64,000 nucleotides of DNA, from contig JAKPTF010000061.1 of the NCBI GenBank assembly GCA_029571225.1, positions 3,051-67,050 of the forward strand. Reading direction: 5' to 3'. Made by a program: the position numbers and the translations under genes. Origin of the DNA: Candidatus Omnitrophota bacterium (GTDB lineage Bacteria > Omnitrophota > Gorgyraeia > Gygaellales > Profunditerraquicolaceae). The notes beneath the pieces were generated by a model. That model was not told where the DNA came from and did not search any database. It was given only the letters and a program-made list of their open reading frames with translations. Shown here piece by piece: positions 1-64,000 of this stretch; the stretch's first letter is position 1, and the number at the start of each line of letters is the position of its first letter.

Positions 1-1435
1 CGAAGATAAGCGGCGTTGAAAGATATGTCTGACTGCCTGATGCAGGCGCAAGGATAAGGGCGTTCGGTCCGAAAGACACTCCGGCAGTATCGAGCGACAA
101 CACATTCCCCGCGACACCGGTCAGGGCTTTGACCACCCATGCGGCTCCCAACCCCAGCATGACGACCGGAACAGCCAGAAGCGCCATGCCGGCCCGCATC
201 GATAACGAGACTTCCTTCGCGTCTCGCGCCTGCGGGCTGCGCGGCTGGGCCAGGAAGGTGATCCCGAACGCCTTGACAAAACACGCTGCGGCAAGGCCGC
301 TCGTAAAAGCCAGGGCCGCGGCCATGATACCCAGGAACAGTTTATACCCGCCTGAAGAGGCATGCATTGCGCCGAGGAACAAAGACTGCAGGGTGAGCCA
401 CTCGCTCACGAATCCGTTCAGCGGAGGCAGGGCGGATATCGCCATTGCCCCCAGCAGGAACAGGGCCCCGGTCCAGGGCATGTTCCTGATGAGCCCTCCC
501 ATCTTCTCCATATCCCTGGTGCCGGTTGCCTTGTATACCGCACCGGCGCCGAGGAACAACAGCCCTTTGAACGCCGCGTGGTTTACCAGATGATACAGGC
601 CGGCGATCAAGGCAAGCAGCGCGCAATACGTCTGCCCCATGGTCAGAAGCAGCATGCACGCCCCTACGCCCAGAAGGATTATGCCTATATTCTCCACGCT
701 GTGATACGCCAGAAGCTTTTTGATATCGTGCTCCATGAGCGCATAGATAACTCCGACGAGGCAGGATATTGCCGCCAGGACCAGCACGAGGTTTCCCCAC
801 CACGCTTCGGTAACGCCCAGAAGCACTATGATGAACCTGATCATGCCGTAAATAGCGGTCTTGATCATCACCCCTGACATGACGCTGGAAATATGGCTCG
901 GGGCCTGCGGATGGGCGTATGGCAGCCAGATATGGAGCGGCACGATGCCTGCCTTGGTGCCGAATCCGGACAGAAGGAATATGAACACGAGATTGCGTAC
1001 ATCCTGCGGCATCGACGCGCACGCGACGCCAATGGACGCAAAGTCAAACCCGTGGCTGTAGCGGTACATAAGCATGAAAGCGGCTATCAACAACGCCGTG
1101 CCCGCATGCGTCATGATCACGTAGATCAGGCCTGCCTGCACAGACTGTTCATGTTCGTGCTCGAACAGGACCAGAAAAAAAGAAACAAGGGACATGATCT
1201 CCCACGCCAGGAGGAACGCGATAATGTCCGCGCTTGTCACGACGGCGGCCATGGAGAACATGAAAATGCCGGTCAGGCTGTGCAGGAGGATAAGGCGCCG
1301 CCTGGTGAACTGGCCATGAAGATACCCCGCTGAATATACGAGCGACGGCACTGATACGAGCCCGATGACCGCGAGAAAAAATACGCTCAAGGGATCAGCC
1401 ATGAACCGCATATGTTCTGAAATGAAATATTCCAT
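1..1435 (-). CDS. Proton-conducting membrane transporter subunit (HyfB/HycC/NuoL/MnhD family), N-terminal ~478 codons; 3' end lies beyond the window start
   Basis: Absent from the ORF track because it runs off the edge. Reverse-strand translation from ATG 1435-1433 reads MEYFISEHMRFMADPLSVFFLAVIG...LLAWEIMSLVSFFLV...WLPYAHPQAPSHISSVMSGVMIKTAIYGMIRF...LLAYHSVENIGIILLG... It appeared open to position 2 in a by-eye translation (not every codon checked). Polytopic, with motifs typical of antiporter-like subunits. In-frame TAA lies 5 codons upstream of the ATG. Confidence 0.8.
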   Translation of the reverse strand, partial: MEYFISEHMRFMADPLSVFFLAVIGLVSVPSLVYSAGYLHGQFTRRRLILLHSLTGIFMFSMAAVVTSADIIAFLLAWEIMSLVSFFLVLFEHEHEQSVQAGLIYVIMTHAGTALLIAAFMLMYRYSHGFDFASIGVACASMPQDVRNLVFIFLLSGFGTKAGIVPLHIWLPYAHPQAPSHISSVMSGVMIKTAIYGMIRFIIVLLGVTEAWWGNLVLVLAAISCLVGVIYALMEHDIKKLLAYHSVENIGIILLGVGACMLLLTMGQTYCALLALIAGLYHLVNHAAFKGLLFLGAGAVYKATGTRDMEKMGGLIRNMPWTGALFLLGAMAISALPPLNGFVSEWLTLQSLFLGAMHASSGGYKLFLGIMAAALAFTSGLAAACFVKAFGITFLAQPRSPQARDAKEVSLSMRAGMALLAVPVVMLGLGAAWVVKALTGVAGNVLSLDTAGVSFGPNALILAPASGSQTYLSTPLIF

Positions 1436-1524
1436 GGTATTTAACAGTTCTTACTCGTAGAGGTTAATACCGGGGGTTAACGTGCGGGGTCTGCCTTTGT
1501 GCAAACGGAAGAATTATATCACAA

Positions 1525-2331
1525 TTACGGCCGTTGTAAAGCGCTCATCGCATCCTGCCCGGCAGCAGACTGCCGTATCGCGGCGACCGCCTTGTCCTTG
1601 ACCCAGCCGATCTTGGCATCGTGCCTGCGGACCTTTACCCATGCTCCGGAACGGTCGAGGATGGTCACGAAACTGCCTTCCGGAATGCTGAAATACGTCG
1701 TGGCACCGTCCCGCGGCTCGAACTTAGCTTCAACGCCTCCGGCGATGATAAGAGCGCCGCGCTCATAAGAGACGGCCTTGCGGCCCAGGGCAACGGAACA
1801 GGCCAGTAACATGACTGCCAGGATTACAGCCAATGGGACCGCCGGCCTTTTCAAAGACGGCAGCCACAATATCGACGCCAGTATGATCAATATCAAAAAC
1901 CATAATGCCCCTGCGAGCACAGTCAGGCTGTTCATCGCGATGCCGTCAAAGGACCGGTCAAGCCAGCGCAGGAACCAGGGTTCGGAACTGTAGCGGGGAG
2001 GAACGTTGAGGATATTCCTGACAAAGTTATGGTTCGAGCGCAGGTCACTGTCGTGCGGGATAAAGATCTTCGCGCGCTCATAATTGAGAAGCGCCCTGCC
2101 GAGGTCGCCTTTCTTGAAATAGCTGTTGCCGAGGTTATAATAGAGAGCGCCGCTTTCAAACCCGCCCTCCAGGATCTTTTCATACGCGGAAACCGCCTCA
2201 TCGTATTTATTGTTTTTATAGAGAAGATTCGCGTCCTGGAAATATCCGGCCTCGCACGGATGGCCGAACCACGCAGCCAGAATAAGCAATAACGCAGCAG
2301 CCTTTGCCGTTCTTGATCGTATATATGCCAT
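1525..2331 (-). CDS. batE: BatE-like TPR + SH3b membrane protein (last gene of Bat operon)
   Basis: ORF 1525..2430 trimmed to Met34 (ATG 2331-2329) because the upstream gene stops at 2339. N-terminus MAYIRSRTAKAAALLLILAAWFGHPCEA is signal-like. TPR-like repeats (YKNNKYDEAVSAYEKIL; YYNLGNSYFKKGDLGRALLNYERA), TM segments, and a C-terminal SH3b-like GSFVTILDRSGAWVKVRRHDAKIGWV. Confidence 0.6.
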   Translation of the reverse strand: MAYIRSRTAKAAALLLILAAWFGHPCEAGYFQDANLLYKNNKYDEAVSAYEKILEGGFESGALYYNLGNSYFKKGDLGRALLNYERAKIFIPHDSDLRSNHNFVRNILNVPPRYSSEPWFLRWLDRSFDGIAMNSLTVLAGALWFLILIILASILWLPSLKRPAVPLAVILAVMLLACSVALGRKAVSYERGALIIAGGVEAKFEPRDGATTYFSIPEGSFVTILDRSGAWVKVRRHDAKIGWVKDKAVAAIRQSAAGQDAMSALQRP

Positions 2332-2338
2332 AAGATAC

Positions 2339-4162
2339 CTACGCTTTGTTGCGTTGCAGATGGTCGATAACGTCCCGCAGGTCATCGAGGGCCCTGGCCA
2401 TTCTGCCCGTGTCGAACCCGGACGGGGCATACCTGGCCATATCGCAGTCTCTGAACAGCCCGCTTATTTTTTCCTGGATATCAGGGCTGACATTGCGCGG
2501 TTTCAGGATCTCGTCTATGATGCCGGCGGTGATGCTTTTCGAAGCAAGATGGAACCGATCCCCGAGATATTCCTGAAGCGTATCGAAGATCACGTCGTAA
2601 AATTCCTCCGGTTTATTCGCCCTCAATAGTTTCTTTGCGGTATCCATGCCGCGGCGCGCCTTGCCCGGGGCCTGCAGTTTCCTTGCAAACCGCACGTCCG
2701 AACGAAGCCGCTGGCTCCACGCGTGGATAACGAGGATGCACAGATAAAGAACCAGTGCCAGACCCTGCAAAATCCAGAATCCCCTGCTCCTGTAAAGAAA
2801 ATCCCCTCTTTTGTTCCAGCCCGAATCGGATTCCTTTATAAAGATGATATCCCTGCCGAATTTCTCATCCTGCGGAACGGACGCTTGCGGCGCCTGCGGG
2901 CTTTCAATGATCCTTGCCTGCTCCTGTATATCCGGCCGGGCCACGGTTATCGCGAACGGACCCCGCGTGATGGTCTCATAGCCGCCGGTCTCCGTATTGA
3001 AGAAGCTGAACGAGATCGCGGGAATCTCCTTAACATCCGCGTGCATGGGCATGACGACCTGTTCAAAAGTCTTGACGCCGTTTTCCTGTTTTATCTGGGG
3101 CTCGTACGTTTTAAGGTCTTTGGTCGACTCGACCTTCGGGATTGTCACGGTCGAAAGGTTGCCTCTGCCTTTAACGACTGCCTTGAGCGTAACAGGATCC
3201 CCGACTTTGACCTCCGAAGGGCTCGCGGTCACATCAAACGTGAATATGCCCAAAGCGCCGGTAAAAGAAGCGGGCCTGCCCTGTTCAGGCAGAGGCAGGA
3301 CCGTGACCGGGAAGCTCCGGGAATTCAACGTCAAAGGATGGGTCTCGTACCTGCCGAAGAAATTGTCAAAAACATCGGAATCGAAGAAATCATCGTCGAA
3401 CAGCGACGAAGGACGGCGGCTGCTTTGTTTCCTGACGATCAGATTGCATTTGAGGTTCGCAGGGCCTATCTTCGTCTCGCCCGGCCTCAATCCGAATATG
3501 GTCGTACTGAACTCGATCACGTCATACGCAACCCCTGCCACTACGTCCTGGTATTGTTTAGGCTGGCCAAACTGGCCGAGCGAGAACCCTTCATGCTCGA
3601 TCTGGGGGAACTGGATATCGCGTACGCTCAACCGGTTGACGTACAGCTTGACGGTCACGGGCACGGCTTCATTGACGTACATGTTCCTTTTCCCTGCTTC
3701 AAGCACGACGAACACCCTGTCAGATATATCCCGGGAAAGGTCTTGCGATTCTTGCTGCTGGGCGTTCGACGGTTGCGGGGCCGCTGTTGCCAGGACCTCA
3801 AGTGAGATCTGATTCGAAGTGTACCTGTCACCGTTATGGTCGAACCTGAGCGGGCCCAGGGAGAATTTCCCGACCTTGACCGCTTCTAGAACATATATAT
3901 GCGTTATGGAACTCGATACGACGCCGTTGACGACCGACATGCTCGTCGAAGGGCCCACATACCGTGCGGTAAACCCTTCCATATCCGGAAGCTCCAGCGC
4001 CGGGATGTTCTGCGTGTTATTAAAGGTAAGGTTGAGCTGGATGGACTGACCTACCGCGACTCTGGTGCGATTGACCGTCGCTTCGAAATTTATGTCTTTT
4101 GCCAGGCACATCGCAGTCGGCAAAAAAACAAGCGCGCATATGAAAGTAATAAGGCGTCTCAT
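2339..4162 (-). CDS. batD: BatD-like (oxygen-tolerance family) membrane protein
   Basis: 607 aa. Signal peptide MRRLITFICALVFLPTAMCLA, long beta-rich exported region, one TM (FWILQGLALVLYLCILVIHAW), helical cytosolic tail. Canonical position after batC. Ends in TAG (2339-2341). Confidence 0.65.
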   Translation of the reverse strand: MRRLITFICALVFLPTAMCLAKDINFEATVNRTRVAVGQSIQLNLTFNNTQNIPALELPDMEGFTARYVGPSTSMSVVNGVVSSSITHIYVLEAVKVGKFSLGPLRFDHNGDRYTSNQISLEVLATAAPQPSNAQQQESQDLSRDISDRVFVVLEAGKRNMYVNEAVPVTVKLYVNRLSVRDIQFPQIEHEGFSLGQFGQPKQYQDVVAGVAYDVIEFSTTIFGLRPGETKIGPANLKCNLIVRKQSSRRPSSLFDDDFFDSDVFDNFFGRYETHPLTLNSRSFPVTVLPLPEQGRPASFTGALGIFTFDVTASPSEVKVGDPVTLKAVVKGRGNLSTVTIPKVESTKDLKTYEPQIKQENGVKTFEQVVMPMHADVKEIPAISFSFFNTETGGYETITRGPFAITVARPDIQEQARIIESPQAPQASVPQDEKFGRDIIFIKESDSGWNKRGDFLYRSRGFWILQGLALVLYLCILVIHAWSQRLRSDVRFARKLQAPGKARRGMDTAKKLLRANKPEEFYDVIFDTLQEYLGDRFHLASKSITAGIIDEILKPRNVSPDIQEKISGLFRDCDMARYAPSGFDTGRMARALDDLRDVIDHLQRNKA

Positions 4163-4177
4163 TGGAACACTGCTCCG

Positions 4178-5020
4178 CTACCAGTCTTTTTCAACCTCGG
4201 TTTCCCTGCCTTTGCGCTGATCGTCTATCCTGCCAAGGGCATTTTCTTCCTGTCTGAAGCCCTCAAGAAGCATGTGCGCTTCTTCAGGAGACATCTCTTT
4301 GCCCTCTTGCCCAATTTTCTGTTGCTCCTGGCCTTGTTGCTCCTGACCCTTTTGCTCCTGGCCTTGTTGCTCCTGACCCTTTTGCTCCTGGCCTTGTTGC
4401 TCCTGACCCTTTTGCTCCTGGCCTTGCTGCTCCTGACCCTTTTGCTCCTGGCCTTGCTGCTCCTGACCCTTTTGCTCCTGGCCCTTTTGCTCCTGGCCTT
4501 GCTGCTCGTGGCTCTGCTGCTCCTGGCTCTGCTGCTCTAACTTTTGCTTAAGCTCCTTGTACTCTTTTTCAACAAGCTCATAATTAAGCTTTGCATCATT
4601 ATCCTTTGGGTCCAGTTCGATGGCGCGCCTGTAGCGCTCAAGTGCCTCGCCCAGAAGGCTGACAGCCGATGCCAGGTCGGATTCTTTCCTGCTCTGGCCC
4701 AGTTTGTATTTCGAATTGGCAAGGTTATAATTCGCCTTTGCCTCAAGTGACCGGTCCTGCGTGGCGGATGCTTTCTCGAATGAACCTATAGCCGCCTCAA
4801 AATCCTCTGCCTTGAACTGGGACGCTCCCTTGTTAAAATGGATGATGCTCGAATCAGGCTGTTTCTCAAGCGCCTTGTCGTATAATTTCAAGGCATCGCC
4901 GTATTTCTGCTGCTTGTACAGGGCATTGCCTTTTCGCACTATTGTAGCACTGTCAGCCGCAAATGCAATGGCTGCGGATGACACGACGGCAGTGATTACA
5001 AGGATGAGATATTTTTTCAT
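4178..5020 (-). CDS. batC: BatC-like TPR protein with Q/E/K/G tandem-repeat region
   Basis: 280 aa. Signal peptide [24 protein letters not shown]-like repeats ([22 protein letters not shown]; [23 protein letters not shown]), then ([10 protein letters not shown])n. ATGA overlap with the batB stop at 5017-5020. Confidence 0.6.
4318..4537 (-). repeat. In-frame tandem repeat: 30-bp unit built from two 15-bp half-units, about 7 copies
   Basis: Plus-strand unit tttgctcctggccttgttgctcctgaccct is repeated head-to-tail at 4351, 4381, 4411 and 4441, with degenerate copies at both ends. It encodes [10 protein letters not shown] repeats in batC. Confidence 0.9.
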
Positions 5021-6024
5021 GGTCTGTGCGGCCTGCGGTCGCTTATGAACAGGTCCAGAATGAGCAATAACAACGCTATTGCCAGCGGCGCCTGAAAACG
5101 CTCCACATACAGTTTACTCATCTTTGACTCAAGTTCGCTTTTTTCGAATTTAGAGAACTTCTCGTTGTATAAGAGTTCAAGGCCGAATTCAGTGGCTGTG
5201 GCGCGGACGTATGTCCCTCCTGTTTCCAGGCATATCTTCTGCAGAATATCCTCATTCAAACGGGACTTGACCGCATTACCCGATGAATCCTTCAGATATT
5301 CCTTTTTGCCCGCCTCCGTTTCCACGAACACCAGATCGCCTTCCTGCGTGCCGATGCCGATGCCGTAGATGATGACGCCTTCTTTTTTCGCGCGCTGGGC
5401 CGCCTGTACAGGATCCCCTTCATGGTCCTCGCCGTCCGTGATGATGACCAGGATTTTGTGCTTTTTCGCCCCGCCCGCAAAACCTTTGACAGCCTCGTCA
5501 ATGGCGTTCGATATGGACGTGCCGCCTCTGGGTATGGTGTCCACGGACAGATCTTCAAGCGCCAGCATAAAACCGTTATAATCGACGGTCAGCGGGCACT
5601 CGAGGAACGCCGATCCCGCGAACGCGATCAATCCGACGCGGTCGCCTTTGAGCTTTGCAGCCATATCGCGCAAAGCCAGTTTCGTCCTTTCGAGCCTGTT
5701 TGGTTTTACGTCCGTGGCGAGCATGCTTTTTGAAGTATCCACGGCGATGAGTATGTCGAGGCCTCGGCGGCGGACCTCCTGCCACTGAAAACCCCACTGC
5801 GGCCTGGACAACGCGAAAAGCGCCGCCACCAGGGCCGTGGTAAACAGGACCGCCTTGACCCTGTGAAGGCGCGGGTCGAACTGGTCAAGAAGGTCCTTCA
5901 GCAGGTCTTTTTGCGCGAAGCGCTGGCGCGCGAGCCGGCGGCTCCGCTCCGCCCAGATGACGAAGGCGACCGCACAGACCGCGACTGGGATCAAATACAG
6001 GTAATACTGCGTGCCGAACCGCAT
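5017..6024 (-). CDS. batB: BatB-like VWA-domain membrane protein
   Basis: 335 aa. N-terminal TMs, VWA domain with MIDAS-type DxSxS (DILIAVDTSKSM), C-terminal TM (APLAIALLLLILDLFI). Confidence 0.75.
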   Translation of the reverse strand: MRFGTQYYLYLIPVAVCAVAFVIWAERSRRLARQRFAQKDLLKDLLDQFDPRLHRVKAVLFTTALVAALFALSRPQWGFQWQEVRRRGLDILIAVDTSKSMLATDVKPNRLERTKLALRDMAAKLKGDRVGLIAFAGSAFLECPLTVDYNGFMLALEDLSVDTIPRGGTSISNAIDEAVKGFAGGAKKHKILVIITDGEDHEGDPVQAAQRAKKEGVIIYGIGIGTQEGDLVFVETEAGKKEYLKDSSGNAVKSRLNEDILQKICLETGGTYVRATATEFGLELLYNEKFSKFEKSELESKMSKLYVERFQAPLAIALLLLILDLFISDRRPHRP

Positions 6025-6041
6025 GCGTAACCTCTCTGCTC

Positions 6042-7037
6042 TTATGGCAGTTGACGTAAAACCGTATTCGACAGGACAAGCTCTGCGAATAACAGTATCA
6101 GCCCCGGAACCAGGAACAGGACAAAAAGCTCGTTATATTCCCGGTAGCCGGTATCCTCGATCCGGACTTTTTCCATGCTGTTTATCTCTTTGTATATATC
6201 GCGCAGGCTCTGCGTATCGGTGGCGCGGAAATACCTGGCGCCTGTCATATCCGCGATCTTCGTCAAAGTCTCTTCATCGATATCGACCTCGACCTGCTGG
6301 TATACCTTATTGCCCCAGAGGTCCTTGACCGGATACGGGACCGGCCCCCGGGAACCCGCGCCGATCGTATAGATCCTGATCTTGAGCGCCTTTGCCGCTT
6401 CAGCCGCGGTCAAAGGCGCGATCCTGCCGGTATTATTCCTTCCGTCAGTCAGCAAAATGACGACTTTGCTTTTCGCCTTGCTGTTCTTCAGACGGTTCAA
6501 TGACGCCGCAATCCCTGAGCCGATCGCGGTGCCGTCCTCGATCATGCCGGAGTGAATCCGCTCCATGTTGTCAAGGAGCCAGCCGTGATCGAGAGTCAGC
6601 GGACAGATCGTATAGGGCCTGGCAGCGAACGTGATAATCGCAAGCCGGTCATGAGGCCTTTCCTTGACGAATTCGCGCACGACATCCTTGACAACCTCAA
6701 TCCTGGAAAGACGCCTGCCGCCATAGGTAAAATCCTCGGCGAGCATGCTCGTGGAAGAGTCGATGGCGAGCACGATATCAATACCCTCGGTCTCGACATA
6801 CGCGTCTGAAACCAGAGACACCGGCCTGCCGAGCGCCAGGATCAAGAGAACCAGGCCGCACAACCGCACATACGCAAGCCGTGCGGCTGCTTTGGCCTTC
6901 CATGACTGTTTCATGCCATCGAACCCGGAAACCGAAGAAAACCTGAATCCCGGGCTCTGGCGCATGCGAAGCGCCGCGTAGAAACCGGCAAGCGCAACGG
7001 GTATCAATAATAAGAATATCGGGTCTCGAAAAAACAT
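6042..7037 (-). CDS. batA: BatA-like VWA-domain membrane protein
   Basis: 331 aa. BatA-type N-terminus MFFRDPIFLLLIPVALAGF, VWA/MIDAS (DIVLAIDSSTSM), C-terminal TM. Confidence 0.75.
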   Translation of the reverse strand: MFFRDPIFLLLIPVALAGFYAALRMRQSPGFRFSSVSGFDGMKQSWKAKAAARLAYVRLCGLVLLILALGRPVSLVSDAYVETEGIDIVLAIDSSTSMLAEDFTYGGRRLSRIEVVKDVVREFVKERPHDRLAIITFAARPYTICPLTLDHGWLLDNMERIHSGMIEDGTAIGSGIAASLNRLKNSKAKSKVVILLTDGRNNTGRIAPLTAAEAAKALKIRIYTIGAGSRGPVPYPVKDLWGNKVYQQVEVDIDEETLTKIADMTGARYFRATDTQSLRDIYKEINSMEKVRIEDTGYREYNELFVLFLVPGLILLFAELVLSNTVLRQLP

Positions 7038-7040
7038 ACG

Positions 7041-7976
7041 CTATGCCTTGTGAGCCTCTGCGTCCGGGCTTCTGGTCTCATCGACGAACCGCCTGGCCGT
7101 ATCGAATGCCGCGTCGCCCTCGTTTTCCGGCGGGATATGCTTTGCAAACTTGACCAGGTCGCAATTCGTCAGGAATTCCTTGAGCAGATCCTTGTGCGCC
7201 CGCTCCAGCTCGCCGTATTCCCGCACGTAGCCGATAAACTCCTCGGTCGTCATTTCCGGGGCTTTGAGGCTGAACCTGTTCTCCAGATAATGACGCAGGA
7301 TATCGGATAATTCGCTGTAATACTGCTTGATCATACCCTTGGAAAGAAGCCCCTGCCTGCGCAGATCGTCCAGCCGGGCATAGGCGATCTCATGCGCTTT
7401 CCAGGGCTGAACCTCGGCCGCGGCCCTGGCCCGCGTGCGGAATATTTTATTCCGGAATACGATGATCAAAGCAATAATAAACGCCGCGGCAAGCGCGATA
7501 ACGGGCAACGCGGTCCTCATATCAAGAGGGCCTTTGATGTCTGCGATCTGCGCTCCTGCGTGCGCCTTTTGCGCAAGGCTGACGACATTAATGGAGCACG
7601 CGCCGGTCAATGCCTCGGCCCACTCTTTATCCGGATATTTGTATCTGACCTTTTGCGGAGGGATCGTGTATGTGCCCGGTGTAAACGAACGGAAAACGAC
7701 CCAGAGCGTGCGTGTTCTTTTACGAAAGAATCCGGAAGACCTCTCGCCGGAATCTACGATTTCAAGGCCCTTGAACGCCTCTGTAAGGTCGGGAAATTCT
7801 ATGCCGATGCCGCGGTCCGCTGTCACGGCTATGGCGTAGCGCGCTTGCTCGCCGATCGTCATTTCTTTTTTATCAATGCCGGCGAGCAACCTGCCGGGAA
7901 AATCCAGGCCGGAACAGATTGTCACGCTCCCTGCGAGAAAGATCATACCGGCGACGGCAAGACAACGGGCTCTCAT
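7041..7976 (-). CDS. Membrane protein with BatD-like N-terminal region plus DUF4381-like C-terminal region
   Basis: ORF 7041..8054 trimmed to MRARCLAVAGMIFLAGSV (ATG 7976-7974), which forms an ATGA overlap with the DUF58 stop (7975-7973). Beta-rich exported half, one TM (LPVIALAAAFIIALIIVF), then AHEIAYARLDDL...EEFIGYVRE...CDLVKFAKH, which resembles DUF4381. Confidence 0.5.
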   Translation of the reverse strand: MRARCLAVAGMIFLAGSVTICSGLDFPGRLLAGIDKKEMTIGEQARYAIAVTADRGIGIEFPDLTEAFKGLEIVDSGERSSGFFRKRTRTLWVVFRSFTPGTYTIPPQKVRYKYPDKEWAEALTGACSINVVSLAQKAHAGAQIADIKGPLDMRTALPVIALAAAFIIALIIVFRNKIFRTRARAAAEVQPWKAHEIAYARLDDLRRQGLLSKGMIKQYYSELSDILRHYLENRFSLKAPEMTTEEFIGYVREYGELERAHKDLLKEFLTNCDLVKFAKHIPPENEGDAAFDTARRFVDETRSPDAEAHKA

Positions 7977-8851
7977 CGCATTCTCCTCTCGCGGGCCTTG
8001 AAGAACCGGATGAGGCTTTTTGAATAGGGGACATCCGTGCGAACGTCGATGCAATCCACGTTGACCGACCGGAACATCAGATCCCTGCGTTTGCCCCGTT
8101 CCAGGGCATTGGCGCGGTATTGCGCCCGGACCTGTTTGTCGGAGCTGTCGACAATAATGTCTTTGCCTGTTTCGGGATCGGACAGCTTGACCAGCCCGGC
8201 GTCGGCAAGCTCGAGTTCAGCCGGGTCCGTGACCGTCACTGCCACGATATCATGGCGTTTGTTCGCCACAGCCAGCATCTTCTTGAAATCCGGAGCGAAG
8301 AAATCCGACATGATGAACGAAACGGTCTTGCGGGTGGTAACACGGTTGAGATATTCAAGCGCAAGCACGATGTCTGTTCCCGCAGATTCGGGCCTGAAGT
8401 AGAGCGCTTCGCGGATAATGCGAAGCACATGACGCAGGCCCTTGCGCGGAGGGATGAATTTTTCGATTTTGTCCGTGAATGCGATGAATCCAACCTTATC
8501 GTTGTTCTTGATCGCGGAAAGCGCAAGCACGGAGCAGATCTTCGCGGCCAGCTGCGCCTTCATCTGGCCGCGGGTGCCGAAGAACGACGATGCCGACATA
8601 TCCAGAAGCAGCATCACGGTCAATTCCCGCTCTTCGGTGAATTTTTTGACATACGGATGGCCGGTGCGCGCGGTGACGTTCCAGTCGATGGAACGGATCT
8701 CGTCTCCGGGGATGTATTCACGCACTTCGTCGAACTCCATGCCCTTGCCCTTGAATACGCTCTGATACTGGCCGGCGAACACATCCGTCACCATCCGGGA
8801 GGTGGTGATCTGTATCCTGCGGATATCTTTGAGGATTTCTCGCGGTATCAT
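7973..8851 (-). CDS. DUF58 domain protein (MoxR-associated, VWA-like)
   Basis: 292 aa. GKGMEFDEVREYIPGDEIRSIDWNVTARTGHPYVKKFTEERELTVMLLLDMSASSFFG is the characteristic DUF58 core. Confidence 0.8.
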   Translation of the reverse strand: MIPREILKDIRRIQITTSRMVTDVFAGQYQSVFKGKGMEFDEVREYIPGDEIRSIDWNVTARTGHPYVKKFTEERELTVMLLLDMSASSFFGTRGQMKAQLAAKICSVLALSAIKNNDKVGFIAFTDKIEKFIPPRKGLRHVLRIIREALYFRPESAGTDIVLALEYLNRVTTRKTVSFIMSDFFAPDFKKMLAVANKRHDIVAVTVTDPAELELADAGLVKLSDPETGKDIIVDSSDKQVRAQYRANALERGKRRDLMFRSVNVDCIDVRTDVPYSKSLIRFFKARERRMR

Positions 8852-8881
8852 AGGCAGTCGGTTGCTTCGTTGCCTGATGCG

Positions 8882-9874
8882 TTACGGGACTTCGACTTCG
8901 CTAAAGATCTTCTTGATGATGTCGTCGGAGGTTTGACTCTCCGCTTCAGCCTCGTACGAGACGATGACGCGGTGGCGCAGCACGTCGGGGCCGATGGATT
9001 TGATGTCCTGCGGAGTCACATAGCCGCGGCCCTGCGTGAAGGCGTAGGCCTTGGCGGCGAGCGTCATGTATATAGTGGCACGGGGAGAGGCGCCGTACTG
9101 GATAAGGCTCGAAAGATCGTCCAGCTTGAACGCCTTGGGGTCGCGTGTCGCAAAGACGATGTCGAGGATGTATTTCTCGATTTTTTCGTCCATGTAGATC
9201 TCATCGACCACAGCGCGGGCGCGGATAATATCCTTGGGCTCGACGACTTTTGCCACGTCGATCTTCTTGTCCGTAAAGCCCATGCGGCGAACGATCGCCT
9301 GTTCCTCGGGCCTCGACGGGTATGAAATATTGATCTTGAGCATGAAACGGTCCACCTGCGCTTCTGGAAGCGGGTATGTCCCTTCCTGCTCGATCGGGTT
9401 CTGCGTTGCCATGACCAGGAACGGCTCGTCGAGTTTATAGGTATTCTCGCCGATCGTGACCTGGCGCTCCTGCATGGCTTCAAGCAGGGCGCTCTGGACC
9501 TTTGCGGGCGCACGATTGATCTCATCAGCAAGGATGATATTCGAAAATATGGGACCCTTTTTTGTCGTAAACGTGCCTTCTTTGGGATTATAGACAAGGG
9601 TTCCGATAAGGTCAGCCGGCAGAAGGTCCGGTGTGAACTGTATGCGCTGGAATTTCGTATTGATGGCGCGCGACAGCGTACTGATGGAAAGCGTCTTTGC
9701 CAGGCCCGGCACGCCTTCGACCAGCAAATGGCCGTTCGCCAGCAGACCCACCAGAAGCCTGTTAACGAGGTAATCCTGGCCCACGATGACCTTACGCATT
9801 TCTGCAGTCAAAGCACTAACAAACGCGCTTTCCTTCTGCACCTTCTCATTCACCGCAGTCAACCCCGTACTCAT
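8882..9874 (-). CDS. moxR: MoxR-family AAA+ ATPase
   Basis: 330 aa. VGQDYLVNRLLVGLLANGHLLVEGVPGLAKT (Walker A), ILADEINRAPAKVQSALLEAMQE (Walker B/sensor). SD GGAGGAAGG upstream. Confidence 0.9.
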   Translation of the reverse strand: MSTGLTAVNEKVQKESAFVSALTAEMRKVIVGQDYLVNRLLVGLLANGHLLVEGVPGLAKTLSISTLSRAINTKFQRIQFTPDLLPADLIGTLVYNPKEGTFTTKKGPIFSNIILADEINRAPAKVQSALLEAMQERQVTIGENTYKLDEPFLVMATQNPIEQEGTYPLPEAQVDRFMLKINISYPSRPEEQAIVRRMGFTDKKIDVAKVVEPKDIIRARAVVDEIYMDEKIEKYILDIVFATRDPKAFKLDDLSSLIQYGASPRATIYMTLAAKAYAFTQGRGYVTPQDIKSIGPDVLRHRVIVSYEAEAESQTSDDIIKKIFSEVEVP

Positions 9875-9887
9875 CCTTCCTCCTTTG

Positions 9888-10021
9888 AAGACGCTTTAGA
9901 TAACTCACGATATGCCAAAAGATTACAATTAAATTCTTTATTGCGAAATTTGATATCAAATTATTGTATTAAGAATTTATTTGCAACTTATTCAACAACA
10001 AATATTTAGCTAAAGCGTCTT
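9888..10021. repeat. 12-bp perfect inverted repeat (AAGACGCTTTAG / CTAAAGCGTCTT) bracketing a 110-nt AT-rich htpG-moxR spacer
   Basis: Arms at 9888-9899 and 10010-10021. The left arm abuts the moxR SD and the right arm abuts the htpG stop codon. Confidence 0.85.
9947..9962. promoter_or_regulatory. 16-bp perfect palindrome AATTTGATATCAAATT upstream of the moxR/bat operon (candidate operator)
   Basis: Self-complementary by direct reading. Centred in the AT-rich spacer about 80 nt upstream of the moxR ATG. Confidence 0.4.
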
Positions 10022-10023
10022 GA

Positions 10024-11874
10024 TTATGAAGTGGCTTGGACCATGATGTCGGTCATGCGCTTGATGAAATCGCTCGATGCCGGCAAGTCACCGTCCACAA
10101 ACAGCGCTCCTTCATATAACTGCTCGATGCATTTGCGGATCATCGGATTATTCGTATCGGAGATATATAATTTCGACAGATTCTTGATGAGCGGATGCTC
10201 GATGTTGATCTCCATAATCCGCTTGGCCTCGCTCTTGTAATCCTTATGCATCAACTTCATCATCTTTTCGAACTGCGGATCGAGCGCGTCCTTTGCCGAA
10301 ACAAGCGTGACCGCAGATTCGACAAGCCGCTTTGACACCACCACATCCTCCACCTTGCCTTTGAGCGTCTCCTTGATCAATTTCAACAGCGACTCGGACA
10401 GTTTATCATCAGGCTTGACGATCTGATCCTGAGGCTTGAGCGCGATATCCGCTTTATCAATGGACTTGACCGGCTTTTTCTCATACTCATGTATCGAAGG
10501 CATGGTGAACACGTCAATGGGCTCGGTCAGGAACAACACCTCAACCCCGTTCTTTTTGAAATATTCCAGCTTTGGATTATGCTCAAGCAGGTCGCGGTTG
10601 TCTCCCGAGAGGTAATATATCTCGGTCTGAAAATCCTTCATGCGAGAGACGTATTCCTTTAGCGACGTCACCTCACCCGCCGGCTTCACGGACGACTCGA
10701 ACCGCAAAAGCTCTATGAGCTTTTCGCGGTTTGCAAAATCGCTATTTAAACCTGTCTTCAATAATACGCCGAAGTTCCTGTAGAATTGCAGATACTTGTC
10801 CTGCTTGTTCTCAGCCCAGTCTTTCAAGAAACCCAGGATCTTTCCTGTCAGGATATCGCGGATCTTTTCCATGACCGGGGTGTATTGCGTGACCTCGCGC
10901 GAGATATTAAGCGGCAGATCTGACGTATCCACAACGCCCTTTGCAAAACGCAAATATTCCGGCAAAAGGTCTTTTGAATCGCTCTGGATCAGGATCTTGT
11001 TCGAGTACAGGTGCAAGGATTTCTCCTTCTGCAGCCACAGGTAATCGAACGGCGCCTTCGCGGGCACGAACAGCAAAGCCTTGAAATTCACAACGCCTTC
11101 GACGGAAACAGGAAAATACCCGAGCGGATCGTCAATATCGTTGGTGAGAAATTTATAGAACTCGTGCGCGTCCTTGTCGGTTATTTCATCCGCCTTGCGC
11201 TGCCAGAGCGCCGTGACCTTATTGATCTTGTTGCCCTTGAGCAGTATCGGGAAGTCAGCGAAATTGGAATACTTCTCTATAATCTCTTTGACACGATATT
11301 CGCTGGAGAACTCTTTCGCGCTCTCCTTCAGGGTGAACGATATGCGCGTGCCCCTGTTCTTTTTATCGAATTCCTCTATCGTAAAGGTCCCTTCGCCCGA
11401 GGACTTCCAACGGTATCCTTTCGAATCAATATCGGCGCTGCGTGTCTCGATCGTGACCTCATCGGTTACCATGAACACAGAATAAAACCCGACCCCGAAC
11501 TGGCCGATGAAATTGCCGTCAATGGATTTTCCCTCTTCCTTCAGCCGTTTGAAGAATTCAAGGGTCCCGGACCTGGCAACCGTGCCGATGTTGTTGACCA
11601 GCTCCTCGTGCGTCATGCCGATGCCGTTATCCTCGATCACGAACGTCTGCTTTTTCTCATCGACCTCTATCTTGATCTGCAATTCATCATCGGGCTCCAG
11701 GATATTCTTATCCGTGAGCCTGCGGAACCGCACCTTGTTCAAGGCATCGGAGGCGTTGGAGATCAATTCGCGCAGGAAAATCTCGGGATGCGTGTACAGG
11801 GAATGAGCAATGATATTGAGCAATTGCTTCATTTCCGCCTTAAATTCGAATGTCTGTGATTGGTGGGCACTCAT
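10024..11874 (-). CDS. htpG: Molecular chaperone HtpG (Hsp90)
   Basis: 616 aa. EFKAEMKQLLNIIAHSLYTHPEIFLRELISNASDALNKVRF and IGQFGVGFYSVFMV are Hsp90 signature stretches. GC is visibly lower (about 46% in sampled lines) than in neighbours (about 57%). Confidence 0.95.
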   Translation of the reverse strand: MSAHQSQTFEFKAEMKQLLNIIAHSLYTHPEIFLRELISNASDALNKVRFRRLTDKNILEPDDELQIKIEVDEKKQTFVIEDNGIGMTHEELVNNIGTVARSGTLEFFKRLKEEGKSIDGNFIGQFGVGFYSVFMVTDEVTIETRSADIDSKGYRWKSSGEGTFTIEEFDKKNRGTRISFTLKESAKEFSSEYRVKEIIEKYSNFADFPILLKGNKINKVTALWQRKADEITDKDAHEFYKFLTNDIDDPLGYFPVSVEGVVNFKALLFVPAKAPFDYLWLQKEKSLHLYSNKILIQSDSKDLLPEYLRFAKGVVDTSDLPLNISREVTQYTPVMEKIRDILTGKILGFLKDWAENKQDKYLQFYRNFGVLLKTGLNSDFANREKLIELLRFESSVKPAGEVTSLKEYVSRMKDFQTEIYYLSGDNRDLLEHNPKLEYFKKNGVEVLFLTEPIDVFTMPSIHEYEKKPVKSIDKADIALKPQDQIVKPDDKLSESLLKLIKETLKGKVEDVVVSKRLVESAVTLVSAKDALDPQFEKMMKLMHKDYKSEAKRIMEINIEHPLIKNLSKLYISDTNNPMIRKCIEQLYEGALFVDGDLPASSDFIKRMTDIMVQATS

Positions 11875-11920
11875 TGATATACTCCTGTTCTCTTTAGTGG
11901 CGGTTTTTTTTCAAGAAAAT

Positions 11921-11948
11921 ATTATATAAAAATTTTAAAACCGGTCAA
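11921..11948 (-). promoter_or_regulatory. sigma70-type promoter for htpG (TTGACC-N16-TATAAT)
   Basis: Minus strand reads CTTGACCGGTTTTAAAATTTTTATATAAT. The -10 lies 46 nt upstream of the ATG, and SD AGGAG follows. Confidence 0.5.
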
Positions 11949-12142
11949 GAAAAAATGGTAGGGAAATATTTCTTTACCGCGGCACAATTGATCAGTGCAA
12001 AATAAATTGTAATTTATTGCGCATCAATGATTTAGCAAAAGCGTCTTATTCTGCTGCTTTTTCTGAAGCGATACCTTGAGTGTCATTCTATTCTCCTGAA
12101 TTATATATCTTTTATTATAGCATAAAGGACGACCAGGAGCAA

Positions 12143-13258
12143 CTAAGAGGCGGCCTGCGGTGCAGAGGCGCGACAGGAGATGTCGCGTATTATGCCGATA
12201 TACGCCCTGGGCTTATGATTCTCATCATGGATGGAAGTGACCCGGAGCTCCACGGCAAACCGCCTGTTGTCGAGATCAAGCATCGTGTACCCGGCCATCG
12301 CAGGATCACGGGTATATGCGGACTGCGTGATAATATCCCATACACGGTGCCAATCCACGGGATCTACGAACATTTCAAACGGAAGGCCGATAATGCTTTG
12401 CGGCCCCGATGCTCCCCGCATTGCCAGCATGGCCTTATTGCCGAAGACGATCCTGCCCTGAAGATCCAGCATGAGGATCGCGTCTGGCGACATTTCGACA
12501 AGCGTGCGGTACCGGTTCTCGGATTCCGCCAGGTCCTGCTCCATTTCCTTGCGCTTGGTCACATTCAAAGCGTATATGCGCGCGTTCTTCGTTTCATCGA
12601 TATAATAGATGGACTGGTGATAATAGGTGTTACCGACCTTGACCTCGCGCTCGTATGCGACCGAGGTGACCTTGGACAGATCATCCCAGATACGTTCCAG
12701 CCCGTTCAGGAACGGATGCAGGAAACCCTCCTGCATTATCGTCGGGAACAGCTGGCGCGCGCGCGGATTCATATAATGGATGACGCCGTTGGGTTCGACC
12801 TCGATGATCGGATTGGGATACCGCTGCGGATAGGACGCCAGCTCGTCGATGATAATCTCGTCCATTTTCTGTTCCCACCGGATGCCGGCCTCCCGCATCT
12901 CCCGTGCGATCGCCGGGACAAGGCGCGTCAGGTTGTTTTTCATAATATAATCGTGCACTCCCGCGCGCATGGCGTCCACTGCGATATCCTCTCCGATACT
13001 GCCCGAGACCACGATAAAGGGCAGATCGATCTTGGATTCCTGCAGGACCCGGAACGCGCTCAAGCCGTCGAACTTCGGCATGATATAGTCAGAAACCACC
13101 ACGTCCCATTTTTCGCGCGCAAGCGCCTCCTTCATGTCCTGCGCGGTCTCGACACGCCTCACAAACGGCTCATATCCGCCCCGCATGATTTCATGAGCGA
13201 TGAGAGTCGCATCGTCCTCGGAATCCTCAACCAAAAGCACCCGTAATGGATTGGACAT
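12143..13258 (-). CDS. Response-regulator receiver domain fused to PAS domains (no DNA-binding or enzymatic output seen)
   Basis: 371 aa. REC: RVLLVEDSEDDATLIAHEI...DVVVSDYIMPKFDG...PFIVVSGSIGEDIAVDAMRAGVHDYIMK. The remainder has two PAS-like segments. Confidence 0.75.
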   Translation of the reverse strand: MSNPLRVLLVEDSEDDATLIAHEIMRGGYEPFVRRVETAQDMKEALAREKWDVVVSDYIMPKFDGLSAFRVLQESKIDLPFIVVSGSIGEDIAVDAMRAGVHDYIMKNNLTRLVPAIAREMREAGIRWEQKMDEIIIDELASYPQRYPNPIIEVEPNGVIHYMNPRARQLFPTIMQEGFLHPFLNGLERIWDDLSKVTSVAYEREVKVGNTYYHQSIYYIDETKNARIYALNVTKRKEMEQDLAESENRYRTLVEMSPDAILMLDLQGRIVFGNKAMLAMRGASGPQSIIGLPFEMFVDPVDWHRVWDIITQSAYTRDPAMAGYTMLDLDNRRFAVELRVTSIHDENHKPRAYIGIIRDISCRASAPQAAS

Positions 13259-13274
13259 AATCCCCCCTTGCTCT

Positions 13275-13691
13275 CTATGCCGGCGGCAATTCGTTCAACA
13301 AAAGCCAATAGATCCCCAGCTCCCGGACCGCAGAAATGAACTGATTGAAGTCAACCGGTTTTTTGATATAACTGTTCGCTCCCGTCATATAACTGCGGAT
13401 CAGGTCCTTGTCTTCCCGCGAGGAAGTCAGCACGACGACCGGCAGGCACCGGGTCCTGTCGTCGGCTCGGATCCTGCGCAATACCTCGATGCCGTCTATC
13501 TTCGGAAGTTTCAGGTCAAGAAGGATGATCGCCGGCCGAATCGTGTCCAGGCCGTGCAGGAACTCAAGCGCCTCGGCCCCGTCATGCGCGACAATAACCT
13601 CATTGGAGATCCTGGTCTGCTGCAACGCCCGCATCGTCAGTGCGATATCATCGGGATTATCCTCTACCAGAAGTATCTTCTTATCGGTCAT
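13275..13691 (-). CDS. Single-domain (CheY-like) response regulator
   Basis: 138 aa. KILLVEDNPDDIALTMRAL...IILLDLKLPKIDGIEVLRRIR...PVVVLTSSREDKD...GANSYIKKP. Confidence 0.85.
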   Translation of the reverse strand: MTDKKILLVEDNPDDIALTMRALQQTRISNEVIVAHDGAEALEFLHGLDTIRPAIILLDLKLPKIDGIEVLRRIRADDRTRCLPVVVLTSSREDKDLIRSYMTGANSYIKKPVDFNQFISAVRELGIYWLLLNELPPA

Positions 13692-13737
13692 ACCGGGCTT
13701 TCTGACGATGCAGGTGCGGCTTAACGTTTTATAAAGG

Positions 13738-13776
13738 AAAAACCCGGCTCCTCCTTTTCAAAGGAAGACCCGGGCC
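13738..13776 (-). terminator. Intrinsic terminator-like hairpin plus U-tract
   Basis: Minus strand: CCCGGGTCTTCCT-TTGAAA-AGGAGGAGCCGGG followed by TTTTTCCTTTAT. The 13-position stem has one G.G mismatch and one G.U pair. Confidence 0.7.
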
Positions 13777-13871
13777 GGAATTTCAGGTAATACCGCAGCT
13801 CTCTCAATACGCTTTACAGGCATGCACACCAGCTGATGATCTGCAGCCTTCAGGCAATCACTGTAATATTT

Positions 13872-13899
13872 ATTGTATCATAAATAAATATTGAGTCAA
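13872..13899 (-). promoter_or_regulatory. sigma70-type promoter with extended -10 (TTGACT-N16-TGaTACAAT)
   Basis: Minus strand: TCTTGACTCAATATTTATTTATGATACAAT. It lies upstream of the 13738-13776 terminator, not downstream of it. Confidence 0.5.
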
Positions 13900-13931
13900 G
13901 AGAAGGAAAGAAATTGCAACTTCAGGAAAAA

Positions 13932-15467
13932 CTAAGACTTAGCCAGAACGTCCGCACGAATGTAATAGAGCTGGCGGCCGATCCGGCGCTTGCGGTAATC
14001 CGTCATGATCAATGCCATGAGGTCCTTATACTCATCGGCCGATATGACCCGGCGATGGTAGAGTTCCAAGAAAAAATCGCGTGTTCCGAACTCGGCGCTC
14101 ATGACCGCAGGCCTGCGAGTGAGTATCTGCCGCGCAAAACCCGGCCCGGCCGCATCGTTCCTGACATCGGCATGGCGCGCGAGAAACACAAACTGCCAGC
14201 TCGAATACAGCCGTGTTGCATCGTGCACAAGGACCGGATGCGCCGGAAGAAGGACAACGCAGGTATCAGAGCCCGTATACCGCATCAACTCAGCTGCAGC
14301 TTTGCGGTCCCGCGCATAATCTCCCGCGCGATGTTTCCATACCGACACGACGTTCGGCGCAAGCAAGAGCCCCAATACGCACCCCGCAACGACCGCATTC
14401 TTCCATCGGGGCCGGAAATCCGATAAACGTTCCCACACCCCTGCCCCGCACACCGCTATCGCACAAAGAAAATACCACAGGCCGTGATAATACAACAACG
14501 GGTCCTGATCCGACATCGTGGTCAAAGAGCTCAACGCGCTTAAAATAACCGCGCACAACAAAAGCGCATATCGCGCCTCGCCGGATGCCCGGTATCGGCG
14601 CGCAAGAACAACACCCCCTCCTATTCCCGCAACAAGATACATAAAGGGAAAATTCGCGCACATCTTCATCTGCCGGGCATTGAACCCGAAGACCCAGTAA
14701 AAGAATTCATCAACGATCCCGGCTGATACCAGATACGCCGCAAGCGGAACAATGCCGGCGCAAAAACCAAGCGCATACGCCATTGCCCGCACTGCCCGCC
14801 CCTGCCGCTGGCCGAAGAATATCGCAATGATTGGCAAAAATACGAGCAGATACTGCTTGGTGATGAACGACATTGCCAGGCCGAATGCCATGCCGCATAC
14901 CGCGCACGCAGCCGGGCCTTTACGGGGAAGATCAAGACATATCGATATTCCGGCGAGCAGAAAGAAAGCCATGAATATATCCGCGCGCAGGATAAAATAC
15001 TGGCCGATAATGGCCGCAGCCGACACGAACAAAAGATACACTGACAATCGCGCCTTCGCCTGCCAGACCTGCGCGGCGATCCGCCAGCCCAGGAGCGCGT
15101 TTGCGACAAATATGAGGCCGGACGCAATACGGGCCATATCAAAGATAGCCGGTGAATGCGGCGCCGCTTTCATAAAGGGCGCCATTATAACGGGCAGGAA
15201 CGGCGAATGATGCTCCCAGAAATCGCGAAACGGCACGAGCCCTTTTGAGATCAGCCAGGCAAAATGCAAAAACGCGATATCATCATGGCTGAAGTTCGAC
15301 ACCGCGCCCCAGGCAAGGAATAACAGGAAGTTCAGACAGATCAAAGGCCATAATTGCCGATATCCGTCCTTCCGGCTCCGATACGCCCACACGACGCACG
15401 CGGCGACCACCGCGGCCCAGATGTAGAAATGGCTCGTTTCCTTGAAACGCATGACAAGTTCAATCAT
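13932..15467 (-). CDS. GT-C fold membrane glycosyltransferase-like protein (ArnT/PMT-like)
   Basis: 511 aa with about 11 hydrophobic segments. A DD motif in the first loop (NFSHDDIAFLHF) is typical of GT-C enzymes. Soluble C-terminal ~130 aa. Confidence 0.5.
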   Translation of the reverse strand: MIELVMRFKETSHFYIWAAVVAACVVWAYRSRKDGYRQLWPLICLNFLLFLAWGAVSNFSHDDIAFLHFAWLISKGLVPFRDFWEHHSPFLPVIMAPFMKAAPHSPAIFDMARIASGLIFVANALLGWRIAAQVWQAKARLSVYLLFVSAAAIIGQYFILRADIFMAFFLLAGISICLDLPRKGPAACAVCGMAFGLAMSFITKQYLLVFLPIIAIFFGQRQGRAVRAMAYALGFCAGIVPLAAYLVSAGIVDEFFYWVFGFNARQMKMCANFPFMYLVAGIGGGVVLARRYRASGEARYALLLCAVILSALSSLTTMSDQDPLLYYHGLWYFLCAIAVCGAGVWERLSDFRPRWKNAVVAGCVLGLLLAPNVVSVWKHRAGDYARDRKAAAELMRYTGSDTCVVLLPAHPVLVHDATRLYSSWQFVFLARHADVRNDAAGPGFARQILTRRPAVMSAEFGTRDFFLELYHRRVISADEYKDLMALIMTDYRKRRIGRQLYYIRADVLAKS

Positions 15468-16854
15468 CGAGCGCCTCCGGCTTGGCCGGCGACTCGCCGG
15501 GAGGATATCCGAGGATTTTTTGCGCTGCCAGGAACCCGCTCATCACGGAATGGTCCATATTGTTATAACAGAACGTCCCATACCTGCCGATGCAATGCAG
15601 ATTCGCGAAATTCTTCACATATCCACTGACGATATCCAACTGCGCCCCGTATCCTTTTTCATACACAGGGTATGCCTTTGCCTGCCTGACGACGCACCCG
15701 TCGGCGACATCGGCCCTGGCGCATAATTTTAACGCCTCGAGCTCCCCTGCGGCCAGTTCCAGGAGCGCCCTATCCGACATCGACCAGAACATATCGCCCT
15801 CATCGCAGAAATATTCCATTGCCAATGACGTCATGCGGCTGTCCGGCACCATGTCCGCGCTCCAGTTCTTGAAGTTCTGGATGCGGGCCACAATGACATG
15901 AGGCGAGTTTATATAGATCCAGTTATCCGGAAATACCGACGGCAGCGAGACAATGCAATTGACCATGACGATGCTGCGGTAGCGCAGCCTGCGGCACGCG
16001 TCGAGGACCGGCCTGGGCGGCGCAGGCTCCAGCAGAGACACCAGTTGTGTCAGGGGCATGCTCGAGCAAAAATCGGTCCCCGCGGCCTCGCTGGTCCGGC
16101 CGGTCCGGGCATCTTTGCACACAACGGATATGATCCTTGCGCCGTCATGGCGCACCAAAACGACTTCATGGCCGAACAACATTTTGCCGTTTTTCTGCTG
16201 GATCCGGCGCGCAGCAGCGTCATACACCATCCCTGCGCCCAGGCGCGGATAATAGAACTCCCTGATCAGCGTTGCGGTGATATTGCCCCTGCCCCTGTTG
16301 CAGGCGTTGCGCACCGCTTCATACAGCGATAAACCCTTGATGCGCTGTTTGCCTACGTCCGATGAAAGCCGCACCGGCAGCAGCCCCCAGACCTTGTGCG
16401 TATAATCCTTGAAGAATATGTCATAGAGTTTCCTGCCGAAACGGTTTATAAGCCACTGCTCGTATCCGGACTCATCGGAACCTTTAAAGATACGGCTGCG
16501 CACGTAGCTCAAAAGGATAGAAACGGATGCGGCAAGGCCGATGCGCGAGAAAATGCTCGCTAGCGTCAGCGGATACATGAAAAAGCCCTGCTTGTAATAA
16601 ATCCTCGACCTGCGGCTCACGACTTTCAGATCGCGCCCGAGGAGCCCCTGCCACCACGACAGCACCGTATTATTCTTCGTATAGAACCGGTGGCCGCCGA
16701 TATCGAAATAATACCCTTTATAGGTGACGGTCCTGCTCAAGCCGCCGGCGCAGTTGTCCTTTTCCAGGACAACCGCATCGACCCCGGCGCCGGCAAGCAT
16801 GTCTGCCGCTGCGAGTCCCGCTGGTCCCGCCCCTATGATGACCGCTTTTTTCAT
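15460..16854 (-). CDS. FAD/NAD(P)-binding oxidoreductase (amine-oxidase / UDP-galactopyranose-mutase-like fold)
   Basis: 464 aa. N-terminal dinucleotide-binding motif MKKAVIIGAGPAGLAAADML...VLEKDNCAGGLSRT. 8-nt overlap with the downstream GT-C gene. Confidence 0.65.
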   Translation of the reverse strand: MKKAVIIGAGPAGLAAADMLAGAGVDAVVLEKDNCAGGLSRTVTYKGYYFDIGGHRFYTKNNTVLSWWQGLLGRDLKVVSRRSRIYYKQGFFMYPLTLASIFSRIGLAASVSILLSYVRSRIFKGSDESGYEQWLINRFGRKLYDIFFKDYTHKVWGLLPVRLSSDVGKQRIKGLSLYEAVRNACNRGRGNITATLIREFYYPRLGAGMVYDAAARRIQQKNGKMLFGHEVVLVRHDGARIISVVCKDARTGRTSEAAGTDFCSSMPLTQLVSLLEPAPPRPVLDACRRLRYRSIVMVNCIVSLPSVFPDNWIYINSPHVIVARIQNFKNWSADMVPDSRMTSLAMEYFCDEGDMFWSMSDRALLELAAGELEALKLCARADVADGCVVRQAKAYPVYEKGYGAQLDIVSGYVKNFANLHCIGRYGTFCYNNMDHSVMSGFLAAQKILGYPPGESPAKPEALDD

Positions 16855-16906
16855 ACTACTATCCTACCAATAATCCCGCCGGTGGCAAGAACTTTGTCGT
16901 ATACGC

Positions 16907-16934
16907 AAAAAAAAGGCCGGACTATGTCCGGCCC
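16907..16934 (-). terminator. Rho-independent terminator ending the TPS operon
   Basis: Minus strand: GGCCGGAC-ATA-GTCCGGCC (perfect 8-bp GC stem) followed by TTTTTTTT. Lies 29 nt after the stop at 16963. Confidence 0.85.
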
Positions 16935-16962
16935 TCAAAATGACAAATTACTGTTACCGAAA

Positions 16963-17814
16963 TTACGATATCTTCTTTCTGCGCCGCGATGACGCGATAC
17001 CGAGCACGCCGGCGCCCACGATCATCAGCACGCTGCTCACCGGCTCAGGGACGACCTGGACCTTCAAGAACGGATAGTAACCCGTGCTCTTAGCAAACGT
17101 CGCTTCCAGCTCGTTCATTTGACCGGGACGCTGGATCTGATATACGGTCCCGTTAACCAGTTCCGTCCAATTACCGTCGATCTCATTGCTGATGACCACG
17201 CCATAATTTGTAGCTGGCTCGTTAAGCCACATCTGCACCATATCGGTAACGGTCCCGTTACCCGATGAAGCGTTTTCCCACGTTCGCAACCCGGGCGTTT
17301 CACCCGTAACATTGAAATTCAGGCTCGCGAACATCATGCCGCCGGAAAATGTAACATTGCGTTCCTTCTGCCTGTCCCATGTCAGATTCTGCATGTAGCT
17401 ATAACTATTAGCGCCTGTCACCTGCAGCACATTAATGAGATCAAAAGGCGAACTGCCGGGGAGATTCTCAACGCCGGAAAGATACATATTAAGGGAAGCT
17501 GAAACGATCGTATAATTCGCCAGCTCGGCCGCCAATTCCTGCTGATTGAACTTGAGATATGTACGCGTTGCATTAACTGCGTCATAGTATATCGAATCAG
17601 GGATCGGATTACCGATTGCATCGCCCACTTTCAGGAATGGATCAGAGCCGAAATCTGTTTTGGGATCTGACCGGTCCACATAGGTCATATTTGACGGATA
17701 AAAAAATGCAACCGTATGTTCTTCGTTCCACTGGAACGCGGCGAAAGCGCGGGACGCCAGAGCCATAATGATAACCGACGAGAACACAAATATTTTGATC
17801 GATGTCCTTTTCAT
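16963..17814 (-). CDS. Secreted protein with PEP-CTERM sorting signal (N-terminal region possibly DNRLRE/CBM96-like)
   Basis: ORF 16963..17949 trimmed to MKRTSIKIFVFSSVIIMALASRAFA (ATG 17814-17812, SD GAGGTG 5 nt upstream), because the longer ORF overlaps the tpsA 3' end. C-terminus VPEPVSSVLMIVGAGVLGIASSRRRKKIS = PEP motif + TM + basic cluster. Confidence 0.7.
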   Translation of the reverse strand: MKRTSIKIFVFSSVIIMALASRAFAAFQWNEEHTVAFFYPSNMTYVDRSDPKTDFGSDPFLKVGDAIGNPIPDSIYYDAVNATRTYLKFNQQELAAELANYTIVSASLNMYLSGVENLPGSSPFDLINVLQVTGANSYSYMQNLTWDRQKERNVTFSGGMMFASLNFNVTGETPGLRTWENASSGNGTVTDMVQMWLNEPATNYGVVISNEIDGNWTELVNGTVYQIQRPGQMNELEATFAKSTGYYPFLKVQVVPEPVSSVLMIVGAGVLGIASSRRRKKIS

Positions 17815-17824
17815 ACGGCACCTC

Positions 17825-20800
17825 TTATAGCTGTCTGTATTTTTTGTCGAATTCCTGGAAGAACTGCAGAAGGCCTTCATTGCCGATGAGACGAAGCTCT
17901 CCGTCGATAAGCTCGTAAGAGCCGGCGCCGAGCGGCAACGGCTCGACACTGCCCGTGTCTGCCTGCGTGACGGGATGATACGCGAAGACCGTCCCTATCG
18001 GGGAGCTGAACTGCATGGTCTCCAGCGCGGCAGGATCAACAGTCGAAGGTTCGTAGGAGATGATATTGCCCAGCGGCGCGGCAGGCGCTTCCGGGGCCGG
18101 AGCAGACGGCACAACAGGGCCTGGCTGCGTGCCATCACCCTGATCGTCGTCATCTGTTTCATCAGGTTCAATCGCAGGTTCCGGCGAAGGCGCATTATTG
18201 AAATATACCGGGCCGGGAGCGTCGTTAAGCAGTTGTATCGCATCCGGCTCGACAGAACCGTTGACTGCGCCTTCCAGATTCCCGCTCACCGCTTCATTCA
18301 ATTCCTCATCCATTATCTGGCCATAGACCCGCAAGGTAACAGAGCCGCCATCCACCATAATACGTAAAGGCGCATCAAGGGCGCCGATAGTGCTTGTCCC
18401 TTCGGAAATATATTCATTCCCGGCCTGCAGATACACATCGGACCCGGCGGTTATGTGCGTCATTTCTCCTGCGCCTGCAATAATGGACCCTGTGTCGCTG
18501 ATCAGGGACAACCCCCCCAGGTCCATCATAACCGGCACATCCAGGACAATGTCGCCTGATGCCCAGATATCGATCCCGGCATCTCCGGTCCTTGATAAAT
18601 ACTCGCCGCCCGGTTCTTCGGTCTCGGTAACGGTCACACTGCCGGATGTCGACTTGACCGTCAGCGCGCCTAACAACTCGCCGCTTGAAGGGCCAAGCGC
18701 AAGATCGAGTTCATTTTCTCCGCAGATTATCCTGTCGCCGATGATCTCGATCGCCCCTGCTGTCTGGATCGCATGGCTGTCTGCCAGGATATACGGATCG
18801 CGATAAAACACTGCGACATCGCCATAGGGAATCCCGTTAATGATCAAGCTGCCCGCGCCGTTGCCGATGCCCTGCGGATCAAACGGGTCATAATCAGCCC
18901 TTAATACGATCTCGACCGCGCTCAAATCCGAGTTAACCACCACATCCCCTGCGGAATACAGGCGGATATACGGCACCACGGAATACCCTTCGTAATAATC
19001 AATGTCCTCGGCCACAGATCCGGTGTCCAGCGTCGATGCAAGGGATATGCCCGGATATCCCCACCCGGGGATATTCAGATCAAGACTCGGCAAAAGTCCG
19101 TCAGTAGACACGTCGATCCCGTCCCCCGCGTAGAAATCGAAAGACTGCGCTCCGGAGAAATTGAAATTGGCCCCACCCAGATCCGCGGAATCCCCCGTGT
19201 GGCTGAGCGTGCCTGAACCGCTCCAGTCAGCATCTGCCAGGAGCGAAACAGTCCCGGACGCATAATACATTTCCGATTCGTAAAAAGAATAAGAGCCGAA
19301 TGATTCAATAGGAATTAGTTCCACAAGAGCCAGATCAAGAGTGATATTCCCGCCTGCTGAAAGCTCTATGTCCCCTGCCGCTGCCGAAACAGTATCTTCA
19401 GACGCTTCCATGCTGATGCAATACGCGCGGGCGCTGCTGGTGATCTGCGCATAACCTGAAACCGAGATATTCCCCGGGCTTGAAAGAAGAACGTCTCCGG
19501 CAGTGATGTCTATTTCGTTCACTGCGACCCAATCCGCGTCATTATCATTCTGGCCGGAGTAAACACGGCCGTCAGTAAGCGAAATATTGGCGCCGAACAA
19601 ACTGACATCGCCCGACGTAAGATACAGGATACCGGCATTGTCGCTGCTGGTCGTGGCGCTGGTATATGCATACCCGCCGGGCAAAGACAGATCGCCTCCG
19701 GCATAGACCAGGACATCGCCGGTTTCTGCTTCAAGACGGCGCGGGCTGATATCGTCTCCACCGTATGCCTCGGCTGTTGAATACACGCCGATAGCGACAC
19801 TTACCGGGCCGTTTAAGCACTGGACCGTCACATCATCGGAATAAGCGAACGCCTCGGAATCTTCGTATATAGTATTGGCTGACGCGTTTGACCAGACCAG
19901 CGTGGTATTCGGGATGGTGATCGGGCCGTTGTAAGAAATCAGGTTGACCTTGCCGGTAACCGCCCGCGCCACATCACCGGCATACGCGATGGCGTCGGAG
20001 TAGATGTGGCCGGCCGGGCTGATCGCATACCACGCATCCAGGGTCACATCGCCTGCCTGGGCATAGGAATTGAACGCGCTGCCGGAGGCAACGGCATGGC
20101 CGTAAATCAAAGTATTATCGTAGGTATTGATGTTGCGTCCGGCATCGACCAGCACTGCCATATAACGCCATTCGTAATTATTGTCATCGTAAGCATAGGT
20201 CCCGGCGATCGCATCAGACCAGGTGCCGGCATTGCCTTCGACAAAGGTCTGGGCAGAAGCATCGGAACGCACGTCCGTGCGGTAGATCGAGATATCGCCG
20301 CCTGAGGAAAGAGAAACGCTGGAGGAATATGCTGTGGCAGTCATGCCGCCCAAGGCATAGGCGTAGGAGAAGATATCCGCGCCGTAATAATACTCGGCAT
20401 CCCTGCCGTCAATGCTCAAAGAATTGCCCGCGGACAGGCTGACTGTGCCGCTTCGCGCAAGAGCCGTGCTATCGGGGTTCTCGTACACAGAGGCAGAGGC
20501 CTGGGAATAGATCAGTTCGAGGAAACCGGTCTCGATCAGGTTGTTTCCGGCGCTCAAAATTACGTTACCGCTGTTGGCAGAGCAGTTACCGTAACCGCTG
20601 GCATTGGCCTGGGAATTGACCCTGCCCCATTCCATATCGATATCGCCGAGGCCGGCGTAAATGCTCACATTGCCGGAAATGGCATACCCGGTTCCTTCAT
20701 AGACAAACGCCCCGGCATAGGAATACACACTGGCGCCGCGGCCGAAAATCACATCCAGACCGGCATCAAGGGTAACATTGCCGGAATACCCGTTCGGCGC

Positions 20801-23800
20801 ATCGCCTTCACCGAGGTCGCTATTTGAGTACACGCTGACCTGCTCGGCAAGCACAATGCTGCCGTCAGCGGTCAGGGTCAGATCGCGGTCTCCGATGGTG
20901 TAGATATCCTCATTGACATATATGTTTCCGGCAGTAATCAGGGTGATATCGCCGTCGGTTATCACTCCGCCGTCATGGTCATCGAACGTGCCTGCATTAA
21001 TATCAAGGTCGGACAGACTGTCGATAACGATCGCACCCGTGTTATTGGAAACATGCATGGTCTCTACGGTGCCCAAACCCATATCAACGCCGCTGTTGGC
21101 ATATAATTCCACGTTATACGCGCTGATCCTGCCGGTGCCGGGAGCGAGAATAGTCTGCGCGTAGATCTCAAGCCCCGAAAGCGCAGTTCCATAAACCCTC
21201 ACATCATCCAGCGCGCCCTGCGCGAGGCGGTACATATGGCCCCAGCCGCCGATAAAGAAACTGCCGTAGGTATCGACCGAGTCGGGCGAGGTCCCAAAGG
21301 TGCTGCCGTATTGAAGCTCATCGGTGTCAGGATTCAGGTCATTCTCCTGGAACAGATACATACTGCCTTCAGAACCTTCGCGGACCATTGCGAGCCGATA
21401 CCACTGGTTGTCATTGACGGTAACGGGGCTGCTGGCGTCCATGTCGTTATTGACCCAGCTCTGCAGCGCACCGTATTGCGTTTCCATAGCATAACCGGAA
21501 GTATACGGATACGGGGACACGCCCATCAAGCCGACATTGTTCCTGCTCTGTTCTCCCTGATACCAGCATATTAAGGTAAAAGCGCCTGTGCCGAAGTAAA
21601 AATCGCGGCCGATATTGATATAATCGTTGACGCCGTTGAAATAAAGCGCCTGGCCGAACCCATCCGGCCCGGGCACGATTCCCGGGTTGCCGCTGGCATA
21701 TGCAGAATAGCCGTTTCCGCTCACATCCTGGGCATAGTAATAATAATAGTACGGCTCCTGGTCAAAATTCCAGTATGCCCGCATGCCGAAATTCTCTACT
21801 TCCATGTTCCTGCGGGTGATATACCCCAGAGCGTCAAGGGTGACATATGATCCCGGAGCAACGATATCGGCAAACGTGCTCAGAATAATATTACCTTCAG
21901 CTGAAAGCCACACATCAAAAGACGCGTAAATACCGTATCGAATTGACAGGTTACCACCGCAATCAATACTAACCTCGCCGGCCTCGCCTCCTGAAACGCG
22001 GTTGGAGATAGCCAGAACTGTCAGGTCATTGGGGCTGTAAATATAAATATCTCCGTAATCGACGTTTTCCGCTGCGAAATTCCGCACATTCACTTCAAAA
22101 GGATTATAATAACTGCCGATGCCGCCTTCGGCAGTGATGTAGAGTTCATCCGCAGTGACATCAGCGCCTTCGCTGTCGCCCCAGACAGGGCCTGAACAAT
22201 TAATAACCACAAGACCGGGAGAACGTACATCGGAAACAGCCAGGCCGCGAGACCCAAGCTCTTCAAGGAAGATATCGCCGTCTTCGCCCGGAACAGGATT
22301 GGTAACTGCAGAAACATGTCCCGCATTGTAGGTCTGGATAAAGCCCGCGAGCGAGCCGATACCGGAACCAGCGCGTAGCACAAGGCTGCTGTATTCGGTA
22401 TTTTCGGAGAAATAGATCACATAATCGCCGGTATTGATAATGGCGCCTATGCCGTCATGCCAATCGCCAACAGTCTCGCTGTTATGGTCTGCTAAAATGG
22501 AGAAATAAATATCGTAGTATTCACCGCTGGTGACATAGATGTCACCAACAATGGAGATATCATTCGGGGAATAAATTATCGTATTTGAGGAGAATTCGCC
22601 GCTGATCACGGAGAGCAGCGGGTCGAGGATGGCTTTGCCGGGGGTATATCCCGGAGGCGCACGGCCGTTCAAAATGCCGTAAAAACCGAGTTGTTCGAAA
22701 GCGTCGATCCGTAACAGGCCGCCGTTGCCTGAAACCGCGCCTGCTGAAAAATCTATTTTCGCGTTTTTATTGACAAAAACGCTTGTCTGTTTTGATGTGA
22801 TATTGATCCTTCCGCCGTTACCCACAATACCCATTGCCCTGGCTTCAGTGCAGCTTGAGCTGTCAAAGGTAGCAGTGCCTTCGCTGACAATAATGATCTC
22901 GCCTGCTGCGCCCTGCTCAAGCGCATTGGCGCAAATCAGCCCCTGCTGGAGCACTGAGGTCGCTTCGATCGCGATCTTGCCGCCATCAGGGCTTGCTGCA
23001 GCCACTGCGTTGGCGATTATCCTTGCCTCAGGCGTATTGACGAAATCGGCATTGCTTCCCTTAATATATATCCGGTCAGCTTCCAGGGTGCCTGAGTTGA
23101 CGATCGGCGCGCCTTCTGCAACCAGCTCAATGACCCCCTCACGCTCTACCAGGGAGGTGACCTTTACCAGGCCGGTATTGTTGATCGCATGGTCAAACAC
23201 GCGGTTCAAGACCTTTGCTGTCAGCATAACCTTGCCGCCTTCTGCCAGGATAGAACCGCTGTTCTTCACCGCGCTTGTCATCTTTACGCCGCCAGGGCCA
23301 AAGACCTCGCTTTGCACTGCCTCATCCACCACCACTGAAATGGCGTTCTGATCTTCCAGAGAAACCGTGATCTTTTCCCCTGCTGCCAGGACGACCGTGC
23401 CTAATTCAGCCTGGATCATCATGCGGTTATCCACAGCGCCGCCAAGCAGGCATACATACCCGCCCCTGGCATTGATCGTGCCTTCATTGATCACATAGCC
23501 GTTCTTGCCTGACTTGGTGAACACGTGCTTGCCATTCAAAAAATCGTCGTTTGAAATATTAAGCGATGACGCCACCAGGCCCGCGACATCTACGCGCGAA
23601 TTCGGCCCGAAAATAACGCCGTTGGGATTAACGATGAATACCCGGCCGTTGGCATTAAGCGTCCCCATGATCGCTGAAGGATCAACGCCGACCACGCGGT
23701 TCAATACGATCGAACTCGCGGAGGGCTGCTGAAAACTGACTGTTTCTGGCTGGGCAATGCTGAAACTGTTATAATTGACGATCAGCCGCTCTGACGGGGT

Positions 23801-23977
23801 ATTGACATTAAGCGTATTGCTGGCTGAACGGTCGAATGTCGCGGAACCGGATACAACGCTCTCCCCTTCGGGAAGCGCGAATGCGATTAACGGAATAAAA
23901 AGAAACACGATCGTGGCGGTCAACAGGCAGGATGTGCGTGCAGCACTTCTCATGATATTCCTTACTGCGGATTTCAA
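17825..23977 (-). CDS. Giant two-partner-secretion exoprotein (TpsA; filamentous-haemagglutinin-like, 2050 aa)
   Basis: Signal peptide, then TPS domain: ...LNVNTPSERLIVNYNSFSIAQPETVSFQQPSASSIVLNRVVGVDPSAIMGTLNANGRVFIVNPNGVIFGPNSRVDVAGLVASSLNISN (NPNG motif). Long degenerate G/S/A/D/Y-rich beta-helix-like repeats and a P-rich linker near the C-terminus. Confidence 0.9.
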   Translation of the reverse strand: MKSAVRNIMRSAARTSCLLTATIVFLFIPLIAFALPEGESVVSGSATFDRSASNTLNVNTPSERLIVNYNSFSIAQPETVSFQQPSASSIVLNRVVGVDPSAIMGTLNANGRVFIVNPNGVIFGPNSRVDVAGLVASSLNISNDDFLNGKHVFTKSGKNGYVINEGTINARGGYVCLLGGAVDNRMMIQAELGTVVLAAGEKITVSLEDQNAISVVVDEAVQSEVFGPGGVKMTSAVKNSGSILAEGGKVMLTAKVLNRVFDHAINNTGLVKVTSLVEREGVIELVAEGAPIVNSGTLEADRIYIKGSNADFVNTPEARIIANAVAAASPDGGKIAIEATSVLQQGLICANALEQGAAGEIIIVSEGTATFDSSSCTEARAMGIVGNGGRINITSKQTSVFVNKNAKIDFSAGAVSGNGGLLRIDAFEQLGFYGILNGRAPPGYTPGKAILDPLLSVISGEFSSNTIIYSPNDISIVGDIYVTSGEYYDIYFSILADHNSETVGDWHDGIGAIINTGDYVIYFSENTEYSSLVLRAGSGIGSLAGFIQTYNAGHVSAVTNPVPGEDGDIFLEELGSRGLAVSDVRSPGLVVINCSGPVWGDSEGADVTADELYITAEGGIGSYYNPFEVNVRNFAAENVDYGDIYIYSPNDLTVLAISNRVSGGEAGEVSIDCGGNLSIRYGIYASFDVWLSAEGNIILSTFADIVAPGSYVTLDALGYITRRNMEVENFGMRAYWNFDQEPYYYYYYAQDVSGNGYSAYASGNPGIVPGPDGFGQALYFNGVNDYINIGRDFYFGTGAFTLICWYQGEQSRNNVGLMGVSPYPYTSGYAMETQYGALQSWVNNDMDASSPVTVNDNQWYRLAMVREGSEGSMYLFQENDLNPDTDELQYGSTFGTSPDSVDTYGSFFIGGWGHMYRLAQGALDDVRVYGTALSGLEIYAQTILAPGTGRISAYNVELYANSGVDMGLGTVETMHVSNNTGAIVIDSLSDLDINAGTFDDHDGGVITDGDITLITAGNIYVNEDIYTIGDRDLTLTADGSIVLAEQVSVYSNSDLGEGDAPNGYSGNVTLDAGLDVIFGRGASVYSYAGAFVYEGTGYAISGNVSIYAGLGDIDMEWGRVNSQANASGYGNCSANSGNVILSAGNNLIETGFLELIYSQASASVYENPDSTALARSGTVSLSAGNSLSIDGRDAEYYYGADIFSYAYALGGMTATAYSSSVSLSSGGDISIYRTDVRSDASAQTFVEGNAGTWSDAIAGTYAYDDNNYEWRYMAVLVDAGRNINTYDNTLIYGHAVASGSAFNSYAQAGDVTLDAWYAISPAGHIYSDAIAYAGDVARAVTGKVNLISYNGPITIPNTTLVWSNASANTIYEDSEAFAYSDDVTVQCLNGPVSVAIGVYSTAEAYGGDDISPRRLEAETGDVLVYAGGDLSLPGGYAYTSATTSSDNAGILYLTSGDVSLFGANISLTDGRVYSGQNDNDADWVAVNEIDITAGDVLLSSPGNISVSGYAQITSSARAYCISMEASEDTVSAAAGDIELSAGGNITLDLALVELIPIESFGSYSFYESEMYYASGTVSLLADADWSGSGTLSHTGDSADLGGANFNFSGAQSFDFYAGDGIDVSTDGLLPSLDLNIPGWGYPGISLASTLDTGSVAEDIDYYEGYSVVPYIRLYSAGDVVVNSDLSAVEIVLRADYDPFDPQGIGNGAGSLIINGIPYGDVAVFYRDPYILADSHAIQTAGAIEIIGDRIICGENELDLALGPSSGELLGALTVKSTSGSVTVTETEEPGGEYLSRTGDAGIDIWASGDIVLDVPVMMDLGGLSLISDTGSIIAGAGEMTHITAGSDVYLQAGNEYISEGTSTIGALDAPLRIMVDGGSVTLRVYGQIMDEELNEAVSGNLEGAVNGSVEPDAIQLLNDAPGPVYFNNAPSPEPAIEPDETDDDDQGDGTQPGPVVPSAPAPEAPAAPLGNIISYEPSTVDPAALETMQFSSPIGTVFAYHPVTQADTGSVEPLPLGAGSYELIDGELRLIGNEGLLQFFQEFDKKYRQL
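21155..21781 (-). other. LamG/concanavalin-A-like lectin domain embedded in TpsA, aa ~733-941
   Basis: AYWNFDQEP...DVSGNGYSAYASGNPGIVPGPDGFGQALYFNGVNDYINIG...FTLICWY...WYRLAMVREGSEGSMYLF...LDDVRVYGTALSGLEI matches the usual Laminin_G_3 pattern. A Y6 run occurs at aa 743-748. Confidence 0.65.
23078..23875 (-). other. TPS (haemagglutination-activity) secretion domain of TpsA, aa ~35-300
   Basis: Conserved NxNxF and NPNG motifs as quoted above. Coordinates converted from amino-acid positions. Confidence 0.8.
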
Positions 23978-24018
23978 CTGGAATGAAAACGTTTACAATT
24001 TATCGGGTTACGGGTATA

Positions 24019-24047
24019 AATATACACTATAAATATAGAAATTTCAA
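24019..24047 (-). promoter_or_regulatory. Possible internal promoter for tpsA (TTGAAA-N17-TATATT)
   Basis: Minus strand of the AT-rich 80-nt tpsB-tpsA spacer. SD AAGGA lies upstream of ATG 23977. Confidence 0.35.
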
Positions 24048-24057
24048 GTATTATTTA

Positions 24058-25761
24058 CTAAAATTCTTTCGAGACCGCGATCCACGGATGCATATGGTCA
24101 TCGTCCGACGGAGTCCTGTCAAGCGGCCAGGCAAGATCAGCCCGGACCGAGAAGTCTTCAGGCAGATTGAACCTCATGCCGAAGCCCGCGCTTCGTAAAG
24201 TGTCGCTCTTGAGTTCCCCTGCCTGCGGCTTTTTCAAACGCGCCCATCCCCAGTCATAGAATAAAGCGACCCGCAACGCGTCATAGAACTTCGCTTTTGA
24301 AAACGGAACCATGAAATCCTTAGGGATAAAAGAAAGCGGCAGCAGCCACTCGAACGTAGAGGCCAGCCCCTGGTCGCCCACATATTCTCCGGAGGGATAG
24401 CCCCTGACATTCGATATGCCTCCCACCTGGAACTGCTGGGATGCGGCAAGCGGATATGCTGACAACTGGAAAGAGTTCTTCCACAAAAGAGCCGAAGAGA
24501 AAGGCATCTTCTGCAGCCGTAAAAGATTGGCGGGGAACTTGAGGAATTTCCCTCCTGCGCCGACGCGCGAACACCGCGAATCAGTATCGTCCATGCCTCC
24601 AAGGATATTCGGGATGCCGATATGCGCTTCGGGAGAGAATATAGTCCTGCCGCCTCCCATCCAGGAATCCGAATAATCCGCGTCGAGGCCGAATTTCATC
24701 ACGCGCATGCGGTCGCGGCTCTGCTCAGCCCCTGCCTGGAAATTATACGAATCCAGATAATCGAAACCGGTGTTCAGGGTAACGGTAAGGTCCTAGTTGT
24801 TCAGTATTTCATGCATGAGGAATATCCCGTATACCTTGCTCTTGCCGCGCGCGTCGAGATCGGCATATTCTTCGCCCAGAGAAAGCTTGGACCGCGAGGC
24901 AAACGCTCCGATCTTGGTGGTCTCGGAAAGCGGCACCAGATACCGCCCTGATATCAACCGGTAATCCTCACCCTCGCCGAGTTGATACTGCAGGGAAAGC
25001 ATATCATCCAGGCCGAACGCGTTGTTATGGCTGACAGTCCCTGAAAAACGGTCCTTGCCGACATACCGGGACGCATAATTATCGTAATCAAACCGCACAT
25101 GGACCGGCATGTTGTCCGCCACGTCAAGCATGATATCGCTGCTTCCTGTTTCCTTGCCCGGTGACAGGACTGCCTTGACATTCCGGTCAGGATGTTCGTT
25201 CAGGCGCGCGAGCCCTATTCTGAGCTTTTTATAATTGAAGAGATCACCCTTCTGAAGGTTGATCCGTTTCTGTATGAGCGCGGTCTTGAAATACCTGTTG
25301 CCTTTGATGCCAATATCGCCGACCGTACCCTCAACGGCCATGATCTCCAGGACGCCCTCGACGATCTTCTGGGGAGGCAGATACGCGCGCGAGGTCACGT
25401 ATCCTTTCCTGCGGTATGCGTCGGTCAACAGATCCGCGACCTTCTGCATGTCTGCGAGGCTCAATTCCCTGTTCTCGAACGGTGTCGTGATCCTGGATAT
25501 CTCGAAATAACTCAGCAGCGTAACGCGGCTGACATTGATCGTCCTTACATATGCCTTCTGCTCTTTTGCGGCAGGAAGCGGCACTGAAGCTGCAGGTTCC
25601 TCGATCTGCGGTTTTTCAGGCTCCCGCTCGATGCGCTCACGCAAAAGTTTCTCTTCTTCGACCTGACGCTCGCCGGTCTGGACTTTTTCTACCTGGGCAA
25701 TGACGAATGAAGGGAATAATACGGAAAGACAGACGACTGCGGCGAAAATGGAATTACGCAT
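24058..25761 (-). pseudogene. TpsB (ShlB/FhaC/HecB-type POTRA + 16-strand barrel transporter) interrupted by a single in-frame TAG
   Basis: ORFs 24793..25761 and 24058..24708 are in the same frame (24795-24708 = 87 = 29 codons). Translation across the gap is continuous: ...FLMHEILNN*DLTVTLNTGFDYLDSYNFQAGAEQSRDRMRVMKFGLD... The 567-residue read-through product is collinear with the intact 581-aa paralog at 31331-33076, including the C-terminal ...HPWIAVSKEF versus ...HAWFALTKGF. Confidence 0.8.
24793..24795 (-). other. In-frame amber (TAG) codon inside tpsB
   Basis: Plus strand cta at 24793-24795. Codon 323 of the otherwise intact reading frame. Confidence 0.95.
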
Positions 25762-25796
25762 ACCTGCCCCCTTGTTAAGCTGAATCTATAACCCTC

Positions 25797-25824
25797 ATTG
25801 TAACATAAACTTTCGCGCCTGCAA
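25797..25824 (-). promoter_or_regulatory. sigma70-type promoter with extended -10 for tpsB (TTGCAG-N16-TGtTACAAT)
   Basis: Minus strand: ACTTGCAGGCGCGAAAGTTTATGTTACAAT. A 35-nt leader with a G-rich SD precedes ATG 25761. Confidence 0.5.
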
Positions 25825-25838
25825 GTAAATACTGGTAT

Positions 25839-26339
25839 TTACCAGCGCTCGTAATGAACGCGGTTTTCGTCATAGCGGTCAGCCGGCGGCAGTTCTTGAG
25901 CCGGATATCCGACCGGGATCACGGCAAAAGGCACAATATTTTCAGGAAGATTGAAATATTTCCGCAGATAATCGACCCTGTCCTGGCGAGGAAAAACTCC
26001 CAGCCACACCGCGCCAAGGCCCTGGGACGTCACTTCAATGAGCATGTTTTCGACCGCAGCGGCGCAGTCCTGCATCCAGTATCCCTGATGCTTTTCCCTT
26101 GACAGATCCCCGCATACCACGATGGCCACCGGCGCCTCTGCTGCAGAATGAGCGTACGCAGAGCATTCGCTAACCTTTTTTCTGCTTGCGGGGTCGCGCA
26201 CCACGATGAACTGCCACGGCTGCTGATTTCCGGCAGAAGGCGCTGCCATAGCTGCCTTCAAAATCTTTGTAACCGCCTCTGCGGAAACATCCCTGTCAAC
26301 GAACCTTCGTATGCTTCTTCTCTTCAGTATATCGTCCAT
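25839..26339 (-). CDS. Nitroreductase-family flavoprotein
   Basis: 166 aa. ILKRRSIRRFVDRDVSAEAVTKILKAAMAAPSAGNQQPWQFIVVRD is the classic nitroreductase N-terminal motif. Confidence 0.85.
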   Translation of the reverse strand: MDDILKRRSIRRFVDRDVSAEAVTKILKAAMAAPSAGNQQPWQFIVVRDPASRKKVSECSAYAHSAAEAPVAIVVCGDLSREKHQGYWMQDCAAAVENMLIEVTSQGLGAVWLGVFPRQDRVDYLRKYFNLPENIVPFAVIPVGYPAQELPPADRYDENRVHYERW

Positions 26340-26360
26340 GTGCCTGCCTCCTGAAATATC

Positions 26361-26389
26361 TTGAAATAAGGATCCTTTTACGCTACAAT
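26361..26389 (+). promoter_or_regulatory. sigma70-type promoter (TTGAAA-N17-TACAAT) ending 6 nt before ATG 26396; implies a leaderless mRNA
   Basis: Plus strand: TTGAAATAAGGATCCTTTTACGCTACAATacagctATG. No SD is possible in the 6-nt gap. Confidence 0.5.
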
Positions 26390-26395
26390 ACAGCT

Positions 26396-27130
26396 ATGTT
26401 CCTCTTTATCCGCCTCCTCTTAGCGCATCTCATCGGAGATTTCCCCTTGCAGTTCGATTTTATCTTCAAGCTGAAACTCAAAGGCCTGCGCGGGGTTATC
26501 CCTCACGCGCTGATCATATTCTACTGCGGCATTGCAATGTCCTGGCCGTATCTTCATATGCCGCTCGCATGGGGATTCCTGGCCTTCATCGCCATAACAC
26601 ATCTGATCCAGGACTCATTAAAGATCAATTACGGAAAAGCCAAGCACGGCTTCTGGGCATACGTCATTGACCAGGCAACCCACGCCGCGCTCATCTCTCT
26701 GGTTTTCTTCACGGGCTTGAAAGACCTGCCCGCTCCTGAGCCGTCAAACCCGTTCGTCAGGCTCTATTCCCATGACGGCCTCATCCTGTATCTCATCATC
26801 CTGATCGCCGCGACCTACAACGGGCATTTTCTCATCAGATGCTTCAAAGACTCGTTCGTCAGGAACGCCAATCCCTGTGACGCGTATGAGAAATGGTTCG
26901 GAATGTTCGAACGGCTCGCAATCGTATCGCTTTTTCTCACTCCGCTGCCGCTGTGGTTGATTATCTTGCTCAGCCTTGCGCTGCGGCCGCTGGCCTACGT
27001 ATCTCTCAAAGATCGGCTGTCCCTGCACCGTTGCTTCGTCGCCGTGCCCGACATGGTCCTCAGCTGGATCATCGGCCTGTTAGGCGGCATGATCCTCTAT
27101 CTACTTCAATCCCGTTACCCGGTATATTGA
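26396..27130 (+). CDS. DUF3307-family membrane protein
   Basis: 244 aa, polytopic. N-terminal LLAHLIGDFPLQ motif typical of DUF3307. The 3' end overlaps the convergent cyclase gene by 30 nt. Confidence 0.7.
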   Translation: MFLFIRLLLAHLIGDFPLQFDFIFKLKLKGLRGVIPHALIIFYCGIAMSWPYLHMPLAWGFLAFIAITHLIQDSLKINYGKAKHGFWAYVIDQATHAALISLVFFTGLKDLPAPEPSNPFVRLYSHDGLILYLIILIAATYNGHFLIRCFKDSFVRNANPCDAYEKWFGMFERLAIVSLFLTPLPLWLIILLSLALRPLAYVSLKDRLSLHRCFVAVPDMVLSWIIGLLGGMILYLLQSRYPVY

Positions 27131-29344
27131 TATCGGATTTGTCTTGCCCTTGACCATGATCGGCTCAAGCTTCTCCACAACGACATGGTCCCGGGCCATC
27201 TCGAATGTCGACTCGCTGATGATGATCTCGCCTTTACCCGCAGCGGCGCAGAGCCGCGCGCCAAGGTTGACGTTGTCCCCGATGACCGTATAATCCATAC
27301 GTTCGGCAGAACCCATGTTCCCCACGACCATATCGCCCGTGTTGATCCCGATGCCGATCTGGATCGCGGCCTTTGCGTCCTGCGCCAGGTTCTGGCGCAA
27401 TTCCTTCATTTTTTCCTGGATATCGAGCGCGACACGGATGGCCACAAGCGCGTGGTCCTTTTCATGGCGTTTGCTCGGCGCGCCGAAGAACGCCATGACC
27501 TCGTCGCCCACAAATTTATCAAGCGTTCCGTTATAATGGAATATGACCTTGACCTGCAGCGAGAGCACCTCGTTGAGCATCGCCACCACTTCTTCGGGCT
27601 GGCGTGTCTCTGAAAAAGCGGTAAACCCGCGCACGTCTGAGAACAGGACCGTGAGATGCCTGCGCTCGCCGCCGAGGGTCAGGCGCGAAGGATTATCCAT
27701 CATCTCGGATATGACCTCGTGGGACAGGTAATGAGAGAATGCCCCCTTGATCCAGAGCTTCTCCCGCTCCTCGGTAAAGAACCTGAAGCTGGTGATGGCC
27801 ATAAGGCCGAACACGACGATCCCCAGGGGCCCCACCATATCAAGCCACAGGCCGTTGGAGATGAACAAATAGAAACAAACCCAGAAAAATCCTGCAGCGT
27901 ACACGATTGCCAGGACCAGGCTTTTCCACAACTTCAGCAGAGACACCAGGGCGATCACCAGCGCCGTGACCACCAGCATCAGAACGCGAAGCGCCATGCG
28001 CTGCCTGACGATGAACCGCTCGGTCAGGATCGTATTGATGAAATTCGAATGGGTCCCGACCATGGGATAATTCTCCTGCAGGGGGATCGGCCGCAGGTCG
28101 TGCGTTCCGGTCGCGGTAAGGCCGACGATACAGATCTTGCCGTTCACCAGTGCCTTGAGCCGGGCAGTCAGGTCAGCTTCCATCTTGCGCAGGACCTCTT
28201 CTGCGCCCGAGATGCCGGCGTCCCGGCCGGCAAGTTGACTGCGCACTTCTTCGAGCTGAAGGATCAGATAATACGGGATATGCTTGAATGTTTTGTCCCA
28301 TTTCCCGTGCCAGTTCACGATCATGCATCCCTGGCTGTCAACGGGAATGACGATGTCCTTGCGGCCCGGATGGAACCTGGCTTTCTTAAGCGTGACCCGG
28401 TTTGGGCCGACTTCGACATTTTTGACTTCCAGCCTGTCCAGCAGAGCGGCAATGGTCAACTGTGGCAGGATCTTTCCCTCATAGCGGACAAAAAGCGGAA
28501 CCTTGCGCGTAACGCCGTCGATATCAGGATCGGCGTTGATAAAACCGCTTCCCATCATGCGCCTGGCGTATGCCATGATCGGTACGTTCAAAGAACCGGC
28601 TTCCCTGAAAAACGGCCACGAGCCCGGGATATCAACGGAAAACCTGTTGACGTAGAAATACACCGCCTGGTGATGCACGAAACGCTCCTGGACATACGAT
28701 TCGTCTTCGGCGAATAAAAAGAACCCGCGTTCCCGCTCCAGCCGCTCCAGGCAGGCGTCGAACGATATCTCCGGGTCTTTGCGGATAATATCGCGCACTG
28801 CCTCATCCAGCACCATACGTTTGGCCGCCGGCAGCTTGTCCCGCAAAAGGCCGGCGTCAACGCCGAGGGACTGCGCCGCCTTCTCAACGGAGATCGAGAT
28901 GTCCTTTAAGAGTATTTCCTTGAGCTTTGGGAAAGGGAAACTTTGCGGTTCGTCGAAATAGAACGGAAGATATGTGATGCCGCTGCGGTCTATGGCGTCA
29001 GCGAACGCCTCATCCTCCTGCGGGTTCTCTTTATCCGCTTCGGTGAAAATGACATCCCAGAGGATCTGCCTGGCCCCGCACTCCTTGAGAATCCTGGTCA
29101 ACCTGGCATGGTAGCTTCTCGGCCATGGCCACCTGCCGATCTTTGCGAGGCTCTGGTCGTCGATATCGACGTGAACGACCGGTCCCCGCGCTGGCTGGGC
29201 GCCCTGGAGGGTAAAACGCAAATCCAGCGCTTTTAATTCGAGGATCTCGTAGGGTTTGGAGCTGACAGCGAAGAAAATCGCCACTGCCAGCGACAGCGTG
29301 ATGAAAAGGCTGACTGTCAGTTTCAGGCGGGTCTTCTTATTCAC
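27101..29344 (-). CDS. CHASE2-sensor class III adenylate/guanylate cyclase
   Basis: 747 aa. N-terminal TM. CHASE2 core VVHVDIDDQSLAKIGRWPWPRSYHARLTRILKECGARQILWDVIFTE. Three TMs. Cyclase domain LTVLFSDVRGFTAFSE...KFVGDEVMAFFGAP...GINTGDMVVGNMGS...YTVIGDNVNLGARL. Confidence 0.9.
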   Translation of the reverse strand: MNKKTRLKLTVSLFITLSLAVAIFFAVSSKPYEILELKALDLRFTLQGAQPARGPVVHVDIDDQSLAKIGRWPWPRSYHARLTRILKECGARQILWDVIFTEADKENPQEDEAFADAIDRSGITYLPFYFDEPQSFPFPKLKEILLKDISISVEKAAQSLGVDAGLLRDKLPAAKRMVLDEAVRDIIRKDPEISFDACLERLERERGFFLFAEDESYVQERFVHHQAVYFYVNRFSVDIPGSWPFFREAGSLNVPIMAYARRMMGSGFINADPDIDGVTRKVPLFVRYEGKILPQLTIAALLDRLEVKNVEVGPNRVTLKKARFHPGRKDIVIPVDSQGCMIVNWHGKWDKTFKHIPYYLILQLEEVRSQLAGRDAGISGAEEVLRKMEADLTARLKALVNGKICIVGLTATGTHDLRPIPLQENYPMVGTHSNFINTILTERFIVRQRMALRVLMLVVTALVIALVSLLKLWKSLVLAIVYAAGFFWVCFYLFISNGLWLDMVGPLGIVVFGLMAITSFRFFTEEREKLWIKGAFSHYLSHEVISEMMDNPSRLTLGGERRHLTVLFSDVRGFTAFSETRQPEEVVAMLNEVLSLQVKVIFHYNGTLDKFVGDEVMAFFGAPSKRHEKDHALVAIRVALDIQEKMKELRQNLAQDAKAAIQIGIGINTGDMVVGNMGSAERMDYTVIGDNVNLGARLCAAAGKGEIIISESTFEMARDHVVVEKLEPIMVKGKTNPISIYRVTGLK

Positions 29345-29380
29345 GTAGGTGCTCTCGCGGGATAGCCGTTGCGGCCGTTA

Positions 29381-30394
29381 TTAAAACCTGTAATACGCCG
29401 ACAGCGAGGTGAGCGAGCCGGAATACCGTTCGCCCGGTTCGTTGGACCGGTTCTGCCGGTACGTATAGTTAAGGCCGAACGACAGCGCTTTATTCACAGA
29501 ATAGAACAGTGCGGCAGTCATCAGGTACGTTTTATCTTCCTGTTTGCACCCCGCGTCATTGATGAGCGTGCGCGTGCGGTAATCCCTGATCTGACGGGAA
29601 GCGGACAGATACCCAAAAAGTTTTTTCGTGAACAGATGGGTCAGCGACGCGCCGAACCTGAATGAGTCATAATCGTAATAGTTGAGGTATTTCTCATCGG
29701 AATTATTGTTGTAGTACTCGAAGTTGAACTTCAGCATGTCCTTCTCGAAGAATTTGCCGACCTCATAGGTGAACGTATTGCGCACGTCGTCCCGCTTTTT
29801 GGTGCCGACCTCGCCGTTGCCCGAACGGTTATACCGCTTGGCATAGTTGCGGTATGATCCGTCATACCGAAGGCTGTGGAACATCTTGTGCGGCAGGGTC
29901 TGTTTGAACTTCAGGTCGATGATCTGCTCTATGTAATCGTCCGTGCCGGTATGGTAATATTCAATAACGTCAAAGCCGTAACCGCCCGAAAGCGTGATAT
30001 CCTTGTTAAGGCGGTGTTCGAGGCCCGTATGGATCGCGTTGCGGATCATGTCGAGCTTGGGAAAGTCAGCATACACCAGGTTCATGAGCTCGTAATCGAA
30101 AAAGAACTCGCTCCTGCGCCAGATCGGGCTGGCAAAAGAAGCGCTCAAGAACTCCTGCGTATATGCGCCGCCGTCGCGCCGGCTGTCGAGGAACGCGTTA
30201 TTATCGTATCCCATGGTAACCGCTGCCAGGAAATTGAAATCGCCCTTCTCATACAGCGTGCGTTCGGGCTCAAGATAGATCTTCTTCACCCGGGGAGTGA
30301 CTTCCTCTTCCAGGTAATCGGCGGCGCAACATAGCGCGGGCGCCAGCATAAGGCCAGCGATCAATATGGATATCGTTTTCTTGTGTATGGGCAT
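29381..30394 (-). CDS. Putative outer-membrane beta-barrel protein (BBP2-like)
   Basis: 337 aa. Signal peptide MPIHKKTISILIAGLMLAPALCCA. Alternating Y/F-rich strands, GYDNNAF motif, C-terminal ...LSAYYRF (terminal aromatic OMP signature). Confidence 0.5.
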   Translation of the reverse strand: MPIHKKTISILIAGLMLAPALCCAADYLEEEVTPRVKKIYLEPERTLYEKGDFNFLAAVTMGYDNNAFLDSRRDGGAYTQEFLSASFASPIWRRSEFFFDYELMNLVYADFPKLDMIRNAIHTGLEHRLNKDITLSGGYGFDVIEYYHTGTDDYIEQIIDLKFKQTLPHKMFHSLRYDGSYRNYAKRYNRSGNGEVGTKKRDDVRNTFTYEVGKFFEKDMLKFNFEYYNNNSDEKYLNYYDYDSFRFGASLTHLFTKKLFGYLSASRQIRDYRTRTLINDAGCKQEDKTYLMTAALFYSVNKALSFGLNYTYRQNRSNEPGERYSGSLTSLSAYYRF

Positions 30395-30439
30395 CGTCCC
30401 TCCTTGGAATGGATTAAAGAGAACGGTTATACGGTCCTT

Positions 30440-31297
30440 TTATGGCTCATACGGCTCGTACTGTTCCTCACTCTCTTCTTCCAGCCGGTTAGTTATATCC
30501 TCGATCGTATTGCGTTCGTCGGTGATGTCCTTGGTATCGATGATCTGGTCCAGGATAGAGCTCTTCTGGTCTACCTGTTCGGTCAGGGTCTCGATAACTG
30601 ATTTCTCCGGCTCCATCCGTCCCCGCTCCCGTTCCTGGCGCCGGGGTTCTCTTCCCTCAACGCGACTCAACAGGTCAGCACGAATATTATCGAACTTCTC
30701 GAATTCGCGCAGGCTTATCTGAAGCAAGGCGCTGGGTTCCTGGAACCTTTCGATAAAGGTTCTGAAACCCTCGGGGAGCATCATATCCATCAACTGCACC
30801 TTGTTCGCGTCAAAAGCCTTGATAAAGACCGTGTCTTTCAAAGCCGCCACCTCGTCCTGGTCTGGTTCGACATACACCATATAGCTGGAACCTCTGACGC
30901 CCGCGACGGCGGAGGGCGTCGTCACTTCAAAGCTCATGCCTGCCTTTATGTTCTCCAGGTTGGAATAGACCCTGCCTCGGCTCAACTCAAGCCTGTCGAT
31001 CGTAGCCTCATCCTCGGCAGCGTTCAACACAGCCAGCGCCTTTTCGGCAATCTGGATGGCATTCTTCTTCTCCTTGTCAAGGGCGATGTCGACCTTCGAA
31101 TGGCGCGCGGTCCTGATCGTATCACCGGCCTTCAACTGCATGCCCTTCTCGGCCTTTCTCCAGTCGGTCTCATTGGGGGACTGGACCTGGACGTTCCCCT
31201 GGACAAAAATGATTTCCGCGGCATGCGCCATACCCGGGAAAAAACCGAAAGCAAGGATCATCACCATGCTTAATATCATCGTCTTTGATCTTCTCAT
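30440..31297 (-). CDS. Secreted FecR-domain protein with acidic C-terminal tail
   Basis: 285 aa. Signal peptide ...FGFFPGMAHA. FecR-like VQGNVQVQSPNETDWRKAEKGMQLKAGDTIRTARHSKVDIAL. Tail ...NRLEEESEEQYEPYEP. Confidence 0.7.
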   Translation of the reverse strand: MRRSKTMILSMVMILAFGFFPGMAHAAEIIFVQGNVQVQSPNETDWRKAEKGMQLKAGDTIRTARHSKVDIALDKEKKNAIQIAEKALAVLNAAEDEATIDRLELSRGRVYSNLENIKAGMSFEVTTPSAVAGVRGSSYMVYVEPDQDEVAALKDTVFIKAFDANKVQLMDMMLPEGFRTFIERFQEPSALLQISLREFEKFDNIRADLLSRVEGREPRRQERERGRMEPEKSVIETLTEQVDQKSSILDQIIDTKDITDERNTIEDITNRLEEESEEQYEPYEP

Positions 31298-31330
31298 ATC
31301 CGTCTCTCCCTCTTGATTGAATGTCCTGTG

Positions 31331-33076
31331 CTAGAACCCTTTGGTGAGCGCGAACCACGCATGCGCATGGTCTCCGTCCTTGCTGGGCTGATCGGTGAAC
31401 GGCCAGCCGATATCTAACCGGAACGATGTCGCCTTATCCGGGACCTTGAACTCGCAGCCGATGCCTCCGGATGCATATTCATAATGTTTGGGGTTGCCTT
31501 CCTGATACGTTTTGAAACTGGCCTTGGCGTAATCGACGAAGGTGAAAAGCCGCAGCGCATCATAGATCTTCGTTTTGGAATACGGCACCGACAATCCTCG
31601 CGGAAGGCCGAATGCAGGGAATGAAAAACCCGTGCTGAATGACACACCTTCATCTCCGGGCGCCTGGGCTCTGGGGAAACCGCGCATATCGATGACTCCC
31701 ATAAAGCCGCCGATGGAAAAAACATTGACGCCGGGCTGGGCCTGGGAGGATTTCTGCCAGTGCGCCTTGCCGAGCCAGTCGATATCCTTAAAAAGCTTCT
31801 GCCTCCTGGCAATGATCAGGTGGTTCTTTTTATATCCGCCGCCTGCCCCTTTGACCGAACAGGATTCGTCTTCCGCTGTCGACGCGCCGAAGATCCTGGG
31901 GATGCCGATCTCAAGGTCGTTGGCGATGACCCAGCGTCCGTAGCGGTCAGCGCGGTTCAGATCAAGGCTCCACAGCGCAGCCCCGAACCTGTCCGCTTTC
32001 TTCTTGTAGCCATACTGCCACCAATGGATGTTCTTGCTGACAAAGCCGTAGCTCGACACAAGCTCGCAACCGGGCTCGTCGATGAGCGACTGGTAGAAAT
32101 AAAAATACCATTTATACGCGTGTTTCTCGAAGTCGGTATCGACATTGGTGCCGCAGCAGTAATCTTCGAGTTTATAGGGCATGTAATAGAACTCGAATTT
32201 CCAATCGGGGTTCAGGGGCAGGAAATAGTCGAAATCGAACAACCGGTGGGAATCGGACTCTGTGGCCTGGGCCTTGAACTGCAATGAGTCGTCATGACCG
32301 GTGAGGTTATTATGCGTGACATAGATCTTATACCTGCGGTAGGCGATGTATTCGGAGCCATAATTGTCCATCTGCAGCGTCACGTGGACGGGCTTCTTAT
32401 CCTTGACCGTCAGGATAACGTCGGTCAGGCCGGTCTGCACGTTCGGATCGCAGGTAATGGATACCTTGCGGTCCGGATGTTTATTGATGCGGTAGATAGA
32501 ATTGTTGAGCTTCTTGAAATTAAAGTATTCGCCTTCTTTCAATGTCAGCTTCTTACGGAATACCGCTTCGGAAAAATGCTCGTTGCCTTCGATGATGATC
32601 TTGCCGGTCCTGCCCTCCTTGACCACGATCTGGAGGATGCCCTCGCCCAGCCGGGAAGGATCGATATACCCGTATGAAGTGATATACCCTTCCCTGCTGT
32701 AAGCACGGGTGACGCGGTCAGCCACATATTGAAGCTCCCTGCCGGTCAGTTCGCGGTTCTCATACATGGTCTTGAGCCTGCTGATAGCTTCAGGGGCAAG
32801 GATTGTCGCGCCGGTGACCCTGACCTCTTTGATCAGCGTTTTTCCCGCTGGCAGCGTGGGCTTGGGGATCTGCGATTCGACGGTTTGTTTCAGAATGATC
32901 GCAGGCGATTTTTTCCGCGCAGCGCCGAGGTTCTGCTGTATCGCATCTGCCTTCGGGCCGTCTTCGTCAGCGCCGTCAACGGCAAAGGCCGCAGCGGAAC
33001 CGGTGATGACAATGAAAGCAGCGAGTAATAGAACATGGGTCATTGCTTTAATGCCTTGCCGCGCTCTTTCTATCAT
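31331..33076 (-). CDS. ShlB/FhaC/HecB-family (TpsB-type) outer-membrane transporter, intact, with no adjacent TPS-domain cargo
   Basis: 581 aa. Signal peptide, POTRA region (IKEVRVTGATILAPEAISRLKTMYENRELTGRELQYVADRVTRAYSREGYITS...IIIEGNEHFSE), barrel ending ...HAWFALTKGF. Clear paralog of 24058-25761. Confidence 0.85.
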   Translation of the reverse strand: MIERARQGIKAMTHVLLLAAFIVITGSAAAFAVDGADEDGPKADAIQQNLGAARKKSPAIILKQTVESQIPKPTLPAGKTLIKEVRVTGATILAPEAISRLKTMYENRELTGRELQYVADRVTRAYSREGYITSYGYIDPSRLGEGILQIVVKEGRTGKIIIEGNEHFSEAVFRKKLTLKEGEYFNFKKLNNSIYRINKHPDRKVSITCDPNVQTGLTDVILTVKDKKPVHVTLQMDNYGSEYIAYRRYKIYVTHNNLTGHDDSLQFKAQATESDSHRLFDFDYFLPLNPDWKFEFYYMPYKLEDYCCGTNVDTDFEKHAYKWYFYFYQSLIDEPGCELVSSYGFVSKNIHWWQYGYKKKADRFGAALWSLDLNRADRYGRWVIANDLEIGIPRIFGASTAEDESCSVKGAGGGYKKNHLIIARRQKLFKDIDWLGKAHWQKSSQAQPGVNVFSIGGFMGVIDMRGFPRAQAPGDEGVSFSTGFSFPAFGLPRGLSVPYSKTKIYDALRLFTFVDYAKASFKTYQEGNPKHYEYASGGIGCEFKVPDKATSFRLDIGWPFTDQPSKDGDHAHAWFALTKGF

Positions 33077-33166
33077 GTATAGATCCTCCTTTTTCTCACA
33101 GATCCACCCGAGATATTAATTATATGGTAATACCCGCATATCCTTTGTCAAGCAAATAGTTGCTGT

Positions 33167-33856
33167 TCAGTGTGTTTCGTTCCTCTTCTGGGAAAAATAA
33201 TTGATGAATACCACGATAAAGGTGACGCAAACAAGCAGTTGCGCTATGACGACCATCCTGCCTGCAGTATTTTTCGCGCAAATATCCCCGAACCCGACTG
33301 TTGTGGTCGCGACGATGCTGAAATAAAGCGCAGAAACAGGGTCCATGGGCATGTTCAGAAGGTCGAATGCCATATAAAGAACGGCAAAATCGGACATTAC
33401 CTCTATATAGTGCAAAGAAATGAGCAAAAGCGAACGGCGGTACGAAACGACAGCGCTGTGCATATCCTCAAGGAATACAAGATGCAGGATGTGGACGAAC
33501 GTATCGCTCAGGAAATAGATGACCAGGAAGATGACGACAGGGCTCCTGTACCACCCCTGCCCAAGCACGACGAGCGGAAAGGCGAATTTCAGAAGCGTGT
33601 ACAGTTCGACCGCAAGTTTCCGGCCCGTCGGGCCCCAGTGGCCGAATATATCCCTTATCAAAAGCACGGGGAAAAGAAACTGCACCAGGCATAACGCAAG
33701 CCGCACGATACGCTCCACTCCGTAGGTATGCTCGTTCCAGACCCTGCGCACATCCCGCAATTGCTGGGCATACGCCTCAGGCATGCGCTCGCCATGCTCG
33801 CTTTCGGGCGGTTTTATTGCCGGGTTCGAAAAAATGTTCAAGAGGCTGAATTTCAT
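33167..33856 (-). CDS. Potassium-channel family protein (TVGFGD selectivity filter)
   Basis: ORF 33167..33979 trimmed to MKFSLLNIF (ATG 33856-33854, 2 nt after the upstream stop). Pore helix and filter: ALYFSIVATTTVGFGDI, flanked by TMs. Confidence 0.75.
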   Translation of the reverse strand: MKFSLLNIFSNPAIKPPESEHGERMPEAYAQQLRDVRRVWNEHTYGVERIVRLALCLVQFLFPVLLIRDIFGHWGPTGRKLAVELYTLLKFAFPLVVLGQGWYRSPVVIFLVIYFLSDTFVHILHLVFLEDMHSAVVSYRRSLLLISLHYIEVMSDFAVLYMAFDLLNMPMDPVSALYFSIVATTTVGFGDICAKNTAGRMVVIAQLLVCVTFIVVFINYFSQKRNETH

Positions 33857-33858
33857 CG

Positions 33859-34716
33859 TCAATAATAAAATAATGTGTAATACTGCATCACGTCGTCTTT
33901 GGTGAACCACTGCTTGTCCTTGCCCGGGCTGATATATTTCTTTTCCTTTATCTTGGCTCCCTGGCGGTCGTAAAAGCATTCTTTGGCAGACGTAATTTTG
34001 TCATCGCCGGTAAGCCATACGCCGTCTTTGCCCGCTCCGCCTTCGGAACCGAGGAATTCAGTCACCTTGCCCATGCGGTGCTTGTTGTCGTATTTGAAAT
34101 TATGATATTTAACGATTTCCCCGCCTTTGTAGTCAACGTCCCTGACGATCAGATTTGCGTGGCCGTAGAAATAATTCGTGGATCCTATCTCCGTCTTCTG
34201 CGGATCATACCTCTTGATGCTGATCTTACGGCCGGCGCTGTCGTATTCATAAACTCCGGTGTATTGCATGACCCCCGTGCCGGTATAAAGGATCTCGCGC
34301 GAGATCTTTCCGTCAGGCCCGAACTCGTAAACGATATAGTCATCCAGGATATCGTCATCAGTCATGAGTTTGCTGTCAGGGCCCTCCAGATACCCCGAAC
34401 GCCGGGTCATACGTCCCCGGGAATCATAATGGAGGATATAATATTCATATACGTCGTCGTCTTTCGTGAACCATGCTCCGTCATTCCCGGCGACATATTT
34501 GATCTCCTTGCGCTGCTTGAATTCGTCGCTGCGGGACAGTGCCCTGTCCCCTTCCCTTTCGATCTGCGCCTGTGTTTCTTCTACAAAAGGCTCCTCCGGC
34601 GCCAAGCGCTGCTCCCGGTCCATTTCAAGCGGCTGCGCCAGGCAGAGCGACGGGCCGTTCACGGATATAAGCCAGAGGACAATGCACACAAAAGAAATAT
34701 CATAGTATGATCGCAT
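33859..34716 (-). CDS. Secreted hypothetical protein with YD-like / W(F/L)TxDD repeats
   Basis: 285 aa with a signal peptide. Recurring units: GAWFTKDDDVYEYYILHYDSRGRM, VYEYDSAGRKISIKRYD, GVWLTGDDKITSAKECFYDRQGAK, KQWFTKDDVMQYYTLFYY. Confidence 0.35.
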   Translation of the reverse strand: MRSYYDISFVCIVLWLISVNGPSLCLAQPLEMDREQRLAPEEPFVEETQAQIEREGDRALSRSDEFKQRKEIKYVAGNDGAWFTKDDDVYEYYILHYDSRGRMTRRSGYLEGPDSKLMTDDDILDDYIVYEFGPDGKISREILYTGTGVMQYTGVYEYDSAGRKISIKRYDPQKTEIGSTNYFYGHANLIVRDVDYKGGEIVKYHNFKYDNKHRMGKVTEFLGSEGGAGKDGVWLTGDDKITSAKECFYDRQGAKIKEKKYISPGKDKQWFTKDDVMQYYTLFYY

Positions 34717-34742
34717 AGTACGTAATATGCTCCTGTTGTTTA

Positions 34743-35864
34743 CTATTTCTGCGGCGCGCTGACCACGGGTTTTGTTTTAAGCGTCGCCACTGTTTTGACC
34801 ACGCGGAATCCCACGACCTGGCGGCTCAAATAATCGTAGCTGCGAAAACGGTTGTTATAGACCTGCGGGTGGATAACCGTATCCATGACAAACGGAGGCC
34901 CCATGCCTTTGCGATACCCGGGGTCCAGAAGGAAACTGCCTCCTCGAAGCACCCTGGCTGCCTGAAACGTTTTGAAGACTGGCAGATTGAAGAACAGGTC
35001 CTGGCCTGCGCCTGCAGGATCGGCCTGCTTCGGATCTCCGGGATAAAAATCATTATACCAGTCGTTGCACCATTCAGCCACATTTCCTGCCATGTCGCAA
35101 ATACCGAGCTTGCTGTCGCCCTTGGGCGAATACGACCCTGCCGCCGCCGTATCCACGTCAACGGGGCGTTTCACGTTATGCCCCATATTGGCATAGGTAT
35201 CGTCGCCGGGGTCATTGCCCCACGGGAATGCCCGTCCGTCGTCATAGGTAGCGGCGTATTCCCATTCTGCCTCGGTTGGCAGGCGGTAGCCGGTCTTGCC
35301 GTAAACCTGGCATGACCAGTCATCGAGGTTGTAAAGCGTCGGAAACCCTTCCATCTCGCCGAGCATATTGCAAAAGAAGGCAGCTCCGTGCCAGGTGACT
35401 TCGACGACCGGAAAATCATCCTTGCCCGGGTGAGGCGTGAACTTGCCGTCGATGAACGCGATCTGCGAATGTTCGTCAAAAACATCCTGATATTTCTGCG
35501 GCGAACGGGATACTCCGCGCGCCTCGCGCTTCTTGGCTCCCTCTGCCAGCGCGGCCTTATCCAGGTATCCCTTTTTAAGAGCGAAATTAAGGACATCGCA
35601 ATACTGCCGGTTGGAAACCTCATATTTGCCCATGTAAAAATCATCAGTGATCGTCACCTCATGGACCGGCTTGGCATTCGGGAATTCATCACTGCCCATC
35701 CGAAACGTGCCGGCAGGGACCTTGATCATTTGAGAGATGACAATCTGCGATTCCGCTGTCTTGCTGCCCGGATCCGCCTGCTGTGAGAACGCCCGACGCG
35801 AAAGGCCGGAACTGATCAACCAGACCGCAAGAGCCGCGAACCCAAAGATGACCGCTTTTTTCAT
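34743..35864 (-). CDS. SUMF1/FGE (formylglycine-generating-enzyme fold) domain protein
   Basis: 373 aa with a signal peptide. VPAGTFRMGSDEF...HEVTITDDFYMGKYEVSNRQY...YRLPTEAEWEYAA...GNVAEWCNDWY...RVLRGGSF. Confidence 0.8.
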   Translation of the reverse strand: MKKAVIFGFAALAVWLISSGLSRRAFSQQADPGSKTAESQIVISQMIKVPAGTFRMGSDEFPNAKPVHEVTITDDFYMGKYEVSNRQYCDVLNFALKKGYLDKAALAEGAKKREARGVSRSPQKYQDVFDEHSQIAFIDGKFTPHPGKDDFPVVEVTWHGAAFFCNMLGEMEGFPTLYNLDDWSCQVYGKTGYRLPTEAEWEYAATYDDGRAFPWGNDPGDDTYANMGHNVKRPVDVDTAAAGSYSPKGDSKLGICDMAGNVAEWCNDWYNDFYPGDPKQADPAGAGQDLFFNLPVFKTFQAARVLRGGSFLLDPGYRKGMGPPFVMDTVIHPQVYNNRFRSYDYLSRQVVGFRVVKTVATLKTKPVVSAPQK

Positions 35865-35884
35865 GAAGACTCCTCCGATTATGA

Positions 35885-37507
35885 TTAGAATCCCAACCTG
35901 CAGCCGGAATTTTTGCCATCTTCGCTCTTCGGGAAGTTGGCGGCAAAACGCAGCGCCAGACGCAGATACTTCGGTTCCGGGCTCGACCAGACGCCGCCGC
36001 GGTTGCCCGCGCCTGCGCCGTCCTTGCCGGGCCAGTTGGCTACGTTTGCGAATCCTTCATCGTCAAGCTGTCCGTCGCCGTGCTTCGCGTCGTAGATACG
36101 GCCGAGCTCGTGGCCGATAGTGACGCAGCGTTCCCAGACATTGCCGGAGAGATTGCGCACGCCGTAATATGATGCTCCGTCATTGATCCTCTCGGGAACA
36201 CCCGCGACGCGAAGATTCTCAAATACCTCGCCCGACACCGGGCCTTCGAATCCCGGATTATCCGGTTTCTCTTTCTTGCCAACGTCAAACGGGGCGATGC
36301 CTCCTCCGAAGCACGCGTTGACCACGCCTTTCTGGGGGACCTTCTGCTCGTATCCCGACCCGTCAGCGCCGTCGAATGTCTCAACGCGGCCGATATTGGC
36401 GGTATCATCCATGGCAACGCCCCAGGCCAGCTCATTGGGGATCGCTTCATGCGGCCCGCGTGCCGCCTTCTCGTATTCCAGTTCGGTAATCGGCCTCAAC
36501 CCAGCCCAATCGCCGATCGCGGCGATATTTGACCAGGACATGAAATTTACCGTGCGCGCCGGCGCATACGTATAGAATTTTACCGGTTCGACAGTCCCGT
36601 TGCCTTTTTTCGCCGTGACAATAGCGTTGCGCAGATGTTCTTCCTCGCTGTTGGTCTTGACATAATAATTTTTGATCTCGTCGCCGGAGATATCGGCTTC
36701 AACCATGTTCTGCTGCTGTTTTCTCGTCAGCGTGTTGAGGAAATCGCAGAATTGCCGGGAGGTCAACTCGTATTTCATGATCCAGAACGGCCTGAAACCT
36801 TTGGGGAACTCCTTTGGTATCGTAAACGGCACCTCATCGCGGCTGCGGGGATTGTCCTGGTCGCAGAACAAAGCGCCTTCCTTTTTGTCAACAAGGATCG
36901 GGTCTTCTGAGGCGATCAGATACGCGCCATTGTTGGGATACGTATACAGCGCGTTATCCGGGCCGTCCGGGCCTTTCGGATCCCCGACATAATGCTTGTC
37001 TTTGGGTATATACACCATCTCAATGCCGAAGACGCGGATCGGCGCTTTCATGACCTCATCCGGGGTAAGGCCGTCTTTGACATAATCCCACACGAACCTG
37101 ACGTCCTTTGCCGCGACGCTGCCCGATCCCTTGAGCCTGAACAGGAAAAAACCGGTTTTTTCATCAGGAACCAGCATGCCGACATCCGGATCGCTCCCTT
37201 TTGAGAAACGTGCGGGCGTGCAGTCGGCGTAATTATACTGCGAGCCGCTCGCGGATTTCAGATGCACGTGCTTCCAGGCGCCGTCCGGAGCCCGGAACTT
37301 GGCGAAGATCCATACTCCGTCGGAATTGACATCGTTCTTCCACGCGTTATCCCAGAACACCGAGCACTGGATCGTCGCGGTCTTGCGCGCGGTATTTACC
37401 TCGCTGACAAGCACATTCTCTATCTTCAGATGGCTTGCATACGCAGGACAAAGCATGGTTGACAAGAGAATGACCGACAATATACAACCCAGCGGCGCTC
37501 TTCTCAT
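35885..37507 (-). CDS. SUMF1/FGE-domain protein with N-terminal beta-rich extension
   Basis: ORF starts at TTG 37540. Trimmed to MRRAPLGCILSVILLSTMLCPAYA (ATG 37507-37505) with SD GAGGAGGA 5 nt upstream. FWIMKYELTSRQFCDFLN...RPITELEYEKAARGP...GNVWERC...NRGGVW. Confidence 0.75.
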   Translation of the reverse strand: MRRAPLGCILSVILLSTMLCPAYASHLKIENVLVSEVNTARKTATIQCSVFWDNAWKNDVNSDGVWIFAKFRAPDGAWKHVHLKSASGSQYNYADCTPARFSKGSDPDVGMLVPDEKTGFFLFRLKGSGSVAAKDVRFVWDYVKDGLTPDEVMKAPIRVFGIEMVYIPKDKHYVGDPKGPDGPDNALYTYPNNGAYLIASEDPILVDKKEGALFCDQDNPRSRDEVPFTIPKEFPKGFRPFWIMKYELTSRQFCDFLNTLTRKQQQNMVEADISGDEIKNYYVKTNSEEEHLRNAIVTAKKGNGTVEPVKFYTYAPARTVNFMSWSNIAAIGDWAGLRPITELEYEKAARGPHEAIPNELAWGVAMDDTANIGRVETFDGADGSGYEQKVPQKGVVNACFGGGIAPFDVGKKEKPDNPGFEGPVSGEVFENLRVAGVPERINDGASYYGVRNLSGNVWERCVTIGHELGRIYDAKHGDGQLDDEGFANVANWPGKDGAGAGNRGGVWSSPEPKYLRLALRFAANFPKSEDGKNSGCRLGF

Positions 37508-37536
37508 AGTTCCTCCTCGTTTGAACCGGCCTTGAA

Positions 37537-38961
37537 TCAATGGCCAGGAACCTTGACTGACCTGTACTGCTCAAATCCCCCTGAACGGGCGCTCTGGAAC
37601 GCGCTCACCAATGCCCACACGGTGGCGAAGAGCAGCCCTGCTGCCAGAAAGTTGAATTGCGAACGGAACACGTCCGCGCCGGGGAACATTGATGCCGCCT
37701 TCAGGGCTACCGGCGAGAGGAATTGCCCCAGATAAATGCCGCAGCTGACAATGGCCATGGATAACGCACGGCCCTGCTCGGGCGTGATGCGCGCCACGCG
37801 CAAAAGCAGGATCGGCATGAGGATCCCCGAGCTGAACCCGATGAACAGCATGGATACCAGGACCCCGGTCAATGAGTATGTCCTGCCGAGAAGCGCGTAC
37901 CCCAGCGCCATGGAAGCGATTCCCAGAGCGGTGCAATACGGGCCGAAGATATGCAGTAACGCCGCAAGGATCACGCCCGACACAACTCCCACCATGGTCA
38001 TGGTCGACAGGTAGAATCCCGCGATGCCCGGCCTGCCGATCCGTTCTGAATGGATTGCGAGGCGGTCAGCCTCTTTGGTCACCAGGAATTTCCTCGACCG
38101 GTCCCGGATGACCCACGATCTGCCCGGTTCCTTGACCGAGAAAGTGGCCTTCTGTGAAAGCGTAATGCCGTTATTCCCAAACGACTGCCGGACCGATTCC
38201 GACAAAGTCCCTGCCTGAAGATGCGCTTCCAGTTCGGCTTTATCCTTGAACAAGGGCATCGTGCTCGTGTACATCTGCTGCTGGTTCTCGATGAACATGG
38301 CCAGGTTCGTCGGAGCGGCGTAGAACGCGACCATCATGAGGCTGCCGATGAAAGCACACCAGTATATCTGCCAGGGAAGAGCCACCTTCGCGCTGCCAGC
38401 CGCCTGCTTAACCGGAGGTTCAGGAAGCCAGAAAAACACCGTGACCATGATCAAGGCGGACAGGCCGTACACGCCGAACGCGTAGCGCCATGACATGCAC
38501 GCGAGCCATCCAGAAAGCAGCAGAAAAACCACGCCGCCGAAATGGGAAACAGAACCGGACAATCCCATCATCTTCGCCCGCTCCTGCTTTTCGTAGAAAT
38601 CCGCGATCAGGCTGATCGAAAGCGGGATAATCAATCCCACGCCGATGCCGAAAATGCCCCTGATGACCAGCAACTGCGTAATGCTTTTGGCAAAGCCGCC
38701 GCCGACCCCGCCCAGGAAATAGATTACCAGTCCTACCAACAGAATGGTCTTTTTCTGCATCCGTGACGCAAGCCACCCGCCAAGCAGGCTGAACGGTATG
38801 ATGAGCAAAGACGGCAGGGTAAGCACCAGTTTGATCAGGGTGATGTCCGTGCCCGGAAACGCCTGGCGGATCTTTGCCAGCGCCGGAGAGATCGCGGCCG
38901 ATGCCATAACGGTAAGCAGCGAGATGGACAGAATGCTTATCTTGACCAGCAATGAGCTCAT
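37537..38961 (-). CDS. MFS transporter
   Basis: 474 aa, 12+ TMs with a central ~70-aa soluble insertion. GGWLASRMQKKTILLVG loop motif. ATGA overlap with the upstream DJ-1 gene. Confidence 0.8.
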   Translation of the reverse strand: MSSLLVKISILSISLLTVMASAAISPALAKIRQAFPGTDITLIKLVLTLPSLLIIPFSLLGGWLASRMQKKTILLVGLVIYFLGGVGGGFAKSITQLLVIRGIFGIGVGLIIPLSISLIADFYEKQERAKMMGLSGSVSHFGGVVFLLLSGWLACMSWRYAFGVYGLSALIMVTVFFWLPEPPVKQAAGSAKVALPWQIYWCAFIGSLMMVAFYAAPTNLAMFIENQQQMYTSTMPLFKDKAELEAHLQAGTLSESVRQSFGNNGITLSQKATFSVKEPGRSWVIRDRSRKFLVTKEADRLAIHSERIGRPGIAGFYLSTMTMVGVVSGVILAALLHIFGPYCTALGIASMALGYALLGRTYSLTGVLVSMLFIGFSSGILMPILLLRVARITPEQGRALSMAIVSCGIYLGQFLSPVALKAASMFPGADVFRSQFNFLAAGLLFATVWALVSAFQSARSGGFEQYRSVKVPGH

Positions 38962-39557
38962 GTATTGCCTCCCTTAAGCAGCGACAAAAGCGCTGTGCCG
39001 AACTCCCCTGCCGAACCGGGGCCGTCCGCGGTCACGATATTGCCGTATATTTCCACGGGTTTGCCCGTGTAATCAACGACGCACGCCTTGAGATTCTCCG
39101 CTTCGGAAGGATACACGGTCGCCCGCTTATATTTAAGGATGCCGGCTTTTGCCAGGATCATCGGCGCCAGGCAGATAGCGCCTACGATTTTCTTTGCCTC
39201 GAACGCATCCCGGGCAAGCTTATGCGCGAACGGATCATCGATATACTGGACGGATCCCGACCCTCCGACGAATATCACTGCGTCGAAATCCTGGGCCCTG
39301 ACGTCCTTGAGCAATATGTGAGGCTTGACGGTCAGGCCGTTCATGCCAGTGACCTGCTCCAGAGTCGTTGAGGCAATGGTGACCGCGACGCCGTTATTCT
39401 TCAGAAGCCGGTACGGCTTCATGAACTCATCGTCCTGGAAATTCTTTTGGGCAATGATAAAAACGGCTTTTTGCGCCGCATATGCGCAAGCCGCGGACGA
39501 TAAAAAAACAACCGATGACAATACCAGTGCCGCCGCAACGGAAAATATTTTTTTCAT
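38958..39557 (-). CDS. DJ-1/PfpI-family protein (signal-peptide bearing)
   Basis: 199 aa. FDAVIFVGGSG...KIVGAICLAPMILAKAG (nucleophile-elbow Cys). Confidence 0.8.
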   Translation of the reverse strand: MKKIFSVAAALVLSSVVFLSSAACAYAAQKAVFIIAQKNFQDDEFMKPYRLLKNNGVAVTIASTTLEQVTGMNGLTVKPHILLKDVRAQDFDAVIFVGGSGSVQYIDDPFAHKLARDAFEAKKIVGAICLAPMILAKAGILKYKRATVYPSEAENLKACVVDYTGKPVEIYGNIVTADGPGSAGEFGTALLSLLKGGNT

Positions 39558-39569
39558 GGCATCTCCTGT

Positions 39570-41552
39570 TTATCGGATCGTTCGCACCGGCCTGAAAGGA
39601 TACTTACCCTCTTTTTTGCCCGCGTAATATCCGTCATACCCGAACTGAAAATTAACGCCCCAGCCGAACGTATCGCCGTATGTCGATGACGACCAGTAAA
39701 ATCCCAGGGGCGCGGTCTTTGTCCCGGGAAAAAACTGCTTGTGGAACCAGCAGCCGTCCTTGAACGAAAGGTCCAGGAGAGAGCCGATCTCCCGGATCGT
39801 GGGCAGACGCCAGTCCTTATGGCCCGCAAGGTCAAGATCATGGCAGTATTTAAGCGCCTCTTCCCAGTTCAATTCAGGGCCCTCGTCTTTTTTCCACATG
39901 AGATTCGAGTTTAGATCCGTGACCGTGCCGTCGCCATTGTCCCTGAACGCATACGCATTGATATCTCCAAAACACCTGCTGTATCCGCCGCGCACTGCCC
40001 GCACCGGGTAATATGAAGTTTTCAAATAACAGATCGCGCAGCCGTAGGCGAAATACACGCCCCAGCCGAAGATCGGCTCTTTCACATTGGAGTCTTTTGA
40101 CCAGTAGAACGCAGGCAGGCAGTCAGGGAAGAACTTCGGGTCGCACGCGGGGATCTGGCCGTTGTAATCAACCATCATGCGCAGCTCTTCTCTGGACGGC
40201 AGGCGCCAGTCGCGAAAGCCGCCAAAACCCTTCCTGTTTAATTCTTTGACATAGGCAAAAGCGTCTTCCCATGTGTAGCAATTGCCGCTGAAATTCACGT
40301 CGGATTCATCGGGCGATTTCACTTCCCAGATCAGGCCCGTATTGTTGTCCTTGACCATGCGCAGGCCTTTTTCCCAGGACGCGCTGTCTGCAAGTGCCTT
40401 GCCTTCAAGCCCGAGTTTGCTGAAAGAAAGCGGATGGATGGAATACGAGCCGTCCTGGCCGTAATATCTCTGCCCTTTTTTCGGCGCCTTGATGATATCG
40501 CCGTTTTCCGTGTAATTCCGCTTCTGGCCAGAATCCGGGAACCTGAATGCCGGTTTCTCAACAGGCGCAGCCCTGGCAATGTTGCGCACGGCGCGGAACA
40601 AAAGCTTGGCGTTTTTGGATGCATAATAGCCGTCGTATCCGAAACAGAAATTCGTCACCCACACGTAAATGCCTTCATACGGCGTTGACGAAAAATAATG
40701 CAGAAGCGGCGGCTTCAGGCCTTCGGCAGGAAAGAAATCCTTGTAATACCACCAGCCGTTTGTGTAATCAAGGTTGAGGATCGTGTTCAATTCCTTGAGA
40801 TTCGGCATGCGCCAGTCGTCATGGCCGGCAAGCCGCATTTCGCGGCAGGCCTTCATGGCCGAATACCAGTCCATGCGCTCGTTCTCGCCCTTTTGCCACA
40901 TCAGGCCAGTGATACTATCGGTGATTGTGCCGTCGCCATTGTCCTTGAAACGCGACGGGTCGGCAATGCCGTATTTCCGGTTCGCCCCTCCCCTGACCGC
41001 GCGCACAAAACGTTCGCTTGAAGGCGTATAGCAAATGCCGCTACCAAGGCCAAAGAACAATCCCCAGATGAACGGCTTTTGCATATTATAAGGGTTGACC
41101 GTCCAGTAAAGGTCGCTTTGCGTATGGGGGAAATAATCCGGGTCCACTGCGGGGTTCGTGCGTCCGTAATCGAGGATCGTGCGCAATTCGTCTTTATTGG
41201 GCATGCGCCAGTCGGAGAACCCGCCGTACCTTGCCTTGTTCAATTTCTTGATATATGCATCGCATGCCTTTTTCCAGTTATATTTGTCAGCGGTATAATT
41301 GATATCGCCTTTTTTCGGGGATTTGACTTCCCAAACCAGGCCCGTGTTATTATCCAGCACGGTGCGGAACCCGTCTTTCCACTGCGCTGCGTCGTCCAGT
41401 TTCTTGCCCGTCTTGCCGAGCTTGGTGAACGACATGGGATTGACGACAAAGCATCCGTTCTGTCCCCACAGTTCATCCCCGGGCTTTACGTCAGTTTCAA
41501 GCCCCTGCTTGTCATAACACTTGATGCTGCCCGCATCAGGCAATTTGAACAT
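39570..41552 (-). CDS. DUF1566 (Lcl C-terminal-like) repeat protein, four copies
   Basis: 660 aa. Four WR(M/L)P..(D/K/R)EL motifs: DWRMPNKDELRTIL, DWRMPNLKELNTIL, DWRLPSREELRMMV, DWRLPTIREIGSLL. Two (L/F)PD.G...CYD-type lead-ins. No obvious signal peptide. Confidence 0.75.
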   Translation of the reverse strand: MFKLPDAGSIKCYDKQGLETDVKPGDELWGQNGCFVVNPMSFTKLGKTGKKLDDAAQWKDGFRTVLDNNTGLVWEVKSPKKGDINYTADKYNWKKACDAYIKKLNKARYGGFSDWRMPNKDELRTILDYGRTNPAVDPDYFPHTQSDLYWTVNPYNMQKPFIWGLFFGLGSGICYTPSSERFVRAVRGGANRKYGIADPSRFKDNGDGTITDSITGLMWQKGENERMDWYSAMKACREMRLAGHDDWRMPNLKELNTILNLDYTNGWWYYKDFFPAEGLKPPLLHYFSSTPYEGIYVWVTNFCFGYDGYYASKNAKLLFRAVRNIARAAPVEKPAFRFPDSGQKRNYTENGDIIKAPKKGQRYYGQDGSYSIHPLSFSKLGLEGKALADSASWEKGLRMVKDNNTGLIWEVKSPDESDVNFSGNCYTWEDAFAYVKELNRKGFGGFRDWRLPSREELRMMVDYNGQIPACDPKFFPDCLPAFYWSKDSNVKEPIFGWGVYFAYGCAICYLKTSYYPVRAVRGGYSRCFGDINAYAFRDNGDGTVTDLNSNLMWKKDEGPELNWEEALKYCHDLDLAGHKDWRLPTIREIGSLLDLSFKDGCWFHKQFFPGTKTAPLGFYWSSSTYGDTFGWGVNFQFGYDGYYAGKKEGKYPFRPVRTIR

Positions 41553-41582
41553 ACAACCCTCCTGAAATCTTAGCGACGGTCA

Positions 41583-41978
41583 TTATTTCCCCATTATCTC
41601 GATCAATATCCCGTCCGGATCCTTGATGAAAAAATAGCGCCTGCCGTCGGCGAAGACGCGCAGGTCTGTTGCGAAACGAACTCCGGATTTCTTGAATTTA
41701 TTAAATATTGCTGTGATATTTTTTGTCTCAAGCGAAAAATGTTTGACGCCGAGGGTTCGCAGGTCATCATCAAGGGTCTTCCTATACTGCGGCAGCGGTT
41801 TTCGCTTCTTGAATTCGAATAATTCCAAGGCGATATTGCCCTTCTTGAGCAGAGCGATGGTCATCCCTTTGTCGCGAAACACGTATTTCTTATGCAGTTT
41901 CAATCCGAGATGCGTGCGATAAAAACTTATGGATCGCTGCAAGTGTCCTACGCTAATTCCCACATGTCCAAGTCGCAT
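41583..41978 (-). CDS. VOC/glyoxalase-I-family protein
   Basis: 131 aa. MRLGHVGISVGHLQRSISFYRTHLGLKL...KHFSLET...FIKDPDGILIEI. Confidence 0.8.
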   Translation of the reverse strand: MRLGHVGISVGHLQRSISFYRTHLGLKLHKKYVFRDKGMTIALLKKGNIALELFEFKKRKPLPQYRKTLDDDLRTLGVKHFSLETKNITAIFNKFKKSGVRFATDLRVFADGRRYFFIKDPDGILIEIMGK

Positions 41979-41986
41979 AACAGTTA

Positions 41987-42077
41987 TCGATCACGCAAGG
42001 GCTGTGTCACAAAGCGAGTTGCGCAGCCCGGAGGGCTGCGCCTGTCCGAGCGACTGACACAGCCCTTGCGGGATCGA
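41987..42077. repeat. Nested hairpin element: 16-bp perfect outer stem (23 bp with 1 mismatch) enclosing a 9-bp perfect GC-rich inner hairpin
   Basis: CGCAAGGGCTGTGTCA (41994-42009) pairs with TGACACAGCCCTTGCG (42055-42070). Inner hairpin GCGCAGCCC-gga-GGGCTGCGC at 42021-42041. No adjacent U-tract on either strand. Confidence 0.9.
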
Positions 42078-42085
42078 CCGATGTT

Positions 42086-43738
42086 CTACACTTTGCCAAG
42101 TCCGAATGGCGGATATACTTCCGACTCGACAACCACGTCTATGATCGCAGCCTTGCCGCACGCTAATGCTTTCTGGAACACAGCGTCGAAGTCTTCGATC
42201 TTTTCTACCCTGGCGCCGAAGGCCTTGCACGCCTGGGCATACTGCACGAAATCGGGGTTGGTGAACTGCATGAATGCCTGGTCGTTGAATAGGTTCAACA
42301 GGAACTTCTTGATGACGTTGAACTCTCCGTTATCGAAGATGACCCAAATCACCGGTATATTGTACTGGATCGCGGTCATCAATTCGAACCCCGCCATCTG
42401 ATACGCGCCGTCACCGCAGCCGCACACGACGACCCGGTCGGGATGAGCGCACTTGACGCCGATGGCGCCGTTGACATGGCTTGCCATAGGGCCGAAGCTG
42501 CCGGGGTTCTGATAAATCTGATTTCTCGTCAGGTGCATGTAGCAGTTCAGCCAGAGCATATGCGCTCCCGCATCGCCCATCACGAAGGAATTCGCGGGAA
42601 GATTCCGTGAGATCGCTTTTGCCAGGTCAGCAGGATGGATCTTCGCACCAGGCGCCTGCACCGGCCTGACTGCCCAGAGGTCTTTTTCGATTTTCTTCTG
42701 GGCAACCGTCTTTACCCGTTTTCCCAACGCCTCCGTCAAAGCGATAATCGCCGGCTTTGCGTCGCTGAAAACAGGACAATCAGCCTTGTAAACCTTGTCG
42801 ATCTCATGACGGTCGATATTGATATGGATCAGCACCTTGTCCTTCATCAGGTCAGGCTTGAAACCAAAGCTCCAGTTCTGGGCAAAGGAATTTCCGATGG
42901 CGAGGATCACTTTGGATCCAAGCAGGTATTTGTTTGCGCCCGGATCGCCCGATGTGCCGAATATGCCCACATATAACGGATGGTCTTCGGGGATGAGGCC
43001 CTTGGAATCCATGGTTGCTGAAAACGGTATCTGGAATTTCTCGGTGAGCGCCTGCGCGTCGCGTTCCGCATGGCTGCGCACGACGCCGTAGCCATAGACC
43101 GCACAAATCTGCTCGTTGTTCTGGATGGCCTTTGCCAGCGCATCCGCTGCTGCGTCGATCTCGGCCTGTTTCGGCAGGACCTTTTTGACATCAACCTTAA
43201 TCTGGCGGAAATTCTTCACCTGCATGATGGTCACATCTTTTGGCACGTGGATATGCACCGGGCCAGGCCGGCCTTCATAGGCGAGGTTGATCAATTCCTC
43301 AAGGATATCGCAGGTGGAATCGGGATCCTCGATGACCATGGATTTCTTTGTCGTGGCATTGAACATGGCCGGCGAGTCGGGAGTGCGTGATTTTCCGGTT
43401 GCCTCGTTCAGCGCGCCTTTGCCGCGGTCGCGTGCCGATGTATACCCCGAGATGCCCAACACCGGCAATGAATCGGAGTATGCGACCGCAAGGCCGGAGA
43501 ACAAGTTGAATTCTCCGGGGCCGCCGGTTGCGAAACAGACGCCGAGCTTGTCCGAGAACATGGAATAGCCGCACGCCATGAATGACGCTGCCTGCTCGTT
43601 GCGGATGATGACGGTCTTGATATGCGGAGATTTTTTCAAAGCCAGGAGCATCGAGCCGTTGACCTGGCCTGATCCGCCGAACACGTGGTCCACGCCGACA
43701 TGTTCGAGTGTTGCCACAATCGCCTCATTGACGTCCAT
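42086..43738 (-). CDS. Thiamine-pyrophosphate-dependent enzyme (acetolactate-synthase-like family)
   Basis: 550 aa. N-terminal TPP-pyrimidine domain (VDHVFGGSGQVNGSMLLAL...RNEQAASFMACGY...CFATGGPGEFNLFSGLAVAYSDSLPVLGISG). C-terminal GDGAYQM TPP-binding motif. Confidence 0.8.
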   Translation of the reverse strand: MDVNEAIVATLEHVGVDHVFGGSGQVNGSMLLALKKSPHIKTVIIRNEQAASFMACGYSMFSDKLGVCFATGGPGEFNLFSGLAVAYSDSLPVLGISGYTSARDRGKGALNEATGKSRTPDSPAMFNATTKKSMVIEDPDSTCDILEELINLAYEGRPGPVHIHVPKDVTIMQVKNFRQIKVDVKKVLPKQAEIDAAADALAKAIQNNEQICAVYGYGVVRSHAERDAQALTEKFQIPFSATMDSKGLIPEDHPLYVGIFGTSGDPGANKYLLGSKVILAIGNSFAQNWSFGFKPDLMKDKVLIHINIDRHEIDKVYKADCPVFSDAKPAIIALTEALGKRVKTVAQKKIEKDLWAVRPVQAPGAKIHPADLAKAISRNLPANSFVMGDAGAHMLWLNCYMHLTRNQIYQNPGSFGPMASHVNGAIGVKCAHPDRVVVCGCGDGAYQMAGFELMTAIQYNIPVIWVIFDNGEFNVIKKFLLNLFNDQAFMQFTNPDFVQYAQACKAFGARVEKIEDFDAVFQKALACGKAAIIDVVVESEVYPPFGLGKV

Positions 43739-43753
43739 GGTTGACCCCTGTTT

Positions 43754-43975
43754 TTATTTCTGCTGGTTGAATTTACCGACCGCCAGCTTGGGTGGGTTTT
43801 CCGAAAACAAAACGCCGTTGCACGCGGCATTATCGAGCGTGTAGCCGTCGAAGAAAAGATAGATCCGGTCCTTGGGCACTTTCGATATTTCGGAGAATAT
43901 GGTTATATATTTATCGGCGAGGACCTTCTTTTGCTCGTCGGTAAGTTCAAGGGAATGGATGATGATCGCGGGCAT
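43754..43975 (-). CDS. 4-oxalocrotonate-tautomerase-family small protein
   Basis: 73 aa. Begins MP (Pro1), then IIIHSLELTDEQKKVLADKYITIFSEISKVPKDRIYLFF, which matches the tautomerase beta-alpha-beta pattern. Confidence 0.55.
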   Translation of the reverse strand: MPAIIIHSLELTDEQKKVLADKYITIFSEISKVPKDRIYLFFDGYTLDNAACNGVLFSENPPKLAVGKFNQQK

Positions 43976-44019
43976 ATGCGCCTCCGGCGTTTATGAAGCC
44001 AATAAACTGATCGTGGGAC

Positions 44020-44052
44020 ATGCGGGCCGCTGCGAACTGCAGCAGCCCGCAT
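44020..44052. repeat. Intergenic hairpin (8+5 bp stem, no U-tract)
   Basis: ATGCGGGC-c-GCTGC gaact GCAGC-a-GCCCGCAT. Confidence 0.8.
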
Positions 44053-44061
44053 GATACTGTC

Positions 44062-44868
44062 TTAACCGACCTTGATTTTCTTCAGGCCTGCCTTGCCTTC
44101 TTTTGACAGAACGTCAAGGACCTCAACGATCTTCTTTCCGTAGGCAATGGACGATTCGACCGATGTGCCGGTGACAAACGGCCAGTCGAACGCAACGCGC
44201 GGGTTCTCGCGGGTCGCTTTCTCTTCGGCAATGCATGTGCCGTTCGGGCCCACTGCGTCCCTGACGATATGCTCGAGCGGCCAGAGGAATCCGGGCGTAT
44301 GAACATCAGTGCCTTTATTATCGGCAGACGCGCCGTACAGGTCATAGGTAAAGTCCCAGTCCGGGCCGTAGAAATCCCATGACGCAGGATGTGCGGTGAT
44401 CTTTTTCCCGTAAATGACGCTGTTCTTTGTCTTGGGATCGCGGCAATACACGAGCGTTGCCACTGAATAGCACAAAGCGCCGACAAGCTTGTCCTGCGCG
44501 ATCGCGTCAAGAATCAACTTGTGGACGTTGTAGTTATTGCACATATCGATCATGGCGCCAAGCCCGCCGGTCAACACAAGCGCATCGAAGTTCTTCATGT
44601 TCGCGTCTTTGAACTTGATGGGATTGGCCCATTCATTGCCGTCGGTAAGCTCCTTGATCCTCTTGCACACATCCGGCGGATTGGTATTGCATTTGATGAT
44701 CGGATCAAAAAAGTTCGGGTCGCAGCTCACCGCCAACGGCAGGGGTTTCTTCCCGAACCATGTGGTCAGCGTCACGTCGTGGCCTGCTTTCTTGATAATA
44801 TCCCACGGCGCCTGCAGTTCCTCCCCCCATGTGCCGTAGTTAGTCGCACATATCAACACCTTTGCCAT
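44062..44868 (-). CDS. Type-1 glutamine-amidotransferase-like (DJ-1/PfpI superfamily) protein
   Basis: 268 aa. MAKVLICATNYGTWGEE...FDALVLTGGLGAMID...VGALCYSVATL (Cys elbow). Confidence 0.65.
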   Translation of the reverse strand: MAKVLICATNYGTWGEELQAPWDIIKKAGHDVTLTTWFGKKPLPLAVSCDPNFFDPIIKCNTNPPDVCKRIKELTDGNEWANPIKFKDANMKNFDALVLTGGLGAMIDMCNNYNVHKLILDAIAQDKLVGALCYSVATLVYCRDPKTKNSVIYGKKITAHPASWDFYGPDWDFTYDLYGASADNKGTDVHTPGFLWPLEHIVRDAVGPNGTCIAEEKATRENPRVAFDWPFVTGTSVESSIAYGKKIVEVLDVLSKEGKAGLKKIKVG

Positions 44869-44923
44869 TCTTTCCTCCTTGTTTACGCCGCCGCGCCTCT
44901 CTCACGGGCCGGGCGGCCCAGTG

Positions 44924-45292
44924 TTATTTTTTCGCCTTTATCCGCTTTCCCGCATTGCCTCCCCTGGACATCCACGGGAAATCCTTCTTGACCGGGGTGA
45001 ACAGATCGATCGCCTCGGTCTGCCCGACAGCAACGAACTCATGCCACACATTGCCGGGAATAAAATACGCATCGCCTGCCTTCAACAGGGCTTTTTTGCC
45101 GCCGATGTTCATCCTGAACCCGCCCTTGATCACGTATCCGAACTGCTCCTGCTTGTGCTTATGCCATTTCACCACGCTTTTATTCGCCATATCCCAATGC
45201 TGGGCATTCAACTTCTTGCCCTCGCCCAGATACTGGCGGATAACGCCTCCTCCCATGTCGAACTTGTCGAGCTTTTTTCTGAATACGTACAT
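44924..45292 (-). CDS. Cupin-domain protein
   Basis: 122 aa. WHKHKQEQFGYVIKGGFRMNIGGKKALLKAGDAYFIPGNVWHEF (cupin motifs 1 and 2). Confidence 0.75.
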   Translation of the reverse strand: MYVFRKKLDKFDMGGGVIRQYLGEGKKLNAQHWDMANKSVVKWHKHKQEQFGYVIKGGFRMNIGGKKALLKAGDAYFIPGNVWHEFVAVGQTEAIDLFTPVKKDFPWMSRGGNAGKRIKAKK

Positions 45293-45304
45293 CGAACCTC
45301 CTTC

Positions 45305-45595
45305 CTATTTCACTCCTTCGACGCAGAATACATCCGCTGATGCTGCACGCACGCGCAATTGCTTCGCTTGCTTATAATCCGAGGAATTCCACCAATCCCG
45401 CGCCTGCTGCATATCCTGAAATTCAAGAACGATGACTCGTCTGGGCTGCGGATCGCCTTCCCACACTTCCGTTTTGCCGCCGCGCACAAGGGGTTTGCCG
45501 CCATGCGCAAGAATCGTCGGAGCGCCCGCTTTCATATACTTGGCGTACTGTTCCTGATCCTTCACATCGACATTGATGATAACGTATGCTGACAT
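45305..45595 (-). CDS. DUF1330-family protein
   Basis: 96 aa. MSAYVIINVDVKDQEQYAKYMKAGAPTILAHGGKPLVRGG...VIVLEFQDMQQARDWWNSSDYKQ. Confidence 0.75.
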   Translation of the reverse strand: MSAYVIINVDVKDQEQYAKYMKAGAPTILAHGGKPLVRGGKTEVWEGDPQPRRVIVLEFQDMQQARDWWNSSDYKQAKQLRVRAASADVFCVEGVK

Positions 45596-45610
45596 TGACT
45601 TATCCTAACC

Positions 45611-45640
45611 GGATGCCGCGGTCTGTTTCGAGCGGCATCC
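45611..45640. repeat. Intergenic hairpin (9-bp perfect stem, 12-nt loop, no U-tract)
   Basis: GGATGCCGC ggtctgtttcga GCGGCATCC. Confidence 0.8.
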
Positions 45641-45658
45641 GCAGCCCGAGCAGCACGA

Positions 45659-46225
45659 TCAGCTCTTGTCGATCAACTCAATGATCTTCTTCGCGAACAC
45701 GTTGCAATGGCCGCCGCTGCGCGCCGTGACCAGGTCCCCGTCCACAACGACATCCTCGTTCACATAGACCGCGCCCATGTTCCTGGCGTCGCCCAGAAGA
45801 TTATTGTGCACGACGACCTTCCTGCCTTTGACCAATTCGGGCGCAGGAGCGATCAGCCACATGCCGTGGCAGATGATACCCTTAATGATATTCTTTTGAG
45901 CGAACGCCCGCTTCATGAACTCGGTGGCCGGCGGCAGTTTCGTAACGTCTTCGGTATAACGGAGGCGGTCAGCCACCATGCCCGCAGGCACGATGATCGC
46001 GGCAAAACTCTTCAGCTGCGCGTCATCCATGTTCTCGAAGCTTTCATGACACTCCATGGGAATCTGATATTCATGGCCTTTGAATGTAAGCGACGCGCAA
46101 CCCCAGAGCCTCGTTAAAAAATGCACGTCCATGCCTTCTTCGGCAAAACGGAGCTTGTAATACCATATTTCCGGTTCGTAATAGTCCCCCTCTAATAAAA
46201 TCCCGATCTTCGCGCCTTTACGCAT
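45659..46225 (-). CDS. DJ-1/PfpI-family protein
   Basis: 188 aa. AAIIVPAGMVADRLRY...IKGIICHGMWLIAPA (Cys-His elbow). Confidence 0.8.
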   Translation of the reverse strand: MRKGAKIGILLEGDYYEPEIWYYKLRFAEEGMDVHFLTRLWGCASLTFKGHEYQIPMECHESFENMDDAQLKSFAAIIVPAGMVADRLRYTEDVTKLPPATEFMKRAFAQKNIIKGIICHGMWLIAPAPELVKGRKVVVHNNLLGDARNMGAVYVNEDVVVDGDLVTARSGGHCNVFAKKIIELIDKS

Positions 46226-46239
46226 GTGACCTCCGTGAC

Positions 46240-47793
46240 TTATCCCTTGCCTTTATACCGCAGAGCCAGCATCGTGATATCGTCGGATTGCTGCGCGCCC
46301 CGGACAAAATCGAACACGTCCTGGCGGATGTTTTTGACAAGCCCCGGGACATCCTGATCCTTGTGTCCGCTCAAGGCCTCCCGGAGCCTTTTCTCGCCAA
46401 ATTGCTGTTTGTCCGGGTCCATGGCCTCGGTCACGCCGTCTGTATAGAGAAAAATCGTATCACCGGGTTTGAGGACCAGGCGCTCGCTTGCGCATTTGAT
46501 GTTGTCCATGACCCCAACCACGAACCCGCATGCCATTTTCATGAAATTATAGCAGCCCGAAATGTCGCATACGAGCGGAGGATTATGGCCGGCGTTGGTG
46601 AACTCAAGTTCCCCGGTCTCAAGGTCCAGTATGGCGCAGAACACCGTGACAAAAAGGCATGTCTGGTTATCCGGAACAAGAATCGCGTTCACCTGCGAGA
46701 TGACCTCGTCGGTCGAGAAATGCTCCCTGGCCTCGGTCTTAATCAATGTCTTGCTGATCGCCATGAACAACGCGGCAGGCACGCCCTTTCCTGATACGTC
46801 GCCGATGACAATACACAGATGCGTATCATCGACAAAAAAGAAATCGTAAAAATCCCCGCCGACCTCTTTTGCAGGGTCCATCATGGCAAAGATCTCAAAC
46901 TCCTTGCGCTCGGGGAATACCGTCGGCAGCATGCTCGCCTGGATCTCCTGGGCGATGCGCAGTTCGCTTTCGATGCGCTCGCGCGCCGCGGTCTCGGCCT
47001 TGAGGTTCTCGATGAACCGCTTGATGGAGAGCTGTATGAGGTCGATCGCCATGGCAGGGTCTTTGCCGAAGAAATTTATCACCTCGTCCTTTCCCATGGT
47101 ATAGACCTCTACGTCCTCCTCGCAGACAGCCGAGGCCGTCCTCTCCTTAAAAGGCGAGAAGATACCCATTTCTCCGATCACATCTCCCTGTGCAACGATC
47201 TTATCTATCTCCGGAAGACGGATCGAGCCTTTGGCGATATAGAACATGCGGTCGGCCTTATCGCCTGCTTTGAACAAACGGTCCCCTTTCCTGTATGTCT
47301 CCAGTTTCATGAAAGAGATCGGCCACCGGCACGATATCCCCGCTTTCTGGGCTGATGCCTGTACCGCGGAATGCAGGTCCCTGGGGCTGCAGGTATTGTA
47401 TTTGACAAGCGTCAGGACGTTCTTGTTCCCGTCGCGCTTATAGGTGACCTCGTCCATGATCTTCTTCATCATGAATATGCCCAGCCCCCCGATATTGCGT
47501 TCCTCGATCGGCTTGTGGATATCCGGCTCCGGCAATGACAGCGGGTCAAAGGGGATGCCGGAGTCGATCAGCGTGATCTCAAGATACGAATTGCTGTTCA
47601 GATACGTGATCTCCAGGTCCCCCTGTCTGCCGGGATAGGCGTAATTGATCACGTTGACAAGGGCCTCTTCGCAGGCGAGCTGAATCTTATCGATGTGTTC
47701 CTTGACAAAACCCTGGCGGGCCGCGCCTTCCCTGATAAAGGCGAACATTTTTTCAAGGTTTTCCAGCTTGGCAGGCAGGACTAAACGTTCCAT
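46240..47793 (-). CDS. Tri-domain partner-switching enzyme: RsbW/SpoIIAB-type kinase + cNMP-binding domain + SpoIIE/PP2C phosphatase
   Basis: 517 aa. aa 1-133: KIQLACEEALVNVINYAY...DSGIPFDP...GGLGIFMMKKIMDEV. aa ~150-262: FKAGDKADRMFYIAKG...GDVIGEMGIF...RTASAVC. aa ~275-517: ELRIAQEIQASMLP...EVGGDFYDFF...IGDVSGKGVPAALFMA...TDGVTEA. Confidence 0.85.
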   Translation of the reverse strand: MERLVLPAKLENLEKMFAFIREGAARQGFVKEHIDKIQLACEEALVNVINYAYPGRQGDLEITYLNSNSYLEITLIDSGIPFDPLSLPEPDIHKPIEERNIGGLGIFMMKKIMDEVTYKRDGNKNVLTLVKYNTCSPRDLHSAVQASAQKAGISCRWPISFMKLETYRKGDRLFKAGDKADRMFYIAKGSIRLPEIDKIVAQGDVIGEMGIFSPFKERTASAVCEEDVEVYTMGKDEVINFFGKDPAMAIDLIQLSIKRFIENLKAETAARERIESELRIAQEIQASMLPTVFPERKEFEIFAMMDPAKEVGGDFYDFFFVDDTHLCIVIGDVSGKGVPAALFMAISKTLIKTEAREHFSTDEVISQVNAILVPDNQTCLFVTVFCAILDLETGELEFTNAGHNPPLVCDISGCYNFMKMACGFVVGVMDNIKCASERLVLKPGDTIFLYTDGVTEAMDPDKQQFGEKRLREALSGHKDQDVPGLVKNIRQDVFDFVRGAQQSDDITMLALRYKGKG

Positions 47794-47810
47794 GAAGGAT
47801 GATTCCCGTT

Positions 47811-48131
47811 CTATTTCGTATACGTATCGACCACGGCCATGAAGTTATCAAGGCCGGACATCTTGATGACGTTGAGAACGGCGTCGCGCGGGGCGACAAG
47901 CAGGATCTTCGCGTCCGCGCCGATCTTCTGTTTGGCAAAGATGATAACCCGTAATCCGGCGCTTGAGATATACTCCAGGTCTCGAGCCAGGAATACGAGT
48001 TCCGCTATCTTCTGCCCGATAAATTTCTTCAGTTCTGTCTGAAGGCCTTCTGCATTGGTCGCATCCAGCCGGCCGCACAACTCGACCTTGAGTATCTCAT
48101 TGGCACAGGTACAGGTATATTTCGATTCCAT
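47811..48131 (-). CDS. STAS-domain anti-sigma-factor antagonist (SpoIIAA/RsbV-like)
   Basis: 106 aa. GRLDATNAEGLQTELKKFI...LVFLARDLEYISSAGLRVIIFA...LLVAPRDAVLNVIKMSGLDNF. Confidence 0.85.
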   Translation of the reverse strand: MESKYTCTCANEILKVELCGRLDATNAEGLQTELKKFIGQKIAELVFLARDLEYISSAGLRVIIFAKQKIGADAKILLVAPRDAVLNVIKMSGLDNFMAVVDTYTK

Positions 48132-48165
48132 GTAAATTGTCTCCTTTGTTAATGGCTGCCTTGTC

Positions 48166-50301
48166 TTATTTGGATTCCTTGCCGACCAGGATGACGACTG
48201 ACCGGGGGCCGACTAAAAATTCGTTCTGGTTCTCGATCCTGACTTCTTTGCCAGGCTCCCAGATATCGAAGGGAGGCTGGGCATCCGTATTGGCGAACAC
48301 ATACCACTGCATATGATGGTTGAGCTTCGGAAGCTCAAAACCGTGCATTTCCCAGTGCATATTCATCGCCACATATATGGAATTATCGTCGACCGTTCCG
48401 CCTTTGGCATGCATGCCGCAAAGCAAAAACGCCAGCATCCTGCTCTCTGCAGACCAATCGACGTTCCATGCCTTCTGACCGTGCCAGGTGATATCCGCAA
48501 AGCCGGATCCCATGTAATCGCGGTTCTTGAAATGGCCGCTCGAGCGCAAAACAGGATGCGCCTTGCGGAACGCGATCATTTTTTTAAAGAAATTGAAAAG
48601 CTCTCTATTCTTATCCAGCTGCGACCAGTCGATCCAGGATATCTCATTGTCCTGGCAATATGCGTTGTTATTGCCCCATTGGGTATTTGCCATTTCGTCG
48701 CCCGCAAGGATCATGGGCGTTCCCTGGCTGACCAGAAGCATCGCGACCGCGTTCTTCATCTGCTTCATGCGCAGCTTGTTGACCGCCGGATCAGTCGATT
48801 CGCCTTCCCAGCCGCAGTTCCAGCTGTAATTGTCATTCGAGCCGTCGGAATTGTTTTCGCCGTTGGCCTCATTGTGCTTGCCGTTATACGAAACCATGTC
48901 GTAAAGCGTGAAACCGTCGTGCGCGGTTATGAAATTGATAGACGCAGTTGCGCCCCTGCCTTCCCAGGAATACAGGTCAGGGGAACCCTGGAGCCTCTGC
49001 GCCATACCGCCAAGGCTTCCGGGCTCGCCTTTGAGGAATTTGCGCAGATCATCACGGTATTTCCCGTTCCATTCAGCCCAGCGGCCCCAGGCGGGGAAAC
49101 TTCCGACCTGGTAGAGCCCGCCCGCGTCCCACGCCTCGGCAATAAGCTTGCATTTGCCCAGGATCGGGTCGAACGCGAGAGTTTCCAGAAGCGGCGGCGA
49201 GTGCATGGGAGCGCCGTTCTGGTCGCGGCCGAGAATGGAGGCAAGATCAAACCTGAACCCGTCCACGTGATAATCCGCTGCCCAGTAGCGTAAACAATCG
49301 AGGATCATGTTGCGCACAATAGGATTATTGCAGTTGAGCGTATTGCCGCAGCCTGAAAAATTGAAATAATACCCGTCGGGCGTAAGCAAATAATAGGTTT
49401 TATTGTCAATGCCCCTGTAGGAAATATACGGCCCCTTTTCATTCCCTTCGGCGGTATGGTTGAACACGACGTCCAGGATGACCTCAATGCCGTTCTTATG
49501 AAGCTCCTTGATCAGGGTTTTGCACTCGTCAACCTGCATGCCAAACTTTCCTGTTGCTGCAAAGCCTGCCTTGGGAGCGAAAAACCCGACGTTCGAATAT
49601 CCCCAGTAATTCATGAGCATTTTGCCTGTTGTGGGCGACACGCGGGAGTTCTCGAACTCGTCGAATTCGTGTATGGGCATCAGCTCCACGCAGCTGACGC
49701 CGAGTTCCTTCAAATAAGGTATTTTTTCCTTGATGCCCGCGAACGTGCCGGGATGTTTGACGCCCGATGATGGATGCCTGGTAAAACCCCGCACGTGCAT
49801 CTCGTAAATAACCAGGTCCTCGATCGGAGTCTCGAGCGGATGGTCGCTCTCCCAGTCAAAATCGTCGAAACAGATGCGGGCGCGGTGCTGGTATATGTCG
49901 TTCCAGTCGGGAGTCTTGCCCCACACGTCCCTGCCGCCGATGGCCTTTGCATACGGGTCCATGAGGACTTTTGTCTTATCAAACCGGTGGCCCTGGCGCG
50001 GATCGAACGGCCCGTCCATATAAAAGCCATATTCAAGGTTCTCGTAATCGAGGTCGAAGACGACCATGGTGAACACGTTGCCGATGCGGAATTCGTCCTT
50101 GAACGGTATCACGCAGAAGGGTTTTTGTTCATGTTTGTTGAAAAGCACGAGTTTACACGATGTCGCATAACGGGAATATATCGAGAAATTGACGCCGCCG
50201 GGCACAATGCTTGCGCCAAACGGCAGGGGCTTACCAACCCGCAGATGGTATTTGCCGTCCTCGCTCACATGTGTGGGATGCAGGTCAACGCGCAGCATCA
50301 T
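48166..50301 (-). CDS. glgX: Glycogen debranching enzyme GlgX (isoamylase, GH13)
   Basis: 711 aa. CBM48-like N-terminus, GH13 motifs DVVFNHTAEG, GFRFDLASILGRD, LIAEAWD, FITAHDGF. ATGA overlap with the upstream STAS stop at 50298-50301. Confidence 0.9.
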   Translation of the reverse strand: MMLRVDLHPTHVSEDGKYHLRVGKPLPFGASIVPGGVNFSIYSRYATSCKLVLFNKHEQKPFCVIPFKDEFRIGNVFTMVVFDLDYENLEYGFYMDGPFDPRQGHRFDKTKVLMDPYAKAIGGRDVWGKTPDWNDIYQHRARICFDDFDWESDHPLETPIEDLVIYEMHVRGFTRHPSSGVKHPGTFAGIKEKIPYLKELGVSCVELMPIHEFDEFENSRVSPTTGKMLMNYWGYSNVGFFAPKAGFAATGKFGMQVDECKTLIKELHKNGIEVILDVVFNHTAEGNEKGPYISYRGIDNKTYYLLTPDGYYFNFSGCGNTLNCNNPIVRNMILDCLRYWAADYHVDGFRFDLASILGRDQNGAPMHSPPLLETLAFDPILGKCKLIAEAWDAGGLYQVGSFPAWGRWAEWNGKYRDDLRKFLKGEPGSLGGMAQRLQGSPDLYSWEGRGATASINFITAHDGFTLYDMVSYNGKHNEANGENNSDGSNDNYSWNCGWEGESTDPAVNKLRMKQMKNAVAMLLVSQGTPMILAGDEMANTQWGNNNAYCQDNEISWIDWSQLDKNRELFNFFKKMIAFRKAHPVLRSSGHFKNRDYMGSGFADITWHGQKAWNVDWSAESRMLAFLLCGMHAKGGTVDDNSIYVAMNMHWEMHGFELPKLNHHMQWYVFANTDAQPPFDIWEPGKEVRIENQNEFLVGPRSVVILVGKESK

Positions 50302-50645
50302 GCGCCCCCTTTACGGACCGCCGCAACAGCGGCACTGATGTCGGGAAAAGATTTGAAGAAATTAGAAAAACCTGTCATCTCCATGACATCCTTGATCTCG
50401 TCGCATACGCCGCTCAAGACGAGTATCCCGCCCTGGCTGTTTAATTGTTTTGCAGCCATGAGCAGAAGCCTCAGGCCTGCGCTTGAAACATACCCGCAAC
50501 CCTTCAGATCGAGCACAAGCGACTTCGTGTCCGCTGATAAAAGCGGCATTATCTTTTCCTGCGCTTCGTTGACCGTATTGCCGTCTAGATTGCCGGACAA
50601 GGCGACAACCGTCACGCCGTCCTGTTTGCTCGTCTGGATGTCCAT
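50298..50645 (-). CDS. STAS-domain anti-sigma-factor antagonist
   Basis: 115 aa. VVALSGNLDGNTVNEAQEKI...LVLDLKGCGYVSSAGLRLLLMA...LVLSGVCDEIKDVMEMTGFSNFF. Confidence 0.85.
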   Translation of the reverse strand: MDIQTSKQDGVTVVALSGNLDGNTVNEAQEKIMPLLSADTKSLVLDLKGCGYVSSAGLRLLLMAAKQLNSQGGILVLSGVCDEIKDVMEMTGFSNFFKSFPDISAAVAAVRKGGA

Positions 50646-50655
50646 GCGGTCTCCT

Positions 50656-52476
50656 TTACGCTGTCGGAACGATTCTGACCTTGATCTTCGGCCGGTAATT
50701 GACGTTGGGGATGCTCACGGTCAGATTCTTGGCATCAAAATTCTTCCACGGGTTGCCGTCCACCCACACATCGGAGATGCGAATGCTGCCCGGAGGCAAA
50801 ATATCCGGCTCGACCCGCAGGACATCACCCGGAAATCCCTGCGGCATTGGCTTGAAATAAAGGTCAAGCGGCTGTTTCGCATAGAGAAGGTTCTGATATA
50901 TCTGTGCCAGATAGCACAGTTCGATTGAATGGTAACAGGCCATTGAATGGCTGCCCTTCAGCCGTTCGGTGCCCAGCAAAAACGGCAGACCGTTGTTGAG
51001 CACGTTGAAATACACCGCGCCGTCGTCGTGATCGAGATAGAACGCATTATAGAATGCCGCTGATTCGCGCGCCAGGCGCAGGTATTCGGAATCCTTGAGC
51101 ACACCATACATAATCTCGTAGGCGAGTATCGCCTGTTCCTGCTGCCACCATGCCTTGCGGTCATGCCACACATGGCGGTAACATTGTTCGCCCGGAGCAA
51201 GTTCCCGCTCCATGACGTCATACCAGCCGCCGCGCTGAACGTCCATGCCGACGGTCGGCATGATCCTGGCGATCTTCCTGGAAAAATCGACATATTTAGA
51301 CTTTGGTACAAGGCTATTGATGCGTGTCAGGTTCCATGCAATCTTGAGGTTATGGCCGATAACACCCCTGTTCTGCTGCCATCCCCATGTCTTGTCATGG
51401 CTCCAATCCTCGTGGAATTTCTCCTGCACGAACGGGCTGTGCTCGTAATCCTGGAAATGATCCGTGATACAGTCTGCTGTATACTCCAGGAAATCTTTAT
51501 ATTTAGGGTCTCCGGTCGCAAGCCACAGGTTGATCAGGTATGCAGGCGCATGGTCGCCGACCGAGTTCCAATTCTTGCGCGCCCGGTTGCGTCCCAAAGA
51601 TTCAGCGCGCGGGTCGAGCTTGATCGGGTCGATATGCGAGAAATACCCGCCTTTTTCCTTATCGAGGAAGAACCGGTCGAAGAGATCGATCGTCATTTTG
51701 ATATCTTTCATGATCGCAGGGTCCCCGGAAATGCGGTATGTCTGCGTCGGGCCTGCGAGCGCGTATATCTGCTCGTACGCCGGGATCGCGTCATAATCGT
51801 CGCCAAACTCGGACGCGAACACTTTGTGTTCCCGGCCGTGCTTGATGTCTATGCCGTGATACCAATAGACCACATTCTCATCCGTATCGTAGAACCTCAT
51901 ATGGTCGCGCAAATACTGGACGCCTTTTTCAGCCGTATTGAGAAACCGGTCCTCGCCGGTCAAAAGGAACGCCGATGCCATTCCATAGATCATACGGGAA
52001 ATGGTATCGGTCTCCTGCCGGTGATCGGGTTTACGCTCTCCGGTCAAGGAGATATTGGTGCGGTAATTCGTATAGTCGATGGTATCAGGCGAGCCGAATT
52101 CTGCTTTGATGTAAAAATCCGCAATGTTGGAGGCCTGTTTGACCCACCAATCAGCCTCTTCAAAGCGGTATTTGCCAATCCCCTCTCCGGGGAAAATAAG
52201 CACTTTGGCGTCGAAATCATACCGGTCTTTTTCAGGATAAAATATGCCCAGGACGAACAGATATTGTCCCGGGACCATCAAACTGTCGATCTTTCCCGTG
52301 TAATCGCACCATCCCTCGCCCAGATTACGCGGGCCCTTGGCGTACGCGGTGCCGGTCATGCGGCCAGAATATTCTCTGCCATCGGTGGTTTTGAGGGTAA
52401 ATGATTTTTTAGCACGGTCATAACTTATTACGTATCCTGCGATTGTATCAGAGAACTCAAAGTTCACCCTGTTCAT
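50656..52476 (-). CDS. AGE-family (N-acylglucosamine 2-epimerase / cellobiose-2-epimerase-like, six-hairpin) protein with N-terminal extra domain
   Basis: ORF 50656..52623 trimmed to MNRVNFEF (ATG 52476-52474), which has SD AAGGGGTGG directly upstream. The longer form would read through a terminator hairpin. ISRMIYGMASAFLLTGEDRFLNTAEKGVQYLRDH..., WNSVGDHAPAYL and GHNLKIAWNL are AGE-like. Confidence 0.6.
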   Translation of the reverse strand: MNRVNFEFSDTIAGYVISYDRAKKSFTLKTTDGREYSGRMTGTAYAKGPRNLGEGWCDYTGKIDSLMVPGQYLFVLGIFYPEKDRYDFDAKVLIFPGEGIGKYRFEEADWWVKQASNIADFYIKAEFGSPDTIDYTNYRTNISLTGERKPDHRQETDTISRMIYGMASAFLLTGEDRFLNTAEKGVQYLRDHMRFYDTDENVVYWYHGIDIKHGREHKVFASEFGDDYDAIPAYEQIYALAGPTQTYRISGDPAIMKDIKMTIDLFDRFFLDKEKGGYFSHIDPIKLDPRAESLGRNRARKNWNSVGDHAPAYLINLWLATGDPKYKDFLEYTADCITDHFQDYEHSPFVQEKFHEDWSHDKTWGWQQNRGVIGHNLKIAWNLTRINSLVPKSKYVDFSRKIARIMPTVGMDVQRGGWYDVMERELAPGEQCYRHVWHDRKAWWQQEQAILAYEIMYGVLKDSEYLRLARESAAFYNAFYLDHDDGAVYFNVLNNGLPFLLGTERLKGSHSMACYHSIELCYLAQIYQNLLYAKQPLDLYFKPMPQGFPGDVLRVEPDILPPGSIRISDVWVDGNPWKNFDAKNLTVSIPNVNYRPKIKVRIVPTA

Positions 52477-52533
52477 GTCCACCCCTTGGTTTGTGAGATT
52501 GGCAACCGGATTGAATATCGCCTGGTGCAGCTT

Positions 52534-52566
52534 AAAAAAAAAGCCAAGGCACGAATGCCTTAGCTT
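52534..52566 (-). terminator. Rho-independent terminator after the signalling operon
   Basis: Minus strand: GCTAAGGCA-TTCG-TGCCTTGGC (one A.C mismatch) followed by T9. Confidence 0.8.
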
Positions 52567-52664
52567 GATGAAACTACTTTCTTCGGATAAACGTTTTTGC
52601 GGCCGACCCCATAAAAACTCCATCCGGATAACCTATGATTCTCTAACTGTAGAATAACGAAGTT

Positions 52665-52692
52665 ATTATAGCATTTCTTTGCAATAATACAA
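52665..52692 (-). promoter_or_regulatory. sigma70-type promoter with extended -10 (TTGTAT-N16-TGcTATAAT)
   Basis: Minus strand: CTTGTATTATTGCAAAGAAATGCTATAAT. It lies between the STAS stop (52707) and the 52534-52566 terminator. Confidence 0.5.
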
Positions 52693-52706
52693 GCGGAAAT
52701 ATTGAT

Positions 52707-53087
52707 CTAACGGCCACCCTCTTTAGCCCTCTGCTGGATCTCCATAAAATACCTGTCAGCCTCTTCCATGCTCTCGAATATGCGCACATCAGGAAGCGCC
52801 TGGACTATTTCGAACACCTTAACGATCTGGACCGGCATATTCACCATGACAAAACTGGCGTTTTTTTCCTCGAACATCTTCCTGATCATCAGGATAGCGC
52901 TGATGCCCATGGAGCTGACATATTCAAGGCCTTCAAGGTCAAGGATCATGCCGGTTACGGATTTTGTGATCAGTTGTTTGGCCTTATCCAGCAGCTGCGT
53001 ATGGGTCTCAGTGTCAAGCTGGCCCTTCATTTTGATTATGACCACATTCTCATCTTCTTTGCGGTACACGCTCAATTCCAGAGCCAT
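52707..53087 (-). CDS. STAS-domain anti-sigma-factor antagonist
   Basis: ORF 52707..53237 trimmed to MALELSVYRKED (ATG 53087-53085, SD AAAGGAGGA upstream). VVIIKMKGQLDTETHTQLLDKAKQLI...MILDLEGLEYVSSMGISAILMI...FVMVNMPVQIVKVFEIV. Confidence 0.8.
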   Translation of the reverse strand: MALELSVYRKEDENVVIIKMKGQLDTETHTQLLDKAKQLITKSVTGMILDLEGLEYVSSMGISAILMIRKMFEEKNASFVMVNMPVQIVKVFEIVQALPDVRIFESMEEADRYFMEIQQRAKEGGR

Positions 53088-53127
53088 AGGTCCTCCTTTA
53101 TGGTGTATGCCCTCGCGGCAATCGATA

Positions 53128-54996
53128 TTATCCGGTCTGCTCGAAGATAACCGCAGTAAGGTCGTCGAACTGCCTGCCTTTGCCCTCGAAAAGCTCGTGG
53201 CACTGTTCAAGATGCGACAACGCTTCATCAATGGCAACCGCCCTGACTTCCGTTACGGCCTTCTTGAGCTGTTCGACCCCGAACTCCCTGCCTTTCTCCG
53301 AGCGGGCGTCTGTCCAGCCGTCCGTGTACATAAAAAGCCTTTCGCCTGAAGTGAATGGCCGTCGGACCGTCGCGTATTTAATATTCTCCATCAACCCGAG
53401 GGGCGGGCCAGAAGCGGGAAGTACTTCGACAACTCCTTCGGTGCCCGGTTCTGTCAGAATGGCGGCCGGATGCCCTGCGCAGGCGCCTTCCCAATACGCT
53501 TCTTTGCCGTGAATGACGATATATTGCCCGGTTACGAATCTTCCGTTCAGCAGGGGCTTGAGCTGGTTGTTCAAAGCATACAGCACTTCACCGGGGTCGC
53601 GCGATGTGCGGCTGACGACGCGCAACAAAGAGATCGTCTGCGCCATGATTAAAGAAGCGCTGACGCCTTTGCCGCTCACGTCGCCTATAAAAACGCCGAA
53701 AGTCTCGTCATCAAGAACGATGATATCATACAGGTCGCCGCCGACATACCTGGCCGCCTTCAAATAAGCGCGGATATCGACCGTCCGGATCCGGCGAACG
53801 TCAGGCGGCAGAAAACTCTTCTGAATGCTTGCTGCTATCTCAAGCTCATTTTCCAGCAGCCGCCTCTTCTGCGCCTCCTCGAAAAACTTGCGTAAAAGAA
53901 CAACCGCGTATATCAAACCCGTGCATGCGAGAGGGAAAAACACATCGAAGAATATGCCCTGCCAGGCAAATAAAACCCATGCGGCTGCGACATACACGAT
54001 TGCAGCCAGAATACATGCTCCGAATGCCGCAACAGGAGCCATGAGCGAACACACTGCCAGCGCAAAGGCCGCAAGCGAGATATCGACCGCGGCGCGTACT
54101 ATGGCAGAGGCGCGCTTGACGAATGCGCCGCGCAGGATACTGTCGCACACGCTTGCCTGCGTGCCGATCATCGGATACACCGGGTCTATCGGATTGGCCC
54201 TGAAATCCGATGTGCCTGTGGCCGTAAGCGCCACAAAACATATTTTATCCTTGAATACGCCCAGGTCCAGCCATGGAGATTCGCCCTTTTGCCTGGCAGC
54301 TGCGGCCCGCAAAACGTCAACATACGAATAATGGCTGAATGTCTTTGTCCACGGCCCGGGGAAATTGACCCATACGCAGCCAGAATAATCCGAGGCTTTT
54401 TTCAGGACATCGCCGGCTGCCGCGCCAAGATATTGTGAGGCGACAAGCGCGCCCAGCGGCGGACGCAGATCGCTTCCGTACTGGATCATCGAAGGGATCC
54501 TGCGAACTTTTCCGTCGCGGTCAACGGAAATATTGATATGGCCGATGCCTGCGGCTGCATCCTGCAACGCAGGGGCGACCCCTGCGAGTATCTGAGTCGA
54601 AACTGCCGGAGGGCGCCTGCTGGCCTTGTCTATCTGGAACGCCATGGGAAGATAGACCCTTCCGGAGTTCTCCATTGATTCGGCTAACAGAGGATCAGCC
54701 GCAGACGGCTCTGAGAGAAGAATATCGAAGACGATCATGCGGCAGCCGGCTTCGGTCAGGGCATCTATTAACGCAGCATGAAAATTTCTCGACAAAGGCC
54801 ACCGGCCAAGGGCCTTTAAGGTGTCATCCGCGATCTCGATCACGACGACTCCAGAATGGGTGATTTGGACGGGCCTCGTCCGCATGAGCCAGTCGTACAC
54901 GAACATTTCCTGCTGGTCGAACAGGCCGGAGAAAACCGCCGCGTTGATGCACAGGACAGCCGCGATAATGGGCCGATACAGGGACGCTGGTTTCAT
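53128..54996 (-). CDS. CHASE2-sensor SpoIIE/PP2C serine phosphatase
   Basis: 622 aa. TM. CHASE2 core VVVIEIADDTLKALGRWPLSRNFHAALIDALTEAGCRMIVFDILLSE. Three TMs. PP2C: LEIAASIQKSFLP...YVGGDLYDII...IGDVSGKGVSASLIMA...TDGWTDA. Confidence 0.85.
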   Translation of the reverse strand: MKPASLYRPIIAAVLCINAAVFSGLFDQQEMFVYDWLMRTRPVQITHSGVVVIEIADDTLKALGRWPLSRNFHAALIDALTEAGCRMIVFDILLSEPSAADPLLAESMENSGRVYLPMAFQIDKASRRPPAVSTQILAGVAPALQDAAAGIGHINISVDRDGKVRRIPSMIQYGSDLRPPLGALVASQYLGAAAGDVLKKASDYSGCVWVNFPGPWTKTFSHYSYVDVLRAAAARQKGESPWLDLGVFKDKICFVALTATGTSDFRANPIDPVYPMIGTQASVCDSILRGAFVKRASAIVRAAVDISLAAFALAVCSLMAPVAAFGACILAAIVYVAAAWVLFAWQGIFFDVFFPLACTGLIYAVVLLRKFFEEAQKRRLLENELEIAASIQKSFLPPDVRRIRTVDIRAYLKAARYVGGDLYDIIVLDDETFGVFIGDVSGKGVSASLIMAQTISLLRVVSRTSRDPGEVLYALNNQLKPLLNGRFVTGQYIVIHGKEAYWEGACAGHPAAILTEPGTEGVVEVLPASGPPLGLMENIKYATVRRPFTSGERLFMYTDGWTDARSEKGREFGVEQLKKAVTEVRAVAIDEALSHLEQCHELFEGKGRQFDDLTAVIFEQTG

Positions 54997-55424
54997 GGAT
55001 TACGATGAAGCGATTTGGACATCCTGACGCCGCTGCCGTTGTCGTAAAATTCAACTTTGTCCATAAGCTTGCGCATGAGGTACACGCCGCGGCCGGAAGG
55101 CTGGTTCACTTTTTCGCCGCGCGTGGGATCGGGCAGGACGCGGAAATCAAAACCGTCGCCTTCGTCATGGACATCCATGACGATCTTTTGCGCGTCAACG
55201 CCGATGTGCACGGTGACGAAGCAACGCTCATCCATGCGGTTGCCGTGACGCATCGAATTAACCACGGCTTCCTCGAGTGCGAGCTTGATCTTAAAAACGT
55301 CGTCCTTCGAACCGACGAAAGGAAGCAGATCCTGCGAAACCCTATCGATGAACGGATTGACCGTCTTCAGGTCGGTCTTAAGCTTTTCATGCAGGCGATA
55401 CAACAGGGCCGTGTCGTTCATCAT
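54993..55424 (-). CDS. RsbW/SpoIIAB-type anti-sigma serine kinase (HATPase_c_2)
   Basis: 143 aa. KIKLALEEAVVNSMRHGN...VMDVHDEGDGFD...GRGVYLMRKLMDKVEF. ATGA overlaps at both ends. Confidence 0.85.
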   Translation of the reverse strand: MMNDTALLYRLHEKLKTDLKTVNPFIDRVSQDLLPFVGSKDDVFKIKLALEEAVVNSMRHGNRMDERCFVTVHIGVDAQKIVMDVHDEGDGFDFRVLPDPTRGEKVNQPSGRGVYLMRKLMDKVEFYDNGSGVRMSKSLHRNP

Positions 55425-55813
55425 GCCAAAGGGTCAGGCGGCTTGATGTTGCCTTTCTGGACGCCGTCAAGGAATTTATCCAGGTATTCGTCCGCTTCGG
55501 TAAGGCTGGCAAACATCTGAGGGCTCAATATCTTCATGGTATCAAAAACCCGCTTGACCTGCGGCTGCATGTTCACGAGGGCGATCGTCCCTGCGTGCTC
55601 TTCGACCGCAAGCTTGACGCGAAAAAGCGCGCTCAGCCCCATTGAGCTGATATATGAAACCTGCCCCATCTCAAACACGACAGCTTTTGCTTTCGGCACG
55701 ATGTCTTTCAGACGCTCCTCGAAAAGCTGATACGTTTCCGTATTGATCTCTCCTTTGGGCGTTGCGACGAAAATTCCCGGTTCCTTCTCGGCGATCAAGA
55801 TATCAAGAGCCAT
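55421..55813 (-). CDS. STAS-domain anti-sigma-factor antagonist
   Basis: 130 aa. IFVATPKGEINTETYQLFEERL...VVFEMGQVSYISSMGLSALFRV...ALVNMQPQVKRVFDTMKIL. Confidence 0.85.
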   Translation of the reverse strand: MALDILIAEKEPGIFVATPKGEINTETYQLFEERLKDIVPKAKAVVFEMGQVSYISSMGLSALFRVKLAVEEHAGTIALVNMQPQVKRVFDTMKILSPQMFASLTEADEYLDKFLDGVQKGNIKPPDPLA

Positions 55814-55822
55814 GCGGCCTCC

Positions 55823-56809
55823 TTATTTTTTCTGTGCGTTCTTTGGGACCGGCTTGTGCTGCGCAGGGATTTTCTTCGCAGCCCCCTCGTCGATGCTGTG
55901 GAGCGCCTTGCGTTCCTGCGCCTGGAGTTCCTTGACCTTTTGCTGCGCCGGAAGTTTGAATTGCTCCTGAACCTTTAGTTCCTTTGCCTTGCGAAACTCC
56001 GGTTCTTTAACCTGCTCCTGCCGCTGCGGCCCCCCGCTGACCAACGGCTTGAATCCGTCGCCCGGACGGGCTTTCCTATCCTTCATTTCCCTGATAAAAT
56101 CGTCCCGCTTGAACGGCGGCCGCTGCTGCCTCTTGCCCACTGCCTCGCCTGCGCGACGGCGAACCTGCTGCTTCATGTCCTGCCATTGCTGTTGCCTGCC
56201 CGCAGCCATGGGGCGCGGCTGCATGGGCGGCTGGAACCGTTTGACCGATGTCATCTGCCCTGGCTGGATCAGAGTCATCTGCCCTGATTTTTTGCCGGCG
56301 CTCTCAAAATGCCGGACATACGGAACGCTGTCAATCGCCTCGACGTCGGTCCCCTCATCGCTGACCTTCGTGACCCAATCGGTCCCGCGCGCGCCTGAAA
56401 CGGCGGTCGGAGTGCGGATCTCGAACGAACTGCCGCCGGCCAGTTCGCTCACCGAGGCGAACACCTCTCCCGTCGTCATTTCAAGTTTTTCATCGTCCGC
56501 GAGAATCATGGCAACATCGGTATTCTCGCCCAAGCGCACCACGTTCGTGTTCGCTTCGTTGAAAGAAAGTTCCGCAGCCCCTCCGGCAGAGGTCTTTATC
56601 TTATCCCCCGCCTCAAGGACAATGCCCTCCTCCGCAGCAGTGTATTCATCCGCGCCTTCAAGCAATACCTCGACCGTGCCGCTGGTGCCGATTACTTCAG
56701 CCTGCCCGGCGCCGAAACACGGCCCCGCGCTCATTACAAAATAAAACGCGCAGCATAAAATAAAACAGGCTTGTTTATCCGCGCGGTCTGGCAACGTAAT
56801 ATTTTTCAT
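55823..56809 (-). CDS. FecR-domain protein with basic Q/K-rich C-terminal tail
   Basis: 328 aa. Hydrophobic N-terminus. FecR-like GTSGTVEVLLEGADEYTAAEEGIVLEAGDKIKTSAGGAAELSF. Tail ...KELKVQEQFKLPAQQKVKELQAQERK... Confidence 0.7.
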   Translation of the reverse strand: MKNITLPDRADKQACFILCCAFYFVMSAGPCFGAGQAEVIGTSGTVEVLLEGADEYTAAEEGIVLEAGDKIKTSAGGAAELSFNEANTNVVRLGENTDVAMILADDEKLEMTTGEVFASVSELAGGSSFEIRTPTAVSGARGTDWVTKVSDEGTDVEAIDSVPYVRHFESAGKKSGQMTLIQPGQMTSVKRFQPPMQPRPMAAGRQQQWQDMKQQVRRRAGEAVGKRQQRPPFKRDDFIREMKDRKARPGDGFKPLVSGGPQRQEQVKEPEFRKAKELKVQEQFKLPAQQKVKELQAQERKALHSIDEGAAKKIPAQHKPVPKNAQKK

Positions 56810-56862
56810 ACGAAATAATTATACCGGAGTTTGCGCTGAAATGCAATTACTGATAACATCTT

Positions 56863-59232
56863 TCATGGTGCGGCGGGCAGCCACACGTCAACGGTCGTTC
56901 CTTTGTGAAGCTCGCTCGAAACCTTCATTTCACCGTTATGCGCCTTGATGATGCCATAGCAGACCGCAAGGCCTAGGCCTGTGCCTTTTTCTTTCGTGGT
57001 AAAAAAAGGCTCAAACAGCTTGGCAAGCGTCCCCTCGTCCATCCCGCAGCCCATATCCTTTATTGTTATCTTTACCTTGTCGCCGTCACGGGACGTGCCG
57101 ACCTCGATAATGCCCCCCTCCGGCATCGCGTCGCGCGCGTTATTCAACAGGTTCATGAACACTTCCTGAAGCTGTTTCTCGTCGGCGGTTATCTGGGGAA
57201 CGTCTGCAGCGAAGTGCGCGAAAATCCTCACGTTTCCGAGCTCATATTGATGGCCGAGCAGGTTCACGATCACTTCCACGCACTGGTTGACGTCAAGACG
57301 CTTCTGTTCCCCCTTGCTCGGCCGGGAGAATTTAAGCAAACGCTGTATAATGCTTTTCGCCCTGTTGCATTCGTTATGGATGACCTGAAGGTTATTCTTC
57401 AACTCCTCATCGAGGGATTCGCTCAAAAGGGCGAGCTGCGCGGAACCCGAAATGATCATCAGTGGATTATTCACCTCATGCGCCATGTCCGCGACCAGCC
57501 GGCCGAGTGAGGCGAGTTTTGCCGACTGCACGAGCATCGCCTCTGCCTGCTTCAATTCTCGCAATTTATTTTCCAGCTCCTCGCGTATGCGGTTATTGTC
57601 GTCAAGCATGCTTGTCATTATTTCACGCGCCTTCAGTTCTTCCCGCAATGAGGCGTTCAGGGATTTCTCCATCCTCTTCTGCTCGGTTACATCCCTGATC
57701 GATTCGATGGCTCCGACGATAGCGCCGCTCGCGTCCCGGATGACCTGCGCCTTGCCTGAAAGATACGCGCCCTTGCCCTGGTATGTCCCCGGGACGAACA
57801 CATCGGCAAAAATGAATCCCCGTGCATCCCTGTGGATCATGGAATATTTCTTTTCAATGTCTTCGCTCGGGTGCAGGACCAAGTCGATAAGGATCGGCCG
57901 GCGGTCGCCGTAAAAGGGAATCGCATACTCGTAATTCCCTTTCCCGAGTATATCAGCGGCCTTGACACCTGTCATCTCCTCGATCGCCTTGTTCCACGCC
58001 GTGACAACGCCGTTCGCGTCGATCACGAACGTTGCGTCAGGAAGGAATTCTATGATGTCCATAAGCCGGCGCTGCGAAACCTGCAAAGCCGTTTCGGCAT
58101 GTTTGCGGGCGGTGATATCGAGCGCGGAAAAAACCACACGGGACTCATGACTGTCATGCTGCACGGAAACGCCCGTCAGCAATATATGAACGATAGAACC
58201 GTTCTTGTGTTTCCATTGAACCTCAATTTCAGCGCGGCCTTTTTCTGCAACCTGTATATAGAACTGCGAGGTGTATAGCTGATATGCTCGGTCGTCCTCG
58301 TAAAAAATCCGCGCGTCGCTATCTAATATTTCATCCTTCTGCCTTCCCACAATCCCCAGCAGGGTGTCGTTGACCCACTCGATATGCCGACCATGGACAA
58401 GGCCGAGCCCGACGGGGGAGGCGGACGCGATTCCTTTGAACATCGCCTCGCTTTTCAAAAGTGCGTCCCTGGCCCGTGTGCGCTCGGTAATGTCCTCGAT
58501 GATAACAACCACCCCTTCTTCAGGAGCATTTGCGCGCAGCGGGGCGGCGGTTAAGTATGTATCCCGCACCGTGCCGTCCTTATGGCGTAATCGTGTCTGA
58601 ATTGAAGATACGTTTTCCTGTTTTAATCGCGCATATAACTCCCGGCCTACCCGCTCGTATTCCTCATCGCTGTCATAGAGCATCCGCGTCGTATTGCCAA
58701 TCATCTCGCTTTCGGCATATCCAAAATGCTCGCACCAGTATTTGTTCACGCTCTGGTACACCCGGTCCTTCATCACGCAAATGCCCAACGGCGCGGCCGT
58801 GAAAACGCCGGCCAGCAAGGCCTCCCGCTGAAGAAGCTCTGCTTCTGCCTGTTTGCGGTACGATATGTCGGTAATCATCGCAAACGACCCCTGAAATGCC
58901 TCGCCGGAAGCTTCCCCGACCGGAGTGGCAGATACAATGCACCAGACCGCCGAACCATTCTTGTGCCTGAACCGCCGCTCGTATTTTCCGGATACGTTCA
59001 TCCGGCGCTCCTTCATCTTTTCTTCATGGTCCGGGATATCCTCGGGGAACATGAAATCGGTCACGGGCCTGCCCATCATTTCTTCGACTGAATACCCGAA
59101 CATGTCAGCCAATCGCCGATTGACGAACGTCGTCCTGAAGTTCTCGTCCATTTGCCAGACGCCTTCCTGCGCCATATCGATGATGCGGCGGTACAAGTTT
59201 TCCATTCCGGGATTTTCATTTTTAGCCATCAT
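56863..59232 (-). CDS. Multi-PAS sensor histidine kinase (cytoplasmic)
   Basis: 789 aa. At least four PAS-like segments. H-box LGRLVADMAHEVNNPL. HATPase N/G boxes (NLLNNARDAM..., DMGCGMD..., GTGLGLAVC). Confidence 0.85.
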   Translation of the reverse strand: MMAKNENPGMENLYRRIIDMAQEGVWQMDENFRTTFVNRRLADMFGYSVEEMMGRPVTDFMFPEDIPDHEEKMKERRMNVSGKYERRFRHKNGSAVWCIVSATPVGEASGEAFQGSFAMITDISYRKQAEAELLQREALLAGVFTAAPLGICVMKDRVYQSVNKYWCEHFGYAESEMIGNTTRMLYDSDEEYERVGRELYARLKQENVSSIQTRLRHKDGTVRDTYLTAAPLRANAPEEGVVVIIEDITERTRARDALLKSEAMFKGIASASPVGLGLVHGRHIEWVNDTLLGIVGRQKDEILDSDARIFYEDDRAYQLYTSQFYIQVAEKGRAEIEVQWKHKNGSIVHILLTGVSVQHDSHESRVVFSALDITARKHAETALQVSQRRLMDIIEFLPDATFVIDANGVVTAWNKAIEEMTGVKAADILGKGNYEYAIPFYGDRRPILIDLVLHPSEDIEKKYSMIHRDARGFIFADVFVPGTYQGKGAYLSGKAQVIRDASGAIVGAIESIRDVTEQKRMEKSLNASLREELKAREIMTSMLDDNNRIREELENKLRELKQAEAMLVQSAKLASLGRLVADMAHEVNNPLMIISGSAQLALLSESLDEELKNNLQVIHNECNRAKSIIQRLLKFSRPSKGEQKRLDVNQCVEVIVNLLGHQYELGNVRIFAHFAADVPQITADEKQLQEVFMNLLNNARDAMPEGGIIEVGTSRDGDKVKITIKDMGCGMDEGTLAKLFEPFFTTKEKGTGLGLAVCYGIIKAHNGEMKVSSELHKGTTVDVWLPAAP

Positions 59233-59250
59233 ACACCCCGTCGGAACATT

Positions 59251-59880
59251 TTAATCGTCGATATAATAATTGCCTCTGCCTGATCCCATGCGTCCCCTGC
59301 CCATGGCTGCCTGCCCCGCGCCAGGCTGCCCTCCGTTCTCACGAAGCAGCTTGATAATTTCAGTGTTCTGCCTGAACATCGCCATTGAAAGAGGCGTAGT
59401 GCCCGTATCTATTCTTGCATTCACGTCAGCGCCGTTCTCTATCAGGATCTTCGCCGCTTCGATATGGCCCCTCTTCTGCCCTTTGAACGCGGCAAAATGG
59501 AGCGGGGTCGAATCGTTGCGCGTGCGCGCGTTTACGTCGGCGCCGTATTGTATGAGCAGACGCGCTGCCTCTGGCTGGGCCTGCGATGCGGCGACATGCA
59601 GGGGCGTGCCCCCGTTTTTGTTGCGGATGTTCGGGTCCGCCTTGTACGTTTCGAGCAGCAGCTTGACCGCCGCGATCTGACCTTTACCTACCGCCCAGTG
59701 CAAAGGGGTCTTTCCGACCTCATCCTGTACGAGCAGCAGCTTCGGGTCTTTGTCCAGCAGAAGCCGCAATTTCCCGAGATCGCCGTTCTTGGCGGCCTCA
59801 TGGACCTCATCCGCATGCGCCTGCGCGCACAGCACGCCGGCTGCCAGGCAGCAAAACAGGATTGTAATAATTTGTTTCAT
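59251..59880 (-). CDS. Exported ankyrin-repeat protein
   Basis: ORF starts at GTG 59898. Trimmed to MKQIITILFCCLAAGVLCAQA (ATG 59880-59878, SD GGAGGA upstream). Repeats GKTPLHWAVGKGQIAAVKLLL, GGTPLHVAASQAQPEAARLLI, DSTPLHFAAFKG, GTTPLSMAMF. Confidence 0.8.
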   Translation of the reverse strand: MKQIITILFCCLAAGVLCAQAHADEVHEAAKNGDLGKLRLLLDKDPKLLLVQDEVGKTPLHWAVGKGQIAAVKLLLETYKADPNIRNKNGGTPLHVAASQAQPEAARLLIQYGADVNARTRNDSTPLHFAAFKGQKRGHIEAAKILIENGADVNARIDTGTTPLSMAMFRQNTEIIKLLRENGGQPGAGQAAMGRGRMGSGRGNYYIDD

Positions 59881-59894
59881 CGCTTTTCCTCCGG

Positions 59895-61805
59895 TCACGT
59901 AAAACGGATCGCGAGCATCGTGATATCGTCGGACTGCGGCTCGTCCTTCGTAAAATCACGCAAAGCCTCACGCACGCCATGTATCACGGTCTTTACGTCT
60001 TTGCCCGTCAGGGCCTGCAACGTCTTTTGCAGGCCGTCTTCGGTAAAAAATTCCTTTTTCGAATCCATTGCCTCGGTCACCCCGTCCGTATAAAGGAAAA
60101 ACGTGTTCCCGTGGCCGAGCGTTATGGAGCCTTGCACGAACTTGAACCCTGCCATAGGCCCGAGGACAAAACCCTTGCCGGCCCGAAGATACTCGAAAAC
60201 CCTTCCGGCAGGGCAGACAAGCGGGGGGTTATGGCCGGCATTGGCGAATTCGATCACTCCGGTCCTGGTGTCCATGAGGCCGCAGAAGACCGTCGCGAAC
60301 ATGCTCGTGTTATTGTCAAGCGCCAGAATATTATTCACCCGGAAGAGGATATCCGACGGAGACAAACCCTGCAGGGCCTCATTCTTAAGCAGCGTCTTGG
60401 TGATCATCATGAACAGGGCAGCGGGAACGCCCTTGCCTGATACGTCTCCCATGCAAAAGTACAGCGTAGAATCGTTGACAAGCGCAAAATCGTAGAAATC
60501 ACCTCCGACCTCTTTGGCCGGCTCCATCATGGCAAAAATATCGAACTCCTTCCTTTCAGGGAATGCGGGGAATATCCGCGGCAGGATCCCGGTCTGGATC
60601 TCGCGCGCGATCTTCAGTTCGCTCTCAATGCGCTCTTTTGCGGCGGTAGTCTCAGTAAGCCGCCTGATATAATCCTTAAGAGAATTCTTCATGGCAACAA
60701 ATGCCTGCGCGAGCTGCCCCACCTCATCCTGCGACACGGTCCCGGGCAAGGCCGCGTCAAGGTCGCCCTGTCCTATCGCCTGCGCGGCACGGGCCATGCG
60801 CGCCAGGGGCCTGGTAATCGAATGCGAGATCGTCACGATCGCGGCGATTAACAACATGATGCCCAGCAGCCCGACCCCTGCCGCGATCAAGCTGTTCTTG
60901 CGAATATCCGCGAACAATTCATCCTCGGGGAACACGACCGCAAGCGACCAGCCGCTCGCTGGAACAGGCGCGTAATACATCCAGCATTTTTTATTGCGCG
61001 TGATCGACGTATACGGCACGAATCCCGTTTTTCCCGCGATCATGTCCTTGCCGATCCGGCGCAATCGGTCGTCATTGCGGCCTGCCGCGACGGTGAAGAT
61101 CGTCTCGTTCATAATGAGATCCGTATTCGAATGGGTGATGATCGTGCCGTTGCGCGATACCAGATACGCGTCCCCGGTCTTGAGGATCTTGACCGAGTTG
61201 ACGATATCGGTCAGGCGCCCGAGCGAGATATCGGCGCAGATGATCCCTTGCAGTTTCGGGCCGTAGAGCGTGCCGTAATAAAAAGGGACCGAGTAGGTGC
61301 CCATCATGATATCGTCAAAATACGGTTCGCTCCAGACCGCGGCATTGAGCTGGCGGGGGATCTGGTACCAATCTTCAAAAAAATACCGGTATGAATCGTC
61401 GCCCATGTACGTCAAAGTAAGGCCTTTTTTCTCCTTGGCGTAATAGGGCCCGAAATATAAAAACCCTGGATCGAAGGCGTACGGCTCAAAGGCGATGCCC
61501 ATGCCGTAGATCTCCTCATTATTGGCGACTGCCAGGCGAAGAATGTTTTCGATCTCTTTTTTATTCATCGTGACGGATTCGAGGGCAAGCGCGATATTCT
61601 GAGGAATCTCCTCGATCTCGGATAAGACGCCGTTGATCTTGTTGACAGCGCGCAGCGCGACGTTCTGGACGTTCGTGCGTATATCGGCCATGATGATCCT
61701 GCGGGAAAAATAATAGTTCACTCCGATGATGGATAAAAAGATGAGCGTGCAGCTGCCTGAAAAGAAGAGAATGAATTTAAAGGCAAGGCTTTTAGTCTTG
61801 AACAT
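59895..61805 (-). CDS. dCache-HAMP-SpoIIE/PP2C sensor phosphatase
   Basis: 636 aa. TM. Cache-like periplasmic domain (...YGMGIAFEPYAF...WYQIPRQLNAAVWSEPYFDD...ICADISL...). TM. HAMP (ITRPLARMARAAQAIGQGDLD...). PP2C (EVGGDFYDFA...MGDVSGKGVPAALFMM...TDGVTEA). Confidence 0.85.
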   Translation of the reverse strand: MFKTKSLAFKFILFFSGSCTLIFLSIIGVNYYFSRRIIMADIRTNVQNVALRAVNKINGVLSEIEEIPQNIALALESVTMNKKEIENILRLAVANNEEIYGMGIAFEPYAFDPGFLYFGPYYAKEKKGLTLTYMGDDSYRYFFEDWYQIPRQLNAAVWSEPYFDDIMMGTYSVPFYYGTLYGPKLQGIICADISLGRLTDIVNSVKILKTGDAYLVSRNGTIITHSNTDLIMNETIFTVAAGRNDDRLRRIGKDMIAGKTGFVPYTSITRNKKCWMYYAPVPASGWSLAVVFPEDELFADIRKNSLIAAGVGLLGIMLLIAAIVTISHSITRPLARMARAAQAIGQGDLDAALPGTVSQDEVGQLAQAFVAMKNSLKDYIRRLTETTAAKERIESELKIAREIQTGILPRIFPAFPERKEFDIFAMMEPAKEVGGDFYDFALVNDSTLYFCMGDVSGKGVPAALFMMITKTLLKNEALQGLSPSDILFRVNNILALDNNTSMFATVFCGLMDTRTGVIEFANAGHNPPLVCPAGRVFEYLRAGKGFVLGPMAGFKFVQGSITLGHGNTFFLYTDGVTEAMDSKKEFFTEDGLQKTLQALTGKDVKTVIHGVREALRDFTKDEPQSDDITMLAIRFT

Positions 61806-62805
61806 TGTCCCTCACGGGCCGGTAGAAATCGTCATACGCCGGCGCTGCGGCGATGAGGCCGCTGCGGAGCAATTCAGCGGCGACACGTTCAAAATCATCT
61901 TTACTCAACGTTCCCGGTGCTGAACCGCTGCTTTGCGGGGATATCAGTTCCCTCATCTTTGATAGCATCCAGCGCTGATGTACACGGTTTGCCGGAAGAT
62001 GTTCCTTGCGCATGTATGCCATGACCAGATCGACCGCTTCGTCTGGATGGTCAAAGGCATAGCGCCAGCCTTCGAACGAGGCGCTGACAAACCCTGCGGC
62101 CGCGTCCGGGTCACGCACGAGCGTATCCTGAAGGCAATAAATCCCGTCCTCAGGGAAATTGAAACCCAGGTCGCTCAAGAAGAACGTGTTGAGTTCGCCG
62201 GGATCAAGTCCGGCATTGATGATCGTATCGTATTCGTTGTACCACATGGCAGATACTACGTCGACGCCGCCCATAAGAAAAAGGTTCACGGTATAGGTCT
62301 GCGGAATGATCTCCGGGATAATGCGGTGGCTGCGGAACAGAGCTATCGGTCCAAGGCTCAGATCTCCTTCCCAGAGGCTCACCTTCCTGCCATGCATGTC
62401 CTGAAGATTGACGATCCCGCTTGACTTGCGGGCTATCAGCATAAGGCCTGAACGACGGACCACCTGTGCGATGTTGACAAGATTCACCCCTGACATGCGG
62501 CGCTTTATCGCCGAGGACAGCCAGGCAATGCAAAAATCTGATTTTTTATCATTCAGCGCCTTGAGGGAAGAATTATCCACGCCGCCCGATATCAGGGTAA
62601 CGTCAAGGCCGCGTTTTTGATAGAACCCTTTTTCACGCGCGACGATATACCCTGCGAACTGCGCCTGCGGTTTCCAGAGAAGGCAACACGAAACTTTTTT
62701 TACGGGGACTCCCACGGAATGCGCGGCGGGCAGGGGAAGTATTGCAAGTGCCGCTACCGCAATGAAAAAGACAGTCTTCAAAAATCTGGAATTTCTGTCT
62801 GTCAT
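61792..62805 (-). CDS. Periplasmic substrate-binding protein (NMT1/THI5-SsuA/TauA-like)
   Basis: 337 aa with a signal peptide. LLWKPQAQFAGYIVAREKGFYQKRGLDVTLISGG... is typical of this SBP class. 14-nt overlap with the Cache-PP2C gene. Confidence 0.65.
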   Translation of the reverse strand: MTDRNSRFLKTVFFIAVAALAILPLPAAHSVGVPVKKVSCCLLWKPQAQFAGYIVAREKGFYQKRGLDVTLISGGVDNSSLKALNDKKSDFCIAWLSSAIKRRMSGVNLVNIAQVVRRSGLMLIARKSSGIVNLQDMHGRKVSLWEGDLSLGPIALFRSHRIIPEIIPQTYTVNLFLMGGVDVVSAMWYNEYDTIINAGLDPGELNTFFLSDLGFNFPEDGIYCLQDTLVRDPDAAAGFVSASFEGWRYAFDHPDEAVDLVMAYMRKEHLPANRVHQRWMLSKMRELISPQSSGSAPGTLSKDDFERVAAELLRSGLIAAAPAYDDFYRPVRDNVQD

Positions 62806-62812
62806 CTCGATT

Positions 62813-62840
62813 ATTATACCAAAATCTGTATCAGAAACAA
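62813..62840 (-). promoter_or_regulatory. sigma70-type promoter with extended -10 (TTGTTT-N16-TGgTATAAT) ending 7 nt before ATG 62805; implies a leaderless mRNA
   Basis: Minus strand: TTGTTTCTGATACAGATTTTGGTATAATaatcgagATG. No SD. Confidence 0.5.
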
Positions 62841-62858
62841 ATCAAAAAAAGGGGTCTC

Positions 62859-62931
62859 AAAAAAAGGGGTCAGACACAATTAAATTATCCACAGAGTTAT
62901 TAACATTTAATTGTGTCTGACCCCTTTTTTT
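62859..62931. repeat. 27-bp perfect inverted repeat with 19-nt spacer
   Basis: AAAAAAAGGGGTCAGACACAATTAAAT (62859-62885) pairs with ATTTAATTGTGTCTGACCCCTTTTTTT (62905-62931). An extra direct copy of AAAAAAAGGGGTC lies at 62844-62856. Confidence 0.95.
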
Positions 62932-62939
62932 GATACAAT
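62911..62939 (+). promoter_or_regulatory. Possible promoter (TTGTGT-N17-TGaTACAAT) ending 7 nt before ATG 62947
   Basis: Lies inside the right arm of the palindrome. TTGTGTctgacccctttttttgaTACAATgcaggacATG. Confidence 0.4.
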
Positions 62940-62946
62940 GCAGGAC

Positions 62947-63687
62947 ATGGACAAAACGCACGTCAAAAGAGTCGGAATAACCGGATCAGCGGGGAACATC
63001 GGCTCGACGCTCCAGAAAGGGCTTTGCGACAAATACGACCTGTGCCTGTACGATATGCGCGACGCCAGGCCTGTCTGCAAGGCGTTCTTCAAAAAGATCG
63101 ACTTCGCCCAGCGCGGCCAGCTCGACGGCGTGTTCAACGGGCTGGATGCGCTTATCCACCTTGCGGGAAACCCTCATCCTGACGCTCCGCGGGCTCAAAC
63201 CTACCGGAATAATTTTGAAGCCACGAGTTATGTCTTTGAGGAAGCGCGAAAGGCGGGGGTCAGGAAGATCGTGTACGCCAGCTCGAATTTCTACCACGAG
63301 GCGGCGATCGCGCAGATACTCGACGGGTCCATGCGCCAGAAGATCACCCTGGATATGGCGCCGAGCCCCATATCGCTCTATGGAGAATCAAAGGTATACG
63401 GAGAATCGCTCGGCAGGCACCTGGCATATCTGGGAATGCAGTTCGTCGCGCTGCGCATCGGCTGGACCGTTCCCCAGGACGATCCTTCTTTGTACGGCGG
63501 CGCGTACATGCGCGCCGTATTCTGCTCAAAACGGGATCTTGTCACGGCCTTTGACAGGGCCCTTCAGGTCCAGACAACGTTCATGCCCGCCTTTGTCACA
63601 AGCAACAATACGCATAATGTCTTTGACCTTGCCGAAACAAAAAGGACGCTCGGGTTCGAGCCTCAGGACAACGCTGAAAATTATTGA
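62947..63687 (+). CDS. NAD(P)-dependent epimerase/dehydratase-family (extended SDR) protein
   Basis: Rossmann motif VGITGSAGNIGSTL near the N-terminus, plus YGESK (YxxxK). Start uncertain: TTG 62911 (track), ATG 62938 or ATG 62947. The last is chosen because the only promoter-like signal ends at 62939. Confidence 0.7.
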   Translation: MDKTHVKRVGITGSAGNIGSTLQKGLCDKYDLCLYDMRDARPVCKAFFKKIDFAQRGQLDGVFNGLDALIHLAGNPHPDAPRAQTYRNNFEATSYVFEEARKAGVRKIVYASSNFYHEAAIAQILDGSMRQKITLDMAPSPISLYGESKVYGESLGRHLAYLGMQFVALRIGWTVPQDDPSLYGGAYMRAVFCSKRDLVTAFDRALQVQTTFMPAFVTSNNTHNVFDLAETKRTLGFEPQDNAENY

Positions 63688-63702
63688 TTGAATATCCGGG
63701 CG

Positions 63703-64000
63703 CTACGAACCTGACGCGCCGAAGATTTCGTCGATCCGCTGGACCAGCTCTTTTGGCGAGATGGGTTTCTGGATAAAATAATGACCGCCGACGCGGCCCG
63801 CCTGCTGCTTCAATCCGTCATTCGTCACCAACGACTGCAGGAAAACCATGGGAATGGCTATCGCAGTCACGAACACGATCGTGATCCCCCGGGTCGTTTC
63901 ATCCTCGCATAAAATCTGGGCGGCTTCGGTGCCTTCCATGTCGGGCATCATGACATCAAGGAGTATCATGTCCGGTTTGTTCATTTTGGCAAGCTCAATG
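63703..64000 (-). CDS. Response-regulator receiver domain protein, C-terminal part (5' end beyond the window)
   Basis: Frame stays open to the window end (...ELAKMNKPDMILLDVMMPDMEGTEAAQIL...VFVTAI...GGHYFIQKPISPKELVQRI). Confidence 0.7.
   Translation of the reverse strand, partial: IELAKMNKPDMILLDVMMPDMEGTEAAQILCEDETTRGITIVFVTAIAIPMVFLQSLVTNDGLKQQAGRVGGHYFIQKPISPKELVQRIDEIFGASGS

Follow-up and report, generated by a model that had tools for sequence, protein, structure and literature searches.

To our knowledge, no input has been defined for CHASE2, a widespread bacterial sensor domain, since its first description, and TpsB proteins are generally regarded as specialised for cargo carrying a TPS domain. 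The single studied case suggesting that a partner protein provides input to CHASE2 comes from Sinorhizobium meliloti. Here NsrA, a 1190-aa protein combining FecR, TPR and a C-terminal outer-membrane barrel and encoded directly upstream of cyaK, is needed for signal perception by the CHASE2 cyclase CyaK, and also by CyaD1 and CyaD2; the signal is external and proteinaceous, and the output is cAMP (PMC7529298, PMC13001267). FecR-domain proteins are also found with CHASE2 sensors in Burkholderia (the 'BiofilmReg' operon) and in P. aeruginosa (PA4035/PA4036), where a LysM-FecR protein accompanies a CHASE2 histidine kinase (PMC5192318). In a Campylobacterota cluster, described as a gene neighbourhood only, a CHASE2 adenylate cyclase and a phosphodiesterase occur with a FecR-domain protein of the outer membrane plus a TPR protein (PMC9239204). 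A first-pass annotation of the DNA studied here knew of no mechanistic description of such neighbourhoods; NsrA-CyaK, an experimentally supported route from the outer membrane to CHASE2, is one.

Here we describe a four-gene operon from a 64,000-nucleotide stretch of a Candidatus Omnitrophota contig (hereafter the window), whose products are a TpsB-like outer-membrane protein, an exported protein of FecR fold, an outer-membrane barrel of 14 strands and a CHASE2 cyclase. With slightly better than even confidence, we read this operon as an envelope signalling pathway that follows NsrA-CyaK and FecA-FecR logic but is built from separate parts, in which an outer-membrane or periplasmic cue would act through the FecR-type protein on a cAMP-making membrane cyclase. 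The pairing of FecR with a sensor is common and partly known, and the new part is the secretion-type TpsB-like barrel within the operon. Among the top-ranked literature matches, we found no paper linking CHASE2 with ShlB, POTRA or TpsB.

Layout and conservation of the operon

The four co-directional genes are separated by gaps of 33, 45 and 36 nt (Table 1), in the arrangement that the first-pass annotation had given, and all share one reading frame. Signal-peptide-like N-termini are present in the TpsB-like, FecR and 14-strand barrel proteins. The sigma-70-like promoter in Table 1 counts as a candidate only, since a consensus scan finds such sites in this region no more often than expected from shuffled sequence.

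Table 1. Features of the window discussed here, with positions counted from its first nucleotide
Feature	Position	Strand	Size, basis or remark
TpsB-like outer-membrane protein	33076..31331	-	581 aa; Pfam
Exported FecR-fold protein	31297..30440	-	285 aa; Pfam FecR, AlphaFold, Foldseek
Outer-membrane beta-barrel	30394..29381	-	337 aa; AlphaFold, 14 strands
TM-CHASE2-3TM class III adenylate cyclase (predicted)	29344..27101	-	747 aa; Pfam, hydrophobic segments
Sigma-70-like promoter candidate (TTGACA, 16 nt, TACCAT)	33124..33151	-	Consensus scan; in 90-nt gap upstream of TpsB-like gene
K+-channel-like membrane protein (Ion_trans_2, filter TTVGFGD)	33167..33856	-	Pfam, NCBIfam; likely start is internal Met at 33856
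TpsA-linked tpsB paralog	24058..25761	-	Adjoins 2050-aa TPS-domain gene (23977..17825)
Second FecR-domain exported protein, first gene of second CHASE2 module	55823..56809	-	328 aa, basic tail; Pfam
Partner-switching module downstream of second FecR	52707..55813	-	Four genes
STAS antagonist	55813..55421	-	Second CHASE2 module
RsbW-like kinase	55424..54993	-	Second CHASE2 module
CHASE2-PP2C/SpoIIE phosphatase	54996..53128	-	Second CHASE2 module
Second STAS protein	53237..52707	-	Second CHASE2 module

At least 13 further Omnitrophota genomes, each a species representative, have the four-gene order, which is kept down to about 33-45% FecR identity. Its recurrence exceeds chance, and part of the conservation may be plain vertical inheritance because the wider region, with its FGE-sulfatase genes, K+ channel and DUF3307, is syntenic. 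The invariant core consists of FecR, the outer-membrane barrel and the CHASE2 cyclase. One Omnitrophota sub-lineage (L004, L022, L023) retains this core where the TpsB-like gene is absent, which indicates that the TpsB-like gene is not indispensable; at L024 the TpsB-like gene is present and the 14-strand barrel is absent. As a neighbour of the cluster the K+-channel-like gene is conserved, with orthologs at L002, L004, L021, L024 and L025, although its placement relative to the TpsB-like gene differs among lineages. At L024 and L025, for example, the TpsB-like gene is displaced relative to the channel gene, yet it still lies by FecR. L003, a distant Omnitrophota variant, has extra cNMP-binding and metallophosphatase genes.

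FecR-fold proteins and CHASE2 sensors

The 747-aa protein is a predicted class III adenylate cyclase, with Pfam matches to CHASE2 (2.8e-48) and Guanylate_cyc (6.1e-26). CHASE2 occupies residues 21-470 and, in an alignment, shows two lineage-specific insertions; one hydrophobic segment is N-terminal and about three are central. The canonical class III residues were located at D570, K610, D614, T686, N693 and R697, and from their motifs we take these to be two metal-binding Asp, the substrate-specifying Lys and Asp/Thr, and the transition-state Asn and Arg.

The FecR-fold protein matches Pfam FecR over residues 59-157 (1.4e-09). Its N-terminus is only a cleavable signal-peptide-like segment, ending in AHA before AE, and neither a TM segment nor an anti-sigma domain is present. 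The AlphaFold model (pLDDT 79.9) has a beta-rich FecR-type domain at residues 27-193 and a low-confidence, helical and charged C-terminal tail. The tail had been described as acidic, which fits the extreme C-terminus (EEESEEQYEPYEP) well, but the last 90 residues as a whole are more mixed (27 D+E versus 15 K+R). Foldseek ranks the periplasmic domains of FecR-type anti-sigma proteins (4m0n/4m0h) and of PupR (6ovk_R) highest among its matches to the model (E about 1e-5, probability 1.00), and in 6ovk the PupR signalling domain was crystallised with an outer-membrane transducer domain. The protein, of which 110 homologs were found, also matches the FecR region of NsrA (E=2e-5). In the operon and the genes next to it, Pfam finds neither sigma-70_r2/r4 nor TonB-dependent receptor families.

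The coupling of FecR to CHASE2 is genuine and general, with very strong linkage across phyla. We conducted a CHASE2-seeded metagenome census, in which loci were found with a degenerate WPWPRxxHA DNA pattern (n=87 CHASE2 genes). A FecR-domain gene lay within 400 nt of 31/87 CHASE2 genes, 25 of them being 5' on the same strand, and the CHASE2 outputs comprised cyclase, GGDEF/EAL, PP2C and others, in line with the earlier suggestion that FecR-CHASE2 is a reusable unit. Pfam confirmed FecR in 33/34 neighbours scanned, a set that includes three more distant ORFs, and LysM-FecR was the commonest form (9/34). In a FecR-seeded census of 58 distant FecR genes, the genes immediately beside them included those for TPR proteins (19), CHASE2 (8), Crp-type cNMP receptors (8) and cyclases (7). 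Since about a third of CHASE2 genes have a 5' FecR-domain gene, we argue that the immediate input to CHASE2 is often a partner protein, as NsrA-CyaK also suggests. The window itself holds a second FecR and a CHASE2-PP2C phosphatase, which the first-pass annotation had presented as a pair; both exist, but the genes are not adjacent, as those for a STAS protein and an RsbW-like kinase lie between them.

The TpsB-like protein and its rival explanations

After a signal peptide and an acidic stretch at its N-terminus, the TpsB-like protein has two POTRA domains followed by a divergent ShlB/Omp85 barrel. Pfam identifies POTRA_2 (residues 82-155, 5.8e-15), POTRA (158-199) and ShlB (216-306, 1.9e-12), the ShlB match being confined to the initial ~95 positions of the profile. 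In PDB sequence searches the best matches, CdiB and FhaC, cover the POTRA region only. The C-terminal barrel aligns full-length with that of the TpsA-linked paralog; the paralogy was recognised in the first pass and amounts to 34% identity. At the L6 tip the protein reads GVIDMRGF, with a 3-residue insertion before RG[YF]. Throughout the clade an insertion (V-I-D-N/M) precedes RG, RG[YF] and FxD are kept, and the Omp85 Arg/Asp lid-lock residues are retained. The beta-13 motif is FVDYA, the window protein having Ala for the final Gly. All 61 close homologs are from Omnitrophota and, in neighbour-joining trees without support values, the TpsB-like proteins form their own monophyletic clade, sister to the TpsA-linked paralog.

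In about 17 genomes the TpsB-like gene lies at most one gene from FecR with no TPS cargo nearby, and across all loci TPS-domain ORFs occur only next to the other, TpsA-linked paralog. In the window, Pfam bears out the earlier observation that no TPS-domain cargo gene adjoins the barrel gene, its neighbour being FecR only. Our data support the view that the TpsB-like gene belongs to the operon as a dedicated and conserved component and is not a stray.

ShlB/FecR/CHASE2 neighbourhoods had been expected in other phyla, and were indeed found. Unrelated ShlB-type genes (19-21% identity) adjoin FecR-CHASE2 in Bradyrhizobium (MAG), Bosea and the metagenome contig L170, and in three Azospirillum species another unrelated ShlB-type gene lies beside a small exported protein and a CHASE2 cyclase, which suggests repeated recruitment. 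We considered whether the Azospirillum protein (~235 aa, upstream of the cyclase) is a hidden FecR, but Pfam, hhalign and a custom HMM were all negative. Such loci are rare: ShlB-type genes occur at only 2/87 sampled CHASE2 loci, and there were none at the 58 distant FecR loci. In the controls, ShlB matches in Mesorhizobium, Skermanella, Niveispirillum and A. argentinense sit in other or classical contexts. A Crocosphaera locus, reached via a distant TpsB match, contains a classical pair of TpsB and TPS-CHAT genes that lies convergent to a CHASE2 cyclase gene; only the cyclase domain aligns with the window protein, and the locus was set aside as an anecdote.

A broader reading, which we advance tentatively, is that TpsB-type transporters were repeatedly and independently recruited to CHASE2 operons (in Omnitrophota, Bradyrhizobium/Bosea, Azospirillum and an unassigned lineage). 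They might there handle a small, TPS-less exported protein, usually of FecR fold, by displaying it on or threading it across the outer membrane, and CHASE2 might be the receiver of a protein partner and not a small-molecule binder. If true, this would reveal a new class of TpsB substrates and the long-missing CHASE2 input.

Instead of a relay, the same genes could encode a secretion system coupled to a feedback sensor, in which the TpsB-like protein fully secretes the FecR protein to the surface or the extracellular space, as for Leptospira LipL45 and Lsa33, and CHASE2 monitors the FecR that stays behind in the periplasm, or else some unrelated cue. The FecR domain does resemble LipL45, Lsa33 and Lsa19, the Omp85 translocation motifs are kept in the TpsB-like protein, and in Azospirillum small exported proteins precede CHASE2-ShlB. 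However, 29/31 FecR-CHASE2 pairs in the census are without any ShlB gene, and FecR proteins paired with CHASE2 often bear anchors such as LysM, which places them in the periplasm. Furthermore, neither Pfam nor the Foldseek matches revealed a TPS domain or fold in the FecR protein, and its weak match to the LapA retention module is below the cut-off (23 versus 50 bits). We therefore regard full secretion as unlikely.

We also doubt that the TpsB-like protein is an ordinary two-partner transporter, serving as backup or replacement for the tpsB of the 2050-aa TpsA, with the FecR-OMP-CHASE2 neighbourhood reflecting inherited synteny only. The TpsA-linked tpsB is broken by a single in-frame TAG (24793-24795), which the first-pass annotation had missed, whereas the window TpsA ORF is intact; the L006 ortholog has an in-frame TAG at a different codon. 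The sister relationship of the two paralogs and the broad synteny of the region are likewise compatible with a backup role. Yet in at least 10 genomes with the TpsB-like gene beside FecR there is no TPS-domain ORF within 8 kb, and an L6 insertion of its own and a divergent barrel set the TpsB-like clade apart. Its gene stays by FecR when shifted relative to the K+ channel gene, both tpsB paralogs are intact in L009, and in other phyla CHASE2 loci seem to have gained unrelated ShlB genes independently, without a TpsA.

The operon's second barrel bears on a further alternative. AlphaFold models it with 14 strands (pLDDT 87.8), Pfam gives weak BBP2_2/MtrB_PioB barrel matches, and among solved structures its fold comes closest to 14-strand CymA, OmpG and FadL (TM ~0.5-0.57). 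An N-terminal extension (residues ~22-46, consensus AADxxEEEVTPRxKKIYLEP) is conserved but disordered, the C-terminal signature is ...LSAYYRF, and the 251 family representatives (134-407 aa) all stand alone. We rejected the idea that this is a split-off NsrA barrel. BLAST finds no similarity between the two and NsrA-like census proteins bear TonB-receptor-like barrels, so any analogy to a split NsrA is functional and not one of homology. Could the TpsB-like protein then be a dedicated Omp85-type insertase for this barrel, with no direct signalling role? Barrel insertion is known for Omp85-family members, the best NCBIfam matches to the POTRA region are BamA models (sub-threshold), and the two genes occur together in most loci. 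Nevertheless, either gene is found without the other (the barrel in L004, L022 and L023, the TpsB-like gene in L024), POTRA_2/ShlB with two POTRA domains is a TpsB-type and not a BamA/TamA-type architecture, and other ShlB-CHASE2 loci are without such a barrel (OMP HMM, 0 matches), making an insertase very improbable. Least credible is that four genes with no functional relationship happen to lie side by side within a long co-directional array, for although nearly all window genes are on the minus strand and promoter and terminator scans were uninformative, this is at odds with the short gaps, the order kept among divergent homologs and the FecR-CHASE2 linkage across phyla.

A putative pathway compared with known systems

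In the envelope signalling pathway that we favour, the exported FecR-fold protein would partner the CHASE2 domain in the periplasm, in effect as its 'ligand', and the outer-membrane components would set the state of FecR. The 14-strand barrel may admit a cue, or dock FecR via its conserved N-terminal peptide. The TpsB-like barrel would bind FecR by its POTRA domains and may thread part of it out to the cell surface, for instance the charged tail at its C-terminus. The three transmembrane helices might then relay an altered FecR-CHASE2 contact to the dimer of the class III cyclase, changing cAMP synthesis. These physical contacts are all inferred, as are the direction of the signal and the kind of cue. 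A TpsB protein acting on or with a FecR-fold protein would, if true, widen the scope of type Vb secretion, and, with ShlB-CHASE2 operons in the cultured genera Azospirillum and Bosea, would offer a genetically tractable route for testing how CHASE2 sensors are reached by outer-membrane events.

Like NsrA-CyaK, the operon encodes an exported FecR-domain protein 5' of a TM-CHASE2-TM class III cyclase. NsrA is, however, a single FecR-TPR-barrel fusion, whereas the Omnitrophota FecR (285 aa) and barrel (337 aa) are separate and without TPR, the barrel differs from the TonB-receptor-like one of NsrA relatives, and a TpsB-like gene is added. BiofilmReg and PA4035/PA4036 similarly have an exported FecR-domain protein immediately 5' of a CHASE2 sensor, but differ in their histidine kinase and response regulator output, LysM peptidoglycan anchor and lack of outer-membrane barrels in the operon. 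The Campylobacterota cluster also groups a CHASE2 cyclase with a FecR-domain envelope protein, and L003 resembles it in having additional genes, but the cluster is without a ShlB-type gene or a separate 14-strand barrel.

With two-partner secretion (type Vb; FhaC-FhaB, CdiB-CdiA) the TpsB-like protein shares POTRA_2, a second POTRA, the ShlB barrel and the L6 RG[YF] and beta-13 FxD motifs. It differs in its L6-tip insertion, in a barrel barely recognised by Pfam and PDB sequence searches, and in being encoded without adjacent TPS cargo inside a signalling operon. Finally, FecA-FecR-FecI and PupB-PupR signalling shares with the operon a FecR-type periplasmic fold and the putative logic of outer-membrane barrel to periplasmic FecR domain to inner-membrane transducer. 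In place of an anti-sigma domain and TM segment in FecR, a TonB-dependent transducer and an ECF sigma factor, the receiver in the Omnitrophota operon would be a CHASE2 cyclase.

The four-gene operon and its predicted products

The four co-directional genes read from the sequence in the first-pass annotation were borne out in their coordinates, strand and intergenic gaps (33, 45 and 36 nt), and their Pfam domains agree. Genes 1-3 have hydrophobic, signal-peptide-like N-termini. A consensus promoter scan, whose sites overall were not above shuffled expectation, placed a sigma-70-like candidate site in the 90 nt that precede gene 1. A convergent DUF3307 neighbour of the cyclase gene is also present in L002 and L004.

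Coordinates of the operon, its neighbours and comparison loci (L numbers, in other genomes or metagenome contigs)
Locus	Feature	Coordinates	Strand	Details
Window	Gene 1, TpsB-like	33076..31331	minus	581 aa; Pfam POTRA_2, POTRA, first part of ShlB
Window	Gene 2, FecR protein	31297..30440	minus	285 aa; Pfam FecR
Window	Gene 3, OMP	30394..29381	minus	337 aa; Pfam weak beta-barrel porin families
Window	Gene 4, cyclase	29344..27101	minus	747 aa; Pfam CHASE2, Guanylate_cyc
Window	DUF3307 membrane protein	26396-27130	plus	convergent with gene 4; 3' overlap 30 nt
Window	K+-channel-like gene	33167-33856	minus	
L002	K+-channel-like gene	5338-6006		
L004	K+-channel-like gene	7203-7877		
L024	K+-channel-like gene	3373-3897		
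L025	K+-channel-like gene	7183-7857		
Window	Two FGE-sulfatase-domain genes, 285-aa exported protein	34743-37540	minus	upstream of cluster; syntenic in L002, L004
Window	TpsA-linked tpsB	24058-25761	minus	single in-frame TAG at 24793-24795, Gln position
L006	Ortholog of TpsA-linked tpsB	13616-15319		single in-frame TAG at 14504-14506, Glu position
Window	2050-aa TpsA, then PEP-CTERM protein	16963-23977	minus	TpsA carries Laminin_G_3
Window	Second FecR module	52707-56809	minus	FecR, STAS antagonist, RsbW-like kinase, CHASE2-PP2C phosphatase, second STAS
Window	PAS histidine kinase	56863-59232		upstream of second FecR module
L003	Distant Omnitrophota variant	8001-16831		FecR, cNMP-binding protein, metallophosphatase, 457-aa protein, TP_0789/LolA-like protein, MMPL transporter with cNMP-binding domain, CHASE2 cyclase
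L209	Azospirillum plasmid operon	4043-8632		
L214	Azospirillum plasmid operon	1474-6096		
L215	Azospirillum plasmid operon	1486-6132		
L086	Crocosphaera sp. locus	8001-17749		ShlB-type TpsB and 1246-aa TPS-CHAT protein convergent with CHASE2 cyclase; Apyc1-like metallo-beta-lactamase-fold protein; MscS channel with cNMP-binding domain

The FecR protein, modelled from a 42-sequence alignment (pLDDT 79.9), is predicted to form a beta-rich domain (residues 27-193) followed by low-confidence helices. It shares the fold of its best solved-structure matches (E about 1e-5), namely 4m0n/4m0h, the periplasmic domains of FecR-type anti-sigma factors, and 6ovk_R, the PupR cell-surface signalling domain. 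The protein has neither a TM helix nor an anti-sigma domain, which makes it a soluble, periplasmic or exported, protein of FecR fold. Its tail is charged, with an acidic end containing aromatics. By NCBIfam the domain is closest to Leptospira LipL45, Lsa33 and Lsa19, and its match to the LapA retention module is sub-threshold (23 vs 50 bits).

Gene 3 encodes a protein modelled confidently as a 14-strand barrel (pLDDT 87.8), with CymA, OmpG and FadL as the nearest solved folds. Its residues 22-46 are predicted to be disordered (pLDDT 30-40) yet are strongly conserved, ranking with the best-conserved stretches of the family (consensus AADxxEEEVTPRxKKIYLEP), which suggests that this N-terminal extension is a partner-binding peptide. 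The family is small, with 251 representatives at 50% clustering, all stand-alone. In the cyclase, one hydrophobic segment lies at the N-terminus and about three more in the middle of the protein; all six of D570, K610, D614, T686, N693 and R697, which we take to be the canonical class III residues, are present, and the enzyme is predicted to be active, with cAMP as output. Its CHASE2 domain contains two insertions, of about 110 residues (~132-240) and about 30 residues (~355-395), which in alignment are common to the Omnitrophota orthologs L003, L004 and L024 and absent from the CHASE2 domains of CyaK, Bacillota, Paraburkholderia and the window's CHASE2-PP2C protein.

The TpsB-like protein and its relatives

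All 61 close homologs of the TpsB-like protein are from Omnitrophota, beyond which identity falls to about 23-24% (cyanobacterial ShlB proteins). It is 34% identical to the window's TpsA-linked paralog, which matches CdiB and FhaC over its full length (94 bits); its own match to them covers the POTRA region only (58 bits). The first-pass annotation had asked whether the barrel clusters with classical transporters. It is indeed related to them, yet in a neighbour-joining tree with few classical TpsBs sampled the FecR-linked proteins form one separate clade, with the TpsA-linked clade as its sister. The FecR-linked clade retains the L6 Arg and beta-13 Asp and is set apart by 3 inserted residues at the tip of L6 (GV[IV]D[NM]RG[YF] vs V-RGY). 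TPS-domain ORFs adjoin the TpsA-linked paralog only (window, L006, L009). That the TpsB-like protein works for the nearby TpsA as an ordinary TpsB, a reading favoured by the in-frame TAG that breaks TpsA's cognate tpsB, is disfavoured by the comparative data. The L006 ortholog, from a 76%-related genome, carries its TAG at a different codon, and that of L009 is intact; these TAGs could reflect independent pseudogenisation, assembly error or read-through.

ShlB-type genes also occur at other CHASE2 loci, including two of the 87 found in a CHASE2-seeded census. In L156 (Bradyrhizobium sp.) the gene is divergent from FecR, which is followed by CHASE2-PAS-GGDEF-EAL, an arrangement repeated on a plasmid of Bosea sp. 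Tri-49; in L170, a metagenome locus, RCC1-FecR and CHASE2-GGDEF precede ShlB, which lies 7 nt downstream. No TPS-domain ORF was found near either census gene. Both proteins have canonical L6 loops; sequence identity between the two, and of each with the Omnitrophota clade, is only 19-21%. Azospirillum sp. B510, A. lipoferum 4B and A. ramasamyi share a conserved three-gene operon encoding an exported ~235-aa protein, a CHASE2 cyclase and ShlB (gaps 10-40 nt) with no adjacent TpsA; a classical TpsB-TpsA pair of A. argentinense served as control. The ~235-aa protein ends ...GRLIRF and is not detectably FecR by Pfam, hhalign or our own HMM. CHASE2 combined with ShlB, POTRA or TpsB was not found among the 25 top-ranked of 339 literature matches. 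The case for counting the barrel as part of the signalling system rests most strongly on different TpsB lineages having been recruited, apparently independently, to CHASE2 operons. Complete secretion of FecR, with CHASE2 as a feedback sensor, is likewise disfavoured by the comparative data.

Conservation of the cluster and FecR-CHASE2 linkage

Species-representative genomes were scanned with a FecR-alignment seed and the matches annotated with our own HMMs. The order TpsB-like, FecR, OMP, CHASE2 cyclase recurs in L002/L013, L006-L012, L015-L018 and L020, with truncated or variant copies in L014, L019 and L021. A K+-channel-like gene lies between TpsB-like and FecR in L024, which also lacks the OMP, and in L025. 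The TpsB-like gene is missing from L004, L022 and L023, with synteny unchanged, and this group is nested inside TpsB-containing lineages in neighbour-joining trees without support values, which suggests secondary loss. The core unit is therefore FecR, OMP and CHASE2 cyclase, and the TpsB-like gene is an old yet dispensable addition. These comparisons disfavour another reading of the TpsB-like protein, as an insertase dedicated to the 14-strand barrel.

Synteny extends to the surroundings of the cluster (FGE-sulfatase genes, K+ channel, DUF3307), which means that the conserved order, taken by itself, makes the functional link between the genes look stronger than it is. The K+-channel-like gene (Ion_trans_2, filter TTVGFGD) encodes no cNMP-binding domain and is always near the cluster, upstream of TpsB-like in some genomes and between TpsB-like and FecR in others. 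The L002 counterpart of the upstream 285-aa exported protein has a faint RHS-repeat match. In L003, one cluster unites sensor, second-messenger turnover and effectors.

Pfam analysis of the genes directly flanking 58 distant FecR genes identified TPR (19), CHASE2 (8), Crp-type cNMP receptors (8) and cyclase (7). From the other side, a WPWPRxxHA DNA pattern retrieved 120 metagenome loci, 87 with a CHASE2 ORF; a FecR-domain ORF lay within 400 nt of it in 31 (36%), 25 of these being 5' on the same strand, and within that distance at 12 of the 32 loci with both flanks of at least 1.5 kb. Pfam confirmed FecR in 33 of 34 FecR-HMM neighbours (the 31 plus three more distant ORFs), whose extra domains include LysM (9), TPR (5), a TonB-receptor-like barrel (2) and RCC1 (1). 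Together with the window's second FecR module, both censuses support well the earlier proposal of a reusable FecR-CHASE2 unit, and the comparative data disfavour the weakest reading, that the four genes are unrelated neighbours. The unit is partly known already: FecR adjoins CHASE2 in Burkholderia and P. aeruginosa (PMC5192318) and in Campylobacterota (PMC9239204). The second module itself is a partner-switching operon headed by FecR, with a 4-nt overlap at two junctions.

A putative envelope relay and known systems

The best-supported reading, in which we infer every contact, is an outer-membrane to inner-membrane relay. The FecR-fold protein would touch CHASE2, its state or position being set by the outer-membrane components; the 14-strand barrel may be an entry channel or docking site, the TpsB-like barrel may act through POTRA as a docking or threading device, and the cyclase, predicted to be active, would yield cAMP as output. 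The first-pass observation is confirmed, and its interpretation as an envelope-spanning FecR-CHASE2 sensor is supported in part. The hypothesis can be tested in cultured Azospirillum and Bosea.

In Sinorhizobium meliloti, the CHASE2 cyclases CyaK and CyaD1/D2 need the outer-membrane-associated NsrA for signal perception (PMC7529298, PMC13001267). NsrA combines FecR, TPR and a C-terminal barrel, and its gene on pSymB, annotated 'FecR domain-containing protein', directly abuts cyaK. FecR-CHASE2 pairing and an outer-membrane-dependent CHASE2 cyclase are known in outline through NsrA-CyaK; what is new is the separate 14-strand barrel and, above all, the recurrent cargo-less TpsB-type partner.

What the first reader, a model, noticed from the sequence alone, without database searches (positions are those of the whole stretch)
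46240..47793. Single-chain RsbW-type kinase + cNMP-binding domain + PP2C phosphatase: possible cyclic-nucleotide-gated partner switch
Seen: one 517-aa ORF carries an RsbW/SpoIIAB-type HATPase (aa 1-133), a CAP-type cNMP-binding fold (aa ~150-262, with GEMGIF...RTAS) and a SpoIIE/PP2C domain (aa ~275-517). A STAS gene with the phosphorylatable ISSAGL motif ends 17 nt upstream. Established: in partner-switching modules the kinase and phosphatase act antagonistically on one STAS protein. Multidomain fusions are known (M. tuberculosis Rv1364c: PAS-PP2C-kinase-STAS). Inference: placing both opposing activities on a single chain, separated by a cyclic-nucleotide sensor, suggests cAMP/cGMP binding flips the net activity. 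The CHASE2 class III cyclase at 27101-29344 is a plausible signal source. I am not aware of a characterised kinase-cNMP-phosphatase order.
Basis: partly seen in the sequence, partly recalled or inferred. Interest (0 to 1): 0.7.

Follow-up and report, generated by a model that had tools for sequence, protein, structure and literature searches.

The report
cAMP-sensing phosphatase fused to its kinase
One gene of an uncultured Omnitrophota bacterium joins a protein kinase, a cyclic-nucleotide sensor and a protein phosphatase that probably act on a small neighbouring switch protein; it is an uncharacterised variant of a known bacterial signalling design, not a new kind of system.

Summary
ORF 46240-47793 (-), 517 aa, carries HATPase_c_2, cNMP_binding and SpoIIE domains, all above Pfam cut-offs. 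A STAS gene with the YISSAGL motif ends 17 nt upstream. All kinase, nucleotide-pocket and phosphatase motifs are invariant in 27 diverse homologues and conserved across all 71 (47-100% identity).

A kinase-sensor-phosphatase order is already characterised in Vibrio fischeri SypE, with a receiver domain as sensor.

The comparative evidence suggests that the cNMP domain is the phosphatase's own sensor:
- Close orthologues in the same gene neighbourhood encode the kinase as a separate gene.
- Other relatives carry the kinase at the C-terminus, or carry REC or Cache-HAMP instead.
- The kinase-to-cNMP spacer is variable and predicted disordered.
- The cNMP-to-PP2C helix has a fixed length and is the best-conserved segment.

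The likely mechanism is a classical partner switch. A cNMP-controlled RsbU-type phosphatase opposes a tethered RsbW-type kinase.

The operon (epimerase-like, STAS, GlgX, STAS, kinase/phosphatase) has the same gene content, in the order implied by locus-tag numbers, as the Synechocystis icfG carbon-regulation cluster.

The three-domain order is rare, at about 3-4 clusters among 1.84 billion representatives, and I found no characterisation of it. I rate it a new variant of a known kind, of moderate interest.

The parts
47395..47793 (-). RsbW/SpoIIAB-type serine kinase domain (aa 1-133)
   Evidence: Pfam HATPase_c_2, E 2.4e-27. It aligns to B. subtilis RsbW (6m36) and SpoIIAB (1l0o), with the N-box E43/N47, D77-x-G79 and G102-G-L-G105. 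These residues are invariant in 27 diverse homologues. The Foldseek match to RsbW 6m37 has TMt 0.86.
47332..47394 (-). Flexible tether between kinase and sensor (aa 134-154), probably a former intergenic region
   Evidence: AF2 pLDDT is below 50 for aa 135-154. Spacer length varies from 12 to 43 aa in 75 fused homologues, and conservation is 0.25. In split orthologue L005 the kinase gene stops here and the next gene continues in another frame.
47059..47331 (-). CAP/CRP-type cyclic-nucleotide-binding beta-barrel (aa 155-245)
   Evidence: Pfam cNMP_binding, E 1.6e-14. The best solved relative is the CRP-family regulator GlxR, whose entry 4cyd is the cAMP-bound form. It has an 8-residue deletion in the beta4-beta5 hairpin relative to GlxR.
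47128..47175 (-). Phosphate-binding cassette G207-E-M-G ... R218-T-A-S-A222
   Evidence: It aligns to the GlxR cassette GELSIFDPG-PRTSSAV. G207, E208, M209, G210, S213, P214, R218 and A222 are invariant across the family.
46924..47058 (-). C-helix continuing as one long signalling helix into the phosphatase (aa 246-290)
   Evidence: AF2 predicts one continuous helix over aa 246-288. It is the most conserved segment of the protein, at 0.81. The spacer length takes only the values 21, 24 or 27 aa. It is homologous to the linker plus PPM of P. aeruginosa RssB, entries 3eq2/3f7a.
46243..46923 (-). SpoIIE/RsbU-type PP2C (PPM) phosphatase (aa 291-517)
   Evidence: Pfam SpoIIE, E 1.4e-49. The acidic motifs GGD314FYD, GD332VSGKG, TD452G and SD504D505IT are invariant. 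Foldseek matches RssB, Rv1364c, SiaA and SpoIIE at E 1e-13 to 1e-16.
47811..48131 (-). STAS#1, the predicted phospho-substrate (106 aa); predicted acceptor Ser57 (codon 47961-47963)
   Evidence: Pfam STAS and NCBIfam anti-sigma factor antagonist, above cut-off. Ser57 aligns with Ser59 of TM1442 (D58-S59-A60-G61) and with the DSSG motif of SpoIIAA. A STAS gene lies directly upstream of the fused or split gene in 10 of the 11 such loci and carries Y[IV]SSAGLR in all 7 checked. The exceptions are L009, which holds only about 200 nt of upstream sequence, and the permuted form in L089, where the STAS gene lies about 3 kb upstream.
50298..50645 (-). STAS#2 (115 aa), a possible second substrate; overlaps the glgX start by 4 nt
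   Evidence: Pfam STAS, E 1e-20. It has the motif YVSSAGLR. The position is conserved in L001 and L005.
48166..50301 (-). Isoamylase / glycogen debranching enzyme (GlgX-like) lying between the two STAS genes
   Evidence: Pfam CBM_48, Alpha-amylase and ISOA1-3_C. The position is conserved in L001, L002 and L005.
50656..52479 (-). GlcNAc-2-epimerase-family protein, first gene of the operon (the ORF is open to 52623, but the real start is probably Met49)
   Evidence: Pfam GlcNAc_2-epim. Orthologues are 606-607 aa. A terminator-like hairpin lies at 52541-52566.
45659..46225 (-). DJ-1/PfpI gene 14 nt downstream, probably co-transcribed
   Evidence: Pfam DJ-1_PfpI. The position is conserved in L001 and L005. 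No terminator-like site lies between it and the fusion gene.
27101..29344 (-). CHASE2 class III cyclase, predicted adenylate cyclase; a possible but unlinked signal source
   Evidence: Pfam CHASE2 and Guanylate_cyc. The best solved match is P. aeruginosa CyaB 3r5g, E 3e-44. It has Lys in DKFVGD where the chain 2w01 has Glu (DEFMGD); I recall 2w01 as the guanylate cyclase Cya2.

Best explanation
The gene encodes a cyclic-nucleotide-regulated RsbU-type phosphatase (cNMP domain, signalling helix, PP2C) that has become fused to its cognate RsbW-type serine kinase.

Proposed mechanism:
1. The kinase domain phosphorylates Ser57 of the adjacent STAS protein, and possibly also the second STAS upstream of glgX. 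This is inferred from motifs and adjacency.
2. The PP2C domain removes that phosphate.
3. cNMP, probably cAMP, binds the CAP-like pocket. It changes the C-helix, which runs without a break into the PP2C as a conserved linker of fixed length.
4. By analogy with CAP and with the coiled-coil linkers of RsbU and RssB, this would control dimerisation and the switch helices of the phosphatase, and so its activity. This step is inferred.
5. The kinase is attached only by a variable, disordered tether. It is probably constitutive or substrate-limited. Fusion would secure 1:1 stoichiometry and proximity rather than create a new gating mechanism.

Net STAS phosphorylation would therefore follow the cNMP level. 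The sign of the regulation and the downstream target are not known. The target could be a sigma factor bound by the kinase domain, or proteins bound by the STAS proteins. The conserved operon suggests an output in glycogen or carbon metabolism, as for the Synechocystis icfG cluster.
For: - All three domains are above Pfam cut-offs.
- The catalytic and ligand motifs are invariant in 27 diverse homologues and conserved across all 71 at 47-100% identity. They align to RsbW/SpoIIAB, GlxR/CAP and RssB/Rv1364c.
- STAS with Y[IV]SSAGLR lies directly upstream of the fused or split gene in 10 of the 11 such loci, in two clades; L009 holds only about 200 nt of upstream sequence.
- Split orthologues in the same synteny have a separate 133-139 aa kinase gene. 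It is 58% identical to our kinase domain, against 27% for the paralogous free kinase in this window.
- The cNMP-PP2C core occurs alone and with other partners: the kinase at the C-terminus, REC, CHASE5-HAMP or dCache-HAMP at the N-terminus.
- The tether measures 12-43 aa, has conservation 0.25 and pLDDT below 50. The cNMP-to-PP2C helix measures only 21, 24 or 27 aa, has conservation 0.81 and is modelled as a single helix over aa 246-288.
- Regulation of bacterial PPM phosphatases through a helical linker is an established general mechanism (PMC12143880).
- The Synechocystis icfG cluster has the same gene content. There Slr1861 phosphorylates Slr1856 and Slr1859, and IcfG dephosphorylates Slr1856 (PMC12329169 and PMC8670252).
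Against: - There is no biochemical evidence for any step.
- SypE, the only characterised protein with this order, appears to use its central sensor to decide between both activities. Reciprocal gating therefore cannot be excluded for the fused forms.
- The AF2 inter-domain geometry is unreliable (pTM 0.51).
- The heptad signal in the linker is not clean. Power at period 3.5 is high, but it is also high at period 2.
- No sigma factor or other output was identified in the ORFs scanned.
- Ligand identity is not determined.
- The NJ tree that interleaves fused and split forms has very short internal branches and no support values.
Confidence: 0.6

Rival explanations
1. True bifunctional switch, as the first reader proposed and as in SypE. 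The central cNMP domain reciprocally gates both enzymes within one chain. Ligand binding would switch the kinase off and the phosphatase on, or the reverse.
For: SypE has the same order (kinase, sensor, PP2C) and acts on a STAS protein. Fused forms are numerous: at least 73 clusters at 90% identity, with one clade entirely fused. This suggests that fusion is selectively maintained.
Against: The kinase is a separate gene in close orthologues. It sits at the opposite end in P0122 and P0123. The kinase-to-sensor spacer is variable, unconserved and predicted disordered. That is not what a conformational relay would be expected to look like.
Confidence: 0.2
2. RsbS/RsbT/RsbU-like two-tier cascade. 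The N-terminal GHKL domain is an RsbT-like regulator of the phosphatase in cis and is held in check by STAS#1 (RsbS-like). The phosphatase acts on another STAS protein, for example STAS#2.
For: The gene order STAS, kinase, phosphatase is the same as rsbS-rsbT-rsbU (my knowledge of the B. subtilis sigB operon). The operon has two STAS genes. In Synechocystis, IcfG dephosphorylates only one of the two STAS proteins.
Against: The kinase domain's best curated matches are RsbW and SpoIIAB; no RsbT match appeared. The RsbU N-terminal four-helix domain that RsbT binds is absent, with a cNMP domain in its place. The distant clade has only one STAS next to the fusion.
Confidence: 0.1
3. The CAP-like domain no longer senses cAMP or cGMP. 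It binds another small ligand or serves only as a dimerisation module, as several CRP/FNR-family domains do.
For: CRP/FNR-family domains with non-nucleotide ligands exist (my knowledge). The domain has an 8-residue deletion in the beta4-beta5 hairpin. No cyclase is genomically linked.
Against: The diagnostic cassette residues Gly-Glu ... Arg-Thr-Ala are present and are invariant or nearly so across the family. A predicted adenylate cyclase lies in the same 64 kb window.
Confidence: 0.1

Closest known systems
Vibrio fischeri SypE / SypA
   Same: The domain order is the same on one chain: an N-terminal RsbW-like serine kinase, a central sensor domain and a C-terminal PP2C phosphatase. It acts on a single-domain STAS protein at a conserved serine, Ser56 in SypA (PMC10120452).
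   Different: The central sensor is a phospho-accepting receiver (REC) domain, not a cNMP-binding domain. The input is a phosphorelay, not a second messenger. SypE lies in a polysaccharide (syp) locus. Sequence orthology to SypE was not tested.
Synechocystis sp. PCC 6803 icfG cluster (slr1855-slr1861)
   Same: The operon has the same gene content, in the order implied by the consecutive locus-tag numbers: a GlcNAc-2-epimerase-family protein, STAS, isoamylase GlgX, STAS, then the PP2C phosphatase and RsbW-like kinase. The kinase phosphorylates the STAS proteins, and IcfG dephosphorylates one of them. The cluster is implicated in glucose and inorganic-carbon regulation (PMC12329169 and PMC8670252).
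   Different: In Synechocystis the phosphatase and kinase are separate genes in the order PP2C then kinase. Here the order is kinase then PP2C, fused. I could not establish the sensor part of IcfG. Orthology was inferred from gene content in the literature, not from sequence comparison.
HsbR (P. aeruginosa), CrsR (S. oneidensis), Rv1364c (M. tuberculosis)
   Same: A single chain carries a sensor, a PP2C phosphatase and an RsbW-like kinase / anti-sigma domain, all acting on a STAS partner. In HsbR and CrsR the fused kinase domain still binds a sigma factor, RpoS. Rv1364c is a structural match (3ke6).
   Different: The order is sensor, PP2C, kinase, with REC or PAS as the sensor. That order is common: 12 X-PP2C-kinase fusions appeared among 80 genome loci. 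It is also used by the cNMP variants P0122 and P0123.
RsbU / RsbP / RssB-type PPM phosphatases regulated through a helical linker
   Same: An alpha-helical linker lies between an N-terminal sensor domain and the PPM domain. The best sequence and fold match is P. aeruginosa RssB, including its linker. The general mechanism is described in PMC12143880.
   Different: The sensor domains discussed there are the RsbU N-domain, REC, PAS, GAF and HAMP. The phrase 'cyclic nucleotide' does not occur in that paper.
CAP/CRP and GlxR cAMP receptor proteins
   Same: It has the beta-barrel with the cassette GE.G...R[TS]A, followed by a long C-helix.
   Different: The output is a PP2C phosphatase instead of a helix-turn-helix DNA-binding domain. 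The beta4-beta5 hairpin is shorter.

Membership tests
Partner-switching module (RsbV/RsbW/RsbU type) | Single-domain STAS protein with the conserved phosphorylatable serine | tested here: met
   STAS#1 matches Pfam and NCBIfam above cut-off. Ser57 aligns with Ser59 of TM1442 and with the DSSG motif of SpoIIAA. The motif is conserved in all 7 partner STAS proteins checked and in the 4 other STAS proteins aligned with them.
Partner-switching module (RsbV/RsbW/RsbU type) | GHKL serine kinase with intact N, G1 and G2 boxes | tested here: met
   E43/N47, D77xG79 and G102GLG105 are aligned to RsbW 6m36 and SpoIIAB 1l0o and are invariant in the family.
Partner-switching module (RsbV/RsbW/RsbU type) | PPM/SpoIIE phosphatase with the metal-binding aspartates | tested here: met
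   D314, D332, D452 and D504/D505 lie in the four canonical motifs and are invariant. The assignment of these motifs to metal binding rests on my knowledge of SpoIIE and RsbU.
Partner-switching module (RsbV/RsbW/RsbU type) | A target (sigma factor or other protein) bound alternately by the kinase or the STAS protein | tested here: inconclusive
   No sigma factor was found among the ORFs scanned in the window. An ECF sigma gene lies near the fusion in the distant clade, but behind a convergent PrsW gene. Most of the window and the rest of the genome were not scanned.
Partner-switching module (RsbV/RsbW/RsbU type) | Demonstrated phosphorylation and dephosphorylation of the STAS protein | not testable with these tools
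   This needs biochemistry.
SypE-type tripartite regulator | N-terminal RsbW-like kinase and C-terminal PP2C on one chain, with an adjacent STAS substrate | tested here: met
SypE-type tripartite regulator | Central receiver (REC) domain as the sensor | tested here: not met
   The central domain is cNMP_binding; there is no Response_reg match. The protein therefore works like SypE but is not a member.
HsbR/CrsR/Rv1364c-type fusion | Order sensor, PP2C, kinase | tested here: not met
   The order here is kinase, cNMP, PP2C. The permuted relatives P0122 and P0123 do have that order.
CAP/PKA-type cyclic-nucleotide-binding domain | Phosphate-binding cassette with Gly-Glu and Arg-Thr/Ser-Ala | tested here: met
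   G207-E208 ... R218-T219-A220 align to the GlxR cassette and are conserved family-wide.
CAP/PKA-type cyclic-nucleotide-binding domain | Actual binding of cAMP or cGMP, and the specificity | not testable with these tools
   This needs ITC or a similar method. The nearby cyclase is predicted to be an adenylate cyclase, which is only circumstantial.
Linker-regulated PPM phosphatases (RsbU/RssB type) | Alpha-helical linker directly N-terminal to the PPM domain | tested here: met
   AF2 models a helix over aa 246-288. Query aa 269-511 align to RssB chain residues 147-389. Foldseek matches 3f7a and 3eq2 over 287-292 columns. The linker has fixed length and the highest conservation in the protein.
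Linker-regulated PPM phosphatases (RsbU/RssB type) | Dimerisation through crossing linkers that controls activity | not testable with these tools
   Only single chains can be modelled here. The heptad analysis was inconclusive.
icfG-type carbon-regulation cluster | Operon with an epimerase-family gene, STAS, GlgX, STAS, PP2C and an RsbW-like kinase | tested here: met
   The window's gene order comes and is conserved in L001 and L005. The Synechocystis cluster content comes from the literature.
icfG-type carbon-regulation cluster | Sequence orthology of the components to Slr1855-Slr1861 | not tested
Shi et al. 1999 is not held.

The most novel reading that the evidence does not exclude
In Omnitrophota, cAMP sets the phosphorylation state of two STAS proteins through this kinase/phosphatase. 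On this reading the STAS proteins act directly on the enzymes encoded between and beside them, the GlgX debranching enzyme and the epimerase-family protein, rather than on a sigma factor. That would be a bacterial pathway from cAMP through protein phosphorylation to glycogen, analogous in logic to the eukaryotic cAMP/PKA control of glycogen breakdown. It would also share ancestry with the cyanobacterial icfG cluster.
Probability: 0.1. Interest if true: 0.8.

Novelty: new variant of a known kind. Interest (0 to 1): 0.45.

Why it matters
Partner-switching modules are among the most widespread bacterial signalling devices. Their known inputs are stressosomes, phosphorelays and PAS, GAF or HAMP sensors.

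A cyclic-nucleotide input would connect cAMP signalling directly to serine phosphorylation of STAS proteins. In the held literature I found no characterised bacterial example of that link. It would also add the CAP-type domain to the set of sensors that drive PPM phosphatases through a helical linker.

The natural fused, split and permuted versions are a ready-made experiment on what covalent fusion of opposing enzymes contributes.

The shared operon layout with the cyanobacterial icfG cluster suggests an old link between this switch and glycogen or carbon metabolism, and that link is still poorly understood.

Tried and rejected
1. The genome-contig scan with the family alignment used patterns from the PP2C and cNMP motifs. 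It returned mostly unrelated SpoIIE phosphatases. Only L009 was a fused three-domain gene, and L010 and L011 were split forms. It gave little taxonomic resolution. Home-made domain HMMs were needed to sort the architectures.
2. I first read the hits that 'matched residues 1-517 in about 1.2 kb' as kinase-PP2C fusions without a sensor. The HMM scan showed 12 of them (of 88 loci) to be X-PP2C-kinase fusions, and in the other such hits the kinase-like match is a separate ORF.
3. Shi et al. 1999 on the icfG cluster is not held. The architecture of IcfG and sequence orthology to it could not be checked.
4. Literature searches for a characterised cNMP-RsbU or cNMP partner switch found nothing relevant. 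One apparent hit matched 'cAMP' only inside the name 'Campbell'. A myxobacterial survey mentions PP2C proteins with a C-terminal cNMP domain, which is a different arrangement and a different PP2C subfamily.
5. The heptad periodicity of the linker was inconclusive.
6. The NJ tree of fused against split forms has short internal branches and no support values. I use it only to say that both states occur among close relatives, not to count fusion or fission events. Some two-domain database entries are truncated at contig ends, for example P0039 and P0065.
7. The idea that the split forms are frameshift artefacts was rejected. There are about 45 independent clusters of consistent length and three loci with different junctions, including L011, where another gene lies between the kinase and the cNMP-PP2C gene.
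8. The promoter scan was no better than shuffled sequence.
Full report
**Observation**

The ORF at 46240..47793 on the minus strand is real: 517 aa with an ATG start. Pfam places three domains on it, all above the curated cut-offs:
- HATPase_c_2 at aa 6-131 (E 2.4e-27)
- cNMP_binding at aa 165-243 (E 1.6e-14)
- SpoIIE at aa 322-513 (E 1.4e-49)

NCBIfam's nearest named families are RsbW, SpoIIAB, CRP, RssB, SiaA and SpoIIE, all below equivalog cut-offs. A 106-aa STAS gene (47811..48131) ends 17 nt upstream and carries YISSAGL. The identical protein is already public as 'SpoIIE family protein phosphatase [Candidatus Omnitrophota bacterium]'.

**Are the three domains competent?**

I aligned 71 full-length homologues at 47-100% identity, and a diverse subset of 27. 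The key residues are invariant in the subset and conserved across all 71:
- Kinase: N-box (E42/E43, N47), D77-x-G79 and G102-G-L-G105.
- Nucleotide pocket: G207-E-M-G210 and R218-T-A-S-A222.
- Phosphatase: GGD314FYD, GD332VSGKG, TD452G and SD504D505IT.

The kinase boxes align with those of B. subtilis RsbW (6m36) and SpoIIAB (1l0o). The pocket aligns with the cassette GELSIFDPG-PRTSSAV of the CRP-family regulator GlxR (cAMP-bound in entry 4cyd). There is an 8-residue deletion in the beta4-beta5 hairpin. The linker plus phosphatase aligns best with P. aeruginosa RssB and with M. tuberculosis Rv1364c.

STAS#1 Ser57 aligns with Ser59 of TM1442 (D58-S59-A60-G61) and with the DSSG motif of SpoIIAA; that these serines are the phospho-acceptors is my recollection.

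**How common is the architecture?**

Among the 120 best clusters at 90% identity, about 73 have kinase-cNMP-PP2C and about 45 have cNMP-PP2C only. I then searched 1.84 billion representatives at 50% identity with the kinase+cNMP half as query. Only P0027, P0062, P0147 and one fragment cover both domains in one stretch. Only 27 proteins reach E 1e-30.

The junction is therefore rare: a few clusters, in Omnitrophota and in a second clade that includes an Acidobacteriota MAG. I found no paper that characterises it.

**What the relatives show**

1. *Split orthologues.* Locus L005 has the same gene order as the window: epimerase-family gene, STAS, GlgX, STAS, then DJ-1, cupin and the rest. There the kinase is a separate 133-aa gene 62 nt upstream of a 365-aa cNMP-PP2C gene.
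   - The kinase ends '...NILTMVKS*' and the next gene continues in another frame.
   - L010 and L011 are also split. In L011 another PP2C gene lies between the two.
   - The free kinases of L005 and L010 are 58% identical to our kinase domain and that of L011 48%. The paralogous free kinase in this same window is 27% identical.
2. *A mobile core.* The cNMP-PP2C pair is the constant unit. It occurs alone (P0134), with the kinase at the C-terminus (P0122 from Lentisphaerae, and P0123), with REC (P0198), and with CHASE5-HAMP (P0199) or dCache-HAMP (P0219) at the N-terminus.
3. *Two very different linkers.*
   - The kinase-to-cNMP spacer varies from 12 to 43 aa. It has the lowest conservation in the protein (0.25). 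In the AlphaFold model (mean pLDDT 82.4, pTM 0.51) it is the only stretch below pLDDT 50.
   - The cNMP-to-PP2C spacer takes only the lengths 21, 24 or 27 aa. It is modelled as one helix over aa 246-288 and is the best-conserved segment (0.81).

Together these results indicate that the cNMP domain is the phosphatase's own N-terminal sensor. The kinase is a cognate partner that has been tethered to it. In some lineages it has been tethered at the other end, or left separate.

**Mechanism**

Shown from sequence:
- a competent RsbW-type kinase, a CAP-type pocket and an RsbU/SpoIIE-type phosphatase;
- a STAS partner with the acceptor serine directly upstream of the fused or split gene in 10 of the 11 such loci;
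- L009 holds only about 200 nt of upstream sequence, and in the permuted L089 the STAS gene lies about 3 kb upstream.

Inferred:
- The kinase phosphorylates STAS Ser57 and the PP2C reverses this.
- cNMP binding changes the C-helix. In CAP that helix forms the dimer coiled coil (my knowledge). Here it continues into the PPM domain.
- This fits the general mechanism described for RsbU, RssB and related phosphatases. There a sensor orders crossing helical linkers that dimerise and activate the PPM domains (PMC12143880). That paper does not mention cyclic-nucleotide domains.

Not known: the sign of the regulation, the ligand (cAMP or cGMP) and the output.

The CHASE2 cyclase at 27101-29344 is most similar to P. 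aeruginosa CyaB. It has Lys in DKFVGD where the chain 2w01, which I recall as the guanylate cyclase Cya2, has Glu, so it is predicted to make cAMP. It lies 17 kb away, and no cyclase gene lies within 5-8 kb of the gene in the 9 homologous loci with called-gene tables. The link is therefore circumstantial.

**Context**

Gene spacing suggests one operon on the minus strand:
- epimerase-family gene; the ORF is open from 52623, but the start is probably Met49 at 52479
- 10 nt gap
- STAS#2
- 4 nt overlap
- GlgX
- 34 nt gap
- STAS#1
- 17 nt gap
- the fusion gene
- 14 nt gap
- DJ-1/PfpI, followed by further genes

A strong terminator-like hairpin at 52541-52566 separates this operon from an upstream, independent partner-switch operon (FecR, STAS#3, RsbW-like kinase, CHASE2-SpoIIE). 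The arrangement is conserved in Omnitrophota relatives at about 69% identity. It is absent from the distant clade, where only STAS plus the fusion gene is conserved, next to a PrsW protease and an ECF sigma factor.

The gene content matches the Synechocystis icfG cluster: Slr1855 epimerase-family, Slr1856 STAS, Slr1857 GlgX, Slr1859 STAS, Slr1860 IcfG PP2C and Slr1861 kinase. The order is inferred from the consecutive locus-tag numbers. In that cluster the kinase phosphorylates the STAS proteins and IcfG dephosphorylates Slr1856. The kinase is also an anti-SigC factor, and the cluster is implicated in glucose and inorganic-carbon regulation (PMC12329169 and PMC8670252). This comparison rests on the literature. 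I could not compare the sequences.

**Comparison with known systems**

- *SypE.* The closest functional analogue is V. fischeri SypE: N-terminal serine kinase, central REC, C-terminal PP2C, acting on STAS SypA Ser56 (PMC10120452). A characterised example of the order kinase, sensor, phosphatase therefore exists. Our protein fails the SypE membership test on the sensor domain.
- *HsbR, CrsR and Rv1364c.* These place both activities on one chain in the order sensor, PP2C, kinase. In HsbR and CrsR the fused kinase domain still binds RpoS. Fusion therefore does not exclude an anti-sigma role here.
- *X-PP2C-kinase fusions.* These are common; 12 appeared among 80 genome loci.

**Verdict**

This is a real, intact and conserved gene. 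It is an uncharacterised variant of a known design: a partner switch whose phosphatase carries a cyclic-nucleotide sensor and whose kinase is fused on by a flexible tether.

The hypothesis that the sensor flips both activities is possible by analogy with SypE. The split and permuted relatives and the nature of the two linkers argue against it.

I rate it 'new variant of a known kind', with interest 0.45. The most novel reading that is still open is a route from cAMP through STAS phosphorylation to glycogen enzymes. That would be much more interesting, but at present it rests only on conserved gene order.

Noticed in passing
window 53128-55813 (-): A second, complete and independent partner-switch operon lies directly upstream: STAS#3 (55421-55813), a free RsbW-like kinase (54993-55424) and a CHASE2-SpoIIE membrane phosphatase (53128-54996). 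A FecR-domain gene (55823-56809) and a multi-PAS histidine kinase (56863-59232) precede it.
   Followed up: partly
window 59895-61805 (-): A third SpoIIE-type phosphatase, with a dCache-HAMP sensor. The 64 kb window thus holds three PP2C phosphatases with three different sensors (cNMP, CHASE2, dCache-HAMP), three STAS genes and two RsbW-type kinases. No sigma factor was found among the ORFs scanned.
   Followed up: no
window 27101-31297 (-) and 53128-56809 (-): Both CHASE2 proteins, the cyclase and the phosphatase, lie downstream of a FecR-domain gene (30440-31297 and 55823-56809). For the cyclase, a beta-barrel porin-like gene (29381-30394) sits in between. This is a recurring FecR plus CHASE2 pairing.
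   Followed up: no
window 52479-52623 and 52541-52566 (-): The epimerase-family ORF is 655 aa as listed, but its orthologues are 606-607 aa. A strong terminator-like hairpin (11-bp stem followed by T7) sits inside its first 27 codons. The real start is probably Met49 (nt 52479), and the hairpin probably ends the upstream CHASE2-PP2C operon.
   Followed up: partly
window 24058-25761 (-), next to 17825-23977 (-): A ShlB/FhaC-type two-partner-secretion transporter appears split into two ORFs: POTRA plus the N-part at 24793-25761 and the C-part at 24058-24708. It lies beside a giant 2050-aa ORF. It may be a disrupted gene or an assembly frameshift.
   Followed up: no
window 39570-46225 (-); L001 and L005: A conserved run lies downstream of the fusion gene: three DJ-1/PfpI-family genes (in L001; only two were confirmed in this window), DUF1330, a cupin, a TPP-dependent enzyme, a glyoxalase and an Lcl_C-repeat protein. 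It is syntenic in Omnitrophota relatives. This may be a reactive-carbonyl or glyoxal detoxification set co-transcribed with the switch.
   Followed up: no
L003, L006, L007, L008 (distant clade): In the clade at about 50% identity, the STAS plus fusion pair is always followed by a convergent PrsW-family protease gene, then an ECF sigma factor with a 257-aa to 975-aa downstream gene. This is a conserved block of unknown meaning.
   Followed up: no
cNMP-to-PP2C linker, family-wide: The spacer between the cNMP barrel and the PP2C domain comes only in lengths 21, 24 or 27 aa, in steps of exactly three residues. This holds in both fused and split forms. The meaning of the three-residue quantum for helix register is unexplained.
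   Followed up: partly
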